In this document: positions 1 to 64,000 of the stretch, in pieces | How the letters are laid out: the number at the start of each line of letters is the position of its first letter | Numbering within the stretch: position 1 is the stretch's first letter | NCBI GenBank assembly: GCA_964415615.1 | Contig: CAYQAW010000002.1 | Span: 1,897-65,896, forward strand | Origin: an uncultured Gammaproteobacteria bacterium | GTDB taxonomy: Bacteria > Patescibacteriota > Microgenomatia > Daviesbacterales > UBA10151 | Direction: 5' to 3' | DNA length: 64,000 nt | Program-made: the position numbers and the translations under genes | Notes under the pieces: generated by a model | What the model was told of the DNA's origin: nothing | Databases searched by the model: none | Seen by the model: the letters and a program-made list of their open reading frames with translations, nothing else

Positions 1-417
1 ACTAACAACATTAGTGGTTTGATTATTTGCAAAGAATTTTTGATCAACCAATGGCCCTGTAGGGCTTGAAATCTGGATTTCATAACCATTTTTATTATTG
101 TTAATAACAGGAGTTATGCTATCTATTACTCCTGATAAAAGATAGACAGCATATAAAGATTTAACAGCTGAAGATGAAGTTTCAATTGGTAGACTGATAT
201 TCAAAGCAGTCGCTACTGCTGGTATTGATGGATTGGATTTATTTGGTATAGTTGCAGATTGATTCCTGGAATTGTTGAATTTGGACAAAAAGTATCCTGC
301 CAGGAAACTTAACAATATAGTTACCAAGAAAACAGTAATCAAAATTGGTCGGGACGAGAGAGAAGGATGGATAAGTGGTTTAGAAGCAACTGGTGGGGGT
401 TGGACAGACGGATCCAT
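1..417 (-). CDS. Partial CDS (N-terminal part of a membrane-anchored protein). The start is at the minus-strand ATG at 417-415; the rest lies beyond the window edge.
   Basis: Hand translation of the minus strand from 417 gives MDPSVQPPPVASKPLIHPSLSSRPILITVFLVTILLSFLAGYFLSKFNNS..., open to position 1. It has one N-terminal TM helix. It is absent from the ORF track because it is truncated. Confidence 0.4.
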   Translation of the reverse strand, partial: MDPSVQPPPVASKPLIHPSLSSRPILITVFLVTILLSFLAGYFLSKFNNSRNQSATIPNKSNPSIPAVATALNISLPIETSSSAVKSLYAVYLLSGVIDSITPVINNNKNGYEIQISSPTGPLVDQKFFANNQTTNVVS

Positions 418-456
418 GTTGTAAATATAGAATAAATAAAGGAGAATTACAAGCTA

Positions 457-1527
457 TTAACGAACCATTTTTAAGCTAAAATTCATTTTACCGCTGTTAT
501 ATGGATCAAGGGCGTGCTGACGTAGGATAGCTGAAAAATCAGGCCCCCAGGTTTTATTCGGCTCATCTCTAGTATAAATAAAATGTAGTGTATTAGAGGT
601 TATATATCTATTCAGTTTATTTCCACCTTCAGTGTTGAGATTGGAAGAAGGTAGGCTGAAATGTTTTTGCCATACACCAGCTGAGGTTTTGATGACGTAT
701 AATCTGAGTATTTCTCTCAGACTGGGAATTTGAGTTGATAGATCTTGTCTAGGATCATACCATGTTTTATCTTTAGGCCAAGGTACATCATCTGGATTAT
801 CATAGAAGAAAAACTCAAACTTGTCTCCAGGAGCATATTTTTTGGCAACAGCCACTATTGCTGCCCAGTTATTTTGTGGATCTTCTCTGTTATCAATTAC
901 TCCTACTCTGGAACCCATATTATGAATCATTACTCCATCTCTTTCTAAACTTCCAATTTCTTTTGGAAAAGCAGTAGCAGGAGCTTCAGGTTTAGGTTCC
1001 TGTTTTGGAGGGGGAGCTGGTTCAGGTGCTGGAACAGGTGTTGGCTGTTCCGCTGGAACAGGGGTAGGTGATGGTTTTGGGGTAGGAATTTTGGTAGGTT
1101 CAGGTTTTGCAGGAGGAACTTCTGTGGGTTTAATAGTAGCTGTGGCTGGTATTTTGGTAGGAGGCACTTCTGTTGCTGTTGCAGTAATTGTTGCAGTACT
1201 TGCTGGTCTAGTTGCTGTTGCTGTTCCTGTTGGTGTATTTGAAGCAGTAGGTTCTGTAGTGTTGGTAACAGTGCTGGTAGAAGTAACAGTTGAAGTTTCT
1301 GTAACTGTTGGTGGAGCTGGGAAAGGAGTTTGAGTGACTAGCTCGTTAAAGGTTTTTAAAGAAGGCATAATACCTCCTTCTTGATTTTCACTGGCACTGA
1401 CTGGTTGCCTGGAAGTTCCCTCCAAAATTGCTTTTCCTGCAAGCACTGCACCTGCTGTGCCTGAGAATCCTAAAGCAGCAGCCAGAGCCACACGTAATCC
1501 TGTATGTCTTCTCTCCGGATTAGCCAT
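457..1527 (-). CDS. Secreted protein: signal peptide, long Thr/Pro/Ala-rich linker, conserved C-terminal globular domain of unknown function.
   Basis: N-terminal hydrophobic signal (LRVALAAALGFSGTAGAVLAG). A linker of about 150 aa of TxTxT and PxP repeats. A C-terminal domain of about 170 aa that is not low-complexity. Confidence 0.55.
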   Translation of the reverse strand: MANPERRHTGLRVALAAALGFSGTAGAVLAGKAILEGTSRQPVSASENQEGGIMPSLKTFNELVTQTPFPAPPTVTETSTVTSTSTVTNTTEPTASNTPTGTATATRPASTATITATATEVPPTKIPATATIKPTEVPPAKPEPTKIPTPKPSPTPVPAEQPTPVPAPEPAPPPKQEPKPEAPATAFPKEIGSLERDGVMIHNMGSRVGVIDNREDPQNNWAAIVAVAKKYAPGDKFEFFFYDNPDDVPWPKDKTWYDPRQDLSTQIPSLREILRLYVIKTSAGVWQKHFSLPSSNLNTEGGNKLNRYITSNTLHFIYTRDEPNKTWGPDFSAILRQHALDPYNSGKMNFSLKMVR

Positions 1528-1858
1528 TAAGCATCCTTCCTATTAATTCTGTGGCTGTTTGTGTCAATGTTTTTATTAGTGAAGGTGTTTGTGGATTAGA
1601 TAAGGAAACAACCGCAATAGAGGTTCCAGCGCCAACTGCTGCAGTAGTAGTAAGAACTAATGGGCGGTACCATTTATCCTGAGGTTGTCTGCCACCTGAG
1701 AAAATCTCTTTTACAGAAGTGGGGAATTCTCTAAAATTTACCCCTTGACTGAAAGCCAATTTTAAGGTACCGTTAATAGATAACGGTGTCTCTGTGGAAG
1801 GAGCGCTGTTTCTTTTTTGGTTTGAAACGGATCCGTCCAAACCTTCTTTAATATTCAT
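1520..1858 (-). CDS. Small hypothetical protein with one predicted TM segment.
   Basis: ORF of 112 aa. Hydrophobic stretch LVLTTTAAVGAGTSIAVV. Start overlaps the stop of the downstream gene (operon-like). Confidence 0.35.
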   Translation of the reverse strand: MNIKEGLDGSVSNQKRNSAPSTETPLSINGTLKLAFSQGVNFREFPTSVKEIFSGGRQPQDKWYRPLVLTTTAAVGAGTSIAVVSLSNPQTPSLIKTLTQTATELIGRMLNG

Positions 1859-1975
1859 AGGTTATCCTATAGAATAAAATACAATAACTGGATTATACCA
1901 TACCTCTACAAAATAGAGCAATTTGTTGTGGGAAAATTTGACAAAGCATACTATCAAGAAACATAATAACTTAGT

Positions 1976-2470
1976 ATGGATATTCAGGTAATTTGTGGGG
2001 TAGGCAGTGGCAGGACCACACTGTCTGCTTTTGATGCTGCTTTAAAAGATGCTGGAGTTTACAACTATAATTTAATTACCCTGTCTTCTATTATTCCTCC
2101 TGGATCTATTGTTTCCAAGATGAAAAGATATAATTCCCCTCATGCTGAATATGGTCATAAATTATATGTCATCAAAGCAGAGATCAGGAGTGAAGAAGCA
2201 GGCAAATTTATAGCTGCAGGGTTGGGTTGGTACCAAATAGAAGACGGCAGGGGTATGTTTGTAGAACATGAGATTAAAGGGGAGACCAGGCTGGCAGTAG
2301 AGTCTGAAATTGAAAGCAGAATCAGTAGATCTTTAAAGGATTTATGCAGGTTTAGACACATTAAGTTTGATCCTCAAAAGGCTAAATCAGCTACTTCCAT
2401 TACCCAAATCAAGGATCACCCTACCTCTGTTTTAGTTTTAGCTGTTTATCAATCAGAAGGCTGGGAATAA
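1976..2470 (+). CDS. pdaD: Pyruvoyl-dependent arginine decarboxylase (PdaD family).
   Basis: About 165 aa with an N-terminal GxGxG-like motif. It has the family's self-cleavage Ser-Ser site in the context NLITLSSIIPPG and the pattern typical of the PvlArgDC family. Confidence 0.7.
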   Translation: MDIQVICGVGSGRTTLSAFDAALKDAGVYNYNLITLSSIIPPGSIVSKMKRYNSPHAEYGHKLYVIKAEIRSEEAGKFIAAGLGWYQIEDGRGMFVEHEIKGETRLAVESEIESRISRSLKDLCRFRHIKFDPQKAKSATSITQIKDHPTSVLVLAVYQSEGWE

Positions 2471-2529
2471 TTTTATTAAAATCTATCAGCTTGTTTTAGC
2501 TTTTAAAGTTGGAGTATAATTGATGTGTT

Positions 2530-2739
2530 ATGCAGGCAATTGATTGGAGTGGAATATATAAAAATTATAAGGGTCTATGGGTAGCTTTGGCTAAAGATGA
2601 GCAAACTGTTCTGGCCTCAGGAAAAACTGCTAAAGAAGCATGGGATCGGGCTTTGAAAAAAGGTTTTAAGAAGCCGATTTTAACCCGTATGCCTACAAAG
2701 CTTATCACTTATGTAGGGTTCACAGTTAATGAAATTTAA
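2530..2739 (+). CDS. Small hypothetical protein (DUF5678-like), translationally coupled to the downstream aspartic protease.
   Basis: ORF of 69 aa whose stop overlaps the next start. Similar small proteins are commonly paired with retropepsin-like proteases. Confidence 0.4.
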   Translation: MQAIDWSGIYKNYKGLWVALAKDEQTVLASGKTAKEAWDRALKKGFKKPILTRMPTKLITYVGFTVNEI

Positions 2740-3121
2740 ATATAAAAGCTACGGATCAGATATCTTAAGACCAGTCATTCCTATAGAGATTAAGTACAAT
2801 AATTTAGAAGTTCCTTATGAAGTACTAGTTGATTCAGGTGCGGATATATGTATTTTTGATGCAGGTCTTGCTGAGATTTTGGATATTGATCTTGTAAAAG
2901 GGGTCAAGAAACAAATTATAGGTGCTACTGGATTTCCAGAGGATGTATATCTTCATACGGTTTATATTGTGGTTAATAGTTTTGAATTTAAAATTGAAGT
3001 TGGGTTTATGGATATTCGTTCCAATTCATATGGAATTGTTGGACAGAAAGGCTTTTTTGATATTTTTATAGTCAAATTTGATCTACCCAAGAAGATAATA
3101 GAATTAAAATCAGGGAACTAG
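2729..3121 (+). CDS. Retropepsin-like (clan AA) aspartic protease.
   Basis: Catalytic motif in the context VLVDSGADICIF (D-S/T-G-A), followed by a hydrophobic flap region. Length 130 aa is typical for single-domain retropepsins. Confidence 0.55.
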   Translation: MKFKYKSYGSDILRPVIPIEIKYNNLEVPYEVLVDSGADICIFDAGLAEILDIDLVKGVKKQIIGATGFPEDVYLHTVYIVVNSFEFKIEVGFMDIRSNSYGIVGQKGFFDIFIVKFDLPKKIIELKSGN

Positions 3122-3148
3122 ATTAGAATATGATGGGTATAAATTTTA

Positions 3149-3682
3149 TCACCTGGGTAATTTATTAATATTTAATAACTCCATAAATAAAAGCACTTTT
3201 ATTACTGGTGATGTGGGATGGTAGTTATATGCTGAGTGGGGTTTAATAGGAACAACATCAAAAGGTTTTACCGAAAGTCCTCTGATAAATTGTTTTGCTT
3301 CTTCTAGTACTTGTCCAATTTCAAGGTTAGTAGAATCATTTTTAATTACTCCTACACCTGAGTACAAACAGGGTTTTACCTCACCTGTATATATAACACG
3401 AGGATATCTAATTCCTTCGCCACACTGACCTAACCTGAAGCGATTACAACATCCACCCCCATATAGCATATTTAAGACGTGTATCTTTGTAATACCCATG
3501 ATGAATTGTTCGTAACCATAATTTACTCCATCTCCTGTACTAGAAGCAGTATGTTGTGCACCATTTTTTAATACTTTGTTCCCTTCAGAAATAAAAAGCG
3601 GTCTGTTTTTATTAAAATATTCTTTTTGCAGGTCAATACATAAAAGAGCTAAATTTTGCTTCATAAAAGATTTAATACGCAC
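3149..3682 (-). CDS. Hypothetical Cys-containing protein (GGGCCNRF...C...C), co-directional with the ArgG-like gene.
   Basis: ORF of 177 aa with a cluster of five Cys residues. Its start overlaps the end of the upstream ArgG-like ORF. I recognise no family. Confidence 0.4.
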   Translation of the reverse strand: MRIKSFMKQNLALLCIDLQKEYFNKNRPLFISEGNKVLKNGAQHTASSTGDGVNYGYEQFIMGITKIHVLNMLYGGGCCNRFRLGQCGEGIRYPRVIYTGEVKPCLYSGVGVIKNDSTNLEIGQVLEEAKQFIRGLSVKPFDVVPIKPHSAYNYHPTSPVIKVLLFMELLNINKLPR

Positions 3683-4800
3683 CTAGAGAATGGTCCTGTT
3701 TTATTAATCTGTTTTCTGGAATATTTGAAGAACCAATTATAACGTGTCCTTTAAACAATTTTCCAACAACTCTACCTTGAACTCTGGTTTGAAAAGCTAT
3801 GGCTAGCTCGGATAATTCTCTTCTATTGGCATCGAACCAACCTCCACGGTAGACTATTTCACCCCACTCTTGATCCATATTTCTTTTTATCCTTCTTTCT
3901 GTTTGGATTAATACTGCCGATTCGATAAATCTATGCAAAGTATATATTAATTCACTAGCTGGAGATTCGTAAATTCCCATTTCCTTGTGTCCTAACTCCG
4001 GAATAGTATCCTCAAAACCAATAATTCTTCCTATACCATGAGCTGCTCCAAGCTGACTACAACGTATAACAATTTGATAAAGTGGCATTTCCTGTCCATC
4101 TATTGCTATAGGAATACCATTTATAAAATCTAAAGAGAAATTTTGAGCTATATCAGGAGTTTCACTTAATGGTTTAGTTAAAGTAAAAACATTTTTTTCT
4201 TCAATGTCACTTAAGTCATTTAGAGGATCTCCTTCTATAGGCTCTGCCCCAAATATTTTGATCTTCAGCAAATAAGGCACCTTTACCTGATGTAATGCCA
4301 AATCTTTCAAGAAATTGAATCTTTTCTATCCTACTTTGAGGGTTTGTGACAAAAGGACCAATAGGCACCATATTTGGATATAGCGAGCAAGCTTTCTCGA
4401 TTCTATATCTGGTGTTTTGTTTGGCTGTGCAGCCATGAATTACATATGCAGGTCTGTCGTCTGGTAAAAACCTGGCTGCAACTTCCATAATATATGCTCT
4501 CGAAAGAGGAGTGATTAAGGGATATCCCCAATAATTACCATTCATCCGGATAGCTTCAGATAGGTAATTGGTTGCAAACGATTCTTTACCGTCAGTTGTT
4601 TTAAAATCCATACCCAACATTAGAGCTCGTTTGGCTGCCCGTTCAATACTATCTTGAGATTCACCAAGGTCTATCATCAGAAGAAGTATTGGGCAATGAA
4701 GTCTTTCTTTAGCAAGTAAAGGAGCTGCTGTTGAATCTACTCCTCCAGAGTAAAGAGCTACAGCACCATAATTTAGAGCTATTTCTTGAGTTGCTGGCAT
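3672..4800 (-). pseudogene. Argininosuccinate-synthase-family PP-loop ATPase split into two overlapping ORFs (4216..4800 and 3672..4310) by an apparent frameshift.
   Basis: N-terminal ORF has the PP-loop YSGGVDST and the ArgG-like HGCTAKQNTRYRIE motif. C-terminal ORF has GIYESPASELIY, resembling the ArgG C-terminal region. The two ORFs are in different frames, overlap by 95 nt and together reach about ArgG length (roughly 380 aa). Confidence 0.5.
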
Positions 4801-4801
4801 G

Positions 4802-4942
4802 TTATTGAATTTCTAATATGACTACTTTTTGAATTTTTTTATTTACTCTAAATTCAATTTCATCGCCTACTCTGTGTCCAAGAAGAGCTTGTGCGAGTGG
4901 GGTTTTAGCATCTAGTAACTTTATTTTCCGATTTCGTTTCAT
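4802..4942 (-). CDS. 46-aa ORF matching the C-terminal FKBP-like domain of GreA/GreB; it has no N-terminal coiled-coil, so it is either a gene remnant or a stand-alone mini-protein.
   Basis: Hand translation: MKRNRKIKLLDAKTPLAQALLGHRVGDEIEFRVNKKIQKVVILEIQ*. It matches the GreA C-terminal pattern (SP-A-ALLG--VGD--E). It is below the length cut-off of the ORF track. Confidence 0.35.
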   Translation of the reverse strand: MKRNRKIKLLDAKTPLAQALLGHRVGDEIEFRVNKKIQKVVILEIQ

Positions 4943-4991
4943 ATTTACAAGACGACTATCCCATTTTTATGATGCCTAGGCCATGACAAGT

Positions 4992-5010
4992 TTGTCAGGA
5001 AAGCTGACAA
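4992..5010. promoter_or_regulatory. 7-bp inverted repeat TTGTCAG-N5-CTGACAA plus a direct TGACAAG repeat immediately upstream of the HTH-STAND gene; candidate operator.
   Basis: Seen directly at 4984-5011 (TGACAAG TTTGTCAG GAAAG CTGACAAG). A TAGAAT -10-like hexamer sits at 5020-5025. The downstream gene starts with an HTH-like domain. Confidence 0.3.
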
Positions 5011-5032
5011 GCTTTGTGGTAGAATCGCCCTA

Positions 5033-7087
5033 ATGATTGGAGCAGCAGATAGGTTTAGAGTGCTTTTTAAAAAGTATCGATTAAAATCTGAAATTTCTAC
5101 CCTTTCGCAGTTGGGCCGTTTGCTTGCTGAAAAAGGGTTTGTCTACGAAGATAGTATTTTTTCCCACTGGCAAAAGGGGACCAGGATTCCTCAAAACCGC
5201 ACAGTTATCTTGAAACTTCTTGAAATTTTCGTTGAACGGAAAGCTATTGATTCACTTAGTCAAGCTAATGAGCTTCTAGCATCAGCAAATCAAGGATATT
5301 TATCTGAAAAAGAGTTACAGAAAATTCCAATAAAACTTAGTAACCCAATATTTCAAGTTCCTAATGAGATTACTGATTTTCAAGGAAGAGAAAAAATTAT
5401 AGATGAACTTATTAATAAAAAGAACATTGAAGGAAAAATTATACTCATTCATGGCGCTGCCGGAGTGGGGAAGACAGCATTGGCAATAAAACTAGGTCAT
5501 CTTTTGAAAGATAGGTTTAAGGACGGGGTTTTATGGTACAAGGTTGAAGAAGATAATATCATGGATATTCTTCTTTCAATAGCGCATTTATTTGGTGAAG
5601 ATATAAGTAATATCAATAATTTACAAGTTAGAGCAACTATTGTTAGATCGTTGCTTGCTGCTAAAAATGTCTTACTCTTCCTTGATAGTGGTGAATTATA
5701 TGATGATATCCATTTACTGATACCTAATTCTCCAGTTTGTACAACTATTATTACATCTCAAAAAGGTCATTTGAAAACCCCGATTCGTTTTATAGATATT
5801 CAGTTAAATCCCTTTACTGACAGTGAGGTTTTATCTCTTTTTAAGGATATTTTAAAAGATAAATTTAAAAAAAATAGTCCAAATGATCTTCTTAAAGTTA
5901 CCAAGAAGGTGGAGAACCTGCCACTGGCTGTTCATATTTTGGCTAGACAGTTATTACATTCAAAACTTAGCGCTATTCAGTTTCCCAGTTTGCTTAGTAA
6001 TGAAAAGTCTGTTTTTCAAGATTTGTATTATGAAGATAAAAATTTATATGCAGCTATTGCTGCCAGTTATAACAAACTTGATAGTATAATGAAATCAGTT
6101 CTAGTATCTGCTTCTATATTTAAAGGAAAAGATTTTTCCCTCAAAACCATAGGGTATATAAATGGTCTTTCAATACCAGCTACAACCAAAACTCTACAAG
6201 ATCTGGTTGATCTTTCTCTTATTGAACATTCATTAAAAAATAGATACAGAATACATCCGGCAATAAAAGATTTTGTCCGAAACAAATTGGATTACCCTCG
6301 ATCATCATATTTAATGATTATTGCTATCTTCATATTTTCCTTTTTCGTCACATGGTGGGTTTTTCTTCAGCTGTTTATTGATAAAAATAACTTCATGTAC
6401 CATATTTTTTCAGCAACCTATGGTCTGATGGCGGTTTTTGGAGGAATCTGGGGAATCCATACCTCATTGAATTGGGGAGGTTTTAAAACACTTATTGGCA
6501 AAGCTATTTTTATGTTTTCATTGGGGTTTTTTGCACAAGTGTTTGGACAAATTGTTTATTCTTATTATTCTATTTTCCATCAGATAAAAGCACCGTATCC
6601 TTCTATTGGAGATATTGGTTATTTCGGTACAATCCCTTTTTACATATATGGAGTAATTTTGCTGGCAAAATCTTCAGGCATCAAGATTAATATTCAATCC
6701 TTCAAGAAGAAAATGATTGCTTTGGTAATTCCAATTATTATACTGACAATAGGTTATATTCTTTTCTTACGAAATTACACTTTTGATTGGAGTAATCCTT
6801 TGAAAGTTTTCCTGGATTTTGGGTATCCTTTCGGTGAAGCAATTTATATCTCTATTGCCATAATAACATTTATTTTTTCAAGAAATATCATGGATGGTAT
6901 TTTGAGGTCAAAAGCATTATTAGTATTGGTTGCGCTTGTTTTCCAATTTCTTGCTGACTATGTCTTTCTATATAACTCGAGCAGTTTTTATTCTGGAAAT
7001 TATATGGATTTTATTTATCTTACTGCTTATTTCGTAATGACAGTAGCACTCTTAAGTTTAAGGTCGCTTCATGTCAAGGTGTATTAA
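5033..7087 (+). CDS. Multidomain protein: N-terminal HTH-like region, NB-ARC/STAND-type P-loop NTPase, and a C-terminal polytopic membrane domain (about 250 aa, 6-7 TM).
   Basis: Walker A in the context ILIHGAAGVGKTALA. A hhhhD Walker B-like LLFLDSGE. A TTR-like ITSQK. The C-terminal domain is clearly paralogous to the stand-alone ORF 8341..9141; shared blocks are WGG(F/W), Y(Y/S)SI, PYPS(I/F)(G/A)D(I/A)GYF, VFLDFGYP(F/L)GE and FQFL(A/T)(D/E)Y. Confidence 0.7.
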   Translation: MIGAADRFRVLFKKYRLKSEISTLSQLGRLLAEKGFVYEDSIFSHWQKGTRIPQNRTVILKLLEIFVERKAIDSLSQANELLASANQGYLSEKELQKIPIKLSNPIFQVPNEITDFQGREKIIDELINKKNIEGKIILIHGAAGVGKTALAIKLGHLLKDRFKDGVLWYKVEEDNIMDILLSIAHLFGEDISNINNLQVRATIVRSLLAAKNVLLFLDSGELYDDIHLLIPNSPVCTTIITSQKGHLKTPIRFIDIQLNPFTDSEVLSLFKDILKDKFKKNSPNDLLKVTKKVENLPLAVHILARQLLHSKLSAIQFPSLLSNEKSVFQDLYYEDKNLYAAIAASYNKLDSIMKSVLVSASIFKGKDFSLKTIGYINGLSIPATTKTLQDLVDLSLIEHSLKNRYRIHPAIKDFVRNKLDYPRSSYLMIIAIFIFSFFVTWWVFLQLFIDKNNFMYHIFSATYGLMAVFGGIWGIHTSLNWGGFKTLIGKAIFMFSLGFFAQVFGQIVYSYYSIFHQIKAPYPSIGDIGYFGTIPFYIYGVILLAKSSGIKINIQSFKKKMIALVIPIIILTIGYILFLRNYTFDWSNPLKVFLDFGYPFGEAIYISIAIITFIFSRNIMDGILRSKALLVLVALVFQFLADYVFLYNSSSFYSGNYMDFIYLTAYFVMTVALLSLRSLHVKVY

Positions 7088-7121
7088 ACACAAGATTATT
7101 ATGTGATAATATTTATATCAA

Positions 7122-7502
7122 ATGGATGTTGTAATAAATTTTTTCTCCAAAACTTGGGGATTATTCTGGTCTATCTGGCCCAAAAGTTTTTGGTTTTTGG
7201 TACTTGGATCAGCGGTAGCTGAAGCTATTTCTGTAACTGTTTTTAGGGTAGTGGGCAATAGAGGGTGGTTTGCTATTTTAGGTTATGTTTTGGGTTTTCT
7301 AACAGTTGCTTTTTATGCAGAAAGTCAGAAATATTCAACTTTATCTGCGTCATATCCTATATGGTTAGCAGCGGTGGCAGTATTGGTTAGTTTCAGCGCT
7401 TTTTTTATCTTTCGTGAGCAAGTCTCTCTAAAATGGGTCATAGGGTTTATACTAACAATAGTAGGAATACTGCTTATACAAACTTCGATTCCCGAAAAAT
7501 AG
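7122..7502 (+). CDS. Small 4-TM membrane protein, DMT/EamA/SMR-like.
   Basis: 126 aa with four hydrophobic helices. It sits between the STAND-membrane fusion and the methyltransferase. Confidence 0.45.
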   Translation: MDVVINFFSKTWGLFWSIWPKSFWFLVLGSAVAEAISVTVFRVVGNRGWFAILGYVLGFLTVAFYAESQKYSTLSASYPIWLAAVAVLVSFSAFFIFREQVSLKWVIGFILTIVGILLIQTSIPEK

Positions 7503-7506
7503 TATT

Positions 7507-8295
7507 ATGCACAAAGTTGTAATTGAACCGGAATTCGAAAGCTTTGAGCCAAAACATTACTTGAAAGCTTATTATTCTAAAGTTGGTTCTGAAAATCTTA
7601 GTCTTTTGGAATTTTTCTCAAAGATTTATCAAGATATACCAAAAGGTTCAATTTTGCTTGAATTTGGAGGTGGGCCGACAATATATCCCTTAATAACTGC
7701 AGCTTCAAAAGTTAAAGCTATTCATTTTGCAGATTATTTAGATACAAATTTGGATGAAATTAGATTATGGAAGAATAATTCTGAAGAAGCTTTCAATTGG
7801 CGCAAATATTTCAAAAAAGCTCTATTCCTAGAAGGAAATAAAAGGGTGACAAAAAAACAGATTATTGCCAGAGAAAAATTGGTAAGAAAGAAAATTACGA
7901 GATTTTTACATTGTGATGCATTTAAAAAAGATCCAATAGATAAAAAATACCGGAATTTCTATGATATTATAAATACAAATTTTGTCACAGAGTCTATTAC
8001 AGATAATAAATATATTTGGGAAAGTCTGATTGCTAATGTTTGTTCAATGCTAACAAAAGATGGAATACTTATTATGACAGCAATTAAAGATGCAAAATAT
8101 TACCACGTTGGTAAAAAAACTTTTCCTGCTACCAGGATTATAGAAGAGGATATAATCCAAGTTTTAACAAAGCTGGGATTTGAGGAGACGAGTTTTTCTT
8201 CATACTCTATACCAGCTGAAGTTGAGGATGAACAGTTAGTCGGTTATACAGGATATAAAGGGATAATTTTCTTAAAGGCAAAAAATAGAGGTTAA
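7507..8295 (+). CDS. NNMT/PNMT/TEMT-family SAM-dependent small-molecule N-methyltransferase homolog.
   Basis: N-terminal FEPKHYLKAYYS parallels the family signature F-P-DYL--YY. It is followed by the SAM motif I in the context LLEFGGGPTIYPL (compare animal NNMT D-G-SGPTIYQL) and an acidic motif II context HFADYLDTNLDEI. Confidence 0.6.
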   Translation: MHKVVIEPEFESFEPKHYLKAYYSKVGSENLSLLEFFSKIYQDIPKGSILLEFGGGPTIYPLITAASKVKAIHFADYLDTNLDEIRLWKNNSEEAFNWRKYFKKALFLEGNKRVTKKQIIAREKLVRKKITRFLHCDAFKKDPIDKKYRNFYDIINTNFVTESITDNKYIWESLIANVCSMLTKDGILIMTAIKDAKYYHVGKKTFPATRIIEEDIIQVLTKLGFEETSFSSYSIPAEVEDEQLVGYTGYKGIIFLKAKNRG

Positions 8296-8340
8296 TCTAT
8301 CGCTTGCTTTTTAAAAAACTTTAATCTATTCTAAATTTAG

Positions 8341-9141
8341 ATGTTAAAAACAATAATAGAATCAAAATTTACTTATTGGATTGTTTTTCTTTATCTTCTG
8401 ACGTTCGCTTGGTGGGTATATCTTCAATTAGGTAATTTAACCAATACCATGCAAGCTTACCTATTCGATTGGTTTTATGGTCTAATCGGTTTTAGTGGTG
8501 CATTGTATGGTCTTTATATTTCTTTTAAAAAATGGGGTGGTTGGAATAGTATTTTAGGAAGGGGGTTAATTTTATTACCTTTTGGATTGCTCGGTCAATG
8601 GTTTGGTTTGCAGGTTTGGACATATTATAATGTGATAGCAAAAGTTGAAACACCTTATCCTTCTTTTGCAGATGCTGGTTATTTTGCACTTATACCAGCG
8701 TATACTTTAGGCGCCTTAATGTTTGCCTGGGCAGCAGGGGCAAAATTTTCACTTAAAACTAAAAGAGGAAAAATAGGAGCGTTATTTATTCCTTTAATTG
8801 CACTTGCTTTTGCTTACGTTCTTTTTCTAAAAGATATAGGTTTTGATACTTCTGATCTGGTAAAAACATTTTTAGATTTTGGGTATCCTTTAGGAGAAAT
8901 CTTGCCAGTTTCAATAGCCTTATTCACCTTGACGTTGTCGAGAAGCCTTTTGGGTGGCACCATGAGAAGTAGGATTTTATATTTGATAGGCGCTTTTTTC
9001 TTCCAATTTTTAACTGAGTATGGTTTTTTATACGCTGCAGGAGCAGGTACATATGTTAATGGTGGATGGAATGACTTAATGTATTTTACTTCCTATGCAA
9101 TTATGAGTATTGGTTTAATTTCATTTAAATCATACGATTAA
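8341..9141 (+). CDS. Polytopic membrane protein; stand-alone paralog of the C-terminal membrane domain of ORF 5033..7087.
   Basis: Colinear similarity over about 250 aa to residues roughly 430-680 of the fusion protein (blocks listed for that feature). Confidence 0.6.
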   Translation: MLKTIIESKFTYWIVFLYLLTFAWWVYLQLGNLTNTMQAYLFDWFYGLIGFSGALYGLYISFKKWGGWNSILGRGLILLPFGLLGQWFGLQVWTYYNVIAKVETPYPSFADAGYFALIPAYTLGALMFAWAAGAKFSLKTKRGKIGALFIPLIALAFAYVLFLKDIGFDTSDLVKTFLDFGYPLGEILPVSIALFTLTLSRSLLGGTMRSRILYLIGAFFFQFLTEYGFLYAAGAGTYVNGGWNDLMYFTSYAIMSIGLISFKSYD

Positions 9142-9146
9142 AACTT

Positions 9147-9425
9147 ATGGATCCGTATGTTTTGGCAGTCAGCAGGATAATAAAGGAGCAGCAATCGATC
9201 ATTGGACCGATTGCTCTAGATCAGGCCAAAAAAGTGGCTGGGCTGGAATTTAGTGGAGTAGATGATGTTAAAATTACTGGTAATAAAAAGGAAGTCCTAA
9301 CAAATCTGGTTAATCAGTTTGCCAAACTTTTTGGACAAGCCTCAGTTGAAGTATGCAAAGAAGCTTTTTCTCAAGTTTCAGATAAAATTAATCCCTTAGA
9401 AGTACCTGATATTCTCAAAAACTGA
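9147..9425 (+). CDS. Hypothetical protein (92 aa).
   Basis: ORF with good coding look. Tightly spaced after the preceding gene. No recognisable motif. Confidence 0.35.
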   Translation: MDPYVLAVSRIIKEQQSIIGPIALDQAKKVAGLEFSGVDDVKITGNKKEVLTNLVNQFAKLFGQASVEVCKEAFSQVSDKINPLEVPDILKN

Positions 9426-9449
9426 TAATTTGTGTTACCATAGTTTTGC

Positions 9450-10793
9450 ATGGTCTCTGAAGATAAAATATCTGCTTTTTTAAAGCTTCAACAACTTGTT
9501 TTAGATATAGAAGATAGCTCTAAATTATTAGAACAAGTTTTGCCACAAGTATTTGTAGCGCTTCAGTCAATTGGTTGCCCCTATATCTTTTTATCCGCCA
9601 TGTTTACTGATGAGAGCGGGCAAGTTAAGCAATCATTTTTTGTTGATTCATCCGGAAATAAGTCTCCTATAAACCAAAACGGTATATTTCAAAAAGGCAG
9701 CGAGTGGGAAATGAAGGTGATGTATGGTGAAGCAGCTGTTGTTTCTGATGTAGCTTATTTTATTAATTCTTCTTACCCAAAGTTTCATGAAATATATTCT
9801 TTACTAGTTTTACCAATACAACATGCCCGTGATCTCAGAGGTATTTTGGTATTAGGAAGCTCTAAAAATGCTTCTCAAATTGATTCAGAAGAAATTGAGT
9901 TTGGAGAAATGTTAACAAAGCTTGTTGATCTTTCCTTTAGGCTACAAGATACAGAAAGTTCTCTGCTTAATATCACTCAACAGGTTTACGAAATGAATGC
10001 TAAATTGCATCAGCTGGATAAACTAAAAGATGATTTTGTCTCAGTTGCCTCACACGAACTCCGGACTCCTATGACTGCGATCCGTTCTTATGCCTGGATG
10101 GCTTTGCACAAATCAGATGTTCCTCTGTCAGAGAAACTGGAGAAATATTTGATCAGAGTACTGATTTCTACAGAACGTTTGATTAATCTGGTCAACGACA
10201 TGTTGAATGTTTCCAGAATTGAATCAGGCAGTATTGAGATAAGTCCAGAGCCGGTGGATCTTTTGTTGCTTATCAAAGATATTGTTGATGAAGTTTACTA
10301 CTCAAAAGCGCGGGAGAAAGTTATCCAATTTGTAGTGCTGGAGAAAAAGATTCCTAAGGTGTTTGCTGATCCTGAAAAACTCCGACAGGTCCTCCTTAAT
10401 TTAGTAGGAAATTCATTAAAGTTTACGCCTGATGGAGGAAAAATTGTTTTTGATTTTTTTAGTGATGGGAAGCTAGTAGAAACTTCTGTTTCAGATACTG
10501 GAGTAGGTATATCAAAAGAGGATATGAGTCAGTTATTCCATAAATTTGGCAGGCTGGATAATTCTTATACAGCATCTGCAACTTCTGGTGGAACAGGTTT
10601 GGGTCTTTTTATATCCAAAAACCTGGTAGAACTCATGCATGGCAGGATCTGGGTTGTCTCAGAAGGATTAGGGAAAGGATCAACTTTTAATGTGTCTTTG
10701 CCTGTTGCTGCTCCTGAGGTTTTGAAAGAAGCAGAAAAATATAAAGTAAGGGCGCAGGGCGAAGCAAAGGGGCTGGAACCAGTAGCAATATGA
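9450..10793 (+). CDS. Sensor histidine kinase with a soluble N-terminal (GAF-like) sensor region, HisKA and HATPase_c.
   Basis: H-box in the context SHELRTPMTAI. N-box NLVGNSLKFT. G-boxes DTGVGI and GGTGLGL. No obvious TM segments. Confidence 0.8.
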   Translation: MVSEDKISAFLKLQQLVLDIEDSSKLLEQVLPQVFVALQSIGCPYIFLSAMFTDESGQVKQSFFVDSSGNKSPINQNGIFQKGSEWEMKVMYGEAAVVSDVAYFINSSYPKFHEIYSLLVLPIQHARDLRGILVLGSSKNASQIDSEEIEFGEMLTKLVDLSFRLQDTESSLLNITQQVYEMNAKLHQLDKLKDDFVSVASHELRTPMTAIRSYAWMALHKSDVPLSEKLEKYLIRVLISTERLINLVNDMLNVSRIESGSIEISPEPVDLLLLIKDIVDEVYYSKAREKVIQFVVLEKKIPKVFADPEKLRQVLLNLVGNSLKFTPDGGKIVFDFFSDGKLVETSVSDTGVGISKEDMSQLFHKFGRLDNSYTASATSGGTGLGLFISKNLVELMHGRIWVVSEGLGKGSTFNVSLPVAAPEVLKEAEKYKVRAQGEAKGLEPVAI

Positions 10794-10805
10794 TACAATC
10801 AAATT

Positions 10806-11201
10806 ATGGATAATCAGCAAAAAAAGATCCTTATAGTTGAAGATGATCAATTCTTGAGAGAGTTTTATCAGGAACTTCTGCAGGGAGAACAATATCTGGT
10901 AGAAGTGGCAGCTGATGGGGAAGTGGGTTTAGCAAAGCTTAGAGAAGGCGGTTATAGTCTGGTCATGCTGGATATTATGTTACCCAAAAAGGATGGTTTG
11001 CAAATACTGCGTGAATTAAAAGCTCAACCATCAAGCAATAAAAATGATTCTATTGTGATACTTACCAATCTAGGCCAGGATGCAATCATTAAGGAATGTT
11101 TTAATTTAGGCGCAGATGGGTATTTAATAAAATCTGCCTTAAATCCTGATCAGGTTTTAACAGAGGTTAGAAGTTATTTAGAAAAAAATAATGCCTCTTA
11201 A
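10806..11201 (+). CDS. Single-domain response regulator (CheY-like receiver only).
   Basis: ILIVEDD. The phospho-acceptor Asp is in the context LDIMLPKKDG. A conserved downstream Lys in the context LIKS. 131 aa with no output domain. Confidence 0.8.
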   Translation: MDNQQKKILIVEDDQFLREFYQELLQGEQYLVEVAADGEVGLAKLREGGYSLVMLDIMLPKKDGLQILRELKAQPSSNKNDSIVILTNLGQDAIIKECFNLGADGYLIKSALNPDQVLTEVRSYLEKNNAS

Positions 11202-11257
11202 GATTGTTTTCCAAGATGACCATCTACTGGTGGTGCTTAGTAGTATACTATTAAATA

Positions 11258-12361
11258 TTGAATACACTTCTTAGAAGAATTGGGGATATAAGTAATATAA
11301 AGCCTTTTCTAAATTGTGTTCATGGGGGTAAAAATGCGCTTAACTCACTAAATAAAGATAGAATTCTCGATTTTAGTGTTAGCATTAATCCATATGGGCC
11401 ACCGGCTGAGATACAGTTAGGCCTTAATTTAAGCGATGTTAGAGAATACCCAGATCCTCAAAGTAACGAATTAACGAAATTGCTTGCATGTATCAATAAT
11501 CTAGATGAGGAAAATCTTTTTATCGGGAATGGCTCAGCTGAAATCATCACACTACTCTTTTTCTGTTTTGTACGGAAGAAAGATGTTGTTGTTTCTCTGT
11601 GGCCGAGTTTTGGAGAGTATTTCCATTATGCACAAATTACACAATCGAAATTTGTACCTATAAAACTTAATCTACCTGATTTTAGGTTAGATTTAGATAC
11701 AATTAGCAAGATAATAAAAAAGCAACAGCCGAAACTTTTTTTCTTCTGTAATCCGAATAACCCTACGGGTAATTATTATAGTGAGAAAGAAGTTATACAA
11801 ATTCTAGAACAATTATCGCAGAATACATTATTTATTTTGGATGAAGCCTACGTAAATCTAGTGTTATCTAAATGGAGTTCAGTGAATTTATTAAAACAGT
11901 TTAAAAATATGATTATTCTGCGTTCGTTAACAAAAGATTATGCATTAACTGCACTACGTTTAGGTTATAGTATGGCTGCAAAAGAGATAATATCTTTATT
12001 AAGAAGTGCGTGCCCTTCGTGGAATATTAATACCCTAGCTCAACGTAATGGTATACATATTTTTAAGAATGGAACCTTTTTAAAAAACAGTGCATTGCTT
12101 CTCCATAAGGAAAAAAATAGAATTGAGAAAATTTTAAAAAAACTTGGCTACAGTATATTACCATCCTCGGTGAATTTTTTTCTTTTAAAAGTGAAGAATG
12201 CTAAGGAAGCAACTGACATATTATTATCGAATAATATCTATGTTCGTGATTGTACGGATTATGATTTACCTCAATATCTGAGGATAAGTGTTAGGTTAGC
12301 TCAGGAGAATAATTATCTGTTGAAAGTTTTAAGTGATTTAGTATATAAGATTAGAATATGA
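11258..12361 (+). CDS. Class I/II PLP aminotransferase, HisC/CobD-like (histidinol-phosphate aminotransferase family).
   Basis: Conserved blocks: NPYGPP, NPNNPTGNYY, and the PLP lysine in the context SLTKDYALTALRLGY. Confidence 0.65.
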   Translation: MNTLLRRIGDISNIKPFLNCVHGGKNALNSLNKDRILDFSVSINPYGPPAEIQLGLNLSDVREYPDPQSNELTKLLACINNLDEENLFIGNGSAEIITLLFFCFVRKKDVVVSLWPSFGEYFHYAQITQSKFVPIKLNLPDFRLDLDTISKIIKKQQPKLFFFCNPNNPTGNYYSEKEVIQILEQLSQNTLFILDEAYVNLVLSKWSSVNLLKQFKNMIILRSLTKDYALTALRLGYSMAAKEIISLLRSACPSWNINTLAQRNGIHIFKNGTFLKNSALLLHKEKNRIEKILKKLGYSILPSSVNFFLLKVKNAKEATDILLSNNIYVRDCTDYDLPQYLRISVRLAQENNYLLKVLSDLVYKIRI

Positions 12362-13010
12362 ATAAAATATACAAGGATTGGGTAGAATATTATCAAATTA
12401 AAGGGTTGAAGGGTGGTGATATTAATGAAGTGAGCGGTTACGCTCATGGTTTAGCACAACTTACTGAAAAAGGTTTAGAATCTATTGTTGCTGTTGCAAG
12501 AACTGTTTTAGATCTTAGTTCGAAGGATAGGTTACTTGTGACGTGGGTTGCGGAGCAGGATTAATTACCGACCAATTAGTAAGCAAAGCCAGCATCGTAG
12601 TTGGTATAGATGCAAGCTCCAATATGATTGGGAATGCCGATAAAGAAAGTAAATTTGTCAAAGTGGTAGCAATGGCAGATTGTTTGCCGTTTCCTGACAA
12701 GTCGTTTGATAAAATATTTTGTCATTCAATATTTCAGTATTTTCCTAATTATAAATATGCTGCTCGAGTTATTAAAGAAATGCTGAGAGTGCTTTGTAAT
12801 GGAGGCAAATGTCTGATTATGGATGTACCGGATATCGAGAAGAAAGAATCATATTTTAAAGTTAAAACTCCAGATTCGCATAACCTAAAGAGAAGATTTT
12901 ATAATAAAGAGTGGTTTATTAATTTAGTCCCAAATACTCGAATCCTTAGGCACAGAATACCCAATTATAAAAATTCCCATTTTAGATTTAATGTATTAAT
13001 TCAGAAATAA
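12358..13010 (+). pseudogene. Class I SAM-dependent methyltransferase (Methyltransf_11-like) apparently split by a frameshift near 12535-12545 into ORFs 12358..12564 and 12543..13010.
   Basis: The upstream 68-aa ORF ends ...DLSSKDRLLVTWVAEQD*. Shifting frame at the same place reads ...DVGCGAGLITD, the canonical SAM motif I of the downstream ORF. Together they make a methyltransferase of about 220 aa. Confidence 0.45.
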
Positions 13011-13563
13011 CATTTGAATTTTCAAGAAGGTAATTTATTTCATCAAGACCCCAAGGCGAAAATTTTATACGATTATTTCTTGTTAATTCGCGAAGTTTTT
13101 TAAAAGAGATAAATTTACCTTCTATAACTTCGTCATAGTCAATCTCAATCTTACCATTATAAACCGCACCATACAGTTCCACGAGCTCATACTCTACTAG
13201 ACGATTTTTTTCTGTCACATACTCATTTCTTTGAATATGTTTATCACGTAAAAGTTTTAGAGGAGCGTTGATTGATAATTCTTCTTTCAATCCTCTTATG
13301 GCTGCCGATTTATAACTTTCCTCAGATTTTACATGTTCGGAAGCGCTGATATCCCAATATAAAGGAAGAATTTTTTTTAGGCTTCTTCTTTGGATAAATA
13401 TTTGTCCCTTTTTATTAATTACTAGAATATTGACTGCTGGATGCAAAAGTCCCTCTTTATACACTTGGCTTCTGGTTGCTTTACCGGTTGTCTTACCGGT
13501 TTTATCTACAACATCTATCTCTTCCTGATCTTTTAAATTTTTACTCAAATAATTTGTAGCCAT
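12988..13563 (-). CDS. Nudix-family hydrolase (IDI-like fold).
   Basis: Nudix box in the context GLKEELSI. An N-terminal region resembling type-1 IPP isomerase but lacking the catalytic Cys. Confidence 0.6.
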   Translation of the reverse strand: MATNYLSKNLKDQEEIDVVDKTGKTTGKATRSQVYKEGLLHPAVNILVINKKGQIFIQRRSLKKILPLYWDISASEHVKSEESYKSAAIRGLKEELSINAPLKLLRDKHIQRNEYVTEKNRLVEYELVELYGAVYNGKIEIDYDEVIEGKFISFKKLRELTRNNRIKFSPWGLDEINYLLENSNVISELIH

Positions 13564-14497
13564 CTAATTTATGAACAAATCCCTGTGTAATAGGAGTAAT
13601 ACACTTCCCATTTGTTAATTCAACCCGTATACCTGGATTATTCGTTACATGACCGATCCAATAAAGAGGAAGACCATTTTTGTTGAGGGATTTTTCAATA
13701 CCTTTTTTGTAGTTTGGCGATGCAGTGAATAAAAGTTCTATATCTTCGGCAGGATGCGATGCAGAGATATAATTTGGTTGATTGTCTACTTGATTAAGAT
13801 TTTCTATAGGAATATCACTATCTCTTATGAAAAATCCAAGGCCTGGAGTTATAGTATCATTCAGTGCTTTAATTAAACCGTCAGGTAAATCGATACAACT
13901 TGTAATACCTTGCAGCTGTGATAAAATTCTTCCAGCTCTGATAGAAGCTGGTTGCCTAAATGCTTTTTGGTAGTCTATAGGTTTGCCATGGATATATTGG
14001 TGATAGCAAAAATTAAATCGATCCAAAATCCCAGTTACACCAACAAGATCACCAGCTCTAGATTGATGTCTTCTCAGTACAGATTCAGGTTTTGTAATAC
14101 CGATACTGACTATGGATAAACTCAATTCTCCGGCGGAGTTTGTATCGCCACCCAGAAGAAAAGTTTCAGCATCGTTTACCGCTTGGTGCACACCTTCGTA
14201 GATGGTAGCTACTTTGCTGGCGAAATAAGGAGGAATAGAGCAAGAAACCAAAACTCCAAGAGGATTACCACCGCAAGCTGCTATATCAGAAAGGCTTAAT
14301 GCTGTTGAAAAATAGCCAATTTCTTCTGGAGGTGTTTCAGAAGGAAAATCAGCTTTTTCTGAAGAAGTATCCACAGATACTAACAAAGCTTTGTTTCTTA
14401 AATCTATTATTTCACAATCATCATCTAGCCAGGTTTGTAAATGAGGCGGTTTTGCAAAACGATTACGTAGATAAGTAATTAATTCCCGTTCGTCCAC
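13541..14497 (-). CDS. AIR-synthase-related (PurM-like) protein, thiamine-monophosphate kinase ThiL-like.
   Basis: PurM-like N-terminal context ALLVSVDT. A GGDTN loop. Size and domain order match ThiL/HypE/SelD-type proteins. I cannot assign the exact member. Confidence 0.5.
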   Translation of the reverse strand: MDERELITYLRNRFAKPPHLQTWLDDDCEIIDLRNKALLVSVDTSSEKADFPSETPPEEIGYFSTALSLSDIAACGGNPLGVLVSCSIPPYFASKVATIYEGVHQAVNDAETFLLGGDTNSAGELSLSIVSIGITKPESVLRRHQSRAGDLVGVTGILDRFNFCYHQYIHGKPIDYQKAFRQPASIRAGRILSQLQGITSCIDLPDGLIKALNDTITPGLGFFIRDSDIPIENLNQVDNQPNYISASHPAEDIELLFTASPNYKKGIEKSLNKNGLPLYWIGHVTNNPGIRVELTNGKCITPITQGFVHKLDGYKLFE

Positions 14498-14567
14498 TGA
14501 AGGAGATTATAACATATGGATTTGAGAAGGATTACGTCTTTTTCTGAAGAAGTATATAATAATCTTT

Positions 14568-15290
14568 GTGGAATTTTCTTATTCTGTCCGGAAAATATAT
14601 GAAGATGATTTTCTTCTTGTAATTGATAAACCTCCTGGTTTGGTGGTAGACCCTGCCCAGATAGATTTTAATATAAATTTACCCAGAGGGGGGATAGTTC
14701 ACAGGTTAGACAAGGATACCTCAGGAATACTGCTTTTAGCCAAGACCCAGCAAGCCTTAGACTCTCTGCAGCATCAATTCAAGGAAAGACTGATTAAAAA
14801 AGAATATCTGGCTTTAGTTCATGGGACTATTACAAAAAGTGGCGAAGTGGTCGGTAGTATTGGTAGGAATCCAGGTGATAGGGAAAAGTTCATAGTTCTT
14901 CCAGGTGGAAAAGAGGCTATAACAGAATATCAGCCAGAAGGAAATTTACAATTTTCAATTTTAAATTTTAAATCAATTTTCAATGAATTAAATAAAATAC
15001 AAATGAGAAAGTTGGAGAGAATGCATTACAATCAGTTTACTTTACTTAGATGTTTGCCTAAGACTGGACGGACACATCAAATTAGGGTACATTTAAAGCA
15101 TATAAACCATCCAATAGTTGCTGATGAAAAGTATGGAGGCAGAAAGGTCTGCAGACTGGATAAAAGATGGTGTCCTAGGATGTTTTTGCATGCTGCAAAA
15201 ATTGGTTTTAATCATCCAGCAACAGGAGAATGGATGGAGCTGGAGAGTAAGTTGCCTGAGGATCTGAGAAATGTATTGAGAGTGTTTTAA
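14568..15290 (+). CDS. RluA-family pseudouridine synthase.
   Basis: Catalytic motif in the context HRLDKDTSGILLLAKT. Conserved context VIDKPPG. Confidence 0.8.
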   Translation: MEFSYSVRKIYEDDFLLVIDKPPGLVVDPAQIDFNINLPRGGIVHRLDKDTSGILLLAKTQQALDSLQHQFKERLIKKEYLALVHGTITKSGEVVGSIGRNPGDREKFIVLPGGKEAITEYQPEGNLQFSILNFKSIFNELNKIQMRKLERMHYNQFTLLRCLPKTGRTHQIRVHLKHINHPIVADEKYGGRKVCRLDKRWCPRMFLHAAKIGFNHPATGEWMELESKLPEDLRNVLRVF

Positions 15291-15375
15291 GATAAGAGGA
15301 ACTAGGATACTAGTGATGAGTCTTTAATATTTTGATTCATCATTCTGATACTCTAATCTTCTTATCCTAAATTAT

Positions 15376-17079
15376 ATGAATAATATCTTTGTACAACTTG
15401 CTATTATACTAGGGCTCTCGTCTGTTTTAGGTTTTATTACTTATAAACTGAAATTGCCCCTGGTAATTGCTTATTTAATAGGTGGATTGCTGATATCGTT
15501 GGTAGGTTTTTTTAATGTTGGAGGTTCTATTGTTTTGGAATTTTTACCGGAGATAGGGATTGCCTTTGTGCTTTTTTTAGTAGGGATGGAACTGGATTTG
15601 CGGGAGATTAGAAGCTTTGGCAGGCAAATACTTTTGGCTGGAATACTGCAAATTCTTATTACTACTACTTTAGGCACCTTTATTGTGCAAAGCTTTGGAT
15701 TTTCCCTTGCAGAGTCTATATATTTAGGTATTGGGTTGTCTTTTTCATCTACTATTGTGGTAATTAAACTACTGATTGAGAAAAAAGATTTAAAGTCTTT
15801 GTATGGAAAATTATCAATAGGAATATTGCTTTTGGAGGATTTGCTGGCAGTTGTGCTGCTTTTGGGACTTACCTCAACCACTTCTTTGTTAGGAACAGGT
15901 TTAACCCAGGCTTTTCCAATACTGGCTTTTATGGGCAAGGTGTTAGTGCTTTTTTCTATTGCTTTGATATTAAACCACTATATTTTAGGCGCTTTGTTTA
16001 AGGCTGTTTCTGAATCAACAGAACTGCTATTTTTAACTGCGCTTGCTTGGTGCTTTGTTTTTATATCACTGGCTATTTTCATGGGTTTTTCTGTGGTGAT
16101 TGGGGCATTTTTAGCAGGAGTAGCTTTGGCCTCCTCTCCATATCATTTTCAAATTCAGGGAAAAGTTAAACCTATGAGGGACTTTTTTGTGGCCCTCTTT
16201 TTTGTATACCTGGGAACCAAAGTAAACTTTGATTATATTGCTCAAACATACTGGTTAATTCTGATCTTTACAGCCTATGCAGTGGTGGTAAAACCTGCAA
16301 TTTTTATTTTACTTTTAGGAACCTTAGGATTTAGAAAACATACTATGTTTCATGTTGCTATAAATTTGTCTCATATCTCAGAATTTTCCTTAATTATTCT
16401 TTTGGTAGGATTGGATATTGGTGTTGTTAGCCCCCAGACTTTGACTATTATTGCCTCCAGTGGAGTTTTGTCTTTGATTATATCTTCTGTGAGTATTTCT
16501 AAGGCAAGCCAAATATATAGGATTGTGACCAATTGGATAGGATTTTTTGAAAGAAAAAATCTCTATAGAGTTGATAATATAAAATCTTATGAGCTTGAGG
16601 ATCATGTAGTAGTGATTGGGGCACACAGAGTAGGAGGAGAGATAGTTAAATTTCTTAGAAAAGAAAAACATCCTTTGGTAGTTTTGGATTTCAATCCTCA
16701 TCAAGTAGAGTCTCTACTGGGGGAGCAGGTACAGGTAATTTATGGGGATATGGGTGATCCAGAGATTTTGGATATTCTAAACTTAGATAAAGCTAAGATG
16801 ATTATTTCCACTGCCCAGGATGTTAGTGATAATAAAACCTTACTGGAAGATCTAAAACTTAGGCATTCAGCTGCTAAGGTAATTGTCAGGGCAGAAACAA
16901 TAAAGGATGCTCAAGGTTTATATAAAGCAGGGGCAGATTTTGTCATAATTCCAGAAGTAATGGCAGGGGATTTATTGGCAGAAACTTTAAAGGCCCATTT
17001 AAACGATGGTGATTACTTCAAAGACAGGCCCAGGATTGAAATGGAAAAACTCTCCCGCAAAACCCTCGCCTGGGGTTAA
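15376..17079 (+). CDS. CPA2 (Kef-type) monovalent cation:proton antiporter with C-terminal RCK/TrkA-N domain.
   Basis: About 370 aa of 12-13 TM helices, followed by a Rossmann GxGxxG in the context VVVIGAHRVGGEI. Confidence 0.8.
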   Translation: MNNIFVQLAIILGLSSVLGFITYKLKLPLVIAYLIGGLLISLVGFFNVGGSIVLEFLPEIGIAFVLFLVGMELDLREIRSFGRQILLAGILQILITTTLGTFIVQSFGFSLAESIYLGIGLSFSSTIVVIKLLIEKKDLKSLYGKLSIGILLLEDLLAVVLLLGLTSTTSLLGTGLTQAFPILAFMGKVLVLFSIALILNHYILGALFKAVSESTELLFLTALAWCFVFISLAIFMGFSVVIGAFLAGVALASSPYHFQIQGKVKPMRDFFVALFFVYLGTKVNFDYIAQTYWLILIFTAYAVVVKPAIFILLLGTLGFRKHTMFHVAINLSHISEFSLIILLVGLDIGVVSPQTLTIIASSGVLSLIISSVSISKASQIYRIVTNWIGFFERKNLYRVDNIKSYELEDHVVVIGAHRVGGEIVKFLRKEKHPLVVLDFNPHQVESLLGEQVQVIYGDMGDPEILDILNLDKAKMIISTAQDVSDNKTLLEDLKLRHSAAKVIVRAETIKDAQGLYKAGADFVIIPEVMAGDLLAETLKAHLNDGDYFKDRPRIEMEKLSRKTLAWG

Positions 17080-17097
17080 AGTGAGTTTACTCACTTT
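17078..17097 (+). terminator. Perfect 8-bp stem hairpin (AAAGTGAG-TTTA-CTCACTTT) directly after the kef-like stop; a T-run follows about 20 nt downstream.
   Basis: Seen in sequence. The T tract is not immediately adjacent, so this is tentative. Confidence 0.35.
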
Positions 17098-17133
17098 AAC
17101 GGGATAACAACTCTTGATTTTTTTGTAACCATT

Positions 17134-17427
17134 GTGTATACTTTGGTTACTATGCAAACCGTAATTCATATCAAAGCAGATAGAGAAGTTAAAAAGAATG
17201 CTCAGAAGGCAGCTAAAGACTTGGGGTTAACCCTGTCCGATGTAATTAATGCTGCTTTAAGGAATTTTATCAGAACCAGAGAGGTAATTTTCTCTGATAT
17301 TCCACAGATGACTCCCTGGTTAGAAAAAAGAATTGCTAAGGTGGAGGAAGACATAAAGCACAATCGTAATATGTCTCCTAAATTTAAGTCAGCTAAAGAG
17401 TTTACGAAGTATCTGGATTCCTTATGA
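17134..17427 (+). CDS. Type II antitoxin, RelB/DinJ-like.
   Basis: Small protein upstream of, and overlapping, a RelE/YafQ-like toxin. N-terminal ribbon-helix-helix-like region. Confidence 0.6.
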   Translation: MYTLVTMQTVIHIKADREVKKNAQKAAKDLGLTLSDVINAALRNFIRTREVIFSDIPQMTPWLEKRIAKVEEDIKHNRNMSPKFKSAKEFTKYLDSL

Positions 17428-17681
17428 TCATATCCTCAAATAAGGATTTTGACAAGGATTATAAAAAATTGCCTAAAAATATTCAGGAAAGATTTAAAGA
17501 AAGAATTCTACTTTTCCAGAAAGATCAATATAATCCCATCTTGAATAACCATTCTCTGAGAGGGGGATACACAGGTTGCAGAAGTATTAATGTAACAGGA
17601 GATGTGCGAGCCATCTTTATAAAGAATAATAGTGAAATTATTTTTGTAGCCATAGGTTCCCACAGTAAGCTATATGGTTAA
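17424..17681 (+). CDS. Type II toxin, RelE/ParE superfamily (YafQ-like).
   Basis: 85 aa with a 4-nt start overlap. A C-terminal pattern resembling YafQ. Paralogous to ORF 45768..46034. Confidence 0.65.
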   Translation: MIISSNKDFDKDYKKLPKNIQERFKERILLFQKDQYNPILNNHSLRGGYTGCRSINVTGDVRAIFIKNNSEIIFVAIGSHSKLYG

Positions 17682-18843
17682 ATTTAGAATTCTACATAAA
17701 GATGGGAAGGCTAGGGTGGGAAAATTAGAAACCCCGCATGGGATAATAGAAACCCCTAGTTTTAATCCTGTTGGTACTCAGGCTACAGTAAAAGCTTTAT
17801 CTCCCAGGGATTTGAAAGAAATTGGTGTCCAGATAGTTTTGGCAAATACTTATCATTTGATGTTAAGACCTGGAGTAGATTTAATAGCAAAATTTGGAGG
17901 CCTGCATAAATTTATGGGTTGGGATGGTCCTATTATGACAGATTCTGGAGGTTTTCAGGTATTTTCTTTGGGAATAGCTTTGGAGCATGGAGCCAGTAAA
18001 GTATTGAAAGCAATTGACAATGGACAATGGACAATTGACAATGAAAAACAGAGACCCCGTTTAAACAAAATCACAGAAGAAGGGGTAACTTTTCAATCCC
18101 ATTTGGATGGCTCAAAACATATTCTAACTCCAGAAAATTCTATAGAAATTCAACACAAATTAGGGGCAGATTTGATTGTGGCTTTTGATGATCATGAATC
18201 TTCAAAACATACTAAAGCAGAGATGCAAAAATCTTTGGATTTAACAGAAAAATGGGGTTTAAAAAGCCTGCAAGAGTTGAAAAAATTAAAAAGCAAACAA
18301 CTGATGTATGGGGTAATCCATGGTGGTACTCATAAAGATTTAAGAATAAAATCTGCCAGATTTACTGATGATAATTTTGATGCTATAGCCATAGGAGGTA
18401 TTTATGGAGACAAAAAAACTCTTTGTCAGATTATTGATTGGAGTTTGGAAGAAGTTTCAGAGGATAAACCAAGGCATTTGTTGGGTATTGGAGAGGTGGA
18501 AGATTTGTTTAACGGAGTAGAAAGAGGGATAGACTTTTTTGATTGTGTAGCGCCCACCAGGCGGGCCAGAAACGGCTCGTTATATATTTCGCCTTTCTCA
18601 ATACTTAGTATCAGCCAAAGCAGATTTATTTCAGATAAAAAACCCATTGACCCAAGGTGTTCTTGTTATACTTGCGCAAATTTTTCCAGAAGCTATCTGC
18701 GTCATCTTTATATGGCAAAAGAGATTTTGTATCACAATTTAGCAACTTATCACAATATTTATTTTATAACCAATTTAATGAAAAAAATGAGAGAGGCAAT
18801 TAAAGAGGGAAGACTGAATAAATTTAAATCTTCCCTCTTTTAA
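17674..18843 (+). CDS. tgt: Queuine tRNA-ribosyltransferase (tRNA-guanine transglycosylase).
   Basis: N-terminal context ETPHGIIETP. A conserved context DSGGFQ. C-terminal zinc site CSCYTC-X-H. Confidence 0.9.
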   Translation: MVKFRILHKDGKARVGKLETPHGIIETPSFNPVGTQATVKALSPRDLKEIGVQIVLANTYHLMLRPGVDLIAKFGGLHKFMGWDGPIMTDSGGFQVFSLGIALEHGASKVLKAIDNGQWTIDNEKQRPRLNKITEEGVTFQSHLDGSKHILTPENSIEIQHKLGADLIVAFDDHESSKHTKAEMQKSLDLTEKWGLKSLQELKKLKSKQLMYGVIHGGTHKDLRIKSARFTDDNFDAIAIGGIYGDKKTLCQIIDWSLEEVSEDKPRHLLGIGEVEDLFNGVERGIDFFDCVAPTRRARNGSLYISPFSILSISQSRFISDKKPIDPRCSCYTCANFSRSYLRHLYMAKEILYHNLATYHNIYFITNLMKKMREAIKEGRLNKFKSSLF

Positions 18844-18852
18844 TTAATCTTC

Positions 18853-19071
18853 TTAAACTACTGGCGCACCACCTGCTGGATTTTGCCCGCTTTGGTCTGG
18901 TGTTACAGGAGCTTCTGGTGTGGCAGGAGCCTCTGGCATTACAGGAGCTACAGGAGCTTCTGGTGCAGGTTGTCCTGCATTTGGATCTGCAACTGGAGCT
19001 GATTGTCCTCCCTGATTTGGATCAGCAGGCATTCCACCTTGATTTGGATCTGTTGGATTCATTAAATTCAC
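18853..19071 (-). CDS. Small Pro/Ala-rich low-complexity protein with repeated DPNQGG and EAPV motifs.
   Basis: ORF of 72 aa. It could be a real small secreted or IDP-like protein or a spurious ORF. The antisense ORF 18900..19214 is the likely artefact. Confidence 0.3.
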   Translation of the reverse strand: MNLMNPTDPNQGGMPADPNQGGQSAPVADPNAGQPAPEAPVAPVMPEAPATPEAPVTPDQSGQNPAGGAPVV

Positions 19072-19153
19072 CTCCCTCCGATTTTAGTGTATCCTGTAAT
19101 GAACTAAATGGCAAGTATTTACTTGTAAGATGCGATCTTGATACACTGGAAAT

Positions 19154-20134
19154 ATGCCCAAGAAACGAGTTAGGTCTAAGATTTCAAGAGGAAGGAGAAC
19201 TAAACTTGCCTTAGGGGTATTGGGTCTTTTGTTTATTTTGCTGGTTATATCCTGGTCAATACGTTTTGCTCAAAATTTTTTCGGTTCCAAAAATTATAGC
19301 TGGGAGGGGAAATTTAATATTAATCTTCTGGTGCGTTCCTCAGACATCTCTTTGCTTTCATATAATCCTAAAGATAATAAAGTAATAATCATTAATGTTC
19401 CTGATGAAACTTTTTTGCAAGCGCCTAGTGGATTTGGATCTTGGCAGGTTCGTAGTGTTTATGGGCTCGGAGGGGATAAGTTATTAAAAGAAACATTAAC
19501 CAATTTTTTTGCTATTCCGATAGATGGTTTTGTTGATTTGAGTGTTCTAAAACCTCCTCAATCTGCTGCTCGATTGGTTGACACATTGAGGAAAAATCCT
19601 CTCTCGGGAGTCAATTTGCTAACTTCTGTCCAGACTGATTTGACTATGTGGGAATTACTGCAATTAAAACAAGGCATAAGCTCAGTTAGGTTTGACAAGA
19701 TAAAAACCTTAGATCTTTTAAAGTTTAATGTATTGGATAAGGAAAATTTGGCAGACGGCACACCCATTTTTACCACTGATCCAGTTAAGCTGGATAGCGT
19801 TTTATCAGATTTACAAGATCCTGTAATTGTTTCAGAACACAAAAGTATAGCTGTGTTTAATGCAACAAATCATCCACAGCTTGCCCAAAAATGGGCAAGG
19901 CTGATTACTAATTTAGGAGGCAATGTCATTATTACTTCAAACGCTAAATCAGCTCTTCAAAAAACGCAGGTACTGGGAGAGCAGTCATCAACTTTAACAA
20001 GGCTGCAGCAGATATTTGATTCGGATTGTTCAAACAGTCCAAAGTGTGATAAAATTAGCGCCATGGATGAAGACATAGTTTCCTCCAGGGCACAGATAAA
20101 TTTGTTTTTAGGAGAAGACTATGCTAACAGATAA
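19154..20134 (+). CDS. LytR-CpsA-Psr (LCP) family cell-envelope polymer transferase.
   Basis: N-terminal basic tail and a TM helix. Spacing and patterns typical of LCP, including NINLLVRSSD, VPDET and a context GLGGDKLLKETL-FFAIPIDGFVDL. Confidence 0.55.
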   Translation: MPKKRVRSKISRGRRTKLALGVLGLLFILLVISWSIRFAQNFFGSKNYSWEGKFNINLLVRSSDISLLSYNPKDNKVIIINVPDETFLQAPSGFGSWQVRSVYGLGGDKLLKETLTNFFAIPIDGFVDLSVLKPPQSAARLVDTLRKNPLSGVNLLTSVQTDLTMWELLQLKQGISSVRFDKIKTLDLLKFNVLDKENLADGTPIFTTDPVKLDSVLSDLQDPVIVSEHKSIAVFNATNHPQLAQKWARLITNLGGNVIITSNAKSALQKTQVLGEQSSTLTRLQQIFDSDCSNSPKCDKISAMDEDIVSSRAQINLFLGEDYANR

Positions 20135-20137
20135 TTT

Positions 20138-20824
20138 ATGATTCTTTGGATAATACTTTTTTTACTGGTTGTTGGGATTTCATTTCTTCTGGCCTTGCGA
20201 TCAATGAGAGACTATCAGGAGATTCCTCAAACTAAAACTACAGAGTATGGTTTATTTCTGATACGCCAAATAGAAAATTTTAATGAAAATATTTTAAATT
20301 CTCTGAGAGAACATATCAATGCTGAAAGTTTAATACTTAGCATAGAAAGACTTTTTAAAGGCAAACAGACTGCGCTGGCTGTATTTGGTCCTAAAAAAGT
20401 TCTGGGTAATTTTGCTGACAGATTAAACCTATTGGAGCTTGAAGATTATGCAGCTGATTTAAATCATGAGGACACTTCTACTTGGGAAATAGGTATGAAG
20501 AATAGCAAAAATATCAGCTCTGAGAATCTAAATAATATTTTTAGAAATATGCCTGAGTTTGCAGATGAAGATCAATTTTTTTGGCAGGTAGTTCTTGGCA
20601 AAAATCGAACTCAAATCCGAGCTGCTTTTTTTAACAAGGACCTTCAAAGAAGAGAAGTACTTATCCCGTTACTGCAAAATTTAGGCGCTGGTGAACTGGT
20701 TAAAATTCCAAGACCTTTTTCTAAAGAACAAATGATGGGTTTTTATCAACTGCGGAGTGTAAGCAACGATAGCGGGATATCTGTTTTAACTTCTTCTGAA
20801 ATCACTCAGCTAATTAAGATTTAA
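20138..20824 (+). CDS. Hypothetical membrane-anchored protein.
   Basis: N-terminal TM helix. 228 aa with no recognised motif. Confidence 0.4.
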   Translation: MILWIILFLLVVGISFLLALRSMRDYQEIPQTKTTEYGLFLIRQIENFNENILNSLREHINAESLILSIERLFKGKQTALAVFGPKKVLGNFADRLNLLELEDYAADLNHEDTSTWEIGMKNSKNISSENLNNIFRNMPEFADEDQFFWQVVLGKNRTQIRAAFFNKDLQRREVLIPLLQNLGAGELVKIPRPFSKEQMMGFYQLRSVSNDSGISVLTSSEITQLIKI

Positions 20825-21549
20825 AGATTTTGTTCTTCTTCAGGTTCTTCTGTTTCTTCTTCATTTCTTATTCCTTCCAAAGAGGTGATGATGTTTGTTG
20901 TATTACTGGAAGGTGAATAATCCAAAAATGAGGACTGATTTTTAAACCGTTTGCTTCTGAAAGTTTCCTTAATTAAAACTGATAAACTATTTACACTAAT
21001 TGATTTAATAAATAATTCATATTTATTACCACCTTTGGTAAGCCTGAGTAAATGATGACTGATATCATCTGGCAGGACTCCAAGGTAATTGCCATTCGTA
21101 TCAACAATAGTGACCCTCCTGTTTTTAATAGCCATTGTCACTTTCATTCCACAATAAGCCTGGGATAGTTTTTGAGGCTCAGCCACATTTAAAAGATTGA
21201 CCATCTTGGTTTTACCAGGTTCTTGCAAAAATAATGAAGGAGATAATCTGTCTTTGCAATTCCAATTGGAAATTTGACCATTTGATTTAAAGGATCTCAT
21301 TATCTTGAGATTTTTTTGGGCAATAGGGTTATAAGGATCATATTTTAAGGCCTGCGAGTAATACTTTTTTGCTAAATTAGCTTTGCCAAGTTCCATATAG
21401 GCCCTGGCCTGACGGTTTAGGGCATCAACATTTTGTGGGTCTAGTTTGATTATTTTTTTGTTGATGGTTAAGGCTTCTTTCCATCTTTGATCTAAGGCTG
21501 CGTCGATTGCTTGTTGGGTGGTATTTGCAGAAATGGGGATAGAGTTCAT
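20821..21549 (-). CDS. TPR-repeat protein with a C-terminal domain of unknown function.
   Basis: Two or three TPR-like units in the first 90 aa. Confidence 0.5.
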   Translation of the reverse strand: MNSIPISANTTQQAIDAALDQRWKEALTINKKIIKLDPQNVDALNRQARAYMELGKANLAKKYYSQALKYDPYNPIAQKNLKIMRSFKSNGQISNWNCKDRLSPSLFLQEPGKTKMVNLLNVAEPQKLSQAYCGMKVTMAIKNRRVTIVDTNGNYLGVLPDDISHHLLRLTKGGNKYELFIKSISVNSLSVLIKETFRSKRFKNQSSFLDYSPSSNTTNIITSLEGIRNEEETEEPEEEQNL

Positions 21550-21612
21550 CTAAAAAAGAAAGTATAGAAGGTAAGAATTACCTTGTCAATTACTTCGCAG
21601 ATTATTCGGATC

Positions 21613-21646
21613 TCACACTAGGGGTGAAAGTATATTGACACCCCAG
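21613..21646. repeat. REP-like palindromic element (CTAGGGGTG-N11-ACACCCCAGG) flanking the IS200-like gene; an inverted copy lies at 22359-22396.
   Basis: The reverse complement of 22359-22396 (CTTTCACCCTAGGGGTGGATTTAGGTTTACACACCAGG) matches 21613-21646 in the blocks CTAGGGGTG and ACAC(CC)CAGG with the same 11-nt spacing. Confidence 0.5.
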
Positions 21647-21673
21647 GAATATTAGTTTAATCTCTATATTAAG

Positions 21674-22345
21674 ATGCCTCACAGGTTTGTGGTTTTAGCC
21701 AATGATGAAATCTATCATGTATTTAACCGCTCTATTGCTGGGACAAACATATTTGCCCAAAATCAGAAGGTAAATTTAAATAAGGCTATAGAAATAGTAA
21801 ATTACTATCGATTTCCTCAAAAAATTAGATTATCTAGATTTAAAAGCCTTCCTGAGCAATTGAAGAAGCAATATTTAGATGCTCTAGGAGGTGTTATGCC
21901 CTTGGTTGAGATTTATGCTTTTGCTTTTATGTCAAACCATTTTCATTTTCTACTCAAACAGATTCGAGACAAAGGAGTTGCTATATTCCTTGCAAATTTC
22001 CAAAATAGCTTTGCTAAGGTATTTAATCTAAAAAATGATCGGAGTGGTGCTTTATTCCAAAATGCTTTTAAAGCCAAAAGAATTGTAACTGAGGAACAAT
22101 TTATCCATGTCTCGCGCTACATTCATTTAAACCCAGTCACTGCATATATCATTGAATTTGATAAGCTAGCAAGTTTTGAGTGGACTTCATATTCTGTATA
22201 TGCTGCAGATAAACAAATTCCTTTTATCAGTTCCATTTTCTTGCTAAAAATGTTTGGGACAAAGGAAAAGTATATTAAATTTGTTGCTGATCAGGTAGAT
22301 TATCAGAGAAAGTTGGCTTATATTAAAGATTTAATAATGGAATAA
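21674..22345 (+). mobile_element. IS200/IS605-family Y1 (HUH) transposase homolog of the RAYT type, flanked by REP-like hairpins.
   Basis: HUH motif in the context SNHFHFLLKQ. The catalytic Tyr region is near the C-terminus. Paralogous to ORF 58811..59458. Confidence 0.7.
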
Positions 22346-22358
22346 TCATTGATCCTGG

Positions 22359-22396
22359 TGTGTAAACCTAAATCCACCCCTAGGGTGAAAGAATGA
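22359..22396. repeat. REP-like palindrome CACCCCTAGGGTG plus the inverted partner of 21613-21646.
   Basis: See feature 21613-21646. Confidence 0.5.
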
Positions 22397-22590
22397 TTAC
22401 TGGTGGAGATATTAAAAAACTAACTAAAAAATTTGCTACAAAGATAGATTTAGCAAGGTTAGAAATGAACCCCTCCCCGCTGCAAGCTGACGGGGTATTC
22501 TGGTTCAAAAATAAAAATGAATTTGGAGTTTGAAAGAGTAAGGGAAGAGATGGTAACTAAAGAACTCCTCGGTGTGTTAAAATATCTTTC

Positions 22591-23352
22591 ATGTCCGGGC
22601 ATTCTAAATGGTCAACAATAAAGCGACAAAAAGGTGTAGCAGATATCAAACGTGGGCAAACCTTCACTAAGCTTGCTAATGCTATTACTATTGCCACTAA
22701 ACTTGGTTCCTCAGGGGATCCAGAAGCAAATCCCAGGCTCAGGGCAGTTTTAGAAGAAGCCAAAACTGTTAATGTGCCCAAAGAAAATGTTCAGAGAGCA
22801 ATTGATAGAGGTTTAGGTAAACTGCCTGGACAGACTTTAGAAGAGGTAATTTATGAAGGTTTTGGTCCTGCAAAGGTTGCCTTTCTGATAGAAGGAGTGA
22901 CAGATAATAAAATGAGAACTACTCAGGAAATTAAAAATATTTTTGAAAGGGACGGAGGGCACATGGCAGGACAGGGAAGTGTAGCTTATATGTTTGAGAG
23001 ATGTGGGGAAATCAAAGTTCAAAGTGCAAAGTTAAAAGTTAAAAGTGAAGAAGAAGAAACCTTAGAATTAATTGATTTAGGAGCAAAAGATATAGAGAGT
23101 TTTGAAGAAGATGGCATACGAAAATATTTAGTATATACAGAAAGCTCAGAATTGAGTACTATGGGTAATAAAATTACTCAGGCTGGTTTTGGAGTGGAGT
23201 CGCAAGAGTTGATGTTTAAACCAAACATATTAGTTTCTATAAATGATTCAGAGTCAGCTAAAAAAGTGTTGGAGTTTGCTAGAAGATTAGAGGATTTGGA
23301 CGATGTGCAAAAAGTGTATGCCAATTTTGATATAGATGAGAAATTAATATAG
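22591..23352 (+). CDS. yebC: YebC/PmpR-family transcriptional regulator.
   Basis: Canonical N-terminus MSGHSKWSTIKRQKG. Confidence 0.9.
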   Translation: MSGHSKWSTIKRQKGVADIKRGQTFTKLANAITIATKLGSSGDPEANPRLRAVLEEAKTVNVPKENVQRAIDRGLGKLPGQTLEEVIYEGFGPAKVAFLIEGVTDNKMRTTQEIKNIFERDGGHMAGQGSVAYMFERCGEIKVQSAKLKVKSEEEETLELIDLGAKDIESFEEDGIRKYLVYTESSELSTMGNKITQAGFGVESQELMFKPNILVSINDSESAKKVLEFARRLEDLDDVQKVYANFDIDEKLI

Positions 23353-23354
23353 CC

Positions 23355-23423
23355 TTCAGTCATCAGTCTTCAGCTTTCAGACTTTTCTGAATTGTCTGAT
23401 GACTGATAGCTGACAGCTGACGA
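23355..23423. repeat. Heptamer-built imperfect inverted repeat (CAGTCAT/CAGTCTT... | ...CTGATGA/CTGATAG/CTGACAG/CTGACGA) forming a long hairpin between yebC and ruvC.
   Basis: The left arm AGTCATCAGTCTTCAGCTTTCAGAC and right arm GTCTGATGACTGATAGCTGACAGCTGACGACT surround the loop TTTTCTGAATT. The same architecture occurs at 57722-57795. Confidence 0.5.
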
Positions 23424-23425
23424 CT

Positions 23426-23959
23426 ATGATTATATTAGGAATTGATCCTGGAACTGCTACTACTGGTTACGGAGTTATCAAAATACCTGATGATATTTTG
23501 GGAAGAGAGTTTGATTATGATATCGAACTGATTACCTATGGAAATATCAGCACACCTAAAGAGAAATTGATGCAGGACAGATTAGGTATGATTTATAGAG
23601 AACTTACTGATGTAATTGGAAAGTATAAGCCTGATCAGATGGTTTGTGAAATGTTATTTTTTGGGGCAAATACCAGAACAGCTATCATGGTGGGTCAGGC
23701 TAGGGGGGTTATAATGTTGACCGCTTCCCAGAACAGGCTTCCATTTCAGGATTATACAGGTTTGCAGGTAAAACTGATGGTGGCTGGATCAGGCAGGGCG
23801 GATAAAAATCAGGTGCATGAAGGAGTCAGGAAGTTTTTAGGCGCTAATGGCAGGAAAAGGAATAAGCTTAAAGTAAATTGGAAAGGTGGGCATCTGGATG
23901 ATGCGACAGATGCCTTAGCTATAGCTATTTGTCATGTGTTAAAATTGGCTGCGAAATAA
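23426..23959 (+). CDS. ruvC: Crossover junction endodeoxyribonuclease RuvC.
   Basis: N-terminal context MIILGIDPGTATTGYGVI. Acidic catalytic residues in conserved positions. Confidence 0.9.
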   Translation: MIILGIDPGTATTGYGVIKIPDDILGREFDYDIELITYGNISTPKEKLMQDRLGMIYRELTDVIGKYKPDQMVCEMLFFGANTRTAIMVGQARGVIMLTASQNRLPFQDYTGLQVKLMVAGSGRADKNQVHEGVRKFLGANGRKRNKLKVNWKGGHLDDATDALAIAICHVLKLAAK

Positions 23960-23963
23960 ACTA

Positions 23964-24746
23964 ATGAACCTAGGTTTGAATAAAAGACAGAAAATAGTCC
24001 TGACCTCGATCCTATTAACTATAGGGTTATTATCAACACAATTAGTTGATTTTAATTTAAGATTCAAATTTCTGGGGGGATTGGCACTTTTAACTTATGC
24101 TCTTTCCGTTTGGTCCCTCCGGGAAGGGTTAAATGTTTCCAAGGCTTTTGTACTGATGATTTTGCCAACTTTTTTTACTGCAGCTGTGGCCAGCTTTTAT
24201 TTTTTACTGCCAGTCAGGTGGCTTACCAGAGTACCGGTTGCATTTGTATTTGGTTTAACTTTCTACCTGTTGCTGCTGGCGCAGAATGTATTTAATGTAG
24301 CCAGTTTGAGAACAATACCTTTATATAGAGCTGCTTCAACAACAAGTTTTCTCTTTACACTGCTGTCAGCTTTTTTTATCTACCATGTAGTTTTTGCCTT
24401 TAACCTTTCATTTATCTGGAATGGGGTAGTGGTATTACTTATTAGTTTTCCCTTAATTTTGCAATTGTTTTGGGCAATTGAAATGGAGGATAAGATTCAA
24501 ACATCAATTATGGTTCAAAGTTTTATACTAAGTTTGGTCTTGGGAGAGTTAGCTTTGAGTTTTTCCTTTTGGCCTTCACCAATTACTATCAGAGCATTGT
24601 CTTTGTCATCAGCAATGTATGTTTTGCTGGGACTTTCCACACAGCATTTAAGAGGCAGGTTAAATAGGAGAGTAGTGTGGGAATATGTGGGAATAGGGGT
24701 AGTCATTTTCTTTGTGAGCTTATTTACTACATCCTGGAGTGGATAG
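23964..24746 (+). CDS. Polytopic membrane protein of unknown function (about 8 TM).
   Basis: Hydrophobicity pattern only. Confidence 0.45.
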   Translation: MNLGLNKRQKIVLTSILLTIGLLSTQLVDFNLRFKFLGGLALLTYALSVWSLREGLNVSKAFVLMILPTFFTAAVASFYFLLPVRWLTRVPVAFVFGLTFYLLLLAQNVFNVASLRTIPLYRAASTTSFLFTLLSAFFIYHVVFAFNLSFIWNGVVVLLISFPLILQLFWAIEMEDKIQTSIMVQSFILSLVLGELALSFSFWPSPITIRALSLSSAMYVLLGLSTQHLRGRLNRRVVWEYVGIGVVIFFVSLFTTSWSG

Positions 24747-25150
24747 CGTGAAAAAGGGGGAATATTTCGTGAAAAGAGTAGATGATATAGTATGGTATAG
24801 TTATAGGCATGAAGATATAAAACTATAGGATTAATTACGCTCAGTATTGGCATACATTGTGGATAAGTGCTAATTCTTCATACAATACCCGAAGGTACGC
24901 ACCGTCTGGTGCATACCAAAGTCACCATAGAGGAGAAGCACGCTGCATTGGCAGCATTTCGAGCTTACAAACTCTCGCTTCTCTTTTAGAAGAATGTTAG
25001 AATTCCCTTATCTGATGTCGCACAATGTTGGAATTTGGAATCTTGGCAGAGGAGACCTCATTTGGCTTGCTGGTTAAAATAATAAATTTAAAGAGCTAGG
25101 GTTAAAAAAGTCTTATGGTATATATTTTTGTGTTATTCCCATCCATAATT

Positions 25151-25235
25151 AGTTTATAGTTTATAGTTTATAGTTTATAGTTTATAGTTTATAGTTTTTA
25201 GTTTATTGTTTATATCTTAGGTTTGGGTTTATAGA
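25151..25235. repeat. Tandem 8-mer repeat (TTTATAGT, about 6 copies) with degenerate copies continuing downstream.
   Basis: Seen directly (agtttatagtttatagtttatag...). Not CRISPR-like: the unit is too short and there are no spacers. Confidence 0.7.
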
Positions 25236-25548
25236 ACAACCTAAACATTGGATGAGGAAATATAGCTCCCATCCCCCTGCAAGCCGTTTTTAGGCCCTTT
25301 ACGGGCTTCGTGCCTAAATAGCCTCAGAAGGTATAACAAGTCCAATTGTGAGTGTTATTTACAGGAAAAAAGAGGCTGGATGAGACTTGCACTCATCATG
25401 CCTAGCAAGAAATGCCTTCATAGTGTTAATAGTTTCACTTCGTAAGGATTCACCCACTGGTAATGATTTAACATTACTTCAACCCCTTAAATATTATATA
25501 GCTTATTGTTAATTTCATGCTTGACAATGTCTGCTTAGCCTTGGTATT

Positions 25549-26559
25549 ATGAGTATAATCAACCTAACGCTCATAATGTTAAGTTCAACCACTTCGTCCA
25601 AAAAGAAAATATCTTTACCTCTGTTTGACGAGTTTATGCTGCACCTGCAGATAAATAACTACTCTACTGAGACAATTTATAATTATGAACGGGATCTTCT
25701 CACATTTACCTATTTTCTTGAAAAAGAAATGCAAAAAGATTTTGATCAAATAGGTAAGTCAGATATAGAACATTATAAAGCTTATCTTCTGTCTACTGAC
25801 CGTAAAACTGCAATTTCAGAGGAGGATGCTTTAATTAAGTTGCAGAGTGGCTCTATGAATAGATTACTCTCCTCTCTTAGGAGTTATCTGAAGTTTCTTA
25901 TCTTTCAAGATTACAAGATTCCTATCCAGCCAGAACATATTAGAATGGTGAGAAAAGAAAATAAACACTACAAAGTAGCTGAGCTTCAAGAATTAACTTC
26001 CCTGATTGAGTCACCATCTGTTTTAGAAAAAGATCCTATTGTGGGGTCTCGGAACCGCGCTATGCTAGAAGTGCTTTTTGCAACAGGTATGAGAATTTCT
26101 GAACTTCTTTCCTTAAACAGAAGAGATATTGATCAAACAGGGAAGATTTTTATTATGGGTAAAGGCAAGAAGGAACGTTTTGTTTATCTTACAGAAAGAG
26201 CCAAGTCGTTGATTGACATGTATCTTTTACTGCGGAAGGATAATTTACCCGCACTATTTGTGCCTCAGAAGGGCAAAAGAATGGGAAAAAAAGATTGTCG
26301 TATCTCCCCTAACTATTTGCAGTTCAAGATTAAAAGTTATAGGGAAAAATTGGGAATTATTGTACCTACAAGCGCTCATTCACTTAGACATGGTTTTGCT
26401 ACATATTTGGCTGAGGAAGGGGCTTCCCCTGCTGCAATTCAGATTCTACTTGGTCATGAATCACTTAATACTACTACCAGATATGTAAATGCTTCAGATA
26501 AATTTGCTCAGGAAAGCCATAGGAAATATCACCCCTTATCTGAAGCAAATGACAAGTGA
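25549..26559 (+). CDS. Tyrosine site-specific recombinase (XerC/XerD/phage-integrase family), with an N-terminal core-binding (SAM-like) domain.
   Basis: The R..H..R...Y catalytic region is in the context HSLRHGFATYLAEEGASPAAIQILLGHESLNTTTRYV. A possible alternative start lies upstream. Confidence 0.8.
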   Translation: MSIINLTLIMLSSTTSSKKKISLPLFDEFMLHLQINNYSTETIYNYERDLLTFTYFLEKEMQKDFDQIGKSDIEHYKAYLLSTDRKTAISEEDALIKLQSGSMNRLLSSLRSYLKFLIFQDYKIPIQPEHIRMVRKENKHYKVAELQELTSLIESPSVLEKDPIVGSRNRAMLEVLFATGMRISELLSLNRRDIDQTGKIFIMGKGKKERFVYLTERAKSLIDMYLLLRKDNLPALFVPQKGKRMGKKDCRISPNYLQFKIKSYREKLGIIVPTSAHSLRHGFATYLAEEGASPAAIQILLGHESLNTTTRYVNASDKFAQESHRKYHPLSEANDK

Positions 26560-27045
26560 TGATTTTGAAAAGTACCTTGCTCTTCCTGCTACTAAGAAGG
26601 TGTTAATTCTACCCTATCCCCATTCAGCAGAAGTGAAAGTTTTTGAGTTTGCTGCCAATCCCCGTTTTTTTGAGTACATTAAACATAAACAAGCCTTTTT
26701 GAATCAGAAAAATGCAAAATTACGTTAATAAACTGCCTTCTATAAATATAAAGTGATTATTCGTTGTCGTACAATATATTTTCTTTTTGATTACTTCTGG
26801 AAACCCATTAAAATTATTTTCTAAAGCTTCTGCTGATCCTATTACCCCTGTTGCTGGACCAAATATAACTAAAAATGGGGATACTTGGAACACTACCAGT
26901 CCTACAGTAGAATTTGAACTTTGGTCTAATTTAGCTCCTGCTGCCCCATAATAAGGGTTGACTCCATTAAATCGGGGTTGACAAAGCTATCCTAAATGGT
27001 TAAGTTTAGATATACAGCCTTTTACATCAAGGGAGAGCTTTTAGA

Positions 27046-28281
27046 ATGAAAAAAAAGTTATTTTTTGTAGTGTTGATAGGATTTATTTTAGGTTCTATTT
27101 TTGTTTTACCATCTGGAGTAAAAGCTGATCCTGATTACAGTAGGTGTAATCAGTATGCTAATGGAGCTCATAATCCATCGCTTCCTAGTAACCAAAATTG
27201 TAATTGGAATTGGCGATATAACAATAGTAATCCTGCTGACGGATGCTATGGTGGTGAATGGTTAGGAGATTGTTCCTCCAGTGCTGCTCCAACAGCTGCT
27301 CCAACAGCTGCTCCAACAGCTGCTCCAACAGCTGTTCCAAGTTGTTCTGTGAGCTGGAATGTCGTCCCTGCAACAGTTGCTGCCAATACTGATTTTACCA
27401 TCAGTTTTACTCAAAGAACCAGTAATGTGGGATGGGATTATGGTAGTTTGTATTTGGATGGCACATATATAGATCATACTAAGGGGAAAATATGCGGGGT
27501 TACTCCCGGGGATACACTTGGCTGTCCTGACGGTGATGTTCAATTTGGAGCCTGGGGAGGCCTTAATTCAGGGGCAGCTGGTACTCATACTTTAACCTGG
27601 AAAGTGCCTAACCGTAATATTCCTGGAGTAACATTTAACAGCTCCCCTGCTACTACGTGTACTCCATCTGCTACTTTTGTTGTTCCAAGTTGTTCTGTTA
27701 CCTGGAATGTCCCTGCAACAGTTGCTGCCAATACTGATTTTACCATCAGTTTTACTCAAAGAACCAGTAATGTGGGATGGGATTATGGTAGTTTGTATTT
27801 GGATGGCACATATATAGATCATACTAAGGGGAAAATATGCGGGGTTACTCCCGGGGATACACTTGGCTGTCCTGACGGTGATGTTCAATTTGGAGCCTGG
27901 GGAGGCCTTAATTCAGGGGCAGCTGGTACTCATACTTTAACCTGGAAAGTGCCTAACCGTGGAGGAACTTGGGGAAGTACGTCTGCTACTACGTGTACTC
28001 CATCTGCTACTTTTGTTGTTCCAACAGCAACTCCAACAGCTGCTCCAACAGCTGCTCCAACAGCTGCTCCAACAGCAACTCCTGTTGCTTCCTGTAGTGT
28101 CAGTGGTGATATTGATGGCAATGGACGTATTGAACAGGCAGACTTTGATAAGTGGAAAAGCGCTTTTATTAATGGGAATTCTATTATAAATGTCCCTCCT
28201 GCTCTTAATAATTGCGCAGATGTGGCAGTAGATCTGGTGCTTTTTAACGCTTGGAGGAGCCAATCTGTAAGACTAAGATAA
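27046..28281 (+). CDS. Secreted repeat protein: signal peptide, (AAPT)n linkers, two near-identical tandem domains of about 115 aa, and a C-terminal dockerin-like calcium-loop module.
   Basis: Signal context VLPSGVKA. Linker APTAAPTAAPTAAPTA. Repeat A (27340-27684) and repeat B (27689-28022) are nearly identical at the nucleotide level. C-terminal motif GDIDGNGRIEQADFDKW fits the dockerin/EF-hand-like D-x-D-x-N-G-x-I-x-x-x-D loop. Confidence 0.6.
   Translation: MKKKLFFVVLIGFILGSIFVLPSGVKADPDYSRCNQYANGAHNPSLPSNQNCNWNWRYNNSNPADGCYGGEWLGDCSSSAAPTAAPTAAPTAAPTAVPSCSVSWNVVPATVAANTDFTISFTQRTSNVGWDYGSLYLDGTYIDHTKGKICGVTPGDTLGCPDGDVQFGAWGGLNSGAAGTHTLTWKVPNRNIPGVTFNSSPATTCTPSATFVVPSCSVTWNVPATVAANTDFTISFTQRTSNVGWDYGSLYLDGTYIDHTKGKICGVTPGDTLGCPDGDVQFGAWGGLNSGAAGTHTLTWKVPNRGGTWGSTSATTCTPSATFVVPTATPTAAPTAAPTAAPTATPVASCSVSGDIDGNGRIEQADFDKWKSAFINGNSIINVPPALNNCADVAVDLVLFNAWRSQSVRLR
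27340..28022 (+). repeat. Two tandem copies of a roughly 345-bp coding repeat, more than 95% identical.
   Basis: The stretches 27370-27600 and 27720-27950 read identically. Confidence 0.8.
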
Positions 28282-29795
28282 TGAATAACATAAAAGAGAG
28301 ATTAATTGATGTTAGGGATTTGCTGCAGGGGCATATCTTAGCCCTGATTATAATTTTAGTGATTGTGATTGGTATACCTATCACCTTTTATCTGGCCAAA
28401 CAACAACAGGATTTGCGGTCAAAAGCAACTGATGCTGGCCGTTTGGTATTTATACCACCTACCCCAACAGGATCTGTGAATATAAACAGCGCCTTTGATC
28501 TGGAGTTTGGCATTAATTTAAATCCGGCGGCGCGGATCACCGGAGCTGATGTAACTATTAGTTATACTAATAACCTGCGGCTGGATACTTTTTTGAAAGA
28601 TACGACTGTTTTACCGGAAGAGATCCTGAATAATAGCAATCCTGCTGTAAATCCTATAACTTTACATTATGTTGCTGTTAGTAAGAGTGGTGATTTGGCT
28701 TCCCGAACTTATGTTCCGTTAGGAAAGCTTACTTTTACAGCCATCAGCGCCGGGTCAGCAACAATTACTGTTATTACCAATCAGATTGTTGCTAAAGATC
28801 AACCAGGTACCCTGGCAATTGGAAATGCAACTACTACTTATACTGTTGCTGCCCGCGTTAATGGTGCCTGGTCTGTTTGGAGCGGAGGTACTTGTACTGT
28901 AACTTGTGATGGAGGTACTTTAACCGGAGAAACCAGGACATGTTATGCGCCTGCTGGTGGCGGAACAGAATGTACCAGGCTTGATAATACTCAGACCAAT
29001 TCTGAGAACTGGACTGATACCAGGTCGGGAGTGACAGCATGCAATACTCAAGCCTGTCCTGTTAATGGTGCCTGGTCTGCTTGGAGCGCTTGTTCAGCAA
29101 CAGCTTGTGGTACTTCTGGAACACAAACTAGAACATGTGATAATCCTTCACCATCAAATGGTGGGAGTGCCTGTACTGGGTCAGCTACCCAAGCTTGTGC
29201 TGCCTCTGCCTGTGCTGTTAATGGTGCCTGGTCTGCTTGGAGCGCTTGTTCAGCAACAGCTTGTGGTACTTCTGGAACACAAACTAGAACATGTGATAAT
29301 CCTTCACCATCAAATGGTGGGAGTGCCTGTACTGGGTCAGCTACCCAAGCTTGTGCTGCCTCTGCCTGTGCTGTTAATGGTGCCTGGTCTGCTTGGAGCG
29401 GAGGTACTTGTACTGTAACTTGTGGTGGAGGTACTCTAACCGGAGAAACCAGGACATGTTCTGCGCCTACTGGTGGCGGAACAGAATGTACCATGCTTGA
29501 TAATAGGACGCTGACTACTCCTACCAACCGGACTGAAACCAGGTCGGCAGTGACAGCATGCAATACTCAAGCCTGTCCCTGTATTAATGGGGATACTATA
29601 GGTGGTAACTCATGTGTGAGCATTGATGACTATAATACCTGGTATAGTGAATTCACAGGAGCAGTTACTACAAAAACAGCTGATTTTTATTCAGTATGTA
29701 ATAGTAGTAACCAAAAAGGAGATGGGGTGATTGATATTAATGATTATAATATTTGGCGCAGGGAATTTGATGCCAACAGTCACCGATGTACGTAA
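28281..29795 (+). CDS. Membrane-anchored surface protein: signal-anchor, cohesin-like domain, five thrombospondin type-1-like (TSP1) repeats, and a C-terminal dockerin-like module.
   Basis: Probable start is the ATG in TAATG overlapping the upstream stop. TM helix ILALIIILVIVIGIPITFYLA. Cohesin-like pattern ITGADVTISYTNNLRLDT...GKLTFTAISAGSATITV. TSP1 repeats of the form WS-WS...CS-TCG-G-Q-R-R-C...GG--C-G...C. C-terminal dockerin-like context DGVIDINDYNIWRREF. Confidence 0.65.
   Translation: MNNIKERLIDVRDLLQGHILALIIILVIVIGIPITFYLAKQQQDLRSKATDAGRLVFIPPTPTGSVNINSAFDLEFGINLNPAARITGADVTISYTNNLRLDTFLKDTTVLPEEILNNSNPAVNPITLHYVAVSKSGDLASRTYVPLGKLTFTAISAGSATITVITNQIVAKDQPGTLAIGNATTTYTVAARVNGAWSVWSGGTCTVTCDGGTLTGETRTCYAPAGGGTECTRLDNTQTNSENWTDTRSGVTACNTQACPVNGAWSAWSACSATACGTSGTQTRTCDNPSPSNGGSACTGSATQACAASACAVNGAWSAWSACSATACGTSGTQTRTCDNPSPSNGGSACTGSATQACAASACAVNGAWSAWSGGTCTVTCGGGTLTGETRTCSAPTGGGTECTMLDNRTLTTPTNRTETRSAVTACNTQACPCINGDTIGGNSCVSIDDYNTWYSEFTGAVTTKTADFYSVCNSSNQKGDGVIDINDYNIWRREFDANSHRCT
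28857..29580 (+). repeat. Five tandem TSP1-like coding repeats; the central two (about 174 bp each, roughly 29044-29391) are nucleotide-identical.
   Basis: Seen in sequence. The antisense ORFs over this span are repeat artefacts. Confidence 0.8.
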
Positions 29796-29798
29796 AAT

Positions 29799-31643
29799 AT
29801 GAAAGAATTTTTAGATTTATTTAGAAACAAAAAACATCTGATTAGTCTTCTCCTTTTGGGGATATTAATTATAGCCCTCCCTTTGGGAATAAAATTAGTC
29901 AGCCAACAAAAGATTATTCAATCCAGAGCTACCAATCCTCCAATTGTATTTAAAGGAAATAATGTAGTTCAAAGAAACGGGCAATGGATAGCTATAAAGC
30001 CTCAAATTTCTTTAGAACTTACTTCTGCTTTAGGCGCTCCGGCATCCACGCCGGTTCCTGGTGCCAGTTCAAGCCCTTCTTCTAGTCCTAGCCTTGCTCC
30101 TAGCCCGAGTTCTAATCCAAATACTGGAGATGTATATTTCCTGTTGGATCCGATCCAAGCTTCTAAAACAACGGGAGATAGTTTTAATGTTACTCTTAAG
30201 CTCAATGCGTCAACTTTTAATATTTCAGCGCTAGATATAACGGTAAATTTTGATAAGGACAAGCTGGAGCTTATAAACTTTGTACCAGCCTCTGATAGCC
30301 ATATTGATTCAGTAATTAATGAAAAAAATAACCTGTCTGGTTATTTCCATTTCGTAGGAGTAAGATCACCAGCTACTAATCGGGTTTCCGGTGAAGTTAA
30401 CTTAGGTACTATTCAACTAAAAGCAAAAAATGTAGAAGGTATTGCTCAGATTACTTTTGGCAATACCCGGATTACATCTTCTGATAGAAGTGATCCTTTA
30501 ACAATTAGCAATAATCAAGGGGGTAGTTATTCTATTTTGAATATTGCTTCCGCTACTTCTTACCGGATTGCTGAAAATCCGACAGATTTAGCTGCGGCTG
30601 CTTGGGAAAATTATAATGCTGAACCAACTTTACGGGACTATGAATTTAGAGATAAAAGTCCGGGAGTAAAGACTATTTTTGTCGAATTTAAAGATTCTCA
30701 CCAAAAAACAGGTGGCTGCGGAGTAAATAACTCTCAGCCATGCCAAGTTCAAATTAGGCTTTTAGGTGATTTTGCGATCGGAAGTTGTGCTTTGAGTTTT
30801 GAAGGAAATAATGCTGTCTTGAATTTAAGAGGACAAAATTTCGGATTAACCAGGGGTGAGATCAAAAGCGGAGATACAGACTTGCAGGTTAGAGAATGGA
30901 AAGATAAGAATATTAAAGCAGTTTGGCAGGATGCGCCAGTTGGGCAAGTATTGCCGGTGTCTGTAACAAATACAGATGGCCAAGTTGCTGAAAGCCAATG
31001 TAGCGCTATCTCGCAGCTTTCAGTTGGGGCTAAATTTTTCTGTGGCCAGTCTTCTTCCAGCGCAGTTAATAATATTGATTTGAGTTTAGCTGGGGTATTT
31101 GAGGGAGGCACAAAGATCAAACAAAAAGTTAGCATTGCCACAGATGGTATTATCCAGGGATTAAATCAAAAATTAGAGGAAGGCAAGAATTATAAAGTAT
31201 CTTTAAAGGGGCCTAAATCGCTCCGCAGGACTGCAGAATTTACAGCAGGCAATGGCACTACCAATGTTACTGATTTTGTTTTACCTGTTGGAGATATTTT
31301 CCCGGTTACCAATGGAGATGGCGTAATTAATAATTTTGACCATTCAGAATTGGTCCGCCAGTGGATTATTTCTGTAGATGCTACTGGGAGATCAGCAGAT
31401 TTTAATGGTGACGGCAGGGTTAATTCCATTGACTGGGCTTGTATGAGGCATGATTTTGGCTCCTCAGATGATTCAGAACCAGCTGCTGGTGGTCCTGCAG
31501 CTGCTCCATCTGCCAGCCCAAGTCCTGTTGCTTCTGACGCTTCCGCTTCTAGTCCAAGTCCTAGTCCAAGTCCTTCTGCTACTCTAAATACTGGAGTTGG
31601 CAGTACAGCAGGCAGTACTGGAATTGGTAGTACAGCCCGTTAA
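29799..31643 (+). CDS. Large surface protein: N-terminal TM anchor, Ser/Pro linker, cohesin-like domain, central beta-rich region, tandem dockerin-like calcium-loop pair, Ser/Pro/Ala-rich tail.
   Basis: TM helix LISLLLLGILIIALPLGIKLV. Cohesin-like pattern FNVTLKLNASTFNISALDITVNFDKDKLELINF...VNLGTIQLKAKNVEGIAQITF. Dockerin-like pair VTNGDGVINNFDHSELVRQWI and DFNGDGRVNSIDWACMRHDF. Confidence 0.6.
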   Translation: MKEFLDLFRNKKHLISLLLLGILIIALPLGIKLVSQQKIIQSRATNPPIVFKGNNVVQRNGQWIAIKPQISLELTSALGAPASTPVPGASSSPSSSPSLAPSPSSNPNTGDVYFLLDPIQASKTTGDSFNVTLKLNASTFNISALDITVNFDKDKLELINFVPASDSHIDSVINEKNNLSGYFHFVGVRSPATNRVSGEVNLGTIQLKAKNVEGIAQITFGNTRITSSDRSDPLTISNNQGGSYSILNIASATSYRIAENPTDLAAAAWENYNAEPTLRDYEFRDKSPGVKTIFVEFKDSHQKTGGCGVNNSQPCQVQIRLLGDFAIGSCALSFEGNNAVLNLRGQNFGLTRGEIKSGDTDLQVREWKDKNIKAVWQDAPVGQVLPVSVTNTDGQVAESQCSAISQLSVGAKFFCGQSSSSAVNNIDLSLAGVFEGGTKIKQKVSIATDGIIQGLNQKLEEGKNYKVSLKGPKSLRRTAEFTAGNGTTNVTDFVLPVGDIFPVTNGDGVINNFDHSELVRQWIISVDATGRSADFNGDGRVNSIDWACMRHDFGSSDDSEPAAGGPAAAPSASPSPVASDASASSPSPSPSPSATLNTGVGSTAGSTGIGSTAR

Positions 31644-31663
31644 GTTTGTGATACACTAAAAAA

Positions 31664-32299
31664 ATGGATAGTTTAAACGTATACGTAAATAATCAAACAA
31701 ATAATCAGACAGGACCGCAGAAAATTAAAAGCTTTTTTACTGTCCCCAAGATTATTTTCGCGGTTTTAGGAATCGTTATTTTGGTAGAAGTGATATTTGT
31801 TGTTAAGTCTTTAACTTCACCTGCTTCTCCTCTGCCTCAGGTTAGTGATCAGGCAGGTGTTATTTCAACTATTTCTAAAATTTCTTTAAGCGCTTCTAAA
31901 ACGAACTTGAATGTTGGGCAGATGATACCAGTTGAGTTAAGAGTAGATACAGGGGGAAAATCCATTTCTGGAGCTGATTTGATAATCCGCTTTGATCCCC
32001 AAGTTTTAGAGGCATCAGGGACTGCAATCATCAAAGGAAAAATATTTGATGAATACCCCCTGGTATCTGTGGATGCAAAAAATGGTTTGATTTCAATTTC
32101 AGGGGTCAGTAGTATAAATAAAAGTTTTAAAGGTTCTGGACAATTTGCTTTGATAAATTTTAAGGCAAAAATCCCTGGCAAAACATCTTTAACAGTTGAT
32201 TTTAAGAAAGGTTCAACAACTGCTTCTAATTTGGTGGAAGCTGCTACTTCAAAAAATATTTTGGATAATGTTGATAATTTAGAGCTTGAAATACAATGA
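31664..32299 (+). CDS. Membrane-anchored single cohesin-like domain protein.
   Basis: N-terminal TM helix. Cohesin-like pattern VELRVDTGGKSISGADLIIRFDPQVLEASG...GSGQFALINFKAKIPGKTSLTVDF. Confidence 0.5.
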   Translation: MDSLNVYVNNQTNNQTGPQKIKSFFTVPKIIFAVLGIVILVEVIFVVKSLTSPASPLPQVSDQAGVISTISKISLSASKTNLNVGQMIPVELRVDTGGKSISGADLIIRFDPQVLEASGTAIIKGKIFDEYPLVSVDAKNGLISISGVSSINKSFKGSGQFALINFKAKIPGKTSLTVDFKKGSTTASNLVEAATSKNILDNVDNLELEIQ

Positions 32300-33042
32300 A
32301 AAGAATTCTGCCATTTATTTTTACTTTTTACTTTTTACTTGTTACTTTACCTTCTGCTGCTTTTGCTGAGTCAGCCACTTTATCTCTAGATCCATCTAGC
32401 GGCACATTTAATTCTGGTTGTACTTTTTCCCTGAACGTTAACCTTGATACTGGTGGAGTTCAAACAGATGGTGCGGATGCTATTTTAGTTTATGATACTG
32501 CTAAGTTTACTGCTACTTCTATAACTAAAGGTACAATTTACCCGGATTATCCTGGGAATAATATTGATGCTGCAAGCGGTAAAATTACTATTTCAGGTTT
32601 GGCTTCTGTCAGTACTCCTTTTTCCGGTAAAGGCATCCTGGCTACAATAAATTTTACAGTTGTTACAGAGGCTCCTGCAGGAGTGACTCAGATGACCTTT
32701 GATTTTGATCCAAATGATAAAGCAAAAACTACAGATTCCAATGTTGTTGAGCGTGGTACAGTAACAGATATATTAAATTCTGTAGTTAATGGCAGCTATA
32801 CAATTGGGACTGGAACATGCGGGCAGAATAATACAGTAGTCTCTACTTCTAGACCCTCTACTTCTAGACCAGTTGGAGCAATAGATATATCTACTCCTTC
32901 AGCTACCCTTGCGCCAACATATATACCTGTTCCTGTCAGGAAAACTTTGCCTGAGGGAGGAACTCAAGAAGTTACTTTTGCCATAGCTATTGTAGGTGGG
33001 ATTTTGACTGTATTGGGAATTTTAGGACTGGCGCTTTTGTAA
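32296..33042 (+). CDS. Secreted cohesin-like domain protein with (STSRP)2 linker and a C-terminal LPEGG motif followed by a hydrophobic anchor.
   Basis: Signal peptide context LPSAAFA. Cohesin-like pattern FSLNVNLDTGGVQTDGADAILVYDTAKFTATSI...GKGILATINFTVV...MTFDF. C-terminus KTLPEGGTQEVTFAIAIVGGILTVLGILGLALL. Confidence 0.5.
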   Translation: MKRILPFIFTFYFLLVTLPSAAFAESATLSLDPSSGTFNSGCTFSLNVNLDTGGVQTDGADAILVYDTAKFTATSITKGTIYPDYPGNNIDAASGKITISGLASVSTPFSGKGILATINFTVVTEAPAGVTQMTFDFDPNDKAKTTDSNVVERGTVTDILNSVVNGSYTIGTGTCGQNNTVVSTSRPSTSRPVGAIDISTPSATLAPTYIPVPVRKTLPEGGTQEVTFAIAIVGGILTVLGILGLALL

Positions 33043-33043
33043 G

Positions 33044-33925
33044 ATGACTCTTTCTGCTCTAATAACTGATTTTCTGGAATACCTTGAACTTGAACGTAAT
33101 GCTGCTCAGCCTACTATTAGAAATTATGATCATTATCTAAAACGCTTCGTAGAATTTGCAACAGATATAAACCCAGAAGATATAGATTTAAATTTAGTGA
33201 GAAAGTACAGGCTTTATTTATCAAGATGGATAGATCCTAAAACTCAAAAATCTTTAAAAAGAGTGACCCAAAATTATTTTATGATAGCTCTGAGGGCATT
33301 TTTAAGATATCTAGCCAAATCAGATATTTCAACTTTGTCTCCTGAAAAAGTTGAGCTTGGAGAAACTGATCCTAAGTCTTTAAAAGTTTTAGAGAAAGAC
33401 AAGCTTCAATTTCTGCTTGAGGCTCCTGATTGTACCACAAAAGATGGGTTGCGTGATAGAGCAATTCTGGAAACTTTATTTTCCACAGGTCTTAGGGTAT
33501 CTGAACTAGCTTCTTTAAATAGGGATACCATTAATTTACAAAGAAAGGAATTTGGGATTGTTGGAAAAGGAGGAAAAGAAAGAATGGTGTTTATTTCAGA
33601 TCCTGCAGCAGATTGTATAGAGATGTATTTAAACGCCCGTAAAGATACTTTTAAACCCCTTTTTATTAGATTCCAAGGTACTGTAAATCCTGAAAATGAA
33701 GGCGAGACAATGAGACTTACTCCCCGCTCGATTGAAAGGACTGTAGAAAAATATGTTAAGGCTTTGGGATTTTCTGTAAAAGCCACTCCGCACACCCTCC
33801 GCCACTGCTTTGCTACAGATTTACTCATAAATGGAGTTGATATCCGTTCAGTTCAAGAGATGCTGGGTCATTCTAATATCTCCACAACTCAAATTTACAC
33901 TCATGTTACCAATACACTAAAGTAA
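33044..33925 (+). CDS. Tyrosine recombinase, XerC/XerD-like.
   Basis: Catalytic region in the context HTLRHCFATDLLINGVDIRSVQEMLGHSNISTTQIYTHV. An N-terminal SAM-like core-binding domain. Confidence 0.8.
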   Translation: MTLSALITDFLEYLELERNAAQPTIRNYDHYLKRFVEFATDINPEDIDLNLVRKYRLYLSRWIDPKTQKSLKRVTQNYFMIALRAFLRYLAKSDISTLSPEKVELGETDPKSLKVLEKDKLQFLLEAPDCTTKDGLRDRAILETLFSTGLRVSELASLNRDTINLQRKEFGIVGKGGKERMVFISDPAADCIEMYLNARKDTFKPLFIRFQGTVNPENEGETMRLTPRSIERTVEKYVKALGFSVKATPHTLRHCFATDLLINGVDIRSVQEMLGHSNISTTQIYTHVTNTLK

Positions 33926-34407
33926 TGGACTACAAGCGAAGGAAATTTATCGTAAAAACAGTGGTTTTTACCTTAAGCTTAATTATTGCTTGGTATTTGA
34001 TTAGAAATGGCTTGCTGGATGGTTTGCCAGCCTCCCCTATTTTAGCAGGGATGTTCTATGCTTCTTTCTTAACCTCCCCTATTTCACTAGCCATGCTGGT
34101 GGTGTTGGCAAAAACTAATAATCCTGTCAGTTTAGCATTGCTTGCAGGAGTAGGAGCAGCTTTGGCAGATCTTTTGATAGTGAAGCTGTTTAGGCAAGCT
34201 GTAGCCTTGAAGATGCGGCCGGAAAAAACTAGTTTTCCCCACATCATCCTGGGCGCAATTATCATTGCCTCTCCCCTGCCAGATGAATTAGGTTTGATGA
34301 TGTTGGGGGTATCTAAGTTGAAATACTATCAAATTGCAATTTTGACTTATGTATTAAATACTGCCGGAATACTTTTGATTATTGTACCTGTTAGTATATT
34401 TATATGA
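33925..34407 (+). CDS. Small polytopic membrane protein.
   Basis: Hydrophobicity pattern. Start and stop overlap the neighbouring genes. Confidence 0.4.
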   Translation: MDYKRRKFIVKTVVFTLSLIIAWYLIRNGLLDGLPASPILAGMFYASFLTSPISLAMLVVLAKTNNPVSLALLAGVGAALADLLIVKLFRQAVALKMRPEKTSFPHIILGAIIIASPLPDELGLMMLGVSKLKYYQIAILTYVLNTAGILLIIVPVSIFI

Positions 34408-36716
34408 TATCAGGACTTAGCTCTTCTCAAGCTCAAGAGATTATAAAAGAATATGGTTTGAACCGCTTGCCACAGAAGAGTGGTATTTCTGCGGTCAAGA
34501 TATTCTTCCGGCAAATACAAAATCCTTTTTCTATTTTACTTTTTGGAGCAGTAATGCTTTCAGCTTTAGTTGGAGATCTTTTGGATGTGTTTTTAATTGC
34601 AGGTATTTTAGTTTTAAACATAATTTTAGGATTTTGGCAAGAATACAAAGCTTCAAAAGAGCTGGAAGCCTTGAAAAAGTTTGAAGTACTTTTTGTGAGA
34701 GTTTTAAGAGACGGCAAGCAGGTTAAGATTGCATCAACAGAAATTGTTCCAGGAGATGTGGTGATTTTAGAATCTGGAGATAAAGTCCCTGCAGACGGTA
34801 AGCTTTTAGAAAGCTACTCATTGCAAGTTAATGAGGCAGTTTTAACTGGTGAATCTTTACCAACTGTAAAGTCAATAAAACAGGATGAAAATCTGGTCTT
34901 TTTTGGAACGACTATTGTATCTGGCCGGGCAAAAGTATTAATTACCCAAACAGGGATAAAAACTAAATTTGGGACTATTGCCCAGGATTTAATTCAAATA
35001 GAAGACGAACAAACCCCCTTGGAAAAATCCCTGGCAAGTTTAAGCCGGTGGATTGGTATTGCAGCAATCAGTATTGCAGCTGTGATTTTTGTTTTAAGAG
35101 TATTACAAGGGTTTGAAGTTGCCCAAGTGCTTTTGGGGAGCATTGCTTTAATGGTAGCCATTGTCCCAGAAGGTTTGCCGGCTGTTTTAACCTTAGTACT
35201 TGCAATAGGGATTAGAAGAATGTATCAGAAAAAAGCTTTGGTGCGGAAAATGATTGCGGTTGAATCTTTAGGAGCAGCAACTGTAATTGTGACAGACAAA
35301 ACAGGCACTTTGACTAAAAATGAGATGAAGGTCAAAGAAGTAAGCGCGGGAGAACACAGAGAAGAAGAGTTGCTGCAATGCGCAGTGTTTTGCAATAGCG
35401 CCAGTTTAGTACTAAAAGAAGATGGAGATGAATACGATATTTTGGGTGATACCACAGAAGGTGCTTTGCTTCTTTGGGTAAAAGAGAAGGGTTTAGATAT
35501 TGATTTGATGAGAGCAGAAGGAAAATTGATTGAGGAGATTCCCTTTAATTTGCAAAGTAGAAAAATGACGGTTGTTTGGCAGGATAATACTCAAAAAGCT
35601 ACTTTTACCAAAGGAGCGCCTGAAGTTTTGATTACTGAGTCTTCTTTGTCTGAAAAGGAAAAAGAGAAATGGGATCTAAAATACAAAGAGATGGCAAAAA
35701 AAGGCCTCCGGGTTTTAGCATTTTCCAAGGATAGAGAATTCTTAGGTTTAATTGGAATTGCAGACGAGGTGCGTCCTGAGGTAACAGATGCAATCGGTGC
35801 AGCAAAGCAAGCAGGAATAAAAGTTGTAATGGTGACAGGTGATAACGAACTGACAGCAAAAGCAATAGGTGAAGAGCTTGGGTTTTTAAAGGAAGGTGAT
35901 GAGATTTTAACTGGAGCACAACTTGAGGAAATGAGCGATGAAGATTTGCAAAAAAGAATAGGCAAAATCAAAATTTTTGCTAGAATCACTCCTCAAGAAA
36001 AATTGAGAATTGTTAGAACTTTCCAAGCTATAGGAGAGGTAGTGGCAGTAACTGGGGACGGGGTAAATGATGTTTTAGCTTTAAAACAGGCTGAAGTGGG
36101 AGTTTCTATGGGCAAAATTGGTACTGATGTATCAAAAGAAGCCTCGGATATAGTGCTTTTGGATGATAACTTTGCAACTTTAGTTGCAGCTATTGAACAA
36201 GGAAGAGTAATTTATAGCAATATCTTAAAAGTCGTAAAGTTTCTACTGACAGGCAACTTATCAGAAACTTTACTGATAGGTTTGGCAGTTGTTTTAGGTT
36301 TCCCTACTCCCCTTTTGCCTACTCATATTTTGTGGATTAATTTTGTAACAGATGGATTGCCAGCTTTAAGTTTAGGGTTTGATAGTCCTTCAAAGCATGT
36401 GATGAAAAATCCTCCCAGAAAAGATTCAAATCTGCTGGGGCCAAATATGATCAGGTATGTAATTGCTGTTGGAGGCATTATTGCAATCCTTTGTTTAGGG
36501 GTTTTTTACTACCTGTTTTCTAATTTTGGATTACAGATTGCCAGAAATGCCACTTTTACTACAATGGTAGTTTCCCAGATGATCCTCCCCTTCTTTATCA
36601 GAAAACATCATACCATTCTTTCCAATAAAAAATTATTTGCATCAGTTGTTATTGTTTTGGTGATGCAGCTTTTGATTCTTACTTATCCTCCGCTGAAGTC
36701 CCTGTTTAAAATCTAA
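34404..36716 (+). CDS. Cation-transporting P-type ATPase (P2-like).
   Basis: Phosphorylation motif DKTGTLT. TGES. Hinge motifs in the contexts MVTGDN and VTGDGVNDVLALKQA. About 8 TM helices. Confidence 0.85.
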   Translation: MISGLSSSQAQEIIKEYGLNRLPQKSGISAVKIFFRQIQNPFSILLFGAVMLSALVGDLLDVFLIAGILVLNIILGFWQEYKASKELEALKKFEVLFVRVLRDGKQVKIASTEIVPGDVVILESGDKVPADGKLLESYSLQVNEAVLTGESLPTVKSIKQDENLVFFGTTIVSGRAKVLITQTGIKTKFGTIAQDLIQIEDEQTPLEKSLASLSRWIGIAAISIAAVIFVLRVLQGFEVAQVLLGSIALMVAIVPEGLPAVLTLVLAIGIRRMYQKKALVRKMIAVESLGAATVIVTDKTGTLTKNEMKVKEVSAGEHREEELLQCAVFCNSASLVLKEDGDEYDILGDTTEGALLLWVKEKGLDIDLMRAEGKLIEEIPFNLQSRKMTVVWQDNTQKATFTKGAPEVLITESSLSEKEKEKWDLKYKEMAKKGLRVLAFSKDREFLGLIGIADEVRPEVTDAIGAAKQAGIKVVMVTGDNELTAKAIGEELGFLKEGDEILTGAQLEEMSDEDLQKRIGKIKIFARITPQEKLRIVRTFQAIGEVVAVTGDGVNDVLALKQAEVGVSMGKIGTDVSKEASDIVLLDDNFATLVAAIEQGRVIYSNILKVVKFLLTGNLSETLLIGLAVVLGFPTPLLPTHILWINFVTDGLPALSLGFDSPSKHVMKNPPRKDSNLLGPNMIRYVIAVGGIIAILCLGVFYYLFSNFGLQIARNATFTTMVVSQMILPFFIRKHHTILSNKKLFASVVIVLVMQLLILTYPPLKSLFKI

Positions 36717-36755
36717 GATTTATGCTATGATTGCTCTCATCCTGCTTAAAGATAA

Positions 36756-37013
36756 ATGTCTGAAATAGTTTTTAATGCGCCCCAATCCTCTTTGCAGGAT
36801 CAAATTGTAAATTTTCAAACTACCTTAGCATCTTTAAATCAACAAGTTATTAGTTTGCAGGAAGCCTTACAGGAGAGAGATCAGGAAATTGCTGAACTTA
36901 CAGCCTCCAGGGCCTCGCCCTGCGAGGCTAAAACAGATGAAACCTTGACAATAGTAGGGCTTTTCATTAACCTATATAAATTCTTAGTTTCTCTCCCCGC
37001 CCAACAAAAATGA
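36756..37013 (+). CDS. Small coiled-coil protein.
   Basis: Heptad-like region. No family recognised. Confidence 0.3.
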   Translation: MSEIVFNAPQSSLQDQIVNFQTTLASLNQQVISLQEALQERDQEIAELTASRASPCEAKTDETLTIVGLFINLYKFLVSLPAQQK

Positions 37014-37285
37014 ATTGGCTTGTAATATTTATCTTTGTAACAATAAATGAGGCTATCATCGAATATTTGCTGGGTAATATAAAGGAGCTAAAACCCTATA
37101 TTCCCCTGCTCTCTTTGGCTGTAGCTATACTTTTAACTTTTGGCTACAAAGTAAGTTTGTTTAATATTTTTTTGAATACAGAAATCCTAAGTCCTTTTTG
37201 GGATTTTTTACTTTCAGCTTTAATCATAGCCAGGCTTTCTAACTTCTTAAATGATGCTGTCCAAAAGTTTCTAGGAAGCAGGTAA
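37010..37285 (+). CDS. Small membrane protein (2-3 TM).
   Basis: Hydrophobicity. 4-nt overlap with the upstream ORF. Confidence 0.3.
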   Translation: MNWLVIFIFVTINEAIIEYLLGNIKELKPYIPLLSLAVAILLTFGYKVSLFNIFLNTEILSPFWDFLLSALIIARLSNFLNDAVQKFLGSR

Positions 37286-37333
37286 AAAATTGACAAAACA
37301 TGCATAAATATCTTATGATCACTCACTAACCAT

Positions 37334-38737
37334 ATGACAAGCTTAAGAACACCGGAAACACCATTAAATGTTTTTGTCTATGGTAGACCACAAGACCCGC
37401 TTCAGGCAGAAGTGATTGGTGGTTTAAAAGAATCCATGCAGGTACGCGGGGCTGTTTTTCAAGATGAGCCCGACAAGCAAACTAAGTTAATAATAGTTCC
37501 AGCACAATTGGGTAAGGATATACCGCTTCTTAAGCTACCGTATCATACGTTAGGTAAAAGAATTGACAGATATCAAGCAAAAATTGTTAGTTTTGCTACT
37601 ACTCCGCATATTCCTACTGATGTTTCAGAGATAGAATTAGGACATTTAGCTAAAGTGCTTGATATGCGGACAGCACTTAATGTGCTTGGTATACGTATAG
37701 AACTAGGGTATTTGGCTACAGCGCTTGATATTCTGAAGGGGCATAGGGATAGAGAGGAATTAGTCCGGTTGGCAAACGGCAGAGGATTATCTGCTGTAGT
37801 TGCAATGGGATATCCACAAATTCCTCATGTTGGTTGTTCCTATTCGCTTGTTGTAGAGGGTGATCAAAATAGCAGATCTCCACGAACGGCCTACCTTATT
37901 GGTCTTGAACAAAGTCACCCACAAATTGGAACTACCGGGACTTTTTATGAAGATCTTGCTGTTAAATTCGAATCTCAGGCCAGAGATCAGTTGATAATAG
38001 CAAATCATACAAGACGCGATGTTGTTTTACCCCGGGCAATTTATGAAAGATCAATACGTCCAGAGGCCATTATTGCAGCTGGAAAAAAGATGAAAGAATG
38101 GAATATGTATCCTCCAGGGTTCCCCTTTCAGAACTTTACCAGTCCAGATAAGGTGTTATATTATAACCGTTTTCTTCAAGTTACTGGTTTAAGCTATGGT
38201 AATATTAGTATGCGTGCTTCAGATGAAGAAGCAGAATTTGGTGGATTCTGGATGAGTAAATCAGGCGCAAAAAAGGATAGATTGCTTCCTACGGAAGTAT
38301 ATCTTGTTACCGGGTTAATAGAAGGAAAAAATGTTATGGGAAGAGCTCAAATTGAGGGAACAAAACAAGACGGGCGTGTGTCTGTTGATGCAATTGAACT
38401 TCAAAAAATCTTTCAGAAATATCTTAAAGTAGGTGCTACTGCGCATGGACACGAAGGACTTATCAATCCTAAAACTGGTAGACCTTTTACATGGTTTCCA
38501 GGTTATGAGGAGGTTGAGGGTACATTTGTAGTTTGTACTGACGAACAGCATCTTTGTGGTAGTATAGAACTTGGTGAAGTAACGGTTGCTTCTATTGCTA
38601 GATCTCCCGATCCTGCAAAGACTATAGTTCTGCAGAGACGTCATGGATTTCAGGCTCTTGGTCAGGATTTTGATGAGTTATTTGGTCGCTTAGGATCCTT
38701 GCGTCATCTCCTGACTTTAGAAATCCCTCAAGATTAA
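37334..38737 (+). CDS. Two-part protein: an unknown N-terminal domain of about 270 aa fused to a C-terminal class II aldolase/adducin-like domain.
   Basis: C-terminal blocks: a context GNISMRASDEE...FWMSKSGAKKDRLLPTEVYLV, then ATAHGHEG (the His-Zn site region), then a context VLQRRHGFQALGQDFDELF. These follow the fuculose-phosphate aldolase / MtnB pattern (GNIS-R, H-H, HG-vGk--eeAF). The gene is visibly GC-richer than its neighbours. Confidence 0.5.
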   Translation: MTSLRTPETPLNVFVYGRPQDPLQAEVIGGLKESMQVRGAVFQDEPDKQTKLIIVPAQLGKDIPLLKLPYHTLGKRIDRYQAKIVSFATTPHIPTDVSEIELGHLAKVLDMRTALNVLGIRIELGYLATALDILKGHRDREELVRLANGRGLSAVVAMGYPQIPHVGCSYSLVVEGDQNSRSPRTAYLIGLEQSHPQIGTTGTFYEDLAVKFESQARDQLIIANHTRRDVVLPRAIYERSIRPEAIIAAGKKMKEWNMYPPGFPFQNFTSPDKVLYYNRFLQVTGLSYGNISMRASDEEAEFGGFWMSKSGAKKDRLLPTEVYLVTGLIEGKNVMGRAQIEGTKQDGRVSVDAIELQKIFQKYLKVGATAHGHEGLINPKTGRPFTWFPGYEEVEGTFVVCTDEQHLCGSIELGEVTVASIARSPDPAKTIVLQRRHGFQALGQDFDELFGRLGSLRHLLTLEIPQD

Positions 38738-38740
38738 GGG

Positions 38741-38950
38741 CTATATAGGTTTTCCGGCGAGGCCGTACATCAGGAAGTCATTTGCAAAGCCAATTAGCTG
38801 GAATGGCCAGGTAAAAATTACACTATAAAATCCCGGTGATAAAAATGAAAGAAATGACCAGCGGTAATATATGGCAAAGGCCACAGCTATTATAAATCCT
38901 ATCATAAAATAGGCAATAGCTATACCAGATAATATTTTTTCTTTAGACAT
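38741..38950 (-). CDS. Small membrane protein (69 aa).
   Basis: Two hydrophobic helices. Immediately upstream of gyrA on the same strand. Confidence 0.3.
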   Translation of the reverse strand: MSKEKILSGIAIAYFMIGFIIAVAFAIYYRWSFLSFLSPGFYSVIFTWPFQLIGFANDFLMYGLAGKPI

Positions 38951-41497
38951 CTATGTTTTTTCTTTTGATGCTACTACTGTTGCTGCTGCTACTTTTTCTC
39001 CGGGTCTCACTCTCATTAAAATTACTCCCTGAGTCTGGCGTTGCAGTGTTGGTACTTCTTCGAGGTTCATTTTGATAAGCTGCCCCTTGGTAGAAGTTAA
39101 TACCAAAGTATCCATAGTTTCATTAATTGCCTGAGCTGTCACAATTGGTCCAGTTTTGGCTGTAACCTGTGCTGCTTTCACACCCTGTCCCCCTCTTCCC
39201 TGCTTATTCCAGGCTGAGAAAGGTGTTTTTTTACCTAACCCATTCTCCATAATTACCAGTAATTTGTCTTCATTGTTTGCAACAAGACTTAAAGAAACTA
39301 CCTCATCACCTTTTCCTAACCTTATCCCTCTAACACCAGAAGTATCACGGTGAGTTGGTTTGACTTGAGATTCTGAAAAACGGATTGATTTACCACTTCT
39401 TGCCACAATAATTAAATCGTCTTTGCCACCCGTTGCAGCCACCCAGCCAAGTTCGTCGTCTGGGTCTAATTTAATTGCCACCAAACCGCTTTTTCTGATA
39501 TTGGCGTATTCTGCAAGAGACGTTTTTTTGACAGTGCCTTTTTTGGTACACATAAAGAAAAACTGAGCGCTTTCACCTTTTTGGCGGGTAGTTAAAACTG
39601 CCGTCACTTTTTCTCCCTGTTCAACATTGATTAAGTTGACAATTGCCTGCCCTTTGGCAGCTCTTTGTGTTTCTGGAATTTCCCAAACTTTAATTTGAAA
39701 GACCCTGCCTTTGTCTGTAAAGAATAGAATGCTGTCATGAGTTTGAGTGTAGAAAATATGAGAGACAGCATCAGTTTCTTTGGTAGAAATACCCATTACT
39801 CCCTTGCCTCCTCTGGCTTGAGTCCTAAAAGACATTGGAGCTTGGCGTTTGACATATCCACCTTCAGTAATGGTGGCAATTGTTACTTCATTTGGTACCA
39901 GATCTTCTTCAGAAAACTCTCCTACTTTTTGTTTATAGACCCGGGTTTTTCTGTCGTCTCCATATCTTTCTTTAATTTTGCTAAGTTCCTCTTTGATAAC
40001 TTTTAAGACTTTTTCAGGATGGGTAAGTAAATCTTCCAAATAAGCAATTGTCTCGCGTATCATTGCCAGTTCATCTTCAATTTTTTGACGTTCTAGAGCT
40101 GCTAGTTTTCGCAGTTGCATATCCAAAATAGCCACAGCTTGAATTTCAGTGAACCTAAATTTAGCCATCAGATTGCTTCTGGCAGCATCTGCATCTTTAC
40201 TCTTTTTAATTGTTTCAATAACTGCATCAATTGTATCAACAGCAATTTTTAAGCCTTCCAGGATATGCTCTCTGGCTTTCGCCTCAGCCAACTCAAATTC
40301 TGATCTTTTCCTAACAACTGTTTGCCTGTGATGAATAAATTCTTCTAAGATCCGTTTTAAAGTGAGTAAGTGTGGAACTCCATCTGATAAAGCCACCAAG
40401 TTAACATTGAAAACAGACTGCATGTAAGTGTGCTTATAAAGGTTGTTTAAAAGTGATTGAGGTTTGGCATCCCGTTTTAAATCAAAAACAATTCTGACCA
40501 TCTGTTTGCGGTCAGATTCATCCCGTAAATCTGCAATTCCTTCAATCTTTTTATCTTTTACTAAATCTGCAATTCTAGCAATAAGGGTAGCTTTATTAAC
40601 TTGGTATGGCAGTTCTGAAACAATAATCTGCATTTTGCCTTGGGGGGTTTCATCAATTTCTGCTTTTGCTCTCATGATTATTCTGCTCTTTCCTGTGGCA
40701 TATGCTGCCAAAATTTCTGTTTGATCATAAATAGAAGCGCCTGTGGGAAAATCCGGGCCTTTAATAAATTGCAGGAGATCTTCTACAGTAGCTTCAGATG
40801 AAAAGCTATCAGTTTTCAGTACCGCTTCGCTCTCAGCTGTCAGACTTTCTTGTTTTTCATCTGACGACTGACGACTGATGACTGATGACTGCTTTGTAGG
40901 GTGATCTATCATGTATACGAGAGCATCACAAACCTCCCCTAAATTATGAGGTGGGATTTGTGTAGCCATACCAACAGCAATACCAGAGGCGCCATTTAAA
41001 AGCAGGTTAGGTATAACTGATGGCAGCAGTATAGGTTCTTGGGTAGTACCAGAATAGTTATCAATGAAGGATACGGTGTCTTTATTTATATCCCGTAGTA
41101 ATTCATCAGCAATAGCTGATAGTCTAGCCTCTGTATAACGCATTGCCGCAGGACTGTCTCCATCTATAGACCCATAGTTACCCTGTCCGTCCACTAACAT
41201 ATATCTCATAGAAAAGTTTTGAGCCATTCTAACCATAGCCTCATATACTGGGGCATCACCATGAGGGTGGAAGTTTTTCAATACTTCTCCAACAACAGCT
41301 GCGCTTTTTTGGTAGCGGGAGGTATGATGTAAACCTTGCTCATGCATGGCAAAGATGATTCTTCGCTGGACTGGTTTCAGACCGTCTCTAACATCAGGTA
41401 AGGCGCGGGAGACAATAACAGACATGGCATAGTCCAAATAGGACTTTTGCATTTCTTCTACAATAGGCGCTGGTTGTACTTTTCCAATGTTTGACAT
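38951..41497 (-). CDS. gyrA: DNA gyrase subunit A.
   Basis: N-terminal context [32 protein letters not shown]. Active-site Tyr region. C-terminal beta-pinwheel repeats. The start is probably the internal Met (MSNIGKV...) rather than the ORF-track start at 41539. It carries an insertion of about 35 aa before the GPDFPTGA context. Confidence 0.9.
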
Positions 41498-41611
41498 AAA
41501 AGTAATTTGGAAGAAAAAACGAGCTTCCGCTCTGTTCAAATTATACCCTTTCTTATGTTTTAAGACAAGGCTTTTGCGTAAGTTTGTGCGTAGTGATATA
41601 ATCCCCTGTAA

Positions 41612-42235
41612 ATGAGAAATAATGAGCGGTGTTTAGTGATCATACCAATTATACATACTGCTGCCGATATGATGAGTTTGAGATCATCAATTCCCCGCGA
41701 CGAAAAAGACGAGAAATTTGCTCTTGCCCAATGGGGAAAGGTTTTTAGATATCTTCGTCATTGGTCACCAGGATTTTTAAAAGGCCTAAAAGTATACCAG
41801 GATGGGTTGCCTGATTCTTCAGAAGATAATTTGAATAAAATTTTAGCTCAAGCTCAGTCGGGAAACTATGATGTTTTACGATGGTTAAGGATTAATAGCG
41901 CAGTAATAATAGGGACTGAAAGCGTACAGCTTCTTGGGGAGGAATATCAGCTTTTAGCTGATAGGTATCATGCGCCTGATGAAGAGTTGTGGGCGCAGGC
42001 GACCTTAAAATACCTTAGTCGAAGAGATCAACTATTGGCAGACCGTGATGCTTATATTGCTCAAAGAATAGACAGTACCCTGATGCCTGGTGAGGCTGGA
42101 TTGCTTTTCATTGGGTTGGGACATAATATTAAACCGTTATTATCAGACAAAATGAGGCTTAGAGAACCAGGAATGTTTAATCCAGGTAGATTATCAGCAG
42201 AATGGGGAAGGGAGTTAGTATGCCAGAACGTTTAG
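41612..42235 (+). CDS. Hypothetical protein (207 aa).
   Basis: Coding look and higher GC than the surroundings. No motif recognised. Confidence 0.35.
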
Positions 42236-42798
42236 CGCCTCTCTCATTAATACAGGTTAATGCAGGGTTTGGCATAGGAGGCATAAGGAGAGAAACTGCA
42301 GGAGGTAATAATGGGTCCGGAAATCCTTGGGAAGAGAGTCCTGGAACAGATTGGGGAAAAACAGTCAAAGGACGTGTTTATGGAGGCTCCGGAAGACCAA
42401 CTGCGGATTATAGGAAAACGGGCACTCCACCATATTTTCCAATAACATGTGAGGAAATGGGTTGGGTGGAAAATGGTAATACTGATGCTGGAAGATTCAG
42501 AGTCTATCTGCAGTTTCATGGTATTGATCTTTCAGAGGCTAGGTTTTTGAAAAGCGGAGAGCATTATCTACGGCCTGCTGGATCTGACAGCGCTGTCTAT
42601 GCCAGGTTGAGAGGTGAGATTCTAGTAATTGCCACATTTGGAGATATCATAGAATGTCAACTGAGAGTTTTAGGACTTCAATCCTATGACAGGTCTTTAG
42701 GGAATTTCCATTTTGGTCAACTATTAAATTATGATCCCAGAAGAATGGGGATTTCGGTAAAGGGTAATTTAGTAGCTGTAGGGTACCCCCGGCCTTAA
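42202..42798 (+). CDS. Hypothetical Gly-rich protein (198 aa).
   Basis: Overlaps the end of the previous ORF. GC-richer than the surroundings. Confidence 0.35.
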   Translation: MGKGVSMPERLAPLSLIQVNAGFGIGGIRRETAGGNNGSGNPWEESPGTDWGKTVKGRVYGGSGRPTADYRKTGTPPYFPITCEEMGWVENGNTDAGRFRVYLQFHGIDLSEARFLKSGEHYLRPAGSDSAVYARLRGEILVIATFGDIIECQLRVLGLQSYDRSLGNFHFGQLLNYDPRRMGISVKGNLVAVGYPRP

Positions 42799-43377
42799 TT
42801 TTCTGGGCCAATTACGCCAAGCTTCCCTGTCTCTGTATAAAGGAAATTCTTCTTTTTCTACACAATGTAGTTTATTTGGATCAGTAATTAAATCTACAAA
42901 TACTTTTCCATCCAAATGATCAATTTCATGCTGAAAAATCCTTGCCACATAGCCAGAGTATTTTCTAAACTCCCGTTTACACCCCAAGGGTGTAAACTTA
43001 AATGATTGGATTTTGATAGAAGTTGATCTGGAGACTATTCCACAAACTTTGCCTGTGGAATAACATCCTTCATACCATTCCCCTTTTTCTTTAGACTTCC
43101 AAACTATTTTAGGGTTTATAAATATTTTTAAGTTTCCCACTTTTCCCTTACCATCTGCTGCTATATCTACTAAAATAATTCTTTTTAAAATTCCTATTTG
43201 TGGTGCAGCAAGCCCAACCATAATAGGTTTATTCTTCTCTTGCTGTTCTCCAAAAGCCACATTTAGCATTGCTTCTATAATCTTTTTAGTGTCTTTTGAA
43301 TTAATTTCTCCTTGAGGAATTTCTTGGGAGATTTGTGTTAAGCGTGGATCATTTGGTTTTAGAAAGTTTTTCCTCAT
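42769..43377 (-). CDS. def: Peptide deformylase.
   Basis: A conserved context GLAAPQIG. An EGCxS-type motif in the context EGCYS. HEIDHLDG. Confidence 0.85.
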   Translation of the reverse strand: MRKNFLKPNDPRLTQISQEIPQGEINSKDTKKIIEAMLNVAFGEQQEKNKPIMVGLAAPQIGILKRIILVDIAADGKGKVGNLKIFINPKIVWKSKEKGEWYEGCYSTGKVCGIVSRSTSIKIQSFKFTPLGCKREFRKYSGYVARIFQHEIDHLDGKVFVDLITDPNKLHCVEKEEFPLYRDREAWRNWPRKLRPGVPYSY

Positions 43378-44260
43378 AAGCCATATTAACTAATTTATCC
43401 ATGAGTTTAGGAAATGGTATCCCGATTGCTTGGGCTGCTTTAGGAAAAAGAGAGGCAGCTGTAAGCCCTGGGATGGTATTGATTTCTAAAACATGGGGTT
43501 TTTCCTGATGGATAATAAAATCAATTCTGGAGTATTGCCCTAATTTAAAAGCCTGATGTACTTTTAAAGCAATTTGCTGGATAGATTTAGTAAGACTTGC
43601 GTTTACAGAAGGCGCATTTGGAATCTCTTGAGTCTTTCCTGAATATTTATTTTTATAATCAAACCATTTACCAGTGGGAGGAATAATCTCTATTAAAGGC
43701 AGAGCTTTATTATTTAATATTGCAGCAGTTATTTCAGTTCCTGGTAGGAATTTTTCTACAAATAAATCTGAGTTTAGTTCTAGTAATTTTTGACAGTTGG
43801 ATCTCTTTAAATCTTCTACTGTTTGCAAGATTATTACTTCTTTTGATGATCCTCCATTTGAAGCTTTCAAAACAGAGGGAAAGCCAAATTTTAAAATATC
43901 CTTTTTGGTTTTAATTTTTTTCCAGGGAGCAGTCAAAATATTATTTTCATCGCAAAATTTTTTAAAGGGAATTTTATACCACCCTTGCTGAAATCCTTTT
44001 GGATCCCCACCTACAAAAGGCTTGCCTAAAGAAGATAAAAACTTTTGTAGTCTTCCTCCCTCTCCTTCCTCACCATGCAGAACTGGAAAAATTACATCAA
44101 AATCTTTGACTAGCTTTTTAAGTTTTTGTTGGCCTTTCTTTAAATCAAAAAGTTTTGCTTGATGCCCACTGTCTTCCAAACCTTTTTTTACCTGCTTAGC
44201 TGATTTTAAAGATACAGGTCTTTCAGATGATGTACCACCAGTGATTATAAATACTTTCAT
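43349..44260 (-). CDS. ddl: D-alanine--D-alanine ligase.
   Basis: N-terminal context MKVFIITGGTSSERPVSLKSA. ATP-grasp architecture. Followed by alr. Confidence 0.85.
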   Translation of the reverse strand: MKVFIITGGTSSERPVSLKSAKQVKKGLEDSGHQAKLFDLKKGQQKLKKLVKDFDVIFPVLHGEEGEGGRLQKFLSSLGKPFVGGDPKGFQQGWYKIPFKKFCDENNILTAPWKKIKTKKDILKFGFPSVLKASNGGSSKEVIILQTVEDLKRSNCQKLLELNSDLFVEKFLPGTEITAAILNNKALPLIEIIPPTGKWFDYKNKYSGKTQEIPNAPSVNASLTKSIQQIALKVHQAFKLGQYSRIDFIIHQEKPHVLEINTIPGLTAASLFPKAAQAIGIPFPKLMDKLVNMAYEEKLSKTK

Positions 44261-45393
44261 AGCAATATCCTTTTTGTGGAAGCAGCCAGAGAAATGAGTA
44301 TATCATATGGAATAGTTTTGCAAGTTTTAGCAACATTTTGAATAGAGTTTGGATCTGACGGACTGTTTGAAAAAACTATTACCTCTTGACCGATTTGAGG
44401 ATTTGGGACTTTAGAAAGATCAATAGAATTAATGTTCATAGAAACTCTGCCCAAAATTTTACAAGAGATATTATTAATGGTTACCCAACCTTTGTTGGAT
44501 AATCTTCTATCTATTCCATCATAATACCCAATTGGTAAAACCCCAACTGTTAAATCTTTTTTAGCAATATAAGTGCCATCATAACCTACTCTATCTCCTT
44601 TTTTAACTTCTTTTATTTGTGCAATTTTAGTTTTTAAGGTTAAAGCTGGTTTTAGTTTTGGATCAAAAGTACTAGAAGAAAATCCATACAAAGCAAGACC
44701 TGCCCTAGCTAAATTAGAAACACTGGCTATAACCGGTCTGGTAGCAGGGTTGATAATAGCTCCTGTAGCAGATATATGAAACCACTTAGGGTTTACTTTT
44801 AATTTTTTGCAAATTTCTTTGGCTTTTTTGAATTGTTTAATTTGGCTTACAAAAATAGGATCTGTTTTACTTTCAGAAGAAGCAAGGTGTGACATCAATC
44901 CTTCCATTTTAATATTTGGTAATTTCTTTAGTTCTTCCAAAAAATGAGGCAAATCTTTAACTGGTACCCCTTCTCTGTGCATGCCAGTATCTACAAAAAT
45001 ATGTATTTTGCAGCCTGGTTGAAATTCATTTAAAACTTTGGCTGAATCCAAATCAAAAACTGCAAAAGAGAAAGGCAGCCTTTTTATTTTCAAATTTTCT
45101 GGATTTGTATATCCCATTACCAAGATTTTGTTTACCACAAAGGTATCTTGTAGTTGGTAAGCTTCATACAAACTATCCACACAAAAGAAAGGGAAATTTA
45201 ATTCATCCAAAACTTTTGCTACATTTTTGGTTCCATGCCCATAACCATTGCTTTTGACCACAGGGGTAATTCTAACTTTCCTGTTGAGGGAAGAAAGGTA
45301 TTTAAAGTTATAAAGCAGATTATTTTTAGAGATCTCAATAACATTGAGTGTTTGATATTCTCTTTTAAAAACTTTAAGTAATCGTTTTAACAT
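44257..45393 (-). CDS. alr: Alanine racemase.
   Basis: PLP-lysine motif in the context VVKSNGYGHG. Size and C-terminal beta domain fit. Confidence 0.85.
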   Translation of the reverse strand: MLKRLLKVFKREYQTLNVIEISKNNLLYNFKYLSSLNRKVRITPVVKSNGYGHGTKNVAKVLDELNFPFFCVDSLYEAYQLQDTFVVNKILVMGYTNPENLKIKRLPFSFAVFDLDSAKVLNEFQPGCKIHIFVDTGMHREGVPVKDLPHFLEELKKLPNIKMEGLMSHLASSESKTDPIFVSQIKQFKKAKEICKKLKVNPKWFHISATGAIINPATRPVIASVSNLARAGLALYGFSSSTFDPKLKPALTLKTKIAQIKEVKKGDRVGYDGTYIAKKDLTVGVLPIGYYDGIDRRLSNKGWVTINNISCKILGRVSMNINSIDLSKVPNPQIGQEVIVFSNSPSDPNSIQNVAKTCKTIPYDILISLAASTKRILL

Positions 45394-45448
45394 CTACATC
45401 AGGCAGGGAGAAGTAATTATACTCTAGATAGCTGTTATTTTCTATATT

Positions 45449-45778
45449 TTGCAACTTGACATTTATTATCAAAACATTATAATAATAATACCGATTATGA
45501 ATACTATTCTACAAATTCCTATTAATAAAAGTTTGCGTGATAAAGCTGCTTCTAAAGCTGCTAAGATGGGTTTTTCTTCTCTTCAAGAAGTTGTTAGGCT
45601 CTTTTTAAATAAAATAGCAGAAGGTGAAGTTAATATAACTTTTCAAGAATCTGTTCAGTTATCACATGAGGCTATTAAGCGTTATAATAAAATGATTGAT
45701 GAAGTGGAGTTAGGTAAAGTAAAGACCAAAACGTTTACAGATGTTACTAGCTTAATGCAGCATCTGAATGAAAATTAA
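45449..45778 (+). CDS. Type II antitoxin (RelB/DinJ-like), partner of the downstream toxin.
   Basis: Small protein overlapping the toxin start. The alternative internal Met (MNTILQIP...) is the likely start. Confidence 0.5.
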   Translation: MQLDIYYQNIIIIIPIMNTILQIPINKSLRDKAASKAAKMGFSSLQEVVRLFLNKIAEGEVNITFQESVQLSHEAIKRYNKMIDEVELGKVKTKTFTDVTSLMQHLNEN

Positions 45779-46034
45779 ACTTCACCCAAGATTTAAAAAG
45801 TCTTACAAAGTTAGAATTTCCACCAATAAGAAATTAGTTATTCAGGTAGAAGCAAGAATGAATTTATTTAAAACTGATCCCAACAATCCCATTTTGAAGA
45901 ATCATCAATTAGTTGGTGCTAAAAGAAAATTATGCTCATTTTCAATTAGTGGTGATATGCGCATAATATATATGGCAGTAGACCGTGATGAAGTCATCTT
46001 TCTTGATATTGGGTCGCATAATCAAGTGTATTAA
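45768..46034 (+). CDS. Type II toxin RelE/YafQ-like; paralog of 17424..17681.
   Basis: Shared C-terminal pattern (VIFLDIGSHNQVY versus IFVAIGSHSKLYG). A context NHQLVGA versus NHSLRGG. Confidence 0.65.
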   Translation: MKIKLHPRFKKSYKVRISTNKKLVIQVEARMNLFKTDPNNPILKNHQLVGAKRKLCSFSISGDMRIIYMAVDRDEVIFLDIGSHNQVY

Positions 46035-46111
46035 TTAGGTTTTTTCTTCCTCATTTATACAATATCTAGTAGATTGACAAATGATCCTCTCTTTCATATT
46101 GTATAGGGGCA

Positions 46112-46639
46112 ATGAATTTGAAATTGACAGCAATCTTGATAGTCTTGGTTGGGGTATTATCAAGGCTTTTACCTCATAATCCAAATATAGTTCCTATTAC
46201 TGCTCTTTGCCTTTTTGGAGGCGCATATTTGCCTAAGAAGTTTGCCTTTTTACCACTTTTGGTGATGTTAATCAGTGATTATTTTATTGGCTTTTATGGT
46301 ACAGATATGTTCTATGTTTATGGCAGTTTTGCTTTAACTGGTTTAATTGGACTTTGGTTAAGAAAGAATAAATCAGCAAAGTTTGTTTTAGGGTCAGCCC
46401 TGCTTTCTTCTATTTTATTTTTCATTATTACCAACTTTGGAGTTTGGGCTCCACCAAATAATTGGTATCCACACACTCTAGATGGTTTGATCCAAAGCTA
46501 TACTATGGCTATTCCCTTTTTCAAAAATAGTTTAATTGGAGATGTAAGTTATTCAGTCCTTTTGTTTGGTGGATATGAACTGCTTCAAAGATTAGCAAAA
46601 AGACATCTTCCAGGAAAATTATTTAATATTACTTTCTGA
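46112..46639 (+). CDS. Polytopic membrane protein (5-6 TM), possibly an ECF-type substrate-capture component.
   Basis: Hydrophobicity only. Confidence 0.4.
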   Translation: MNLKLTAILIVLVGVLSRLLPHNPNIVPITALCLFGGAYLPKKFAFLPLLVMLISDYFIGFYGTDMFYVYGSFALTGLIGLWLRKNKSAKFVLGSALLSSILFFIITNFGVWAPPNNWYPHTLDGLIQSYTMAIPFFKNSLIGDVSYSVLLFGGYELLQRLAKRHLPGKLFNITF

Positions 46640-47110
46640 ATTTCTTTCAATAGGTATAAATTCAGGTGGGTTATCAGATATTACAGGTTTTTTGATCCAT
46701 GGGAATGGAAACATTTGTTTTCCGCAATCTTCTAATTGATACCAGTATTTATTCAGCCCATATTGATTAGTTATATTTAAGCTACTTTTTGGAATAAGAG
46801 GGGCACACAATTCATTAGTATAGGCATATACTTTAAGAAGATAAACAAATGCTAAGAAATAGCCAATAACTAAAGAGATTATTATTAACAAGCTCTTAAA
46901 GAAAAAATTTAATTTTCTTTTTTTTGAAGATACCAATGGTAGGTATTTATTTAAAATAATGTAAGTAGGTATTAAAGTAATTAAAGAAAAAAGAATAGGA
47001 AGTTCGAAATTATTTATTGCATAAGTGTATTCGAGTACCATAATTATTAAGAAAGCCAAGCTAATAGTAACAACAGAATATATTAATGATCTAGTTATAA
47101 ATACTGACAT
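46619..47110 (-). CDS. Membrane protein (4 TM) of unknown function.
   Basis: Hydrophobicity only. Confidence 0.35.
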   Translation of the reverse strand: MSVFITRSLIYSVVTISLAFLIIMVLEYTYAINNFELPILFSLITLIPTYIILNKYLPLVSSKKRKLNFFFKSLLIIISLVIGYFLAFVYLLKVYAYTNELCAPLIPKSSLNITNQYGLNKYWYQLEDCGKQMFPFPWIKKPVISDNPPEFIPIERNSESNIK

Positions 47111-47111
47111 A

Positions 47112-48461
47112 TTAATTTATAAATACTTTTTCGACTGCGCTGTTAAATTTCCTTCCCCTATCAAATTCATTTTGGAACAAATTAAAAGAGGTAGCTGCTG
47201 GAGAAAATAGTATCATATCTTCTGGTTGTGCTATTTGTCTTACATCTGTTAGAAGTTTTTCTAAGTTATTGTAAGTTCCTGCGATTTTGTCTGATAGCTG
47301 ATAGCTGATAGCTGATAGCTTTTTTTTTATTTCTTCTGTAGAATCTCCTTCTAGGAAAAAAACTTTTTTAACTGATTTGCTTATTTTCTTTGCATACTCT
47401 GTATAATCCATTCCTTTATTCATCCCCCCACAAATAAGAATAATATTTAGCTTCCCACTTCCGATGTGGGAACGTAAAGCTTTTATGGCTTGAAGTCCTG
47501 ATTCAGGAGAGGTAGCAGCAGTATCATTGTAGATTTTTACCCCATTCCACTCCTTGATAAGTTCCATTCTGAAAGGTATCCCTTTAAATTCAGAAAGAGA
47601 TTTGAGTAATAGGTCTGAATTAATATCAAAGATTTTTCCTAGATTATAGACTGCAGAAATATTTTCTAAATTATGTTCTCCCAAAAGATTAGGATGAAAA
47701 TCTGTTGGTAAATCATTTTTGGAATAGAAAATTATTTGAGCCTTGAAATCTTTTAGAAAATTAGATTGAGTAGTAATTGGGTCGTCTTTTTTTAAGAACA
47801 AAAAGTCTTCTTCTTTTTGATACTTCCCAATTACCTTTTTTGCTTGAATATATTCATCTATTGATTTGTAGTAATTGAGATGGTCTGGGGTAATATTTGT
47901 TATTACTGCCCAGTGGGGAGAAACTTTATGAGCATCAAAAGCTTCCAGTTGAAAAGAAGAAATTTCTAAAACCACTAAAGTATCATTATTAACAAAGGGA
48001 ATAGTATCTAAAACACTTTTGCCAATATTGCCAGCAAAGACTACCCTTCGACTTCGCTCAGGGCCTTCGGCTTTCAAAACTTCATAAATTAAAGAAGAGG
48101 TTGTTGATTTTCCTTTGGTTCCAGTTACTCCAATAATTTGAGATGGTAAAACAGATTGTAAGAATATACCCATATCTGTTTCAACTTTTTTGTTATTTTT
48201 CAGAGCATATTCAATATAAGAATTTCCTGGTTTTACTGCTGGGTTTTTAATAATTAAATCAGCCCAATTAATATCTTCATTTTTATGTTCTCCTAATGTA
48301 TAGGAAATATTTGGGAAATCTCTGAGTTGATCTAAAGAGGGTTGTAATGCTTCTTTGGTTTTTAAATCAGTAACTTTAACCTGGTCTCCTTTTTGGGCAA
48401 AGAATTTAGCAGAGCCCACCCCTCCTTCATTCAAGCCTAAACCAAAGATTAAAACGTTCAT
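47112..48461 (-). CDS. murD: UDP-N-acetylmuramoylalanine--D-glutamate ligase.
   Basis: MurD-type Rossmann N-terminus. ATP-binding context GVTGTKGKSTTSSLI. Contains an in-frame (CTGATAG)4 repeat encoding LSAISYQLS. Confidence 0.85.
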   Translation of the reverse strand: MNVLIFGLGLNEGGVGSAKFFAQKGDQVKVTDLKTKEALQPSLDQLRDFPNISYTLGEHKNEDINWADLIIKNPAVKPGNSYIEYALKNNKKVETDMGIFLQSVLPSQIIGVTGTKGKSTTSSLIYEVLKAEGPERSRRVVFAGNIGKSVLDTIPFVNNDTLVVLEISSFQLEAFDAHKVSPHWAVITNITPDHLNYYKSIDEYIQAKKVIGKYQKEEDFLFLKKDDPITTQSNFLKDFKAQIIFYSKNDLPTDFHPNLLGEHNLENISAVYNLGKIFDINSDLLLKSLSEFKGIPFRMELIKEWNGVKIYNDTAATSPESGLQAIKALRSHIGSGKLNIILICGGMNKGMDYTEYAKKISKSVKKVFFLEGDSTEEIKKKLSAISYQLSDKIAGTYNNLEKLLTDVRQIAQPEDMILFSPAATSFNLFQNEFDRGRKFNSAVEKVFIN

Positions 48462-48484
48462 AATATGCTATTATAGCCTCTTAT

Positions 48485-49288
48485 ATGAACAACAGTCCAA
48501 TTGGTATATTTGATTCTGGCATTGGCGGTTTAACAGTTACAAAAGAAATTGTTAATAAATTGCCTAATGAAAGTATTATCTATATTGGGGATACAGCCAG
48601 AGTTCCTTATGGAACAAGATCAAAAGAAATAATAACTAAATTTGCCAAACAGTTAACAAAATTTTTATTAAAAAGAAAAGTAAAATTTTTAGTAATAGCT
48701 TGTAATACCATCTCCTCAGTTGCTTTAGATGAAATTAAAAAAATTTCTCCTGTCCCTGTAATTGGAGTAATTATTCCTGCTGCAAAAAAAGCTACTACAG
48801 TAACAAAAAATAAAAAAATTGGGGTAATTGGAACACAGGGAACAATTAGCAGTAACGCTTATGAAGAGGAAATAAAAAAGATAGATCCTAGTATTAAAAT
48901 AGTTTCTAATGCTTGTCCCCTTTTTGTGCCTTTGGCTGAAGAAGGTTTAGGAGATCATCCAGCTGCTAAACTTTTGGCAAAAGACTATTTAGAAGAAATT
49001 GTGTCTACTGGAGTGGATACATTAATTTTAGGATGTACCCACTATCCCCTACTTTTAGAAACTATTTCAAATATAGTTGGACCAAAAGTAAATATTATTG
49101 ATTCAGCAATTCCAACAGCTCAACAATTACAAATTAATTTAGAAACAAATAACTTACTTTCAGATAAAAAGAAATCCACATTAGAATTTTATGTGACTGA
49201 TGTTCCAGATAGAGTTTATCACGTTGCAGGAAGATTTCTTGGCAAAAAACTTAAGAGACTAAAAAAAGTAAAATTAGGATCTGATTAG
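48485..49288 (+). CDS. murI: Glutamate racemase.
   Basis: A conserved context IGIFDSGIGGLTV. The second Cys motif context ILGCTHYP. Confidence 0.9.
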   Translation: MNNSPIGIFDSGIGGLTVTKEIVNKLPNESIIYIGDTARVPYGTRSKEIITKFAKQLTKFLLKRKVKFLVIACNTISSVALDEIKKISPVPVIGVIIPAAKKATTVTKNKKIGVIGTQGTISSNAYEEEIKKIDPSIKIVSNACPLFVPLAEEGLGDHPAAKLLAKDYLEEIVSTGVDTLILGCTHYPLLLETISNIVGPKVNIIDSAIPTAQQLQINLETNNLLSDKKKSTLEFYVTDVPDRVYHVAGRFLGKKLKRLKKVKLGSD

Positions 49289-50560
49289 TTTTTTAGCTAA
49301 TATATCTGTATCTCCAGCGCTCATAAAGAATACAGTATCTCCAGATTTTATATCGGGTTTTAATTTATCTAAAGTTTCTGAAGCAGAACCAATGTATGAA
49401 ACATTAGGTTTGTTGATTGTTTCAACTAGCTGTTTACTGGTAACTAGCCCTGTGTCTATTTCTCTTGAAGGGTAGATATCCATAATAAAAGTTTTATCTG
49501 CTGATACATTTTTTAAAACATCTACAAAATTATCAAATAAAGCCTTTGTTCGGGAGAACATGTGAGGCTGAAAAATTAATAATATTCTATTTTCTGGGAA
49601 TTTTTGTCTGGCAGCTTCTATTGTGACTTTAATTTCTGTTGGATGATGACCAAAGTCAGAATAGACTTGAGCGTTATTATAATTTCCAATATATTCAAAC
49701 CTCCTGCTTGCTCCTGTAAAATTTCCTAAACTTTGTTTTATTACATCTCCCTCAATTCCTAAAATTAAACCTACTTGCATTGCAGCTTTAGCATTTAATC
49801 TATTAAACTCCCCTGGAATTTTTAGTTCTATACTTAAGTCATTTTTTGAATAGTCTAGGTATGTAGCGCCAGAGTGTTTCATAGTATTTTTGGTAACTTC
49901 AGCAATACCTGGGTCAGTTAAATTAACAACAGCTGTTTGTTTAGTTTGCAGTAAAAATTTATAAAAGCTATTTTTAACTGCTTCGTAATCTTTAAAATAT
50001 TCTGGATGATCCATCTCTATATTGGTTACAACAGCAATATTAGGTTTAAGGCTTAAAAAATTATCATTAAATTCATCTGCTTCTATCACAAAATATTTAC
50101 TTTTTCCTATTCTAAAATTAGCTTTCCATCTGGGAATATTTGCTCCCAGTAAAGCAGTGGGGTCAGCTCCTGCATCTTCTAATAATTGGGCAATCATAGC
50201 TGTTGTAGTACTTTTTCCATGAGTGCCTGCTGTAGCAATAACAAATTTTTCTTTTACTAAATACTTTCCTAAAAACTGTTGCCAGGTTAAAATAGGAGCA
50301 CCTCTTTTTCTAGCTTCTAAGAGTTCTGGATTATTTGGATCAAGAGAGAAAATAGCAGGGGTCACAGCCAAGACATCCACGTTCCCACTTGTCAAGTGGG
50401 AAGCTGAATGTCCTTTCAAAAGTTGATTGGGTTTGAATTGGGTTGTAAATTCATTGTGGGGATTTAGGTCGCAGCCTGAAACTTCAAATCCTTGGGCTTG
50501 AGCAATGGCAGCAGCACCAGATGCTCCAGACCCCCCAATTCCCAAAAAATGTACTCTCAT
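49274..50560 (-). CDS. murC: UDP-N-acetylmuramate--L-alanine ligase.
   Basis: N-terminal context HFLGIGGSGASGAA. ATP-binding context GTHGKSTTTAMIAQLL. Confidence 0.85.
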   Translation of the reverse strand: MRVHFLGIGGSGASGAAAIAQAQGFEVSGCDLNPHNEFTTQFKPNQLLKGHSASHLTSGNVDVLAVTPAIFSLDPNNPELLEARKRGAPILTWQQFLGKYLVKEKFVIATAGTHGKSTTTAMIAQLLEDAGADPTALLGANIPRWKANFRIGKSKYFVIEADEFNDNFLSLKPNIAVVTNIEMDHPEYFKDYEAVKNSFYKFLLQTKQTAVVNLTDPGIAEVTKNTMKHSGATYLDYSKNDLSIELKIPGEFNRLNAKAAMQVGLILGIEGDVIKQSLGNFTGASRRFEYIGNYNNAQVYSDFGHHPTEIKVTIEAARQKFPENRILLIFQPHMFSRTKALFDNFVDVLKNVSADKTFIMDIYPSREIDTGLVTSKQLVETINKPNVSYIGSASETLDKLKPDIKSGDTVFFMSAGDTDILAKKLIRS

Positions 50561-50567
50561 AAAGAGA

Positions 50568-52511
<1,944 letters not shown>

Positions 52512-52519
52512 CTATCTTA

Positions 52520-53149
52520 TCATTTCTTAACAGGCATTACCAGCATTAAATATTCTAAAATGGCCCTCATATTTACATTTTGTTTTGCCCATTGCTCTGC
52601 CTGCAGAAGCTTACTAAGAAAATCCGCATTAGCTGGTAATTTTTTATGAAAAAAACTAGTTAAGGAATATAAAAAATCTTCTCTATCTTTTAATTTTTCT
52701 ACATATTCAAATCTTTGTTCAATTGTGGCCTCTAATAACTTTTTTATGTCTTCTTCATGACTTTTCACTTTTAACTTTTCACTTTTAACTTTAATAATCT
52801 GGCATCTTGATAAAATAGTTGGTAGAAGTCTGGTGTCTGAATTGCTGCACATAATAAAAACAGCTTCTCTTGGTAGTTCCTCTAGGGTTTTTAGAAGGGC
52901 ATTTTGAGCTTCCGGGGTTAAATTCCCTGCTTCCTCTATAATTACTATCCTGCCTTTTGCAGAATAGGGTTTTAAGGAAAAATGGTCTATTATTTTCCTG
53001 GCTTCTGCAATTCCTAGTTTACTGTCTTGTTCGAAGTATAAAACATCAGGATGGTTTACATTCCCACTTCCGATGTGGGAAGCTAATAACTTTTTTGTCT
53101 CCTCTACCCTCTTGTTAATATTTGTAGAAATATAGAGCCTTGCAATCAC
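52520..53149 (-). CDS. Short DNA polymerase III delta-prime-like (HolB-type) clamp-loader subunit.
   Basis: A conserved context GRIVIIEEAGNLTPEAQNALLKTLEE. Sensor-1 context TILSRCQII. The N-terminal P-loop region is short or absent. Contains an in-frame (AAAGTTAAAAGTGAA)-type repeat encoding KLKVKSEKLKVKS. Confidence 0.55.
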   Translation of the reverse strand: MIARLYISTNINKRVEETKKLLASHIGSGNVNHPDVLYFEQDSKLGIAEARKIIDHFSLKPYSAKGRIVIIEEAGNLTPEAQNALLKTLEELPREAVFIMCSNSDTRLLPTILSRCQIIKVKSEKLKVKSHEEDIKKLLEATIEQRFEYVEKLKDREDFLYSLTSFFHKKLPANADFLSKLLQAEQWAKQNVNMRAILEYLMLVMPVKK

Positions 53150-53174
53150 AGCGCAATTTTAACATAATGAGTAT

Positions 53175-54866
53175 ATGCCCACTTCAAATAGCACTCTTGA
53201 AGAAATTCTTTTCAATCAAGGCCTGATTACTTCTGATCAGCTTTCAGCAATAAAACTGGAAAGTATTAATTCTGGTCAACCTATTGAGAAAATCATTATT
53301 GCTCATAATTTAGTCCCAAGCGAAAAAATGATCCAAGCTAAAGCTCAGATTATTAATGTACCATTTATTAAACTTGAAGACAAAGCAATTGCAGCAGATG
53401 TACTAAATTTAATTCCAGAACCAGCGGCCCGCCGTTATCATATAATTCCATTTGATGAAAAAGAAGGAGAACTTTGGGTGGCAATGGCAGATCCTTTGGA
53501 TTTTCAGATTATCCAGTTTGTTGAAAAAAGGGCAGGACTTAGGGTTAAACCATTTCTGGCCCCAGGGCAAGATATTTTAAAAGCAATTTCTGATCAATAT
53601 TCTCAAAATTTAACCACGGATGTAACTTCAGCACTAAAAGAAGTTGAATCTGTTAAGCCTGAAGAAGAGGCGCAGGCTGGTCCAGAAATTTTACGCGAGG
53701 CGCCTGTTTCCAACATCATAAACCAGCTTTTAGAATATGCCATCAAATCCAGGGCGTCTGATATTCATATTGAGCCCCAGGATGATAGGACACGTGTTAG
53801 ATATAGAATTGATGGAATTTTACAGGAAAAAGTATTGCTTCCAAAAGGTGTGCATGATGCGCTTGTATCCAGAATTAAAATTCTCTCTGTTTTAAAGATT
53901 GATGAAAAACGTCTGCCTCAGGATGGCAGGTTCAGCTTTACCTACGGGCAAAATACTGTAGATATTAGGGTTTCGACAGTGCCTACTGTTTTTGGAGAAA
54001 AAGTGGTTTTAAGATTGTTGCCTAAATCATCAGGCGCGCCGTCACTGCTGGAATTGGGTTTAAGAGGGACTTCCCTTAAAAGTTTGGAAAGCCAGCTTTT
54101 GCGACCTCATGGAATTATTTTAATATGCGGTCCAACAGGTAGTGGTAAAACTACTACCCTGTACTCAGTTTTAAGTAAAATTTCCACCACAAAAGTTAAT
54201 ATTGTTACCATTGAAGATCCTGTGGAATATCAAATCTCAGGAGTTAATCAGGTTCAGGCTAATACTCAAATCGGTTTGACTTTTGCATCGGCTCTCCGGA
54301 GTTTTTTAAGGCAGGATCCGAATATTATTATGGTAGGTGAAATCAGAGATTCTGAGACTGCTGATTTAGCAATCCAGGCAGCTTTGACTGGGCACCAGGT
54401 TTTTTCTACGGTTCATACAAATTCAGCTGCCGGTGCTCCGCCCAGACTTTTGGATATGGGTGTTGAGCCATTCCTGTTAACTTCTGCTTTAAATGTGGTG
54501 GTTGGACAACGTGTTGTGCGTAAAATTTGTTCTTCCTGCAAAATAGAATTAGGTGTGCCACCTGAAGTGGTAGAGAATATTAAACTTGTTTTAGGCAAAT
54601 TTTTACCTGCATCTTCTTTGAAACTATTTAAAGGAAAAGGCTGCCAGAAATGCGCTGAGACAGGTTATTTAGGAAGGGTTGGTATTTTTGAAGTACTTGT
54701 TATTTCTGAAAAAATAGCTAAGTTAATTCTAGAGCATGCATCTTCCGGCAAGATTGAAGAAGAAGCTGTTTCAGAGGGAATGATTACCATGAAGCAGGAT
54801 GGATATTTAAAGGTTTTAGAAGGTGTGACTACGATGGAAGAAGTGCTGAGAGTAGCGCAGGATTAA
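53175..54866 (+). CDS. pilB: Type IV pilus assembly ATPase PilB (GspE family).
   Basis: N-terminal GspE_N-like domain. Walker A context LICGPTGSGKTTTLY. Tetracysteine motif CSSCK...CQKC. Confidence 0.85.
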   Translation: MPTSNSTLEEILFNQGLITSDQLSAIKLESINSGQPIEKIIIAHNLVPSEKMIQAKAQIINVPFIKLEDKAIAADVLNLIPEPAARRYHIIPFDEKEGELWVAMADPLDFQIIQFVEKRAGLRVKPFLAPGQDILKAISDQYSQNLTTDVTSALKEVESVKPEEEAQAGPEILREAPVSNIINQLLEYAIKSRASDIHIEPQDDRTRVRYRIDGILQEKVLLPKGVHDALVSRIKILSVLKIDEKRLPQDGRFSFTYGQNTVDIRVSTVPTVFGEKVVLRLLPKSSGAPSLLELGLRGTSLKSLESQLLRPHGIILICGPTGSGKTTTLYSVLSKISTTKVNIVTIEDPVEYQISGVNQVQANTQIGLTFASALRSFLRQDPNIIMVGEIRDSETADLAIQAALTGHQVFSTVHTNSAAGAPPRLLDMGVEPFLLTSALNVVVGQRVVRKICSSCKIELGVPPEVVENIKLVLGKFLPASSLKLFKGKGCQKCAETGYLGRVGIFEVLVISEKIAKLILEHASSGKIEEEAVSEGMITMKQDGYLKVLEGVTTMEEVLRVAQD

Positions 54867-54870
54867 TATT

Positions 54871-55923
54871 ATGAATATTACTCAACTTTTAGATTTGACT
54901 GTACAAAAAAATGCTTCAGATTTACATCTGGTTGTAGGGTTTTCTCCTACCATCCGCATCCATGGAGATTTAATACCGGTAACTGGAGAAGAGATTTTAA
55001 CTGAACAACAAATAGAAGCAGTTATTAAAGAGATTACCAATGCTTACCAATTAAACAAATTTAATACTACCTGGGAGTTGGATTTTTCTTTTGATTTTTT
55101 GGGTAAAGCCAGGTTTAGAGGAAATCTATATAAACAAAAAGGTACACCAGCAGCAGATTTTAGGTTAATTCCAAACAAGATTCCTTTGCTGGATGATCTG
55201 GGATTACCACCTGTTTTAAAAAGACTGACAACTTTGCGCCAGGGTTTTATTTTAATTACTGGGCCTACAGGTCATGGTAAGTCTACTACCTTGGCTTCGT
55301 TGATTAACGGGATCAATATTAACCGCGCGGTGAATATTTTAACTATTGAAGATCCTATTGAATATGGTTATCCAAAAGGTAAATCATTAATTTCTCAACG
55401 TGAGCTGGAAAATGACACCCATTCCTGGTCAGCTTCTATGCGGGCTGCGTTGCGTGAAGATCCGGATGTGGTTTTAGTGGGAGAGATGAGAGATTTAGAG
55501 ACCATTTCTTCCGCTATTACAATTGCGGAAACTGGACATTTAGTTTTTGCCACATTGCATACTAATTCTGCAGCGCAAAGTATTGATAGAATTATTGATG
55601 TGTTTCCCCAAAGTCAGCAGCCTCAGATTCGATTGCAACTGGCTGCAACTCTGGAAGCTGTTATATCTCAACGGCTGGTGCCAACTATGATTCCAGGCAG
55701 AATAGCTGTTGCTGAAATATTATTGGTAACGCCAGCAGTGAGGAATATCATCAGAGAGGCTAAAACATATTTAATAGATAATACAATTGAGACATCCAGC
55801 GAATTAGGTATGCAGATTTTTGAAAAATCTTTGGCAGATGCTGTAAAGGCAGGAAAAATTTCTCAGGATATAGCACTAAAGTTTGCTTTAAGACCAGAGT
55901 TGCTAAGTAAACTACTAAGGTAA
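54871..55923 (+). CDS. pilT: Twitching-motility retraction ATPase PilT.
   Basis: Walker A context ILITGPTGHGKSTT. PilT-specific context GHLVFATLHTNSAAQSIDRI. Confidence 0.85.
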   Translation: MNITQLLDLTVQKNASDLHLVVGFSPTIRIHGDLIPVTGEEILTEQQIEAVIKEITNAYQLNKFNTTWELDFSFDFLGKARFRGNLYKQKGTPAADFRLIPNKIPLLDDLGLPPVLKRLTTLRQGFILITGPTGHGKSTTLASLINGININRAVNILTIEDPIEYGYPKGKSLISQRELENDTHSWSASMRAALREDPDVVLVGEMRDLETISSAITIAETGHLVFATLHTNSAAQSIDRIIDVFPQSQQPQIRLQLAATLEAVISQRLVPTMIPGRIAVAEILLVTPAVRNIIREAKTYLIDNTIETSSELGMQIFEKSLADAVKAGKISQDIALKFALRPELLSKLLR

Positions 55924-57125
55924 TGGCTGAATTCCTATACAAGGCTAAGGATTTGCAAGGAAATGATCATAATGGCAGCGTGGAGTCTCCTGATGCTCAT
56001 TCTGCAGTGGCGGTGATACGTAAAAAAAACCTGATTGTGATTTCTTTGACTCCTAAAAATTCCGGGACAAACAATTTTTTGGATAGGTTTTTAAATAAGG
56101 TCAGCTTTTCGGATTTAGTTATTATCACGAGACAGCTGGCAACAATGATTTCAAGTGGTCTGGTTTTGTCAGAAGCCATAGATATTTTGGAAGAGCAACA
56201 AACAAATAAGATCCTAAAAAATGCTTTAGCAGATATTTCCCAGGATGTTAAAGGAGGACTGACTTTAGCGCAGGCCTTGGGTCAGTACCCGCACATTTTC
56301 CCGCATCTTTATGTAAATTTGGTTAAAAGTGGTGAAACTTCAGGTAAGCTCGACAATGTGCTTTTGCAAATGGCTGATGGATTGGAAAAAGATAGGGAAT
56401 TTCAGTCAAAAATTAGAGGCGCAATGATTTACCCTGTCTTGGTTTTATCGATGATGGTTGTTGTCATGATAATAATGATGGTTTTTGTTATCCCCAAGCT
56501 GGTAAATTTATATACCCAATCAACCATAGAACTGCCATTGCCAACAAAAATATTGATCGGCACATCTACCCTGTTTACAAATTACTGGTGGGTTTTAGTA
56601 ATTATTACAGTAGGAGCTATTGTTGGGATAAACCGCTGGAAAAAAACACCTGAAGGTAATCTCTTTTTGGGTAAATTGATTTTAAGAATTCCCATTGTCG
56701 GAAAAATTGTAACTAATGTAACCTTAACTAATTTTAACCGTACTTTTGGGCTTTTAACATCTGCAGGTATCCCTTTACTTGAGTCAATTGGTATTGTTTC
56801 TGATCTGACAGATAATCCTGTTTTTAAAATCGCGCTTAAAGACGCTTACAATGGAGTTGAAAAGGGTTTGCCATTTTCATCACTTCTTTCTGCAACAGTT
56901 TTTCCTAAAATTGTCAGCCAGATGATTAAAGTAGGTGAGGAAACAGGCAAGGTAGATGAAATATTTTTAAAGCTGGCTGATTTTTTTGAATCAGAATCTG
57001 ATCACCTGGTAAAAAATTTGACAGTGGCAATTGAACCAATAGTATTGGTTATTTTAGGAATAGGAGTTGCTTTCTTAGTAATCTCTATAATTTTACCTAT
57101 ATACAAGTTGACAACTAGTTTTTAA
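55923..57125 (+). CDS. pilC: Type IV pilus inner-membrane platform protein PilC (GspF family).
   Basis: Two GspF repeats with three TM helices. 400 aa. Confidence 0.85.
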   Translation: MAEFLYKAKDLQGNDHNGSVESPDAHSAVAVIRKKNLIVISLTPKNSGTNNFLDRFLNKVSFSDLVIITRQLATMISSGLVLSEAIDILEEQQTNKILKNALADISQDVKGGLTLAQALGQYPHIFPHLYVNLVKSGETSGKLDNVLLQMADGLEKDREFQSKIRGAMIYPVLVLSMMVVVMIIMMVFVIPKLVNLYTQSTIELPLPTKILIGTSTLFTNYWWVLVIITVGAIVGINRWKKTPEGNLFLGKLILRIPIVGKIVTNVTLTNFNRTFGLLTSAGIPLLESIGIVSDLTDNPVFKIALKDAYNGVEKGLPFSSLLSATVFPKIVSQMIKVGEETGKVDEIFLKLADFFESESDHLVKNLTVAIEPIVLVILGIGVAFLVISIILPIYKLTTSF

Positions 57126-57149
57126 TGTGTCTACAATAGTTCAAAGGGG

Positions 57150-57722
57150 GTGAGAAAATTGAAAAAATCTGCTCAATCCCGATTTAATCGGGATCAAGTT
57201 CATAAAGGTTTTACCTTAGTTGAACTTTTGGTTGTTATTGCAATTATTGCCATTTTGGCAGCAGTTGTAGTCCTGATAATTAATCCATTAGAACTCACCC
57301 GTAGAGGTAGGGATGCAGCAAGACTTAGTGATCTTGCAAATTTGCAGCAAGCTATTAATGTAGCTGTTCAAGAAGCAACTGCTTCTTCTGTTGCTATATT
57401 GTGTAATTCTGACAGCGCAACATCATGCAATGGTTCAAGTAATGTTGGTTCCCGTTCCTCAGATGGTACAGGCTGGGTGAAAGTTAATCTATCTGCTCAG
57501 AAGAGTGTTTCTGTGCCAACTTTACCTGTTGATCCACTCAATAATGCAGCAAATCACTATACTTATTGTTCAGATGGTGATGCCTGGGAAATTAATACTG
57601 CTTTGGAATCAACCCAGCAATCTGGCAAGATGTTAACAGATGGTGGAGAAGATGACGCTGTTTACGAGGTTGGTTCTAAGTTGAGTCTTATTAAATCGTC
57701 TGGGGGGACTTGTACATATTAA
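57150..57722 (+). CDS. Prepilin-type pilin (N-terminal cleavage/methylation domain).
   Basis: A context KGFTLVELLVVIAIIAILAAV (G/FTLxE class III signal). C-terminal Cys pair. Confidence 0.75.
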   Translation: MRKLKKSAQSRFNRDQVHKGFTLVELLVVIAIIAILAAVVVLIINPLELTRRGRDAARLSDLANLQQAINVAVQEATASSVAILCNSDSATSCNGSSNVGSRSSDGTGWVKVNLSAQKSVSVPTLPVDPLNNAANHYTYCSDGDAWEINTALESTQQSGKMLTDGGEDDAVYEVGSKLSLIKSSGGTCTY

Positions 57723-57795
57723 AGTAGTCGTCAGTCGTCAGCTCTCAGCTGTCAGACTTATTATATAATTGTCTGAAGACTGATGGCTGATAGCT
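57722..57795. repeat. Second copy of the heptamer-built hairpin element: left arm AGTCGTCAGTCGTCAGCTCTCAGCTGTCAGAC, loop TTATTATATAATT, right arm GTCTGAAGACTGATGGCTGATAGCT.
   Basis: Same architecture as 23355-23423. Located between the pilin gene and pilD. Confidence 0.5.
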
Positions 57796-58704
57796 ATGAT
57801 AATAATAGGTTTTGTTTTTGGAATGGTTTTAGGGAGTTTTGCGAAAGCGCTAGCTGATAGAAGTTTAAGTAAAAAGTCTTTTTGGGGAAGGTCGTATTGT
57901 CTGGATTGTAAACACAAGCTGGCATGGTGCGACCTTTTTCCTATTTTCTCCTACATAATCCTTCAAGGTAAATGCAGGTATTGCAGAAAAAAAATTCCTC
58001 TGGAATACCCAATTGCTGAAATTATTCTGGGAATATTGGTGGGATTTCTCTTTTGGCAAAGCTTCAAAAATTTTCAATTTACAATTTTCAATTTTCATTC
58101 AATTTTCAATTTACAATTTTCAATTTTCATTTTTGAATTAGTATATAAAACTTTCTTTATATTAATCTTGGCTGTTTTATTTATAACTGATTTAAAAAAG
58201 ATGTTTATTCCAGACAGGATTATAATTCCTTCTATAATTATTGGAGTCATTGGGATTACAGCTGTTACCATATATAAGATAGGTCATCTTTATTATTATC
58301 TTTCTCAAAGTGCTGTAGGCAGATTATTACTCCCTCCCCATAGTGAATATTTTCAAAGGCATGCTTTGATTACTGCTCAGCCATTTTTGCTATCTATTTT
58401 AATGGGACTAGCAATTGGAGGTTTTTTCTTAAGTTTAATAATTATTACCAGAGGTAAAGGTATGGGAGGTGGAGATGTTAAGTTAGGAGCCTTTATAGGG
58501 CTGATGTTGGGCTTCCCTAATGCTTTAGCTGCTTTGGTGCTGTCATTTTTATCAGGAGCTGTATTTTCAGTAGGTCTGATACTCCTGGGTAAAAAGCATT
58601 TTGGTCAAACAATCCCCTTTGGTCCATTTTTGGTATTAGGAAGTTTAATTGTGCTTTATTGGGGCAATCAGATTATGGACTGGTATTTAAAACTTGGGTC
58701 TTGA
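57796..58704 (+). CDS. pilD: Prepilin peptidase PilD (A24 family).
   Basis: N-terminal zinc-binding CLDC...CRYC. Two catalytic Asp-containing loops. About 8 TM helices. Contains an in-frame CAATTTTCAATTT-type tandem repeat (58075-58135). Confidence 0.85.
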   Translation: MIIIGFVFGMVLGSFAKALADRSLSKKSFWGRSYCLDCKHKLAWCDLFPIFSYIILQGKCRYCRKKIPLEYPIAEIILGILVGFLFWQSFKNFQFTIFNFHSIFNLQFSIFIFELVYKTFFILILAVLFITDLKKMFIPDRIIIPSIIIGVIGITAVTIYKIGHLYYYLSQSAVGRLLLPPHSEYFQRHALITAQPFLLSILMGLAIGGFFLSLIIITRGKGMGGGDVKLGAFIGLMLGFPNALAALVLSFLSGAVFSVGLILLGKKHFGQTIPFGPFLVLGSLIVLYWGNQIMDWYLKLGS

Positions 58705-58782
58705 TCAATCGTCTCAATATGATACGATTAAGGTATATGAGTGAGACGAATTTCTTAGTAATATTTTTTTGAGGTAACCTCC

Positions 58783-58804
58783 GATTACACCCTTGGGGTG
58801 TAAA
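58783..58804. repeat. REP-like hairpin ACACCC-TTGG-GGTGT (left flank of the IS200-like gene).
   Basis: Perfect 6-bp stem with a 4-nt loop, seen directly. Confidence 0.6.
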
Positions 58805-58810
58805 GATGAG

Positions 58811-59458
58811 TTAACTATATTCCTCTACCAGTTGGTGTTTTATAATTTCCAGTTCTCTGCCATAATCTGCCCGATCAGCAACGAATTTCTGATAATCTTT
58901 TGGTAATTTGAACTGATTTAGAATAATTTCTTTAGCACAGATTTTTTGAGTACTTAGCCCAATATATTCCAGATAAGATGACCAGCGGTAATCTTCTAGG
59001 TCTTTTACTAAACCTGAAACTAAGGGATTTAGATGGATATATCTGCTAAGATGTAATAACTGCTCATTACTTTCCACCAATACTGATTTGAACTCTCCTT
59101 GCAGAAGAGGCCCAACTCTACCATGCTTAATGTTGAAATACTTAGTATAACTATTGCTTAATTTACTGATAAATTCAGTTATGCCACCATCAATTAATTG
59201 TTTAATCAGGAAATGGAAATGGTTTGGCATTAAACAAAAGCAGATAATCTCGACTATCTGCTTGCTTGTGTCTAATAGATTATTAGTTGGCGCAAACAGG
59301 GAAAATCTGGGTTTTGGCCCAAGTATTTTGTAATAAAGCATGGTTTTTAAAAATCTTTGATAGTGATATGAGTTTTTAAAGATATTCATTTTGTCCACAC
59401 CCCTGTTGAAAATATGGTAATACTCCCCATTAACTAATGGATGAATTCTTGAAGGCAT
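58811..59458 (-). mobile_element. Second IS200/IS605-like Y1 (RAYT-type) transposase gene, flanked by REP-like hairpins.
   Basis: HUH motif in the context PNHFHFLIKQ. Paralog of 21674..22345. The 22-mer CGATTACACCCTTGGGGTGTAA sits at 58783-58804 and again at 59497-59518, followed by three tandem GTAAGTATGGGGT copies. Confidence 0.7.
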
Positions 59459-59496
59459 ATATTTAGTAGATCACATCCTAGCTAGAATGTAAACCA

Positions 59497-59548
59497 ACGA
59501 TTACACCCTTGGGGTGTAAGTATGGGGTGTAAGTATGGGGTGTAAGTA
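59497..59548. repeat. REP-like hairpin ACACCC-TTGG-GGTGT plus three tandem GTAAGTATGGGGT half-copies (right flank).
   Basis: Seen directly. Confidence 0.6.
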
Positions 59549-59563
59549 CAACTTAGTTAAATC

Positions 59564-59757
59564 CCCTTTGGTCCATTTTTGGTACTAGGAAGTTTAATTG
59601 TGCTTTATTTTTGAACCAGAATACCCCGTCAGTAGGCTTTGGGGATGGAAGGTTTAAAAAGAATTCACCCGAAGGGATACTCCGCAGTTTACTGCGGAGT
59701 AGTTCATTGGGGCAATCAGATTATGGACTGGTATTTAAAACTTGGGTCTTGATCAAT
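59564..59757 (+). repeat. Duplicated 3' end of pilD (copy 2 of 58612-58709), interrupted by a 97-bp insertion (59611-59707) that carries the CTCCGCAG-TTTA-CTGCGGAG hairpin.
   Basis: 59564-59610 and 59708-59757 are nearly identical to 58612-58658 and 58659-58709. The ORF-track ORF 59611..59829 over this region is spurious. Confidence 0.75.
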
Positions 59758-60175
59758 TTTTGTCTAAATATTTCAAAATTTCAGCTCCAAATTGACAAAG
59801 ATCTTTTAAATCTTCCTTGTAATCTTTGAAAAGAAGCTTGAAATCAAAATCATCATAACCATGAACTACCCTGTTTCTAAAGTCTGCTGCCTGACCCATT
59901 TTTAATGATAATTCTTTATCGATGATTCCTTTCTCTCCCAAAAAAATAAAAGCATCTTTGGCTGTTTCTTTCCGGGGTGCGTTTGATGAAGCAATAATAT
60001 GGGTAGCAATATCAATAGAGGTTTCTACAGCTTGCTGGAGGCGGAAGACTATCAAGTCATGAATATCAACGTTTTCTATAAACTCACCAGCGGTAAAATC
60101 CATATTTTCTATCTTATGGATTTGTTCACTTAAAAAATCTAACTTTTTTGCCACTAAATCTTTACTAATTAACAT
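59753..60175 (-). CDS. HEPN-domain toxin, HepT (DUF86)-like.
   Basis: R-x4-H-x-Y motif in the context RNRVVHGY. Overlaps the upstream nucleotidyltransferase gene. Confidence 0.7.
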   Translation of the reverse strand: MLISKDLVAKKLDFLSEQIHKIENMDFTAGEFIENVDIHDLIVFRLQQAVETSIDIATHIIASSNAPRKETAKDAFIFLGEKGIIDKELSLKMGQAADFRNRVVHGYDDFDFKLLFKDYKEDLKDLCQFGAEILKYLDKN

Positions 60176-60626
60176 AAGAGAATTTATCTTTTAAGTAAGA
60201 ATAATAGATTTTTCTGAGATGAGCAGTATCATAATAATTACCTAAAGTGAATGCCTCAAAAGCAATCTTTTCTTTTTCTGATCTTTGATAAATACATTGT
60301 CCTGTACTGACGATTTGAAACAGAAACAAAGGAGAAGAATTTTTATCAACTACGGATAAATCTAGATCCTTAGGAAAATTAATATCTGATATCAAAGTAT
60401 GAATATATTCATAGTCAATTTTGCTAGCATTATCTACAATTATGGCTAAATCAAAATCACTATCGGTTTTTGCTCTGCCACTAATGACTGATCCTAAGAC
60501 ATAAGCCAGTTTTATCTTAGGTTCTTTGGATAATGAGGTGTCTATTTGTGAGATCATTGTTGTGTCTAACATAAGATAAGTATAACATTTGCTTAGGTAG
60601 TTGATCAATCGATAATAACAAACCAT
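60165..60626 (-). CDS. Minimal nucleotidyltransferase (MntA-like) antitoxin.
   Basis: Pattern G-S-x9-13-D-x-D in the context GSVISGRAKTDSDFDLAI. Confidence 0.65.
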   Translation of the reverse strand: MVCYYRLINYLSKCYTYLMLDTTMISQIDTSLSKEPKIKLAYVLGSVISGRAKTDSDFDLAIIVDNASKIDYEYIHTLISDINFPKDLDLSVVDKNSSPLFLFQIVSTGQCIYQRSEKEKIAFEAFTLGNYYDTAHLRKIYYSYLKDKFSYVN

Positions 60627-60713
60627 CCCCTTTGGCCCATAGCTAGTACTAGGTAGTTTAATAATGCTTTTCTGGGGAAATCAAATTATTGATTGGTATT
60701 TAAGACTTGGTCA
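60627..60713 (+). repeat. Third, more diverged copy (about 75% identity) of the pilD 3' end.
   Basis: CCCCTTTGGCCCAT...TTGATTGGTATTTAAGACTTGGTCAATGAG aligns with 58612-58709. Confidence 0.6.
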
Positions 60714-60770
60714 ATGAGTAGTTGACAAATAATAGAGAAAAAGTTGTATTATGGAATATAGATACTGCCT

Positions 60771-61247
60771 ATGAAAAAAACTGCTGGATTTACCTTAGTT
60801 GAGCTTTTAGTTGTTGTGGCTATTATTGGCCTTTTGTCTGCTATAGGTATGGTTGTTTTTGCAGATGCTCAAGCAAAAGGCAGGGATGCTAAAAGAAGAG
60901 CTGATATTGATTCCATAGCTAAAGCTCTGGAGATACACAAAACAGATAATGGTGGGTATCAAGCTTTGGATGCAGCCTGGTTAGGATCTTCTACAGGCCT
61001 TCCTACCACTGATCCAAAAACTAATCCCTACTGTATTTCTACTAATGCTACTGCAAATCCCAGTAATACTGCTGCTTGGACTGTTTGTTCAAGTATTAGT
61101 GGTGGAGGGAGTAGTGCTTCTTGGGTTGCTGTAGCTGGTGGTCAACCCACTGTTTCTTCGGGTACTGTTAACTCTTGGAGAGTTTGTGCATTTTTGGAAA
61201 ATCCCGGTGGTACTGCTCAACCTTATTGTAGATCTAATCTTCAATAA
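60771..61247 (+). CDS. Prepilin-type pilin.
   Basis: N-terminal context MKKTAGFTLVELLVVVAIIGLLSAIG. Cys-rich C-terminus. Confidence 0.75.
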   Translation: MKKTAGFTLVELLVVVAIIGLLSAIGMVVFADAQAKGRDAKRRADIDSIAKALEIHKTDNGGYQALDAAWLGSSTGLPTTDPKTNPYCISTNATANPSNTAAWTVCSSISGGGSSASWVAVAGGQPTVSSGTVNSWRVCAFLENPGGTAQPYCRSNLQ

Positions 61248-61345
61248 ACTGAAACCTAGGTATTGACAAGGCCTTTTAATTATGAAAATAATAGAACGTA
61301 GACTATTTTTTACAAAAAGAGATTAACAAGATAAAAGATTAAAAC

Positions 61346-61900
61346 ATGAAACGTTTACTGCCCACGTTACTAAAGCTACGGGTAACTTCCTACAAATTAC
61401 TTCATGCACGCAAAAAAGGCTTCACATTGATTGAGCTGATGGTAGTGATATCCATAATAGCAATTCTGTCACTAGTATCCTTCAGTCTTTTTACTGGAGC
61501 CCAAGGTTCTGCAAGGGATTCCAGAAGAGCTATTGAAGTTGATGCGCTTGCGAAAAATATTGAATCGACAAAAGATCCTACTGCTAAAACGTACTCTTAT
61601 ACATCTGATCTTTTTAATGCTGATTATAAGACTCTTCCGACGGATCCTAGTTTAAGTACTGGTTATTGTTTTAAGACTGCGAGTAAGGCCATTTCTAATC
61701 CAACAAATTGGGTTCCTACTTCTACTAAGGCATGTCCCCAGGATGTTTGCGCAGGTAATCCTTCTGTATGTAATGATAGTACATGGGTGGAATTAAAAAA
61801 TGCTTTTACAGCTCCATCCGCTGATAAATACTTTATGGTATGTGCAGCATCTGAAAGAGGCTCAACCGCGATTTGCCAGGGTCCATTCCTCACCAAATAA
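61346..61900 (+). CDS. Prepilin-type pilin (long leader).
   Basis: A context KGFTLIELMVVISIIAIL. C-terminal Cys residues. Confidence 0.7.
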   Translation: MKRLLPTLLKLRVTSYKLLHARKKGFTLIELMVVISIIAILSLVSFSLFTGAQGSARDSRRAIEVDALAKNIESTKDPTAKTYSYTSDLFNADYKTLPTDPSLSTGYCFKTASKAISNPTNWVPTSTKACPQDVCAGNPSVCNDSTWVELKNAFTAPSADKYFMVCAASERGSTAICQGPFLTK

Positions 61901-61920
61901 GTTTATAATCACTAGCAGAA

Positions 61921-61947
61921 AACCCCGCCATCTTTTATGGCGGGGAT
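61921..61947. terminator. Hairpin CCCCGCCAT-CTTTT-ATGGCGGGG between convergent genes; a T-tract follows on the minus strand.
   Basis: Seen directly. Confidence 0.5.
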
Positions 61948-62034
61948 GAATGCAGTGATTACAGTCTTCTGCGGAAAGATAGGTGGAAAATTGAGAAAGG
62001 GTTTTCTGTAGTTTCTTGTAAACTTTTCAAAGAA

Positions 62035-62057
62035 AACCGCGGACTTTTAGTCCGCGG
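62035..62057 (-). terminator. Hairpin CCGCGGACT-TTT-AGTCCGCGG followed on the minus strand by TTTTCTTTG; likely terminator of the AbiEii-like gene.
   Basis: Seen directly. Confidence 0.55.
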
Positions 62058-62114
62058 AAGTTTATAAATGGTTAGAGCCGATAGGAAATGGGAAGATATT
62101 TGACAAAGAAAATA

Positions 62115-62747
62115 TCAAATTTTTAATTTGCTTTTGGCAAGAGCAATTGTTTGAGTTTGAAAAAATTTCTTTACCTCTTTCCAGGAAATAGGAATTAACA
62201 TTTTAGGCATGTCATCTATTTCCGCTTCAGCAAAATAGTCCATACTCCTAAGAATTATATAAAAGTGACTTTCTAAAACCCCGTACTTCTGGTCATAGAA
62301 TTTAAGCATCTGTTCTAAAGAAAATTCCTTTGCTAAAAAAAACAGATCAACAAAATCTCTCCTGGTTCCCCTATCTTCTAAGGCATGAATTTTCATAGCA
62401 GCAATATCTTCTTTATCTAATACTTGAACCCCTTCAAAATTAACGGTTTTTTTAATCAGGGGATATTGATAATAAAATAAACTGAATTTTGTTTTTCCGA
62501 TATTACCCCAGACTGTCCTCCAGGCTATGCCATCCTCCTTAAATTCAGGGATCTTTTTTAGGTTTTGAGAAAGCACTTGTTCATCAAACTTTTCCTTGGT
62601 AAAGAAATCCAAATCTACGGAAATTCTATGACCCAGATGCAATGCCAGCGCAGTCCCACCTGCCAGATAGCTTTTTTTAACAATACTTATTTTAGAAACT
62701 AACTTGACAGCCCGAAGGGTATCCGGGAGTAAGGTTTTTGTAAACAT
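62115..62747 (-). CDS. AbiEii/AbiGii-family nucleotidyltransferase (type IV toxin-antitoxin / abortive-infection toxin).
   Basis: Nucleotidyltransferase-fold GG motif and D-x-D in the context AGGTALALHLGHRISVDLDFF. Confidence 0.6.
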   Translation of the reverse strand: MFTKTLLPDTLRAVKLVSKISIVKKSYLAGGTALALHLGHRISVDLDFFTKEKFDEQVLSQNLKKIPEFKEDGIAWRTVWGNIGKTKFSLFYYQYPLIKKTVNFEGVQVLDKEDIAAMKIHALEDRGTRRDFVDLFFLAKEFSLEQMLKFYDQKYGVLESHFYIILRSMDYFAEAEIDDMPKMLIPISWKEVKKFFQTQTIALAKSKLKI

Positions 62748-63004
62748 GGTACCTTTTTGTGGTCTATTTTTAAAATGTCGGCCCAGAAATTGGCTGTTTT
62801 GCGCGAAATGTCACGAGTCATAAGCAATAGCTGTTTGATTTCTTCTTTAGTAAAATTTCGTTCTAACCATTTTAATGCTTTAGTATCGCCCCGGTCTAAA
62901 ACACGTTTTAAGATAAAAGTTCTGGATTTTTCTAATGTCATAGAATCAAAATCCACATCCCAAAAATATTTTTTTAAAAAATTTGGCAGCTTTTGTATTT
63001 TCAC
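62699..63004 (-). CDS. Small protein upstream of, and overlapping, the AbiEii gene; probable cognate antitoxin.
   Basis: 101 aa. Position and overlap only; the fold is not recognised. Confidence 0.4.
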   Translation of the reverse strand: MKIQKLPNFLKKYFWDVDFDSMTLEKSRTFILKRVLDRGDTKALKWLERNFTKEEIKQLLLMTRDISRKTANFWADILKIDHKKVPCLQKPYSRIPFGLSS

Positions 63005-63147
63005 ATTATTATTTTATCATAAATGAAGCTCTACTTGAAGGTACTAGTAGTTTAATGTAATAATTTAAATTAATGCCCATTCCACATTTAACAATTGACA
63101 ATGAACATTTAACAGTTAACAAAAAATTGTTAAATGATAAATGTAAA

Positions 63148-63876
63148 ATGTTCAATGCCTTTGGTTTTACCTTAATTGAGTTAATGGTAACGGTAGCTAT
63201 AATAGCTATTCTATCTGGAATTGGATATAGCACTTATTCTTCAATACAGGCAAATGCCAGGGATGCTAAAAGAAAAGCAGATGTAGATGCTATAGCCAAA
63301 GTTTTAGAGGATAAATATAACTCTAGCACGGGGTTGTATCCTTCGTATAGTGAGGTATCTGATAGAGATTTTACTTCAGGCGCAAAGCCTAAGCAATTTG
63401 ATGGTACAGATTATACTCCCCAGTTTGGATCTGGTAGTCAGGCTTACAAATCTTTTGTAATTTGTACTACTCAATTGGAGAAGTCTACCCAACCCTATTG
63501 CAAATATTCAGCTAATGGTAGTTCTAGTTCTATTGGTAGCTTGCCGACCACCACAAAATGTTCTAAATTTAATAATTTAATAGGCGGTCAATCTCAGTCA
63601 TGCAGTTATTTAACATATGGATCATTCTCAACTAACATAACCCCTGATAGTACAATTAGAATTGACTGTAACGATATTAGAGATAACGATATTGGAGATG
63701 CTGCGAATATAATTTGTTCTTCTAATAAGAGGTGTGCGTATGCGCCTTACCCTTCTCAGCAATTACCCTGGTATAAAGAGGATGGTAGCGAAGGCGGGAC
63801 AGTGGTATTGGCTATCGCGAATTGTTCCATTTATAATAACAATTTTTTTTCATCTGTGAATGTAATTTTGAAATGA
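63148..63876 (+). CDS. Prepilin-type pilin. The ORF-track start at 63073 gives an implausibly long leader, so the probable start is the MFNAFGFTLIEL Met.
   Basis: A context FGFTLIELMVTVAIIAIL. Multiple Cys residues in the C-terminal half. Confidence 0.65.
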   Translation: MFNAFGFTLIELMVTVAIIAILSGIGYSTYSSIQANARDAKRKADVDAIAKVLEDKYNSSTGLYPSYSEVSDRDFTSGAKPKQFDGTDYTPQFGSGSQAYKSFVICTTQLEKSTQPYCKYSANGSSSSIGSLPTTTKCSKFNNLIGGQSQSCSYLTYGSFSTNITPDSTIRIDCNDIRDNDIGDAANIICSSNKRCAYAPYPSQQLPWYKEDGSEGGTVVLAIANCSIYNNNFFSSVNVILK

Positions 63877-63895
63877 AAAATTAAATATAAAATTA

Positions 63896-64000
63896 ATGGT
63901 TAAAAAAAAGATAGTTTCTAAAATAGGTTTTACTTTGATTGAGCTTTTGGTGGTAGTGACTATTTTGGCAGTATTATCTCTTGCGGGGATGGCTGCATTT
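63896..64000 (+). CDS. Partial CDS: N-terminus of a fifth prepilin-type pilin, running off the window end.
   Basis: Hand translation from 63896 gives MVKKKIVSKIGFTLIELLVVVTILAVLSLAGMAAF... Confidence 0.55.
   Translation, partial: MVKKKIVSKIGFTLIELLVVVTILAVLSLAGMAAF

Follow-up and report, generated by a model that had tools for sequence, protein, structure and literature searches.

A bacterial NNMT/PNMT/INMT-family methyltransferase linked to basic-amino-acid decarboxylases and its possible role in the N-methylation of agmatine

Analysis of a 64,000-nt stretch of DNA (hereafter, the window) revealed a gene whose product is a genuine bacterial methyltransferase of the NNMT/PNMT/INMT family and belongs to a clade of N-methyltransferases linked to decarboxylases of basic amino acids. 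Judging from the neighboring genes and from gene fusions in relatives, we consider it somewhat probable that this enzyme N-methylates agmatine, which would be made from arginine by a homologue of pyruvoyl-dependent arginine decarboxylase (PvlArgDC) encoded 5 kb upstream. Specifically, the decarboxylase would convert arginine to agmatine, and the methyltransferase would then use SAM to methylate the primary amino group of agmatine once or several times. This methylation step is modelled on guanitoxin synthesis, in which the related enzyme GntF is predicted to methylate a guanidino-amine. Once methylated, the cationic product would leave the cell through the adjacent SMR-like four-helix membrane protein, and the products of the surrounding genes, i.e., a STAND-membrane protein, TM266, p92, a histidine kinase and a response regulator, may control or sense the process. 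In this scheme, which amine is methylated, how many methyl groups it receives, which way the product is transported and what physiological purpose this serves are all inferred.

The gene consists of one ATG-to-stop ORF (Table 1), and a protein identical to its product is present on independent public contigs, including the one carrying locus L001. The Pfam profile PF01234 (NNMT_PNMT_TEMT) matched this product with 141.3 bits (E = 4.3e-41; gathering score, 25), aligning protein residues 10 to 231 with positions 13 to 238 of the 261-position profile. The second-best Pfam model, Methyltransf_23, gave 19.9 bits (E = 6.6e-4), and a generic methyltransferase identity was ruled out, with Methyltransf_23, _12, _31 and MTS all under their cutoffs. 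The initial annotation had proposed membership of PF01234 and had named a best match to a generic family (Methyltransf_11/12/25) as the result that would speak against it; since PF01234 ranks first and the generic models all fall below their cutoffs, the proposal is borne out. By sequence, the closest PDB entries were NNMT (E = 2.7e-22), INMT (E = 3e-19) and PNMT (E = 1e-18), and identity to the animal enzymes was 22 to 26%. All three signature blocks on which the initial annotation relied are present, at residues 13 to 23 (FEPKHYLKAYY), 50 to 62 (LLEFGGGPTIYPL) and 73 to 85 (HFADYLDTNLDEI), although the initial annotation had the protein beginning with the first of them.

We next turn to the fold and the active site. 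An AlphaFold (AF2) model built from 31 homologues had a mean pLDDT of 95.5 and a pTM of 0.92, and among the best 50 Foldseek matches in the PDB, all were NNMT, PNMT or INMT (E ~1e-24 to 1e-22; TM-score 0.80 to 0.86, ~0.84). The predicted structure is a class I Rossmann methyltransferase fold with an N-terminal helical lid, as in these three enzymes. An alignment of the clade with NNMT and PNMT from human, for which the reference sequences were verified against the PDB, showed an intact SAM site. Specifically, residues Y18, Y22, Y23, E52, G54-G56, P57, T58, Y60, D76, Y77, N81, C136-D137-A138 and F159 align with the human NNMT site; in terms of NNMT numbering, Y20, Y24/Y25, D61 and G63-x-G65-P-T correspond to Y18, Y22/Y23, E52 and G54-G55-G56-P57-T58, and Y69, D85, N90 and D142 correspond to Y60, D76, N81 and D137. 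Across the 31 homologues, no substitution occurs at Y18, G56, P57, T58 or Y60, and E52 and N81 each occur in 30; the D76 column holds D or E throughout, and the D137 column holds D in 23 homologues and N in the other eight.

The acceptor side of the active site is different. The nicotinamide-binding residues D197, S201 and S213 of NNMT are replaced by A192, A196 and A208, with alanine being the majority residue in the clade, and the catecholamine-binding residues E219, D267 and K57 of PNMT are replaced by A196, T248 and L33. Only the equivalent of PNMT E185 is retained, as E162, which also aligns with NNMT D167; this column is acidic (E or D) in 31/31 homologues. Because the acceptor residues of NNMT and PNMT are all replaced, the alignment indicates that the protein is a family member and not an orthologue of NNMT, PNMT or INMT, and because the SAM site is kept, it is very probably an active SAM-dependent methyltransferase with an acceptor unlike those of NNMT and PNMT. 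The label "animal-type" given to the gene initially is misleading, given the low identity and the acceptor-site residues that are not kept. Neither sequence identity nor the acceptor-site comparison gave a pointer to a recent animal origin.

The window GyrB is 88 to 91% identical to proteins named Candidatus Daviesbacteria, and the contig is therefore assigned to a Microgenomates/Patescibacteria (CPR) genome. GC content within the window ranges from 31 to 43%, and that of the locus (31 to 34%) lies only slightly under the window mean. No RNA element in the window matched Rfam at gathering thresholds. A scan for promoters and terminators over positions 1800 to 12700 yielded counts equal to the shuffled expectation and is therefore uninformative. 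The methyltransferase lies in a run of (+)-strand genes separated by gaps of 4 to 56 nt, in the order STAND, 126-aa protein, methyltransferase, TM266, p92, kinase and response regulator (Table 1).

Table 1. Coordinates of the methyltransferase gene and neighboring features in the window
Feature	Coordinates	Strand	Evidence
Pyruvoyl-dependent arginine decarboxylase (PvlArgDC) homologue, 164 aa; proposed amine supplier	1976..2470	+	PF01862, E = 9.7e-28, full length
Argininosuccinate synthase (arginine biosynthesis), split ORFs 4216..4800 and 3672..4310	3672..4800	-	NCBIfam argG models, both below cutoff
STAND NTPase (NB-ARC) with C-terminal multi-helix membrane domain; candidate regulator/sensor	5033..7087	+	NB-ARC, E = 2.3e-12
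Small four-helix membrane protein, 126 aa, SMR/EamA-like; candidate cation exporter	7122..7502	+	Sub-cutoff matches
SAM-dependent N-methyltransferase, NNMT/PNMT/TEMT family, 262 aa	7507..8295	+	PF01234, GntF model, AF2 fold
TM266, 266-aa membrane protein without family assignment	8341..9141	+	No Pfam/NCBIfam match
p92, 92-aa soluble protein	9147..9425	+	No family match
Histidine kinase, weak GAF-like similarity	9450..10793	+	HisKA, E = 1.2e-16; HATPase_c, E = 7.5e-26; GAF_2, E = 3e-3
Single-domain response regulator, 131 aa	10806..11201	+	Homologue in locus L019 is PF00072 Response_reg

To place the enzyme among its relatives, we combined several searches. A word-indexed search of 5.8 billion proteins returned 46 relatives, with PF01234 in all of them. 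When a profile was run exhaustively against 1.84 billion cluster representatives, 2,752 of these passed E ≤ 1e-3 and 703 passed E ≤ 1e-30. With motif-seeded scans, relatives turned up in Nocardia and in MAGs labelled Saccharibacteria, Gammaproteobacteria, Chloroflexota, Bdellovibrionota, Planctomycetota and Actinomycetota, genome matches to the family came from at least seven bacterial phyla, and 35 more metagenome loci with relatives were recovered. In NCBIfam, the bacterial side of the family is already represented by two models (GntF and SCO2525). The family is uncommon yet spread across many bacterial phyla, so that the earlier description of it as scarce in bacteria holds in a relative sense, tempered by this number of representatives and phyla and by the two existing models.

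ORFs were called in 57 loci, and the neighbors of the methyltransferase were clustered. In a neighbor-joining tree, the decarboxylase-linked proteins formed one clade with the window protein inside it. Of the non-redundant in-clade loci, 25 have 1.5 kb or more of upstream sequence. In 16 of these 25, an automatic count placed a basic-amino-acid decarboxylase within four genes of the methyltransferase, and this was PvlArgDC in 13 of the 16; the corresponding figure for the outgroup clade was 0 of 9 loci. The type of decarboxylase is swapped non-homologously between loci (PvlArgDC, an AdoMet_dc homologue or a PLP-dependent Orn_Arg_deC), and one locus, L024, has PvlArgDC and an AdoMet_dc homologue together. 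Moreover, single-polypeptide fusions of the methyltransferase were observed among the cluster representatives with PvlArgDC (P0074), AdoMet_dc (P0137) and OKR_DC_1, an Orn/Lys/Arg decarboxylase domain (P0103), and these three proteins scored 228 to 270 bits against the clade profile. The association of one methyltransferase clade with four unrelated decarboxylase families, by adjacency or by fusion, argues strongly for a decarboxylation product as the substrate of the enzyme, and all four families have arginine in common as a substrate class. In this respect, AdoMet_dc homologues have repeatedly turned into arginine or ornithine decarboxylases, CPR included (PMC10407285).

Gene order around the methyltransferase follows two patterns. 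The CPR-type order is STAND-TM, decarboxylase, small four-helix protein, methyltransferase, TM266, p92, kinase and sometimes a response regulator, and a Roizmanbacteria genome displays a compact order of response regulator, PvlArgDC, small membrane protein, methyltransferase, TM266, p92 and kinase. The Chloroflexota-type order is hybrid kinase, response regulator, PvlArgDC, methyltransferase and small four-helix protein. PvlArgDC orthologues directly adjoin the methyltransferase in many relatives. In the window, the PvlArgDC homologue is on the same strand as the methyltransferase, six to seven genes upstream, with minus-strand genes, including argG, between the two. It retains the processing and active-site residues that correspond to D35, N47 and S52-S53 in the enzyme from M. 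jannaschii, and scores 59.8 bits, which is under the NCBIfam equivalog cutoff of 106.95. As a separate observation, the argininosuccinate synthase between PvlArgDC and the STAND gene is split into two overlapping ORFs covering model positions 5 to 181 and 180 to 356, and the gene in L001 is split alike.

The remaining nine of the 25 in-clade loci had no decarboxylase nearby by the same automatic count; the window is among these nine, which also include Saccharibacteria, Bdellovibrionota and Gammaproteobacteria MAGs. Enzymes such as NNMT and INMT have broad acceptor ranges. These two points, together with the distance of the window decarboxylase from the methyltransferase, would suit a detoxification or housekeeping enzyme that, like its animal counterparts, methylates some unrelated small compound (e.g., a pyridine such as nicotinamide, an aromatic amine, a thiol or a xenobiotic), in a neighborhood that is coincidental in this genome. 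We regard such a role as improbable: the residues with which NNMT and PNMT hold their acceptors are replaced here, as detailed above, and three kinds of decarboxylase fusion and synteny across phyla are hard to square with coincidence.

If the enzyme acts on a decarboxylated amino acid, the identity of that amine has to be weighed. Because the PvlArgDC of the module lies below the equivalog cutoff, its substrate might not be arginine. PLP-dependent decarboxylase families also use ornithine, lysine or diaminopimelate, and putrescine or cadaverine are therefore possible acceptors as well. An enzyme of the same class and with the same decarboxylase link could thus methylate putrescine, cadaverine or an aminopropylated derivative and produce an N-methylated polyamine, an option that we consider unlikely. 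It is in keeping with the presence of ornithine and lysine decarboxylases in the linked or fused Orn_Arg_deC_N and OKR_DC_1 families, with the divergence of the module PvlArgDC and with its co-occurrence with an AdoMet_dc homologue in L024. AdoMet_dc homologues may be ornithine decarboxylases or true AdoMetDC, both being possible (PMC10407285). However, PvlArgDC is by far the commonest partner in the 16 linked loci, and agmatinase, agmatine deiminase and aminopropyltransferase were not seen in any of the examined clusters. To our knowledge, all characterised members of the PvlArgDC family decarboxylate arginine. In addition, one relative carries an added guanidinoacetate N-methyltransferase homologue (E = 8.7e-45), and two other relatives carry an added PRMT-like (protein arginine methyltransferase) enzyme (E = 1.6e-16). 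These GAMT-like and PRMT-like enzymes point to the guanidino group, and, along with the relationship to GntF, to a guanidino compound.

We then examined the small membrane protein encoded immediately before the methyltransferase, whose gene ends 4 nt ahead of the methyltransferase start. This 126-aa protein gave weak full-length matches to the SMR protein EbrB (E = 3.6e-7), EamA (E = 5.8e-4) and Multi_Drug_Res (E = 2.5e-3), all under curated cutoffs, and its sequence contains a Glu in helix 1 (TM1; AVAEAIS). A small four-helix protein adjoins the methyltransferase across phyla, and in most relatives the same slot holds another family of ~120 aa with no Pfam match and an invariant Asp in helix 1. 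Comparison of the two by hhalign found no homology, and they are therefore treated as analogous rather than homologous. The presence of two unrelated small proteins resembling cation transporters in one slot would fit export of a cationic product. The initial suggestion that the locus handles a small amine is strengthened by the SMR/EamA-like character of the upstream protein and by the tie of the clade to basic-amino-acid decarboxylases. As a broader and more tentative proposal, possible rather than probable, the arginine-type decarboxylase, the NNMT-family N-methyltransferase and the small four-helix protein may form a three-gene module shared by CPR, Chloroflexota, Planctomycetota and other phyla that makes and exports N-methylated agmatine. 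In CPR bacteria, this module would be wired to an uncharacterised membrane-sensor family (TM266 by itself or joined to a STAND NTPase) together with p92 and an apparently soluble kinase, and its product might serve as an extracellular signal or as an envelope or stress effector.

The genes that could provide this wiring recur beside the methyltransferase. The STAND gene is also found upstream of it in L007, L019, L020 and L024, and the C-terminal domain of the STAND protein is paralogous to TM266 (match at ~E 1e-54). A reading of the STAND cluster as a defence system was checked with PADLOC, which returned no match for the six proteins submitted. TM266 has 133 homologues, and those with a named source come from Roizmanbacteria, Daviesbacteria and one unclassified Patescibacteria bacterium. 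Its AF2 model (pLDDT 88) contains eight long membrane-length helices and had no significant match in the PDB, and no known ligand site was recognised in it. Among the 16 loci with a TM266 homologue, TM266 occupies the +1 position relative to the methyltransferase in 15, and p92, always between TM266 and the kinase, occupies the +2 position in 11 loci. The kinase gene is kept downstream of the methyltransferase in relatives, and the response regulator of L019 matches the window protein at E = 2e-55.

Part of this neighborhood also occurs on its own. A related Daviesbacteria contig carries TM266, p92 and the kinase with no methyltransferase in the 1.3 kb upstream, where the contig ends, and the signalling module is therefore separable from the enzyme. 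The co-location with STAND and membrane genes noted in the initial annotation is real, but the STAND/membrane/kinase module is found without the methyltransferase too. TM266, p92 and the kinase may be tied to the enzyme through regulation or simply through their position.

Whether the methylated amine is itself what these proteins perceive bears on the same genes. In an autoinducer-like CPR circuit, the amine would leave through the small membrane protein as a diffusible signal, rather than as waste or a protectant, and be sensed by TM266 or STAND domains that feed the kinase and the response regulator. In 24 loci, and in two architectures, the methyltransferase has two-component genes no more than four genes away, TM266 and the STAND-fused paralogous domain resemble ligand-sensing membrane modules, and no N-terminal membrane segment of the kinase's own is apparent by eye. 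On the other hand, TM266-p92-kinase occurs without the methyltransferase, TM266 has neither a recognised ligand site nor a known fold, and two-component regulation of a stress pathway accounts for the same data. We give such a signalling circuit little credence, and the N-methylation of agmatine followed by export of the product remains the reading that we favor.

No publication linking PF01234 enzymes to agmatine or PvlArgDC was found in the literature searched, nor was any description of such an enzyme or module, or of N-methylated agmatine as a product of bacterial metabolism of this kind. Within this literature, N-methylagmatine chemistry was found only for saskemycin, where it is proposed to start from methylarginine and where an unrelated enzyme had guided the search (PMC12637814). 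The gene would thus be new in its substrate and context, within an enzyme family that is already known. If the proposal is true, it would add a new enzyme activity, i.e., an agmatine or diamine N-methyltransferase of the NNMT family, and a new branch of bacterial polyamine and guanidino-amine metabolism in several phyla that have received little study, among them the CPR bacteria with their small genomes. A likely systematic mis-annotation would also be corrected, since members of the clade are labelled as cyanotoxin biosynthesis enzymes because the NCBI GntF cutoff is permissive. Finally, the methylated amine would provide a chemical lead for an uncharacterised membrane-sensor/STAND/two-component module in Microgenomates.

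Comparison with known systems places the window protein closest to GntF among the named bacterial families. GntF is predicted to carry out the N-methylation in the cyanobacterial pathway that leads from arginine to guanitoxin (PMC10673588). Like the window protein, it is a PF01234 enzyme, and both belong to an arginine-derived pathway (as proposed here for the window); its model, NF041360, is the best-scoring one and matched along its full length with 130.3 bits against a cutoff of 60. The predicted GntF reaction, dimethylation of a primary amine that adjoins a guanidine, chemically resembles the proposed task. In terms of the NCBI pipeline name, the window gene would be a GntF orthologue making a cyclic-guanidine natural product of the guanitoxin type, and a homologue in a Bdellovibrionota MAG is indeed named GntF in GenBank. 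However, 130 bits over a 273-position model is a distant match, and the context speaks against the label: the 64-kb window holds no gnt cluster (gntA-J), with no adjoining gnt hydroxylases, cyclodehydratase, aldolase, kinase or O-methyltransferase, and the sole GntC-like match within it is a generic HisC/CobD-type aminotransferase (96.5 bits; cutoff, 415). The host, a small-genome CPR bacterium, belongs to a different phylum and is not a cyanobacterium. Whereas GntF works with a series of hydroxylase, cyclase, aldolase and transaminase, the conserved partners here are decarboxylases and sensors. Hence, we find guanitoxin-type biosynthesis scarcely credible for this locus.

Bacteria have another branch of this superfamily in the SCO2525 family (NF040568), which is detectably related to the window protein (E = 1.8e-15), but at 57.1 bits against a cutoff of 240, the window protein is no member of it. 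Plant putrescine N-methyltransferase offers a functional parallel, as it carries out SAM-dependent N-methylation of an amine derived by decarboxylation, which is what we propose here; however, the two share no sequence relationship, as the plant enzyme arose from spermidine synthase and not from the PF01234 family (PMC3725402). The animal enzymes NNMT, PNMT and INMT (PDB 3ROD, 1HNN and 2A14) share with the window protein the fold (TM-score 0.82 to 0.86), a similar length, the SAM-binding motifs and the acidic residue after strand 4 (PNMT E185, NNMT D167 and E162 here). They differ from it at the residues that bind nicotinamide and noradrenaline, and the window protein stands apart in its bacterial host and in an operon context of decarboxylases, a small membrane protein and sensors.

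Natural fusion proteins join the NNMT/PNMT/TEMT-family methyltransferase to PvlArgDC (pyruvoyl-dependent arginine decarboxylase), AdoMet_dc, OKR_DC_1 (an Orn/Lys/Arg decarboxylase) and LPG_synthase_C, in the homologues P0074, P0137, P0103 and P0055. In L018, one of the related loci, a gene for LPG_synthase_C is likewise present, ~6 kb upstream of the methyltransferase gene. In some of these loci the NNMT-like enzyme has a further methyltransferase next to it, homologous to guanidinoacetate N-methyltransferase (E-value of 9e-45) or PRMT-like (2e-16), which suggests that the guanidino end is methylated there as well.

Features of the related loci and of the window
Feature	Position	Strand	Remark
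Second methyltransferase	L007 6798-7556	(-)	Guanidinoacetate N-methyltransferase homologue or PRMT-like
Second methyltransferase	L010 1664-2512		Guanidinoacetate N-methyltransferase homologue or PRMT-like
Second methyltransferase	L027 5027-5884		Guanidinoacetate N-methyltransferase homologue or PRMT-like
Protein directly upstream of methyltransferase	L018 6652-8001		No family match
Protein directly upstream of methyltransferase	L019 7091-8011		No family match
Protein directly upstream of methyltransferase	L024 4715-5962		No family match
Argininosuccinate synthase, two overlapping ORFs	3672..4800	(-)	Model matches
Methyltransf_11 ORF, 155 aa	12543..13010	(+)	GTG start
Putative transposase-like ORF	21674..22345	(+)	By eye
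Three consecutive large proteins, apparently secreted	27046..31643	(+)	Translations only
GyrB, 645 aa	50568..52505	(-)	
Putative transposase-like ORF	58811..59458	(-)	By eye

The slot of the small membrane protein adjoining the methyltransferase is taken in three CPR-type loci (L018, L019 and L024) by a protein of 306-449 aa; two of the three group by BLAST, with the third placed alongside them by position only. In the window, the 266-aa membrane protein TM266 (8341..9141) proved to be a free-standing paralogue of a C-terminal stretch of ~250 aa in the STAND NB-ARC protein encoded at 5033..7087 (E-value of about 1e-54). This membrane module gave no match to a family in Pfam or to a fold in the PDB, and its named homologues come from Roizmanbacteria, Daviesbacteria and one unclassified Patescibacteria bacterium.

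Argininosuccinate synthase is divided in the window, with model positions 5-181 covered by the ORF at 4216..4800 and positions 180-356 by that at 3672..4310. An identical division was found in L001, a separately assembled contig, and could reflect a pseudogene or frameshift, a sequencing error common to both contigs, or else programmed frameshifting. The domain match of the Methyltransf_11 ORF starts at profile position 3, and this ORF is possibly truncated or has a wrongly set start. The two transposase-like ORFs are alike (about 215-223 aa) and, by eye, look like relatives of IS200/REP-type tyrosine transposases. Translations of the large, apparently secreted proteins display internally duplicated Cys-rich and Pro/Thr/Ala-rich repeats. 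The window GyrB contains no intein; several close homologues (about 1080 aa), one of them named Daviesbacteria, contain one (PF14890).

One methyltransferase homologue, P0044 from a Bdellovibrionota MAG (L008), carries the GenBank name 'guanitoxin biosynthesis ... GntF', although the genes around it encode an adenylate cyclase-HAMP protein and uncharacterised products. The GntF name is probably an over-annotation, most likely arising because the HMM cutoff is low (60 bits).

Follow-up and report, generated by a model that had tools for sequence, protein, structure and literature searches.

Are the two Y1 HUH transposase genes in this stretch of DNA parts of insertion sequences that move as whole units, or are they resident genes that each act on a short palindrome of their own, copies of which lie elsewhere in the genome? 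The window, that is, the whole stretch of 64,000 nucleotides that was analyzed, contains only two copies, and these are 36% identical to each other. The sequence-only reading described them as IS200-like genes domesticated as REP-RAYT-like units. Both of the Y1 HUH ORFs that it identified are confirmed: gene 1 encodes 223 aa with the context SNHFHFLLKQ, and gene 2 encodes 215 aa with PNHFHFLIKQ. The two loci consist of the following features.

21613..21648, plus strand: upstream element of locus 1, an inverted arm that is kept in the orthologues L050, L054 and L057
21674..22345, plus strand: gene 1, RAYT-like Y1 HUH gene (223 aa; NHFH, LFQ, YIHLNP, WTSY; ORF intact)
22353..22388, plus strand: downstream element of locus 1, an inverted copy of 21613-21648
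58782..58803, minus strand: hairpin 22-mer of locus 2, on the 3' side of gene 2 (folding z -2.8)
58811..59458, minus strand: gene 2, RAYT-like Y1 HUH gene (215 aa; NHFH, LLQ, YIHLNP, WSSY; ORF intact; structure model)
59498..59548, minus strand: 5'-side element of gene 2, the 22-mer (59498-59519) with a tandem arm repeat (59510-59548)

Judged by motifs, profile matches and a modeled fold, the proteins are, as had been claimed, RAYT-like; they are not IS200 TnpA. Searches of Pfam with both full-length proteins detected Y1_Tnp alone. Histidines of the HUH motif and the tyrosine of the active site are retained in the proteins of both loci: H80, H82, Y140, N144 and P145 are invariant in alignments of 28 and 47 family sequences, and NHFH, FQ, YIHLNP and WSSY are invariant or near-invariant across the family. 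The HUH motif is thus accompanied by the class-2 Y motif (Y---NP), the combination by which RAYT/TnpA_REP proteins are recognized. All 28 family members match a single NCBIfam model, the RAYT model NF047646 (best E-value 5.5e-15), and none of the 28 matches an IS200/IS605 NCBIfam model at E <= 0.1; the two window proteins score 41.0 and 51.3 bits against NF047646, below its 80-bit equivalog cut-off. The AlphaFold model has a pLDDT of 87.2, and the best Foldseek match in the PDB is 4er8_A (E. coli TnpA_REP in complex with its REP hairpin; E 2.9e-7, TM 0.70 on the target), which ranks ahead of the IS608 and ISDra2 TnpA structures. A profile search of the PDB also places 4er8 first (E 0.0028); the single-sequence search told little, with no relevant match to gene 1 and an E of 0.09 for gene 2. 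The C-terminal 53-56 residues, predicted to form three or four short helices, gave no Pfam match of any kind at E <= 10, and hence none to an HTH-like domain (Bac_DnaA_C, HTH_23, HTH_28).

Within the RAYT-like proteins, the signature (NH[YF]H, FQ, Y[IV]HLNP and an SS tail), judged against Table 1 of PMC6006769, is that of TnpA_Y1 subclass 2.1. By this measure the closest described family is TIRYT/subclass 2.1 rather than the classical E. coli-type RAYTs; the TIRtrons/TIRYT of PMC3733652, subclass 2.1 of PMC6006769 and the group 1 RAYTs of PMC5581495 are one and the same. Taken as a whole, the REP-RAYT-like reading is supported in part, its nearest counterpart being a subclass reported without REP association or REP families (PMC6006769).

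The flanks of the two genes differ in architecture. At locus 1 the arms are 36 nt each (35 bp had been claimed), inverted and 78% complementary; they form a terminal inverted repeat (TIR) that contains GGGGTGAA, a 7/8 match to GGGGWSAS. The hairpin of the upstream element is CACAC-TAG-GGGTG (21614-21626), with one mismatch, followed by a 12-nt spacer and a third arm, CACCCC (21639-21644); that of the downstream element is CACCC-CTA-GGGTG (22375-22387) and is perfect. As single-stranded DNA these elements fold weakly (z about -1.3). The third arm shares bases with a TTGACA hexamer (21635-21640); the conserved TTGACA/TTTACA in this element may be no more than a piece of the palindrome. A sigma-70 promoter was also considered for the upstream element, and the promoter scan gave no support.

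Locus 2 has direct stem-loops, as the earlier reading described. Its 22-mer, CGATTACACCCTTGGGGTGTAA, is present in exact form at 58782 and again at 59498; read on the gene 2 strand, the copy at 58782-58803 is TTACACCC-CAA-GGGTGTAA-TCG, with an 8-bp stem and a 3-nt loop. The triplet noted beside it is TGGGGTGTAAGTA, a 13-nt hairpin-arm repeat of 3.0 copies that adjoins the 22-mer (59510-59548), and comparable arm duplications are found at L012 and L100. Perfect hairpins had been asserted for the flanks of both genes; the left one of gene 1 is an exception. The stems were also said to differ between the loci: loop, stem extension and architecture do, but a 5-bp core (CACCC/GGGTG) is common to both. 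The hairpin feet are CGA-TTACACCC, TC-CACCCC and ATC-TCACAC; no GTAG/GTGG tetranucleotide is present at the 5' foot. With this, with few copies per genome and with a mostly intragenic location, the elements are not REPs in the canonical sense.

These palindromes exceed chance expectation: a degenerate form of the palindrome gives five matches in the window (0.11 expected), and the 22-mer with <=3 mismatches gives three (0.00 expected). Rfam matched nothing anywhere in the window, so neither the hairpins nor a MITE-like element belongs to a known RNA family. The arrangement, a gene between its cognate palindromes, is found at the window loci, at their orthologues and across the family; the same palindrome lies on both gene flanks in 51/68 distant metagenomic relatives (score >= 14; 95th percentile of the null, 12), and its sequence varies from locus to locus. 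By sequence comparison, then, the hairpin varies along with the protein across the family, and the suggestion that each transposase has its own hairpin is borne out to that extent.

The genes themselves appear to be stationary. The orthologues of gene 1 (78-96% identity; closest named relative, Candidatus Daviesbacteria RIFCSPLOWO2_02_FULL_36_7, 96%) always occur in the order TPR/gene/yebC/ruvC, and the locus 1 elements are conserved in the orthologous loci while the spacer around them has diverged. The orthologues of gene 2 (87-89% identity) all lie between pilD and pilin genes, again with conserved flank elements. The 36% identity of the two copies and the conserved synteny at both loci support gene immobility, and the description of the genes as domesticated fits such low-copy, divergent genes. 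A 74% relative of the locus 2 type has another genomic context (pheT/PBP), so a gene unit of this type has moved at least rarely.

Do copies of the hairpins occur away from the genes, as would mark REP dispersal? For locus 2 they do, both in the window and in other Daviesbacteria; the locus 1 element has no isolated copy in 183 kb of Daviesbacteria DNA. The copy of the locus 2 hairpin in the window is

42975..42997, plus strand: isolated locus 2 hairpin, a 10-bp perfect stem (z -4.8) inside the peptide deformylase gene (def)

It lies in frame within def (42769-43377, minus strand), where it encodes FTPLGCK, and the site varies across 120 def homologues. In a scan of species-representative genomes, the exact 19-mer of the locus 2 hairpin was found in 29 stretches, mostly from Daviesbacteria MAGs, which have 2-5 copies per MAG; a RAYT-like gene is present in only two of the 29 stretches. 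Nineteen isolated copies (from 18 of the 29 stretches, together with that in def of the window) are in frame in ORFs of 178-601 aa, including pheT, fmt, rsmI, prmC, murC, pyrB, a glycosyltransferase and others, and the loops encoded by these hairpins are of the LRLHPKGV.. and LRLHPWGV.. type. In the 183 kb of Daviesbacteria DNA there are eight isolated hairpins (~1 per 20-30 kb), all eight inside ORFs. Five orthologous membrane-protein genes share the 19-mer; because these were ascertained by the exact-match search, we do not use them as evidence of constraint.

The window also contains a second hairpin family.

47446..47478, plus strand: TTCCCAC-N7-GTGGGAA with outer arms TTAGC/ACGTAA, in frame in murD, encoding LRSHIGSGKL
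50378..50406, plus strand: variant TTCCCACTT-GTC-AAGTGGGAA, in frame in murC, encoding SASHLTSGNV
53055..53086, plus strand: hairpin of the same family, in frame in the DNA polymerase III delta'-like gene (holB), encoding LASHIGSGNV

The 19-mer of the murC hairpin is identical to the upstream flank hairpin of another RAYT-like gene (that of L100). The murD hairpin is identical in L138 at 36/36 nt, the flanks differing at 8/60 nt. A strict regular expression with both outer arms gave one match vs 3.3 in shuffles and was dropped.

The intragenic hairpins usually replace protein segments instead of lengthening them. Where def, murC and prmC have the hairpin segment, hairpin-free orthologues have a loop of similar length (net change, -5 to +4 residues); a clean insertion relative to these orthologues was not seen in the three genes, and comparing hairpin-bearing with hairpin-free orthologues delimited neither a target site nor a footprint of insertion. 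In L138, def lacks the hairpin; it was considered as a clean 'empty site' and rejected, since another palindrome, TCCAGGG-CGACA-CCCTGGA, occupies the same spot. Several intragenic hairpins stay in place between orthologues of no more than 70-84% identity and are thus old and vertically inherited; their present-day mobility, to judge from these comparisons, may be nil.

We conclude, with a probability of about 0.6, that each locus is a unit of the REPtron/TIRtron type, that is, a fixed class-2 Y1 HUH gene located between two copies of the hairpin that it recognizes. The system is REPtron/TIRtron-like, with low-copy, mostly intragenic hairpins; the host, a Candidatus Daviesbacteria bacterium, is unusual, as is the intragenic location. 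By homology, the enzyme would bind its own hairpin in single-stranded DNA (e.g., in the lagging-strand template) and would cut and rejoin beside it; short palindromic elements (19-37 nt) would thereby be copied or maintained in trans, and the gene itself would move no further. In compact genomes the elements would persist mostly within genes and stop-free reading frames alone would survive, which is why housekeeping proteins have hairpin-encoded loops of 11-12 residues (LRLHPKGV.., LRLHPWGV.., FTPLGCK, LRSHIGSGKL). Catalysis and mobility are ascribed by homology.

The alternative that survives best, although we consider it unlikely, accepts domesticated TIRYT/group 1 RAYT genes but takes their flanking hairpins merely as cis elements (operator, terminator or promoter context); the intragenic matches would have spread or persisted enzyme-free by gene conversion, by template switching at quasi-palindromes or under selection for a function at the DNA or RNA level. 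Such an origin would suit a subclass reported without REP families (PMC6006769), the invariant TTGACA that shares bases with the inner arm of locus 1, and the upstream hairpin of locus 2, which is followed by a T-rich tract and was flagged as terminator-like. It would also suit intragenic hairpins that add no 36 nt but swap one loop for another of about the same length, the loop flips at one site (FTPLGC vs FTPQGC, LHPKGV vs LHPWGV), which are of the kind that template switching yields, and a murD hairpin that is identical between genomes with differing flanks. However, for gene flanks and sites in unrelated genes to be identical over 19-36 nt, some copying process must connect the two, and cleavage and joining at hairpins of this kind are known from homologous enzymes (4ER8 literature; PMC6006769). 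In addition, another RAYT-like gene (L100) is matched one to one by another hairpin family, and hairpin and protein co-vary family-wide; both observations point to enzyme specificity.

We regard as very unlikely that the loci are ordinary autonomous IS200/IS605 insertion sequences, in which subterminal hairpins at the left and right ends enclose TnpA and single-strand 'peel and paste' mobilizes the entire unit. IS200/IS605 TnpA (subclass 1.1 in Table 1 of PMC6006769) has ~150 aa, DH[VI]H and Y[IV]ENQ (Y---Q), whereas the proteins here have 215-223 aa, NHFH and Y---NP. The likenesses are the Y1 HUH fold, the subterminal hairpins on either side of the gene, which at locus 2 are direct on one strand like IS200/IS605 ends (at locus 1 they are inverted), and an upstream hairpin that may act as a terminator, as in IS200; the changed context of the 74% relative and the short contigs common among carriers of these genes also speak for this reading. 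Nevertheless, no family member matches an IS200/IS605 model, no tnpB is near gene 1 or gene 2, the two divergent copies are the only ones in the window, synteny is strict across species, and the assembly breaks fall at other repeats (the pilD 3' end and the MITE-like element).

The least probable reading is a common target preference, in which the hairpins are pre-existing host sequences and a cassette whose enzyme makes no hairpins inserted in or beside one, as some insertion sequences target REPs; gene 2 does lie between direct hairpin repeats that resemble a duplicated target and, in the window, 99-bp duplicates of the pilD 3' end also enclose its cassette, but Y1 transposases make no target duplications (as established for IS200/IS605), the 99-bp duplication, rejected as a footprint of cassette insertion, is absent in L012, L013, L021 and L046 with the same gene and hairpins, and about three quarters of the distant family members have flanking palindromes of their own sequence.

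The reading that we prefer, a fixed gene between copies of its own hairpin, places the loci close to two described systems without making them identical to either. Like TIRtrons/TIRYT, they have the subclass 2.1 motifs in proteins longer than IS200 TnpA, a low copy number with divergent paralogues and, at locus 1, ~36-bp terminal inverted repeats with a sequence (GGGGTGAA) near the published GGGGWSAS motif. Unlike TIRtrons/TIRYT, they have no detectable HTH or DnaA-C-like C-terminal domain, true stem-loops instead of plain TIRs (at locus 2 and in most relatives), dispersed hairpin copies in a subclass reported to lack REP-like sequences, and a CPR/Patescibacteria host, a lineage unsampled by those surveys. 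The classical REPtrons (E. coli TnpA_REP/RayT, 4ER8, with REP/BIME; Pseudomonas RAYT with REPINs) supply the closest solved structure, and with them the loci share Y---NP, a single-copy gene within its own palindromes, a separate hairpin family for each paralogue and, at locus 1, inverted flank elements. They differ in that GT[AG]G is absent from the hairpin foot, a genome has a few to tens of copies and not hundreds, the copies are mostly intragenic and not extragenic, the NCBIfam equivalog cut-off is not reached, and REPIN doublets are absent save for one in-frame hairpin dimer in the tgt gene of L057.

To our knowledge, no DNA partner had so far been assigned to group 1 (subclass 2.1, TIRYT), the largest of the RAYT groups, and transposase domestication is still unsolved in the case of RAYT/REP systems. 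Here, group 1 members in a tiny, gene-dense CPR genome have cognate hairpins on both flanks and dispersed copies, almost all in frame in housekeeping genes; concrete enzyme/hairpin pairs are now open to biochemical testing. A broader proposal is speculative and, in our judgment, rather doubtful: that Daviesbacteria, and perhaps many CPR bacteria, have several matched pairs, each a fixed Y1 HUH enzyme with a 'repetitive intragenic palindrome' of its own, the hairpins being kept identical at the DNA level in essential genes (def, murC, murD, holB, pheT, prmC and others) across species as functional single-stranded DNA sites of the enzyme or as a means of rewriting protein loops, not as mere junk. 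If true, such pairs would give TnpA_Y1 subclass 2.1, large and so far 'REP-less', its first partner of the REP type. The in-frame copies also show that palindromic repeat families can shape loops of essential proteins outside Rickettsia, and annotators should be warned that an unusual loop of 11-12 residues in a CPR protein can be repeat-derived.

A palindromic family in frame in unrelated protein-coding genes is the hallmark of the Rickettsia palindromic elements (RPEs). Like these and the intragenic REPs (PMC3733652), the hairpins are short in-frame palindromic repeats in housekeeping genes; they are present in either orientation, code for additional loop residues and lie where surface loops tolerate them. 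The elements here are shorter than RPEs (19-37 nt), they usually replace rather than lengthen a loop, and each hairpin family has a cognate Y1 gene. RPEs carry a CGTC tag, and we know of no dedicated transposase for them. In nine relatives the cognate hairpin lies within the tnpA ORF itself, as REPs do inside the tnpA of subclass 2.4.

Hairpins bracket two intact Y1 transposase homologs in the window, with flanks that are inverted at one locus and direct at the other.

Genes and flank elements of the two loci
21613-21648 and 22353-22388: arms of locus 1, inverted, 36 nt each, 78% complementary
21674-22345, plus strand: gene 1, intact ORF of 223 aa, HUH motif ..MSNHFHFLLKQ..
58782 and 59498: CGATTACACCCTTGGGGTGTAA, present as two exact direct repeats around gene 2
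58811-59458, minus strand: gene 2, intact ORF of 215 aa, HUH motif ..MPNHFHFLIKQ..
59510-59548: tandem repeat of one locus 2 hairpin arm, TGGGGTGTAAGTA x3.0

The two proteins share 36% identity over their full length. The sequence-only reading described mutually inverted flanks at locus 1 and direct copies of a 22-mer with triplets at locus 2, and both descriptions hold. Each locus 1 arm consists of an outer small hairpin, a 12-nt spacer, and a gene-proximal third arm (CACCCC or its complement); the locus 2 hairpin has a stem of 8 bp and a loop of 3 nt. Searches of the window for the flank hairpins gave 5 matches vs 0.11 expected and 3 vs 0.00 expected, that is, far above chance. Two other parts of that reading need adjustment: short hairpins bracket both genes, but they are not all perfect, the left hairpin of locus 1 (CACAC-TAG-GGGTG) having one mismatch (the right is CACCC-CTA-GGGTG); and the hairpins differ between the loci in loop, stem extension, and architecture, but the core stem (CACCC/GGGTG) is identical.

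The expected classification of the proteins as RAYT-like rather than IS200-like was borne out. Pfam Y1_Tnp matches genes 1 and 2 weakly (21 and 26 bits), and the sole NCBIfam model matched is RAYT NF047646 (41 and 51 bits, below the cut-off of 80); all 28 aligned family members match NF047646 (best E-value 5.5e-15), and none matches the IS200/IS605 models of NCBIfam. The top hit of a PDB profile search is E. coli TnpA_REP (4ER8; E 0.0028); 4ER8 is also the best structural match to the AlphaFold model (pLDDT 87; E 2.9e-7, TM 0.70 on target), with the IS608 and ISDra2 TnpA structures behind it (~1e-4). No HTH-type C-terminal domain is detectable with Pfam in either protein. Invariant or nearly so in the alignments are Y14-H15-x-x-N18-R19, N79-H80-x-H82, F/L-Q120, Y140-I-H-L-N144-P145, and the tail W-S-S161-Y. 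Y---NP is the defining motif of class 2 (TnpA_REP-like), and NH[YF]H / FQ / Y[IV]HLNP / SS tail is the second signature given for subclass 2.1 (Quentin et al., 2018, Table 1, PMC6006769), which corresponds to group 1 of Bertels and, for the most part, to the TIRYTs described by Di Nocera et al., 2013 (PMC6006769, PMC3733652); judged by their motifs, the proteins group with TIRYT/subclass 2.1. The organism is Candidatus Daviesbacteria (Microgenomates, CPR); the gene 1 protein is 96% identical to one of RIFCSPLOWO2_02_FULL_36_7, and members of the family number in the thousands across Levy-, Davies-, and Curtissbacteria.

Both flanks were available for 68 metagenomic relatives (36-59% identity); the best sequence common to the two has a median score of 20.75 vs 8.5 for mismatched flank pairs; the score is at least 14 in 51 of the 68 loci (null 95th percentile, 12). 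Nearly all of these common sequences are palindromes that vary by locus (e.g., TACACCTCCGAGGTGTA, TTCCATCCCGGGATGGAA, CCTGCAGGGCCAGGCCCTGCAGG, and CACTTGGCGGTTTAACCGCCAAGTG); hairpin and protein therefore co-vary. Nine relatives (L102, L117, L119, L121, L122, L129, L130, L134, and L137) have the cognate flank hairpin within the tnpA ORF as well, once or twice per ORF, ~115-455 nt from the start (mostly ~165-240 nt); hairpins within tnpA were previously described for TnpA_Y1 subclass 2.4 only (PMC6006769).

Three locus 1 orthologues (L050, L054, and L057; 96%, 78%, and 78% identity) share the gene order of the window, LytR / TPR(-) / gene(+) / yebC / ruvC / DUF5656; the flank elements are kept and the remaining intergenic DNA has diverged. 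Every locus 2 orthologue (L012, L013/L014, L021, and L046; 87-89% identity) is located between pilD and the pilin genes, in the convergent orientation to pilD that gene 2 has in the window, and has the same hairpin on both sides. On a longer time scale the unit has relocated, because L006, a 74% relative of the locus 2 type with three-part flanks, sits between pheT and a PBP gene; L013 has a third paralogue beside trmD, with its own three-part flanks. Neither a tnpB gene nor near-identical gene copies were found at the loci compared; together with the synteny, this is the pattern of Bertels et al. (2017, PMC5581495), in which RAYTs resemble housekeeping genes, not insertion sequences.

The sequence-only reading also named isolated hairpin copies elsewhere in the genome as a mark of REP dispersal. 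Such copies exist for the locus 2 type, which recurs in def and in Daviesbacteria MAGs; for the locus 1 element (same loop), no isolated copy was seen in 183 kb of Daviesbacteria DNA.

Hairpins within genes of the window
42975-42997: third copy of the locus 2 hairpin, in frame within peptide deformylase (def), encoding FTPLGCK
47446-47478: second-family hairpin, in frame in murD
50378-50406: second-family hairpin, in frame in murC
53055-53086: second-family hairpin, in frame in a pol III delta'-like gene

The def copy matches at 20 of 22 nt, with the 19-mer exact, a 10-bp perfect stem, and z -4.8 as ssDNA. A scan of one genome per species with the exact 19-mer TTACACCCCAAGGGTGTAA identified 29 stretches, mostly from Daviesbacteria MAGs with 2-5 copies per genome; a RAYT-like gene is present in only two (L021 and L046). 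Some of the stretches are from MAGs labelled Gammaproteobacteria, and their flanking genes are plainly Daviesbacteria orthologues. L025, L037, L044, L048, L054 (GCA_964551605.1, CAZKCV01), and other ‘binchicken’ MAGs are labelled ‘uncultured Gammaproteobacteria’ and have Daviesbacteria-type genes, Daviesbacteria synteny (TPR / RAYT / yebC / ruvC), and the hairpin-bearing membrane-protein gene; their label seems wrong.

The palindrome is often longer in isolated copies (e.g., AACTTACGTTTACACCCCAAGGGTGTAAACGTAAGTT). Nineteen copies (18 of the stretches and the window def) are in frame in ORFs of 178-601 aa; host genes are pheT, fmt, rsmI, prmC (two different sites), murC, a MurT-like ligase, pyrB, a GT2 glycosyltransferase, a methyltransferase, and a large membrane protein. 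Of the three reading frames of the palindrome, the one with TAA never occurs; the commonest encodes L-R-L-H-P-K-G-V, or ..P-W-G-V in the other orientation, and the third encodes F-T-P-Q/L-G-C-K. The CAA loop is on the sense strand in 15 of the 18 frame-1 intragenic copies, a bias compatible with lagging-strand template targeting, with selection for Lys over Trp as a confounder.

The second family, TTCCCAC-N(3-7)-GTGGGAA, has the same outer arms (TTAGC/ACGTAA) as the locus 2 type, encodes L(R/A)SH(I/L)(G/T)SG(K/N)(L/V), and is also found in eight other loci. The window lacks a cognate RAYT-like gene for this family; a matching one is in metagenomic locus L100, where the hairpin immediately upstream of the gene shares the 19-mer TCCCACTTGACAAGTGGGA exactly and the downstream flank contains TCCCAC-N7-GTGGGA copies of the family. 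In the 183 kb of Daviesbacteria DNA, chosen without regard to hairpins, all eight isolated hairpins are in frame within ORFs; at ~90% coding density, genes are therefore not avoided, the opposite of the trend in classical REPs. The sole doublet (REPIN-like) arrangement seen is in frame in tgt of L057 (6126-6163): CACCCCTGGGGTG, a 12-nt spacer, then CACCCCAGGGGTG (adjacent hairpins, CACCCC-TG-GGGGTG type).

The EGCxS-QHEIDH turn of def (window def, 42769-43377) is hypervariable across 120 Daviesbacteria homologues, which show short forms (TIQG--DTLEA), both loop orientations of the locus 2 hairpin (FTPLGCKREF and FTPQGCKREF), variants that preserve the stem (TPRRCKAK, TPQGWSLKF, and TPRGCDI), and longer inserts (LKLHSRSVHSNPLLEWK..). 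This beta-turn is a hot spot for palindromic/inserted sequences, at least four of which occur, with 9 to 26 residues between the IKIQ and GY(V/T)ARIFQHE anchors. The syntenic genome L138 (77-84% protein identity) allowed three direct comparisons: in def, a different palindrome (TCCAGGG-CGACA-CCCTGGA) occupies the very same site; the murD element matches over all 36 nt, with 8 differences in the flanking 60 nt; and murC has its hairpin at the same site with a different loop. L033 murC has a locus 2 type hairpin where the window murC has an unrelated segment of equal length, and in a pair of prmC orthologues each hairpin lies opposite a loop of different sequence in the partner. Net length changes at hairpin sites are small (-5 to +4 residues), so the elements act as loop replacements at hot spots. 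No target sequence or insertion footprint is derivable from the def, murD, murC, and prmC comparisons; many in-gene elements are old and vertically inherited, and loop flips are seen at fixed sites.

If it works as its homologues TnpA_REP and IS608 TnpA do, the enzyme would bind its own hairpin on single-stranded DNA, cleave beside it via the tyrosine, and rejoin the strands. The two flank copies would be recognition sites of the enzyme itself and may in addition serve to insulate or regulate the gene. The upstream hairpin of locus 2 is followed by a T-rich tract and was flagged as terminator-like; the inner arm of locus 1 overlaps an invariant TTGACA, for which a promoter scan found no full promoter match. 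Tandem duplications of a single hairpin arm beside flank copies (window 59510-59548, L012, and L100) may have been left behind by abortive cleavage and joining, or by slippage during replication.

The units are REPtron/TIRtron-like. REPs that lie in frame within genes, RPEs, and REPs within tnpA have all been described before (PMC6006769, PMC3733652). The CPR host is new: a literature search on RAYTs and the candidate phyla radiation gave nothing relevant, and the words Microgenomates, Parcubacteria, and Candidatus are absent from the text of the 2018 survey (PMC6006769). Also new are dispersed hairpin families tied to subclass 2.1, reported as lacking REP-like families (PMC6006769), and copies that are few and almost exclusively intragenic.

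The window contains other repeats. The last ~99 bp of pilD (57796-58704) are present three times: in pilD itself (58611-58709); just past the RAYT-like cassette, 98-100% identical (59560-59609 and 59703-59757); and past a HepT/MNT toxin-antitoxin pair (59753-60626, minus strand), 75-82% identical (60624-60722). The duplications are absent from L012, L013, L021, and L046, which have the same RAYT cassette; the triplication resembles the outcome of cassettes being acquired one after another at the pilD 3' end. The second copy is split by a ~93-bp insert (59610-59702) that starts with TTTGAACCAGAATACCCCGTCAG, ends in a 10-bp hairpin (TACTCCGCAG-TTTA-CTGCGGAGTA), and has no match in Rfam; an inverted copy of its first ~45 nt lies immediately downstream of locus 1 (22471-22515). 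The insert is probably a genome-wide MITE-like repeat, because public assemblies of the same organism break at these points (L001 and L005 ends). A long ORF region (27258-29578) contains 12-nt repeats (GCTGCTCCAACA), a 252-nt segment in two exact copies, and a 156-nt segment in two copies; it probably encodes a repetitive surface protein, unrelated to the RAYT-like genes and hairpins.

Follow-up and report, generated by a model that had tools for sequence, protein, structure and literature searches.

How does a seven-nucleotide repeat come to fill the spacers between genes and, in the same genome, to lie in frame within essential genes? The question is raised by a stretch of 64,000 nucleotides (henceforth the window, G+C 36%), whose GyrA and RuvC homologues lead to Candidatus Daviesbacteria (Microgenomates, candidate phyla radiation) and whose RuvC has an identical protein on a public 123-kb contig. 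A sequence-only reading had described heptamer-built hairpins in the yebC-ruvC and pilin-pilD spacers and runs of the same heptamers within gyrA and murD, translated as SSVISRQSS and LSAISYQLS, and had taken them for a lineage-specific simple-sequence element, mobile or arising by slippage. The positions and both peptides are correct, the copies do lie in frame within essential genes, and the description as a simple-sequence heptamer element is supported. Three or more CTGA cores at a period of 7 occur at only four places in the window (23353-23423, 40861-40888, 47291-47318 and 57728-57793), and the four-unit pattern TCAGNNNTCAGNNNTCAGNNNTCAGAC has four matches there, compared with 0.00 in 100 dinucleotide-preserving shuffles. 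Pattern scans for CTGA-type heptamers recovered these four sites and further copies in relatives and in metagenomic and viral contigs. The same inserts are present in independent assemblies, and for this reason we rejected an assembly artefact.

Three of the four sites are inverted pairs, while the murD site is a single arm. The two intergenic elements share one layout, 5'-AG(NNNTCAG)4AC, an A+T-rich loop of 11–13 nt and GT(CTGANNN)3-4CT-3', and the arms of the window elements hold four units each, except for one with three. Four was also the maximum for CTGA heptamer arms in 1.27 Mb of Daviesbacteria DNA.

Coordinates of the heptamer elements, their parts and the genes around them in the window. 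Gene assignments are from Pfam; unit sequences of the gyrA and murD copies are given in the sense of the gene.
Feature	Positions	Strand	Sequence or size	Basis
YebC	22591-23352			Pfam
Element 1 (yebC/ruvC), 5' arm	23351-23382	+	AG + CCTTCAG TCATCAG TCTTCAG CTTTCAG + AC	
Element 1, loop	23383-23393	+	TTTTCTGAATT	
Element 1, 3' arm	23394-23425	+	GT + CTGATGA CTGATAG CTGACAG CTGACGA + CT	
RuvC	23426-23959			Pfam
GyrA	38951-41497	minus		Pfam
gyrA in-frame insert	40796-40897	minus	102 nt / 34 aa	
gyrA insert, 5' arm	40859-40891	minus	CAGTCAT x2, CAGTCGT x2, CAGAT	
gyrA insert, 3' arm	40805-40845	minus	GT CTGACAG CTGAGAG, patch, CTGAAAA CTGATAG C	
MurD	47112-48461	minus		Pfam
murD half-element	47289-47321	minus	AAG (CTATCAG)x4 AC, encodes KLSAISYQLSD	
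Pilin	57150-57722			Pfam
Element 2 (pilin/pilD), 5' arm	57726-57757	+	AG + TCGTCAG TCGTCAG CTCTCAG CTGTCAG + AC	
Element 2, loop	57758-57770	+	TTATTATATAATT	
Element 2, 3' arm (three units)	57771-57795	+	GT + CTGAAGA CTGATGG CTGATAG + CT	
PilD (prepilin peptidase)	57796-58704			Pfam

Each intergenic copy occupies the whole of a 73-nt spacer between stop codon and ATG. At yebC/ruvC the first AG of the element completes the yebC stop codon TAG (23350-23352), its 3' arm carries TGA in all three frames, and the element directly abuts the ruvC ATG. Element 2 begins 3 nt past the pilin TAA (57720-57722) and likewise reaches the base adjoining the pilD ATG. At both junctions the CTGA array itself ends 2 nt before the ATG. 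Folded as RNA, both copies form the long imperfect hairpins anticipated by the sequence-only reading, at -31.8 kcal/mol (z -4.4) for yebC-ruvC and -30.8 kcal/mol (z -4.2) for pilin-pilD, none of 200 shuffles being as stable in either case. The starts of ruvC (23426-23439) and pilD (57796-57809) are themselves near-identical, ATGATTATATTAGG (MIILG) versus ATGATAATAATAGG (MIIIG); ATGATAA is also a unit of another hairpin at 63135, which may be chance or a preferred junction sequence.

Comparison with relatives, where filled and empty junctions both occur, identifies the elements as insertions. In five of them (L177-L180 and L020, four with RuvC at 86–93% identity and the fifth at 73%) there is no spacer at all, the yebC and ruvC reading frames sharing 4 nt (ATGA), and in three more distant relatives (L021, L026, L037) the distance from pilin to pilD is 0–6 nt. 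The yebC/ruvC hairpin is found again in L018, the empty junctions lying phylogenetically between this genome and that of the window. The two copies match at 61 of 75 positions only when one of them is inverted and at 49 of 75 otherwise, the baseline being 46–48, and element 1 resembles the inverted L018 copy more than it does element 2 of its own genome. Two insertions in opposite directions, an inversion in place, or a recombinational exchange of alleles are possible origins of the inverted match. Within the window genome the heptamer copies are identical at 56 of 77 positions, over a baseline of about 48, and at the junctions compared no stage intermediate between the 4-nt overlap and the 70–75-nt element was seen.

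Whole elements of 70–75 nt standing where relatives have a 4-nt overlap, without intermediates, and one junction filled in two non-sister lineages in opposite orientations at 81% identity, are what a non-autonomous transposon of the MITE or REPIN type might leave behind. It would be mobilised in trans by a transposase encoded elsewhere, for which an IS200/IS605-type or REP-associated tyrosine transposase (acting on hairpins) or an IS630-type enzyme would be the candidates. The architecture is defined too, with ends reading TAG...CTA; in element 2 and L018 the end is GTAG, in element 1 ATAG, and the resemblance to a REP tag could equally be a CAG-to-TAG variant of the first unit. REPs, REPINs and the GTAG- or CGTC-tagged palindromes are found chiefly a short way past the end of coding regions, where the neighbouring genes are co-directional or convergent, and their inverted dimers form longer hairpins (PMC3733652, PMC3116915); some REPs are known from inside genes, chiefly those of replication and repair (PMC3733652). 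We nonetheless regard a transposon as improbable. REP copies are near-identical within a genome, have a unique stem and are tied to a tyrosine transposase, whereas the copies in the window differ from one another in unit order and loop and have arms periodic at 7 nt. Inverted ends, the other mark of a MITE, are trivially present in such repeats, and no target-site duplication can be read from filled versus empty sites (a TA duplication at yebC/ruvC was considered and rejected as inconsistent across the window, L018 and gyrA). The coding copies described below weigh against it as well, in that a complete element has stops in all frames and could not have entered gyrA or gyrB intact, and that murD looks like an in-place expansion or contraction between one and four units.

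The suggestion that the junction hairpins might act as terminators was not upheld: neither is followed by a T-run, no terminator-like site was called, and the ATG follows the stem; lacking a U-tract, they are not canonical terminators. At the gathering score, Rfam 15 gave no matches in the whole window. Measured against the outer cores of integron attC sites (RYYYAAC ... GTTRRRY), the ends read AGNNNTCAG ... CTGANNNCT and GTTRRRY is absent. Coupling of the two genes is probably preserved at both junctions. Because stop and start codons lie where the stem closes, ribosomes translating the upstream gene would melt it, and the downstream gene would still be expressed although a hairpin stands in place of the stop/start overlap.

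The copy within gyrA had been described as a run of heptamers inside an insertion of about 35 aa. Run and insertion are both present, but the copy is in truth a full two-armed hairpin (40805-40891), albeit a weaker one (z -2.3), and the insertion measures 34 aa. HP and (D/E)ATVEDL flank it, and its loop is missing from all solved GyrA structures matched, which align on both sides and skip the insert. The segment from PPHN to GPDFPT is 27 aa long in 32 of 120 homologues and 30–83 aa long, with very different sequences, in the others, which amounts to 3–56 extra residues. Among the insert-free homologues are the three nearest (5–8% divergence), and the nearest of all, 91% identical by BLASTP and 5% divergent outside the insert, is without exactly the 102 nt. 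The heptamer hairpin recurs in gyrA of L001, L009 and L010. In an average-linkage GyrA tree built from alignments whose insert was masked, a method that makes counts of gain and loss rough, 30 insert-free taxa need at least 20 state changes versus 26.5 for random labels, and the six taxa with a heptamer-type insert are all separate. Going by these alignments, gain and loss of the element appear to have been frequent.

In murD the element is a single arm without an inverted partner and forms no hairpin (z -0.7). The closest MurD, that of L002, is 24 nt (8 aa) shorter and has a single unit, TTATCAGAT (TATCAG), in place of the window's (CTATCAG)4; in most relatives the protein is shorter by 5 aa here. 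Half-elements occur at two MurD sites in L009, L012, L024 and L030, and L012 also has a full hairpin in GyrB. The comparison of gyrA and murD orthologues thus bears out the expectation that heptamer inserts would be present in some relatives and absent from others, and elements have, judging from the aligned loci, been gained or lost at orthologous sites. They occupy two kinds of place: tight gene junctions, from stop to ATG, and variable surface loops of GyrA, GyrB and MurD.

Orientation matters inside genes. The TCAG strand is open in all frames and the CTGA strand has TGA in all three, because 7 and 3 share no factor and three consecutive CTGANNN units therefore place a TGA in every frame. 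Single arms within genes are always in the TCAG sense. The five full hairpins in coding sequence come from gyrA in four genomes (one event) and gyrB of L012 (a second event), and in all five the CTGA arm opens with two units whose TGAs fall in frames +1 and +2, continues with a non-heptamer patch and closes with two more units (+1, +2), the patch sitting where an in-frame CTGA unit would be. For the window the patch is GAGCGAAGCGGTA (40820-40832); it takes in the last bases of the second unit as well and stands in for the unit whose TGA would be in frame. A complete element could hence not have entered gyrA or gyrB intact, unless the patch was already present. The coding copies have been shaped by selection for an open frame, through the TCAG orientation alone or through replacement of the in-frame CTGA unit, and to judge from this pattern, which such selection predicts, they must be translated. 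The proposal that three 7-nt units preserve the frame and so make the repeats tolerable therefore does not hold: the arrays have four units. Tolerance is set instead by orientation, by an insert length divisible by three (102 nt in gyrA, a net 24 nt in murD) and by replacement of the in-frame unit.

The palindromic elements of Rickettsia, which Ogata and co-workers are said to have described in 2000, are reportedly about 100 nt long, form hairpins, lie in frame in genes including essential ones, and are translated as surface segments. The gyrA insert is like them in being palindromic, in frame and absent from the nearest homologues and from solved structures. They differ in forming families of similar copies without tandem heptamers and in their host; the likeness drawn here is one of mode.

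The same loops hold other inserts. Palindromic ones were seen in GyrA (L004, L011, L017, L043), GyrB (L009, L043) and the second MurD site (L009, L012, L018); an example from another Daviesbacteria genome reads GTCATTGCGAGCGAAGCGAAGCAATC...CCTCGCAATGAC and encodes VIASEAKQS...PRND. These loops of GyrA, GyrB and MurD appear to act as landing sites for hairpin-forming repeats in general. In the window, murD at 48045-48062 (minus) has a 12-nt in-frame insertion relative to its closest homologue within CCTGAGCGAAGTCGAAGG (encoding PERSRR), with a motif, GAGCGAAG, common to this stretch and the gyrA patch; the matching MurD site of L030 holds a heptamer half-element instead. Seven GyrA homologues from Daviesbacteria or Microgenomates (P0032, P0063, P0064, P0072, P0074, P0078 and P0097) reach 1263–1346 aa and carry intein-type domains (PF14528, PF14890).

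The element is not specific to this lineage, as had been supposed. The consensus CTGAYNR covers its units and equally the TAACTGA repeats known from Beggiatoaceae, cyanobacteria and Bacteroidetes (PMC4679880), and like hairpins were found in metagenomic and viral contigs of 31–77% GC. A scan of viral contigs for half-elements found 103 stretches where we would expect about 2 by chance (a rough estimate of our own), and a scan of metagenomes for full hairpins gave at least 120 matches. Among the metagenome matches listed, the contigs span 37–77% G+C, arms have mostly 3–5 units, 116 of 120 hairpins fall outside long ORFs (118 when ORFs were called a second time), many directly abut the stop codon of a neighbouring gene, and spacers between divergent genes are the rarest setting (12/83). 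The unit consensus of the hairpins in viral contigs is YNRTCAG, which is CTGAYNR on the other strand. At the variable positions the two arms of the metagenome hairpins listed are complementary in 58% of cases versus 31% with shuffled partners, and hairpins of the low-GC, Daviesbacteria-like subset have variable triplets that for the most part do not match between the arms. Compensatory change can be followed in few orthologous DNA copies, and those seen pair mainly through their cores.

The inverted arrangement has a strict polarity. We examined 3.9 Mb of viral contigs, of which 2.9 Mb had been fetched by unrelated control patterns. Five-unit heptamer arrays with the cores TCAG, GTCA, GCTA and ATGC each had at least 120 matches in viral contigs. 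All 48 unique hairpins have the TCAG arm first and the CTGA arm second, and none has the opposite order, which would fold equally well. An inverted partner accompanies 16% of TCAG arrays compared with 3% for the three control cores (p = 5e-8). Daviesbacteria also have heptamer hairpins with other cores (L026 5470-5569, L050 18813-18975 and L056 2275-2405), CAGAATG...ATTCTGA and (NNTCTAA)n...(TTAGANN)n, whose arm order is comparable, the stop-containing strand being on the 3' side.

This polarity puts the CTGA array on the outward-facing side of the hairpin, and it invites a functional reading, in which a protein or the ribosome binds the CTGA array or the hairpin and controls translation of ruvC and pilD, the coding copies being by-products. 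In favour of such a regulatory junction module are also the arrays that end 2 nt before the ATG at both junctions, as in MacGregor 2015 (PMC4679880), the stem of about -31 kcal/mol, which has stop and start codons at its base and stands in place of a 4-nt translational-coupling overlap, and the ends TAG...CTA, which often provide the stop codon of the flanking gene (element 1, L018, L290, L237, L300). We give it a minor share of the probability, more than any other single rival, because the same genes are expressed without the element in close relatives, ruvC and pilD have no functional link, the arms of Daviesbacteria-type copies show little compensatory change, and the metagenome hairpins listed adjoin gene ends and not starts, least often in divergent spacers. 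The missing Shine-Dalgarno motif, which we had considered as a sign of function, carries no weight and is uninformative, as the genome hardly uses the motif and no more than 7 of the window's 62 genes show as much as a weak match. Many of its genes have a TAnAAT-like box 7–12 nt before the ATG, which suggests leaderless mRNAs or very short leaders.

The closest precedent is the family of TAACTGA direct repeats in Beggiatoaceae, cyanobacteria and Bacteroidetes, arrays of 2–6 units that are mostly forward and end about 1 nt before start codons without a Shine-Dalgarno; no frame of the forward strand is free of stops, copies that lie reversed within ORFs encode LSVISYQ, and for Beggiatoaceae a role in translation control by a bound protein or the ribosome was proposed (MacGregor 2015, PMC4679880). 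The window repeats share the CTGA core, the 7-nt unit and the range of units per array (four, within 2–6), and their units TGACTGA, TAGCTGA, CGACTGA and CAGCTGA differ from TAACTGA by one or two bases. Here too, forward CTGA arrays end within a few nt of the start codon and copies within ORFs are reverse (TCAG), with LSVISYQ-like peptides (LSAISYQLS in murD, SSVISRQSS in gyrA, and in relatives as well). Unlike in Beggiatoaceae, the exact TAACTGA unit is absent from the window arrays, units are heterogeneous within an array, the host belongs to a candidate phylum, and copies lie in gyrA, gyrB and murD. The window arrays are moreover paired as inverted hairpins, whereas only 1 of 170 sets was inverted in a Beggiatoa-family genome (PMC4679880). 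More distant are the GGGAATC repeats of Xanthomonas and GGGGAYT repeats of Nostoc, intergenic heptamer arrays with some inverted pairs, which differ in being G-rich and quadruplex-forming, in having no CTGA core and in not having been reported from coding sequence; Rehm et al. found heptamer repeats over-represented in bacteria, and the Xanthomonas arrays to have mostly four units (PMC4692102).

Heptamers are common in this DNA in general. Period 7 is the second commonest tandem-repeat period in 1.27 Mb of Daviesbacteria DNA, the commonest in hairpin-carrying contigs, and accounts for 15 of 53 tandem-repeat rows of the window; the many unrelated heptamer arrays suggest a general bias towards 7-nt slippage. 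An A+T-rich heptamer hairpin at 63085-63157 (left arm CATTTAA/CAATTGA/CAGTTAA, right arm TTGTTAA/ATGATAA/ATGTAAA, arms 79% complementary) closely precedes what is probably the true start, MFNAFGFTLIELM, of a pilin-like gene (ORF 63073-63876). Within coding sequence, (AATTTTC)n occurs in pilD at 58069-58139 and in ORF 14568-15290 at 14943-14989; in pilD some ten units between the two peptidase A24 domains encode NFQFTIFNFHSIFNLQFSIFIF, and a slip of one unit would shift the frame. Other arrays in ORFs are at 23012-23046 (yebC), 52760-52792 and 18011-18043: TCAAAGT/AAAGTTA units encode KVQSAKLKVKS and KVKSEKLKVKS, and CAATKGA units encode AIDNGQWTIDNE, one unit having an in-frame TGG where the others have TGA. 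In YebC the array exceeds that of three relatives by 3 aa, and L179 has RVKSQESRVKS there. The spacer at 24853-25549, part of an 800-nt gene-free stretch upstream of ORF 25549-26559, holds (TAGTTTA)x9 at 25150-25214 and a G+C-rich stem, GGCCCTTTACGGGCTTCGTGCC, for which Rfam had no match. The ORF takes the position of a Phage_integrase-family gene in relatives.

Such abundance could mean that the CTGA arrays are microsatellites pure and simple, grown from a chance seed by 7-nt slippage, the second arm arising by fold-back copying, with no transfer between sites. The empty murD allele, which keeps exactly one in-phase unit (TATCAG), fits this, as do the unrelated heptamer arrays in the genome, also inside ORFs, and the general over-representation of heptamers in many bacteria (PMC4692102). 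It is the least probable of the explanations we weighed. A seed model fails at yebC/ruvC, where the native ATGA of the overlap is out of phase with the array, and it does not account for one CTGAYNR consensus recurring across 31–77% GC, for inverted partners common to TCAG arrays only, or for an absolute polarity where slippage with fold-back copying should yield both orders. By weight, a regulatory role, then a transposase-driven route, then pure growth in place remain as rivals.

The explanation that we prefer, and hold to be somewhat likelier true than false, is that these are the hairpin form of a CTGA-core family (CTGAYNR), whose arrays turn over by slippage, whose elements are gained and lost whole, whose coding copies are tolerated passengers, and whose junction copies keep genes coupled. 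Two inverted arrays of about four units each around an A+T-rich loop make a hairpin of 70–100 nt, resembling REPs, MITEs and the Rickettsia palindromic elements in form. The arrays would turn over in place by 7-nt replication slippage, whole elements would be added or removed through copying or deletion events, and the protein inserts would be Ser/Gln-rich loop passengers that the enzymes tolerate. As between "mobile" and "slippage", the data favour a combination, with units turning over in place and whole elements being gained. Several observations sit uneasily with this family reading. Filled and empty sites show no readable target-site duplication; an intact four-unit CTGA arm would cut short any gene that it entered; copies within the genome are barely more alike than their cores require, unlike those of a young transposon family; the L018 copy, matching only when inverted, is not what simple descent would predict from the sequences; the arm triplets of Daviesbacteria-type copies are mostly non-complementary, so that selection for pairing looks weak; and slippage with fold-back copying leaves the strict polarity unexplained.

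A further idea, bolder and rather doubtful, takes the polarity at face value: hairpins with TAG...CTA ends would be portable gene-junction elements that cross phyla, made or kept by a putative sequence-specific machinery, for which a heptamer-binding protein, a nuclease or a recombinase would be candidates. If so, each element would bring with it a stop codon, a stem and, close to the start, an array with stops in all frames, tightly packed genes without Shine-Dalgarno motifs would stay translationally coupled, and the copies in gyrA, gyrB and murD would have landed in the wrong place and survived there.

The family of TAACTGA-type repeats, described yet unexplained, is extended by these data to the candidate phyla radiation, and it takes the form of polarity-constrained hairpins, too, in genomes that differ widely in base composition. 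That 7-nt repeats persist in essential genes, though a slip of one unit would be lethal, implies a strong generating force. Removal of the in-frame TGA unit is a signature of selection that can be used to separate translated inserts from artefacts, and annotators should expect repeat-derived segments in the variable loops of GyrA, GyrB and MurD in such lineages. The absolute order, TCAG then CTGA, is a testable clue to a mechanism that existing models leave unexplained.

Follow-up and report, generated by a model that had tools for sequence, protein, structure and literature searches.

A conserved cohesin-dockerin gene cluster between two Xer-like recombinase genes of Candidatus Daviesbacteria: a probable enzyme-free surface display system

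XerC and XerD are chromosome-dimer resolvases, and XerS/difSL is a single-recombinase module in which difSL lies immediately 5' of xerS. Among cohesin-dockerin systems, the pair of Archaeoglobus fulgidus has been cited as functional (PMC12484212). In deep groundwater, proteins of Cand. Shapirobacterales (Microgenomates) with cohesin and dockerin were detected by metaproteomics, and such genes are therefore expressed in situ (bioRxiv 10.1101/2021.08.21.457207; also PMC9123182). Thrombospondin type 1 repeats (TSRs) have an adhesion role in animals and parasites (PMC3417536).

The stretch analysed here (the window, 64 kb) belongs to the core chromosome of a member of Candidatus Daviesbacteria (CPR, Microgenomates): its genes include YebC, RuvC, TGT, gyrA/B and Mur ligases. 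An earlier note on this DNA had described two tyrosine recombinases of one family, on the same strand, flanking five consecutive envelope proteins (here pA to pE). All seven open reading frames were confirmed on the + strand at the coordinates given there, apart from one start codon discussed below (Table 1). Phage_integrase was found in both recombinases, which are 34% identical, and the five envelope genes are indeed consecutive; to these we add two gene remnants between Xer1 and pA.

Table 1. Features of the cluster and its borders (positions in the window).
Feature	Position (nt)	Strand	Residues (aa)	Description and evidence
Promoter-like site	25521-25550			TTGACA-18-TATTAT, best in region
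Palindrome	25545..25578	+		ATTATGAGTATAA-TCAACC-TAACGCTCATAAT, imperfect; core GAGTATAA-N6-TTAYACTC; Xer1-upstream alignment
Xer1	25576..26559	+	327	Xer-like tyrosine recombinase; Pfam Phage_integrase E 1.4e-30
Remnant 1	26549..26728	+		Conserved gene (178 aa), next after Xer1 in relatives; tblastn
Remnant 2	26787..26951	+	54	Leader/N-module gene of dockerin-protein family; ORF translation
pA	27046..28281	+		Signal peptide, Cys-rich N-module, two orphan beta domains, linkers, dockerin
pA dockerin	28099-28263		352-406	C-terminal, A-type
pB	28281..29795	+		Leader/TM, cohesin-like module, four TSP1 repeats, dockerin
pB cohesin-like module	28434-28835
pB TSP1 repeats	~28857-29576
pB dockerin	29583-29777			C-terminal, A-type
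pC	29799..31643	+		Conserved dockerin protein; Pfam Cohesin 28.4 bits, Dockerin_1 33.7 bits
pC leader/TM			11-41
pC N-module			49-74	Small, beta
pC cohesin	30132-30536		112-246
pC beta-sandwich domains			250-490	Three
pC dockerin	31281-31469		495-557	C-type
pD	31664..32299	+		N-terminal TM anchor, single cohesin; Pfam Cohesin 38.1 bits
pD cohesin	31874-32263		71-200
pE	32296..33042	+		Signal peptide, single cohesin, linker, C-terminal TM helix; Pfam Cohesin 43.1 bits
pE cohesin	32371-32775		26-160
pE TM helix	~32956-33039			C-terminal
Xer2	33044..33925	+		Xer-like tyrosine recombinase; Pfam Phage_integrase E 6e-40

The part of the cluster shared across the lineage is a triad of a dockerin protein (pC), a TM-anchored cohesin (pD) and a cohesin with a C-terminal TM helix (pE). 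About 20 kb was examined per relative's locus. The pE-type cohesin gene lies directly 5' of Xer2 in 55 of the 55 Daviesbacteria loci that reach that position, mostly with gaps of -4 to +80 nt (1 nt in the window), and the arrangement of triad and Xer2 was present in 49 complete Daviesbacteria loci; neither the triad nor the pE-Xer2 arrangement was found in 20 outgroup loci. A pC orthologue was labelled by BLAST in 45 of the 49 complete loci, the other four having an unlabelled protein with a pC-type dockerin, and a pD orthologue occurs in 50 loci.

Pfam Dockerin_1 covers both loops of the pC dockerin, in agreement with the tandem pair of calcium loops that had been read there by eye. This dockerin is followed by a disordered, Ser/Pro-rich tail of 57 aa and is therefore not at the extreme end of the protein; those of pA and pB are C-terminal. 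The AF2 model of pC (mean pLDDT 79) shows three beta domains between a cohesin and a dockerin, and its top Foldseek match is CipA Coh9-X-DocII (3kcp_A, 4fl4; E 5e-10). Single cohesins matched at TM 0.63-0.73, and the cohesin-like modules of Clostridium perfringens (PDB 2w1n, 2jh2) are among the structural matches. The leader is common to the family, with 75 of 77 occurrences inside the cluster locus, and if it is uncleaved, pB and pC would themselves be membrane-anchored. We propose that pD is a putative membrane receptor for the pC-type dockerin. The pE protein ends in LPEGG and a hydrophobic tail, as the note had seen. A conserved sortase signal was rejected here: the C-terminal helix is kept in 51 of 52 orthologues, LPxxG in only 28 and a basic tail in one, and no NCBIfam sorting signal matched pE.

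The upstream proteins pA and pB are variable. The orphan domain of pA (about 115 aa) is present twice, with 252 nt identical at the DNA level (100%), and the linkers are Pro/Thr/Ala-rich, PT repeat being the sole Pfam match. Among 1.84 billion representatives, pA has 44 homologues, mostly via the C-terminus, and 18 of 32 C-terminal homologues are positive for Pfam Dockerin_1. The C-termini of pA and pB themselves had no Pfam dockerin match, and the divergent dockerins claimed for them were supported by hhalign, the pA type against the pC-type profile at 96.9% (E 1.8e-10) and pB against the pA type at 98.7%; NCBIfam dockerin_GC matches pB at E 0.026. In each, one calcium loop is canonical and the other degenerate, in pA the second. 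The cohesin-like module of pB falls short of the Pfam threshold (15 bits, E 0.03) and aligns with the pD/pE-type cohesin profile at a probability of 94.6% (E 6.6e-8), which, with the Pfam matches in pC, pD and pE, supports the four cohesin proteins proposed earlier. In the AF2 model of pB, pLDDT is below 50 in the cohesin and dockerin regions, whose folds cannot be confirmed from it. The TSP1 repeats of pB hold well (Pfam TSP_1 E 3.6e-16; E 5.7e-17 against human thrombospondin-1 repeats in PDB); they are canonical, with the WxxW motif and six Cys, and include a tandem pair (156 nt, 99% identity). Thus, the Pfam searches suggested in the note returned Cohesin (pC, pD, pE), Dockerin_1 (pC) and TSP_1 (pB). 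Other prokaryotic TSP_1 proteins occur in metagenomes, for example on pseudopilins.

Both remnants lie at this upstream end. The first has an in-frame internal deletion that kept MTSDDF and the last 54 residues, and in tblastn only residues 1-8 and 125-178 of the 178-aa orthologues match it, with an identity of 63-80% to the seven closest and 49-56% to two others (L015, L039); the 178-aa family has no Pfam match. The second is without the TM part of the leader, and its translation ...LFSKASADPITPVAGPNITKNGDTWNTTSPTVEFELWSNLAPAAP parallels ...SRATNPPIVFKGNNVVQRNGQWIAIKPQISLELTSALGAP of pC and ORFs of 90-120 aa in relatives. The cargo genes at this end evolve fast: repeats duplicate, genes are gained and lost, and some decay to pseudogenes.

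The assembly of these proteins on one another, as envisaged in the earlier note, is indirectly supported by how the modules are distributed. Exactly one dockerin together with pD and pE is found in 37 loci. An extra cohesin comes with an extra dockerin in 8 of 8 loci and is present in none of the 37 loci without an extra dockerin (Fisher p = 1e-6 over 49 loci, uncorrected for kinship and with perhaps 5 independent lineages), and two of the four apparent exceptions have a sub-threshold N-terminal cohesin on the pC homologue. Divergence of the pC-type dockerin tracks that of the pD cohesin (partial Mantel r 0.42, p 0.0005), while no such co-variation was found with the pE cohesin (partial r 0.13, p 0.12); the former might stem from neighbouring genes being inherited together, with no physical interface behind it. 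Also in line with pairing are the shared leader, seen almost always inside this locus (75 of 77 cases), and the in-situ expression of cohesin and dockerin proteins by a Microgenomates relative. These folds might alternatively not pair at all: the cohesin folds would serve as generic Ig-like stalks, and the dockerin-like EF-hand pairs would give calcium-dependent stability or bind ligands, each envelope protein acting on its own. For this reading, the low sequence identity of the structural matches to cellulosomal modules (12-20%), the degenerate dockerins of pA and pB and the surplus of one cohesin over dockerins in nearly all loci can be quoted. Such a reading appears unlikely, since extra cohesins and dockerins expand together, the dockerin co-varies specifically with the adjacent pD cohesin, and pC reproduces the cohesin-X-dockerin layout of scaffoldins. 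To our knowledge, binding has been seen in each non-cellulosomal cohesin-dockerin pair put to the test to date (those of Archaeoglobus fulgidus and Clostridium perfringens), which also counts against it. From the co-occurrence, the co-variation and the structural match of pC we infer cohesin-dockerin binding, and the cluster proteins would probably plug into one another and build an adhesive structure on the cell surface.

With one cohesin more than dockerins, at least pE is left without an assigned partner in the locus. It may thus be asked whether pD and especially pE form the anchoring half of a cellulosome-like system, holding dockerin-bearing hydrolases or proteases encoded elsewhere in the genome. 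The A-type dockerin also occurs in database subtilases, a papain-family protease and proteins with CBM4_9 or apiosidase-like domains, and the cohesin and dockerin proteins of Cand. Shapirobacterales were interpreted as a cellulosome (bioRxiv 10.1101/2021.08.21.457207). However, Pfam finds no glycoside hydrolase, as the note had said, or other catalytic domain in pA to pE, the precomputed Pfam annotations of 38 pC-family homologues include no glycoside hydrolase or protease domain, and no other dockerin was found in the 64-kb window, nor a multi-cohesin scaffoldin, a cellulose-binding CBM or an SLH domain at the cluster. We regard this possibility as quite improbable; it is moreover compatible with a display system and does not exclude one.

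The recombinases bear on how the cluster came to its place. Pfam also finds SAM-like N-domains in both, and the catalytic residues R..K..HxxR..H..Y are legible. In NCBIfam, Xer1 scored 181 bits with XerC and 176 bits with XerD, and Xer2 scored 225.5, 221.4 and 212.7 bits with XerC, XerD and XerA, all below the equivalog cut-offs. While the gene of the first recombinase stands, the start given for it (25549) is probably nine codons too early, as the ATG at 25576 is kept across orthologues and the public protein collection has the 327-aa form and not the 336-aa form. Relatives of Xer1 in metagenomes number at least 546; Xer2 has 333 genome matches, is 66-85% identical across Daviesbacteria and overlaps the next gene's start with its stop codon. 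The two are conserved, widespread Xer-type paralogues of the lineage, and Xer2 is a housekeeping-type conserved gene, not an island integrase.

The earlier note had suggested that the locus is mobile or rearranged site-specifically, as an island that the two flanking integrases bound and either move or invert. That two tyrosine recombinases of one family flank a cluster with highly variable cargo fits this suggestion, as does the presence of Xer1 at this position, after DUF5656, in only 12 of 36 Daviesbacteria-type loci. Outgroups without the cluster have Xer1 and Xer2 as near neighbours on one strand (L108, a distance of 0.4 kb; L136, one intervening gene; L073, two). As the cluster does not stand between them there, it was inserted at this place once, which also speaks for an island. 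Nevertheless, its position is the same in 55 of 55 Daviesbacteria loci, Xer2 is conserved lineage-wide, and pE identity follows Xer2 identity across loci (rho 0.43). GC3 is not deviant (0.20-0.29 in pA to pE against 0.24-0.40 in flanking genes), and the excess GC of pA to pE at codon position 2 arises because the proteins are rich in Ala, Gly, Pro and Thr. No viral relatives, no tRNA and no repeats bracketing the cluster were found.

A conserved palindromic candidate core site at the start of Xer1 might likewise favour an island. It shares nucleotides with the -10 box and with the start codon, and its core (up to 3 mismatches) stands just 5' of about 70 of 94 Xer1 orthologues in the fetched loci, with 13 further matches elsewhere in these loci and both orientations occurring. 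The window has one copy only, none was found near 33 kb at the right-hand border, and pE and Xer2 are 1 nt apart there, so the flank search proposed earlier gave no pair of sites. We consider the palindrome a candidate Xer1 binding site or operator; GC skew has no sign switch at the locus, and thus the palindrome is not at a replication terminus in the window. The note itself had named synteny in all relatives among the evidence against its proposal; given this synteny and the conserved Xer paralogues, the mobile island fails by that measure, is largely refuted and is very improbable.

Our reading, which we hold to be probable, is that Candidatus Daviesbacteria inherited this chromosomal locus vertically and not as a mobile island, and that it encodes a display system of cohesins and dockerins that is non-cellulosomal, free of enzymes and anchored in the membrane, its cargo evolving fast. 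The cluster would lie between Xer1 and Xer2 through ancient synteny, the recombinases not mobilising it. Its core, present in every sampled Daviesbacteria genome, is pC, large and secreted with a two-loop dockerin, pD, a type-II membrane protein with one cohesin, and pE, a secreted cohesin held by its C-terminal TM helix. The pC protein, exported via the family-specific leader, would dock by its dockerin on the pD cohesin, calcium-dependently, at the outer face of the membrane, with pE as another conserved point of docking. The system of the genome analysed here may be extended by an extra cohesin on pC and pB and a second (A-type) dockerin on pA and pB, giving a possible chain membrane-pD-pC-pB-pA; such a chain would present four thrombospondin-type repeats, the orphan beta domain and, as spacers, Ig-like/TIG domains. 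As the cluster has no enzymes, its likely role is adhesion, for instance to a matrix or to the cell of a host or partner.

Compared with the XerC/XerD resolvases, Xer1 and Xer2 are likewise paired, conserved paralogues, widespread and syntenic, with XerC, XerD and XerA as best NCBIfam matches; they differ in scores below the equivalog cut-offs, in that no dif site was identified, and in that two thirds of relatives have no Xer1 at this position. The conserved palindrome immediately 5' of Xer1 resembles XerS/difSL. Cand. Shapirobacterales belong to the same CPR supergroup as Daviesbacteria, but their proteins were reported as domain matches only, with locus organisation, anchoring, stoichiometry and cargo not described there. 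The Archaeoglobus fulgidus pair and the Clostridium perfringens GH84 toxin complexes share cohesin and dockerin modules outside cellulose degradation; theirs are isolated pairs on enzymes or single proteins, whereas here an operon-like, enzyme-free triad with two dockerin subtypes is conserved lineage-wide. With the TSR adhesins (thrombospondin-1, properdin, UNC5, apicomplexan TRAP family), pB shares its four canonical TSRs, but it is bacterial, its TSRs are fused to a cohesin and a dockerin, and their number varies from 1 to 4 among homologues that are 77-83% identical, close ones having one. The best structural match of pC is CipA Coh9-X-DocII with the SdbA cohesin of Acetivibrio (Clostridium) thermocellum (PDB 3kcp, 4fl4); in pC, as in CipA, a single chain combines a cohesin with Ig-like X-type modules and a two-loop dockerin towards the C-terminus. 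The single-cohesin anchoring proteins pD and pE correspond in role to SdbA, OlpB and Orf2p, and chaining by cohesin and dockerin in one protein is shared with adaptor scaffoldins. Unlike the A. thermocellum cellulosome, the Daviesbacteria cluster has no multi-cohesin scaffoldin, CBM3 or glycoside hydrolase cargo; it is anchored by TM helices and not by SLH domains or sortase, it is found in a CPR bacterium whose genome is tiny, and TSP1 repeats, TIG/Ig-like domains and orphan domains make up its cargo.

The seven plus-strand ORFs at 25.5-33.9 kb encode two flanking tyrosine recombinases, Xer1 and Xer2, and between them the five envelope proteins pA-pE, and the earlier note's observation of cohesin, dockerin, TSP1 and recombinase domains in these ORFs was confirmed by Pfam and hhalign. 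The gene spacing is tight, and between pA and the downstream ATPase gene no candidate terminator exceeded the background of shuffled sequences. According to Pfam, pA-pE contain no catalytic domain. The window carries the housekeeping genes TGT, YebC, RuvC, gyrA, gyrB, Mur ligases, Ddl and Alr, together with a P-type ATPase and the type IV pilus genes PilB/T/C, and is core chromosome of a CPR bacterium; the homologues of Xer2 bear the names Candidatus Daviesbacteria or Microgenomates.

Features of the cohesin-dockerin locus along the window, with the domains of the pC model
Feature	Position	Strand	Remark
Imperfect palindrome	25545-25578		core GAGTATAA-N6-TTAYACTC, extendable to 13-6-13; overlaps the Xer1 -10 box and start codon
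Xer1	25549/25576-26559	+	ORF
54-aa ORF	26787-26951		truncated leader/N-module copy, as at the start of pC-family genes
pA	27046-28281	+	ORF
pA direct repeat	27364-27615 / 27709-27960		252 nt, 100% identical
pB	28281-29795	+	ORF
Leader copy in pB	28281-28430		
pB tandem pair	29052-29363		156 nt, 99% identical
pC	29799-31643	+	ORF
Leader copy in pC	29799-29930		
pD	31664-32299	+	ORF
pE	32296-33042	+	ORF
Xer2	33044-33925	+	ORF
pC model, TM helix	aa 11-41		
pC model, small beta module			pLDDT ~94
pC model, cohesin	aa 112-246		pLDDT 55-80
pC model, three beta-sandwich domains			pLDDT >90; TIG in relatives
pC model, dockerin			pLDDT ~90; then disordered tail

The Cohesin family of Pfam (PF00963, gathering cut-off 24.1 bits) matches pC, pD and pE at 28.4, 38.1 and 43.1 bits, all above the gathering score. 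A fourth cohesin had been called in pB, and its N-terminal module is sub-threshold in Pfam (15.0 bits, E 0.03) but was recovered by hhalign, in which the pB-type alignment matched the pD/pE cohesin profile at 94.6% over 100 columns (E 6.6e-8). An HMM trained solely on the pD and pE orthologues found in other genomes gave the same module 13.7 bits (per-sequence p ~2e-6). The AF2 model of pB, based on a 23-sequence alignment, has a mean pLDDT of 56, falling below 50 in the cohesin and dockerin regions; it is therefore unusable, and the cohesin homology of pB rests on the hhalign match. The AF2 model of pC is better defined (mean pLDDT 79), and its cohesin region, where the pLDDT is only 55-80, superposes on the nine-stranded beta-sandwich (jelly-roll) of the solved cohesins 5nrk_A, 4uyp_C and 6kge_A with TM 0.64-0.73 and rmsd ~3.2-3.5 A. 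The best PDB matches of pC are to the Coh9-X-DocII segment of C. thermocellum CipA (3kcp_A, 4fl4; E 5e-10) and to single cohesins (TM 0.63-0.73).

The dockerins are of a C-type, found in pC, and a divergent A-type, found in pA and pB. In pC, the two-loop Dockerin_1 match (PF00404) reaches 33.7 bits against a gathering cut-off of 22.9 bits, and the tandem pair of ~22-residue calcium-loop and helix (F-hand) segments is readable as NGDGVINNFD... and NGDGRVNSID.... The pA dockerin has a canonical loop, DIDGNGRIEQAD, and a degenerate one, and pB has a degenerate loop and the canonical loop KGDGVIDINDYN. Dockerins had been proposed for all three proteins; Pfam upheld the call for pC and gave no match for pA and pB, their isolated C-terminal segments included, which were recognised by family profile and hhalign. 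A dockerin HMM from pC orthologues alone misses both pA (4.8 bits) and pB (1.5 bits). When 1.84 billion representative proteins were scanned in full with pA by HMMER, only 44 relatives emerged, most of them matching through residues ~310-408 and carrying this segment at the C-termini of otherwise unrelated proteins. The consensus of the pA-type homologues is a canonical two-loop dockerin (GDxDGNGxVxxxDFxxW...DxNxDGxVDLxDFNxWR), and 18 of 32 are positive for Dockerin_1. By hhalign, the pA type matches the pC type at 96.9% (E 1.8e-10) and pB matches the pA type at 98.7%, the direct comparison of pB with the pC type being weak (19%); the dockerin homology of pA and pB thus emerged only through the pA-type family profile. 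From the Pfam and profile-profile results together, the locus has four cohesin or cohesin-like modules and three dockerins of two subtypes.

TSP1 repeats are generally seen as adhesion domains of animals and apicomplexans. The TSP1 repeats read earlier in pB were borne out by Pfam TSP_1 (PF00090, gathering cut-off 21.6 bits; 59.5 bits, E 3.6e-16) and by a PDB match to the TSRs of human thrombospondin-1 (3r6b, E 5.7e-17), and their WxxW and six-cysteine pattern is readable in the motifs WSAWSACSATACGTSGTQTRTC.... Three database homologues of pB that are 77-83% identical (P0160, P0161, P0162) have one TSR instead of four. The repeats within pA and pB are recent intragenic duplications or possibly an assembly collapse/expansion. 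Among the fetched loci of relatives (L-numbers), orthologues of pA and pB occur only in the closest relative, L004. Pfam matched neither the pA repeat domain nor a 178-aa companion of Xer1, and the middle region of pC, run as a single query, likewise gave nothing.

A family-specific N-terminal leader, KKNLI..LLL.ILILAIPLGV.LV.QQQI.KSRA, is common to almost every gene between DUF5656/Xer1 and pD, and in many of them it is followed by a small beta module, PI.F.G.NV....G.WVA.KP.I.LELTSPLGPP. Of 77 ORFs that a regular expression for the leader picked out across 1.2 Mb of loci, 75 lie inside the cohesin locus (L004-L069). The leader matches no NCBIfam or Pfam signal model and could serve as a signal for dedicated export or processing; it would be either cleaved after the predicted S-R/K-A site, which fits the -3/-1 rule, or retained as an anchor. 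Relatives have intact 90-120-aa versions of the truncated 54-aa ORF (e.g., L014:3515-3796, L012:5421-5693). Conserved in the pC family are the leader and, after a variable middle, a block of ~300 C-terminal aa with three beta domains and the dockerin. In databases, TSP1 repeats are present in many metagenomic prokaryotic proteins (P0191, P0196, P0228, P0262, P0265), some with prepilin-type N-termini; two of these proteins, P0265 and P0262, combine the repeats with a locus-type leader plus cohesin and/or dockerin.

The pE orthologues have an unusually conserved C-terminal helix, ..LTFTLAIVGSVLTVLGILGLALL, which ends the protein in 51 of 52. A sortase signal (LPXTG) was considered for this end and ruled out by a patchy LPxxG (28 of 52 orthologues; the pE motif itself is LPEGG, with no Thr), a missing basic tail (only one of 52 has any basic residue among its final 8 aa) and the lack of any match among the NCBIfam anchor models. 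Judged from these sequence features, the helix is a TM anchor and not a sortase signal of the classical kind.

Both recombinases contain Phage_integrase and a SAM-like N-domain (Phage_int_SAM) in Pfam (E 1e-30 for Xer1, 6e-40 for Xer2), the catalytic residues R, K, HxxR, H and Y are readable in each, and the two are 34% identical, so that the description of two same-family tyrosine recombinases flanking the cluster on one strand stands. The NCBIfam models that fit both best are XerC, XerD and XerA; against their equivalog cut-offs (335, 329.6 and 220), Xer2 scores 225.5, 221.4 and 212.7 and Xer1 180.8, 175.6 and 172.7, all below. Genome matches to Xer2 number 333, and its identity is 52-85% among the Microgenomates and groups neighbouring them, with conserved synteny. 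At least 546 metagenome matches were found for Xer1, often behind YebC-(RuvC)-DUF5656, and it sits at the locus position in 12 of 36 loci. Xer2 and Xer1 are lineage-wide, vertically inherited chromosomal genes.

The earlier note had further taken the recombinases as the brackets of a mobile or rearranging island, and this reading was refuted by synteny, an outcome that the note itself had listed as counting against the island. With Xer2 as anchor, 80 species-level genome loci with 10-kb flanks were compared by mapping the window proteins with tblastn and then calling ORFs with locus-derived HMMs. A pE orthologue lies directly upstream of Xer2 in 55 of the 55 Daviesbacteria-clade loci that reach the position, mostly with gaps of -4 to +80 nt, and the triad of a dockerin protein (pC), pD and pE is found in 49 complete Daviesbacteria loci, so the presence of the cluster is not patchy. 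Its upstream neighbours are RuvC and DUF5656 and its downstream neighbours a 160-aa membrane protein, the ATPase and gyrA; within the locus, only the upstream cargo genes and Xer1 vary, the pE-Xer2 block and the triad being constant. No cohesin genes were found in 20 outgroup loci, all with Xer2 (including Gottesmanbacteria-, Woesebacteria- and Woykebacteria-labelled records). There the order is DUF5656-Xer1-(178-aa gene)-Xer2, and the recombinase genes are near neighbours on one strand: 0.4 kb separates them in L108, a single gene in L136 and two genes in L073. The conserved synteny and the outgroup proximity of the Xer genes indicate that the recombinases are an ancient conserved paralogue pair, between which the cohesin cluster has been located since the base of the Daviesbacteria.

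Other signs of mobility were sought in the window. The earlier note had proposed a search of the flanks for recombinase core sites and repeats, and a repeat search of 24.7-34.5 kb gave only intragenic repeats and chance-level inverted pairs, with no repeat pair bracketing the cluster. ARAGORN found no tRNA or tmRNA in the window, Rfam gave nothing across the window at gathering thresholds nor in 24650-27100 at E<=1, and no viral-contig relatives of Xer1 and pE were found. The overall GC is 0.40-0.45 in pA, pB and pC, 0.34 in pD and 0.39 in pE, compared with ~0.36 in neighbouring genes. This raised GC of 27-32 kb lies entirely at codon position 2 (0.46-0.60 in pA, pB, pC and pE versus ~0.36 in the neighbours) because the proteins are rich in Ala, Gly, Pro and Thr. 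A foreign origin on the ground of GC content was ruled out by a GC3 like that of the neighbouring genes (0.20-0.29 in pA-pE versus 0.24-0.40).

The palindrome at the start of Xer1 is a single copy in the window, and across the CPR loci that were fetched (L005-L163) its core lies immediately upstream of Xer1 in ~70 of 94 orthologues; in about a dozen orthologues it is inverted relative to the gene, e.g., GAGTATTAGAGATATTATACTC. It looks like a candidate recombinase core site or operator travelling with xer1. This resembles xerS/difSL, as Xer1 also has a palindromic candidate site just upstream. A dif at the replication terminus seems unlikely, since within the window the cumulative GC skew keeps rising through 25.5 kb with no sign switch at the palindrome. 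The 178-aa companion gene follows Xer1 in L005, L013-L016, L020, L021, L039 and L073, and in the window copy (26549-26728) an in-frame internal deletion leaves MTSDDF and the last 54 residues. By eye, its motifs ..GES..HLALK.. and ..EYPLIGFEVDVID..ECGDTNALKLEKYL look like those of a PD-(D/E)xK-type nuclease.

Several features of the Xer genes were recorded besides. The window Xer2 has 293 aa and ends in ..THVTNTLK, its orthologues having ~305 aa and ending in ..THVTNAHLKDVHKAFHSGNK; past the catalytic Tyr, the final 12 residues have been replaced at the overlap with the following gene (33925-34407). In 90%-identity clusters, Xer1 has 33 members from different Daviesbacteria and Xer2 one. The identity of Xer1 to relatives does not track that of Xer2 (rho -0.26, n=14), and in L066 Xer1 is 92% identical versus only 67% for Xer2. 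Together, these figures point to either very strong constraint or exchange of an xer1 module between genomes.

Elsewhere in the window, two non-coding blocks downstream of the DUF5656 gene (25216-25336 and 24764-24877) are 70-85% identical in ~20 Daviesbacteria genomes, including those without Xer1. They hold a candidate hairpin with covariation (TTTRGGGCTTT..AAGCCCTAAA) together with a CCGTTTT box that is invariant (consensus AGCCGTTTTTRGGGC), and a 7-nt tandem repeat, TAGTTTA, with ~8-10 copies lies between them (25150-25226). For 25216-25331, RNAalifold gave a weak consensus of -4.9 kcal/mol with one compensatory pair, on a MAFFT alignment that mis-registers the inner stem. Rfam gave no match to the blocks at E<=1, and they could represent a small RNA not described before or a 3'UTR element. 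An ORF at 21674-22345 is related to IS200-like Y1 transposases (Pfam Y1_Tnp E 2.8e-4, below threshold), and its homologues vary in position and orientation around the locus (L005, L007, L012, L018, L021, L035, L040); this suggests a mobile or REP-associated element. Furthermore, an NNMT/PNMT/TEMT-family methyltransferase (7507-8295, E 4e-41), of a family known mostly from animals, adjoins an NB-ARC/STAND-type ATPase (5033-7087, E 2e-12), and the pair is unusual content for a CPR genome.

The assembly of the proteins as a cohesin-dockerin scaffold, proposed in the earlier note, is plausible and is strengthened, indirectly, by the comparison of the modules across loci. One C-type dockerin with pD and pE is found in 37 loci. 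Additional dockerins occur in 12 loci, which take in all eight loci with additional cohesins (Fisher p 1e-6, uncorrected for phylogeny and with perhaps five independent events). The extra cohesin is a duplicated pD in L039, is embedded in a second pC-like protein in L043, L050, L052 and L054, and, in the window as well as in L004 and L022, lies on pB and/or pC. Four loci are apparent exceptions, with an extra dockerin and no extra cohesin, and in L029 and L032 the extra dockerin is of the A-type. The pC homologues of L032 and L022 have sub-threshold N-terminal Cohesin matches (E 0.011 and 0.0028) and that of L029 is cohesin-like by eye only, from which A-type dockerins tend to accompany a cohesin on pC. 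Over 45 loci, with Xer2 divergence controlled, the divergence of the pC-type dockerin follows that of the adjacent pD cohesin (partial Mantel r 0.42, p 0.0005) and does not track that of the pE cohesin (0.13, p 0.12). Dockerin and Xer2 divergence are uncorrelated (r -0.02), whereas the pE cohesin follows Xer2 (r 0.44). Because of this missing correlation with Xer2, the cassette of cargo plus pD appears to evolve independently of the genome backbone, which would be consistent with antigenic or host-range diversification.

In the proposed assembly, the C-type dockerin of pC would bind to pD, a type II membrane protein, and in the window genome the A-type dockerins of pB and pA would dock on the cohesins of pC and pB. 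This would probably give the chain membrane-pD-pC-pB-pA, with pE as a putative second, conserved socket. The displayed TSRs, TIG/Ig-like domains and orphan beta domain, together with the absence of enzymes, would suggest a role in adhesion. CPR bacteria are ultra-small, mostly uncultured and probably episymbiotic, and to our knowledge their attachment to partners is largely unknown apart from type IV pili. A further and rather doubtful possibility is that the triad lies at the heart of an attachment organelle which is specific to the lineage and serves an episymbiotic way of life. In it, the two membrane-anchored cohesins would act as universal sockets, and fast-diversifying dockerin-tagged adhesins, animal-type thrombospondin repeats included, would be exported via a dedicated, family-specific leader, plug in and set the host or partner specificity.

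An enzyme-free, minimal cohesin-dockerin system kept lineage-wide is a concrete and testable attachment candidate, with two anchors, two dockerin subtypes, exchangeable cargo and small modules of 60-140 aa. It also corrects a likely mis-reading in metagenomic surveys that score any CPR cohesin or dockerin match as cellulose degradation. If the pairing is true, the locus would add orthogonal cohesin-dockerin pairs for protein-assembly engineering and would illustrate how adaptor chains grow step by step in nature, cohesins and dockerins being gained together. Our literature search on cohesin and dockerin in CPR, Patescibacteria and Daviesbacteria found only one domain-level mention, for a Microgenomates MAG of Cand. 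Shapirobacterales, in which cohesin and dockerin proteins were detected by metaproteomics and read as a cellulosome (bioRxiv 10.1101/2021.08.21.457207); these domains are therefore not new in the Microgenomates supergroup. No description was found in the literature of the conserved triad, the two dockerin subtypes, the cohesin-dockerin co-expansion, the shared leader, the TM anchoring or the TSR cargo.

The locus differs from the cellulosome in several respects. A cellulosome scaffoldin has multiple cohesins and a cellulose-binding CBM, whereas the locus proteins have at most one cohesin each and no CBM match. Cellulosome enzymes such as dockerin-bearing glycoside hydrolases or others acting on plant cell walls are lacking in pA-pE, the precomputed Pfam annotations of 38 pC-family homologues contain no catalytic domains, and the 64-kb window has no further dockerin beyond pA-pC. 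Anchoring in cellulosomes is by SLH or a sortase signal, whereas the locus has no SLH match and uses an N-terminal TM helix in pD and a C-terminal TM helix in pE. The locus itself is thus no cellulosome; on function it is closest to the anchoring/adaptor end of one, and the non-cellulosomal cohesin-dockerin pairs of A. fulgidus and C. perfringens are also among its nearest counterparts.
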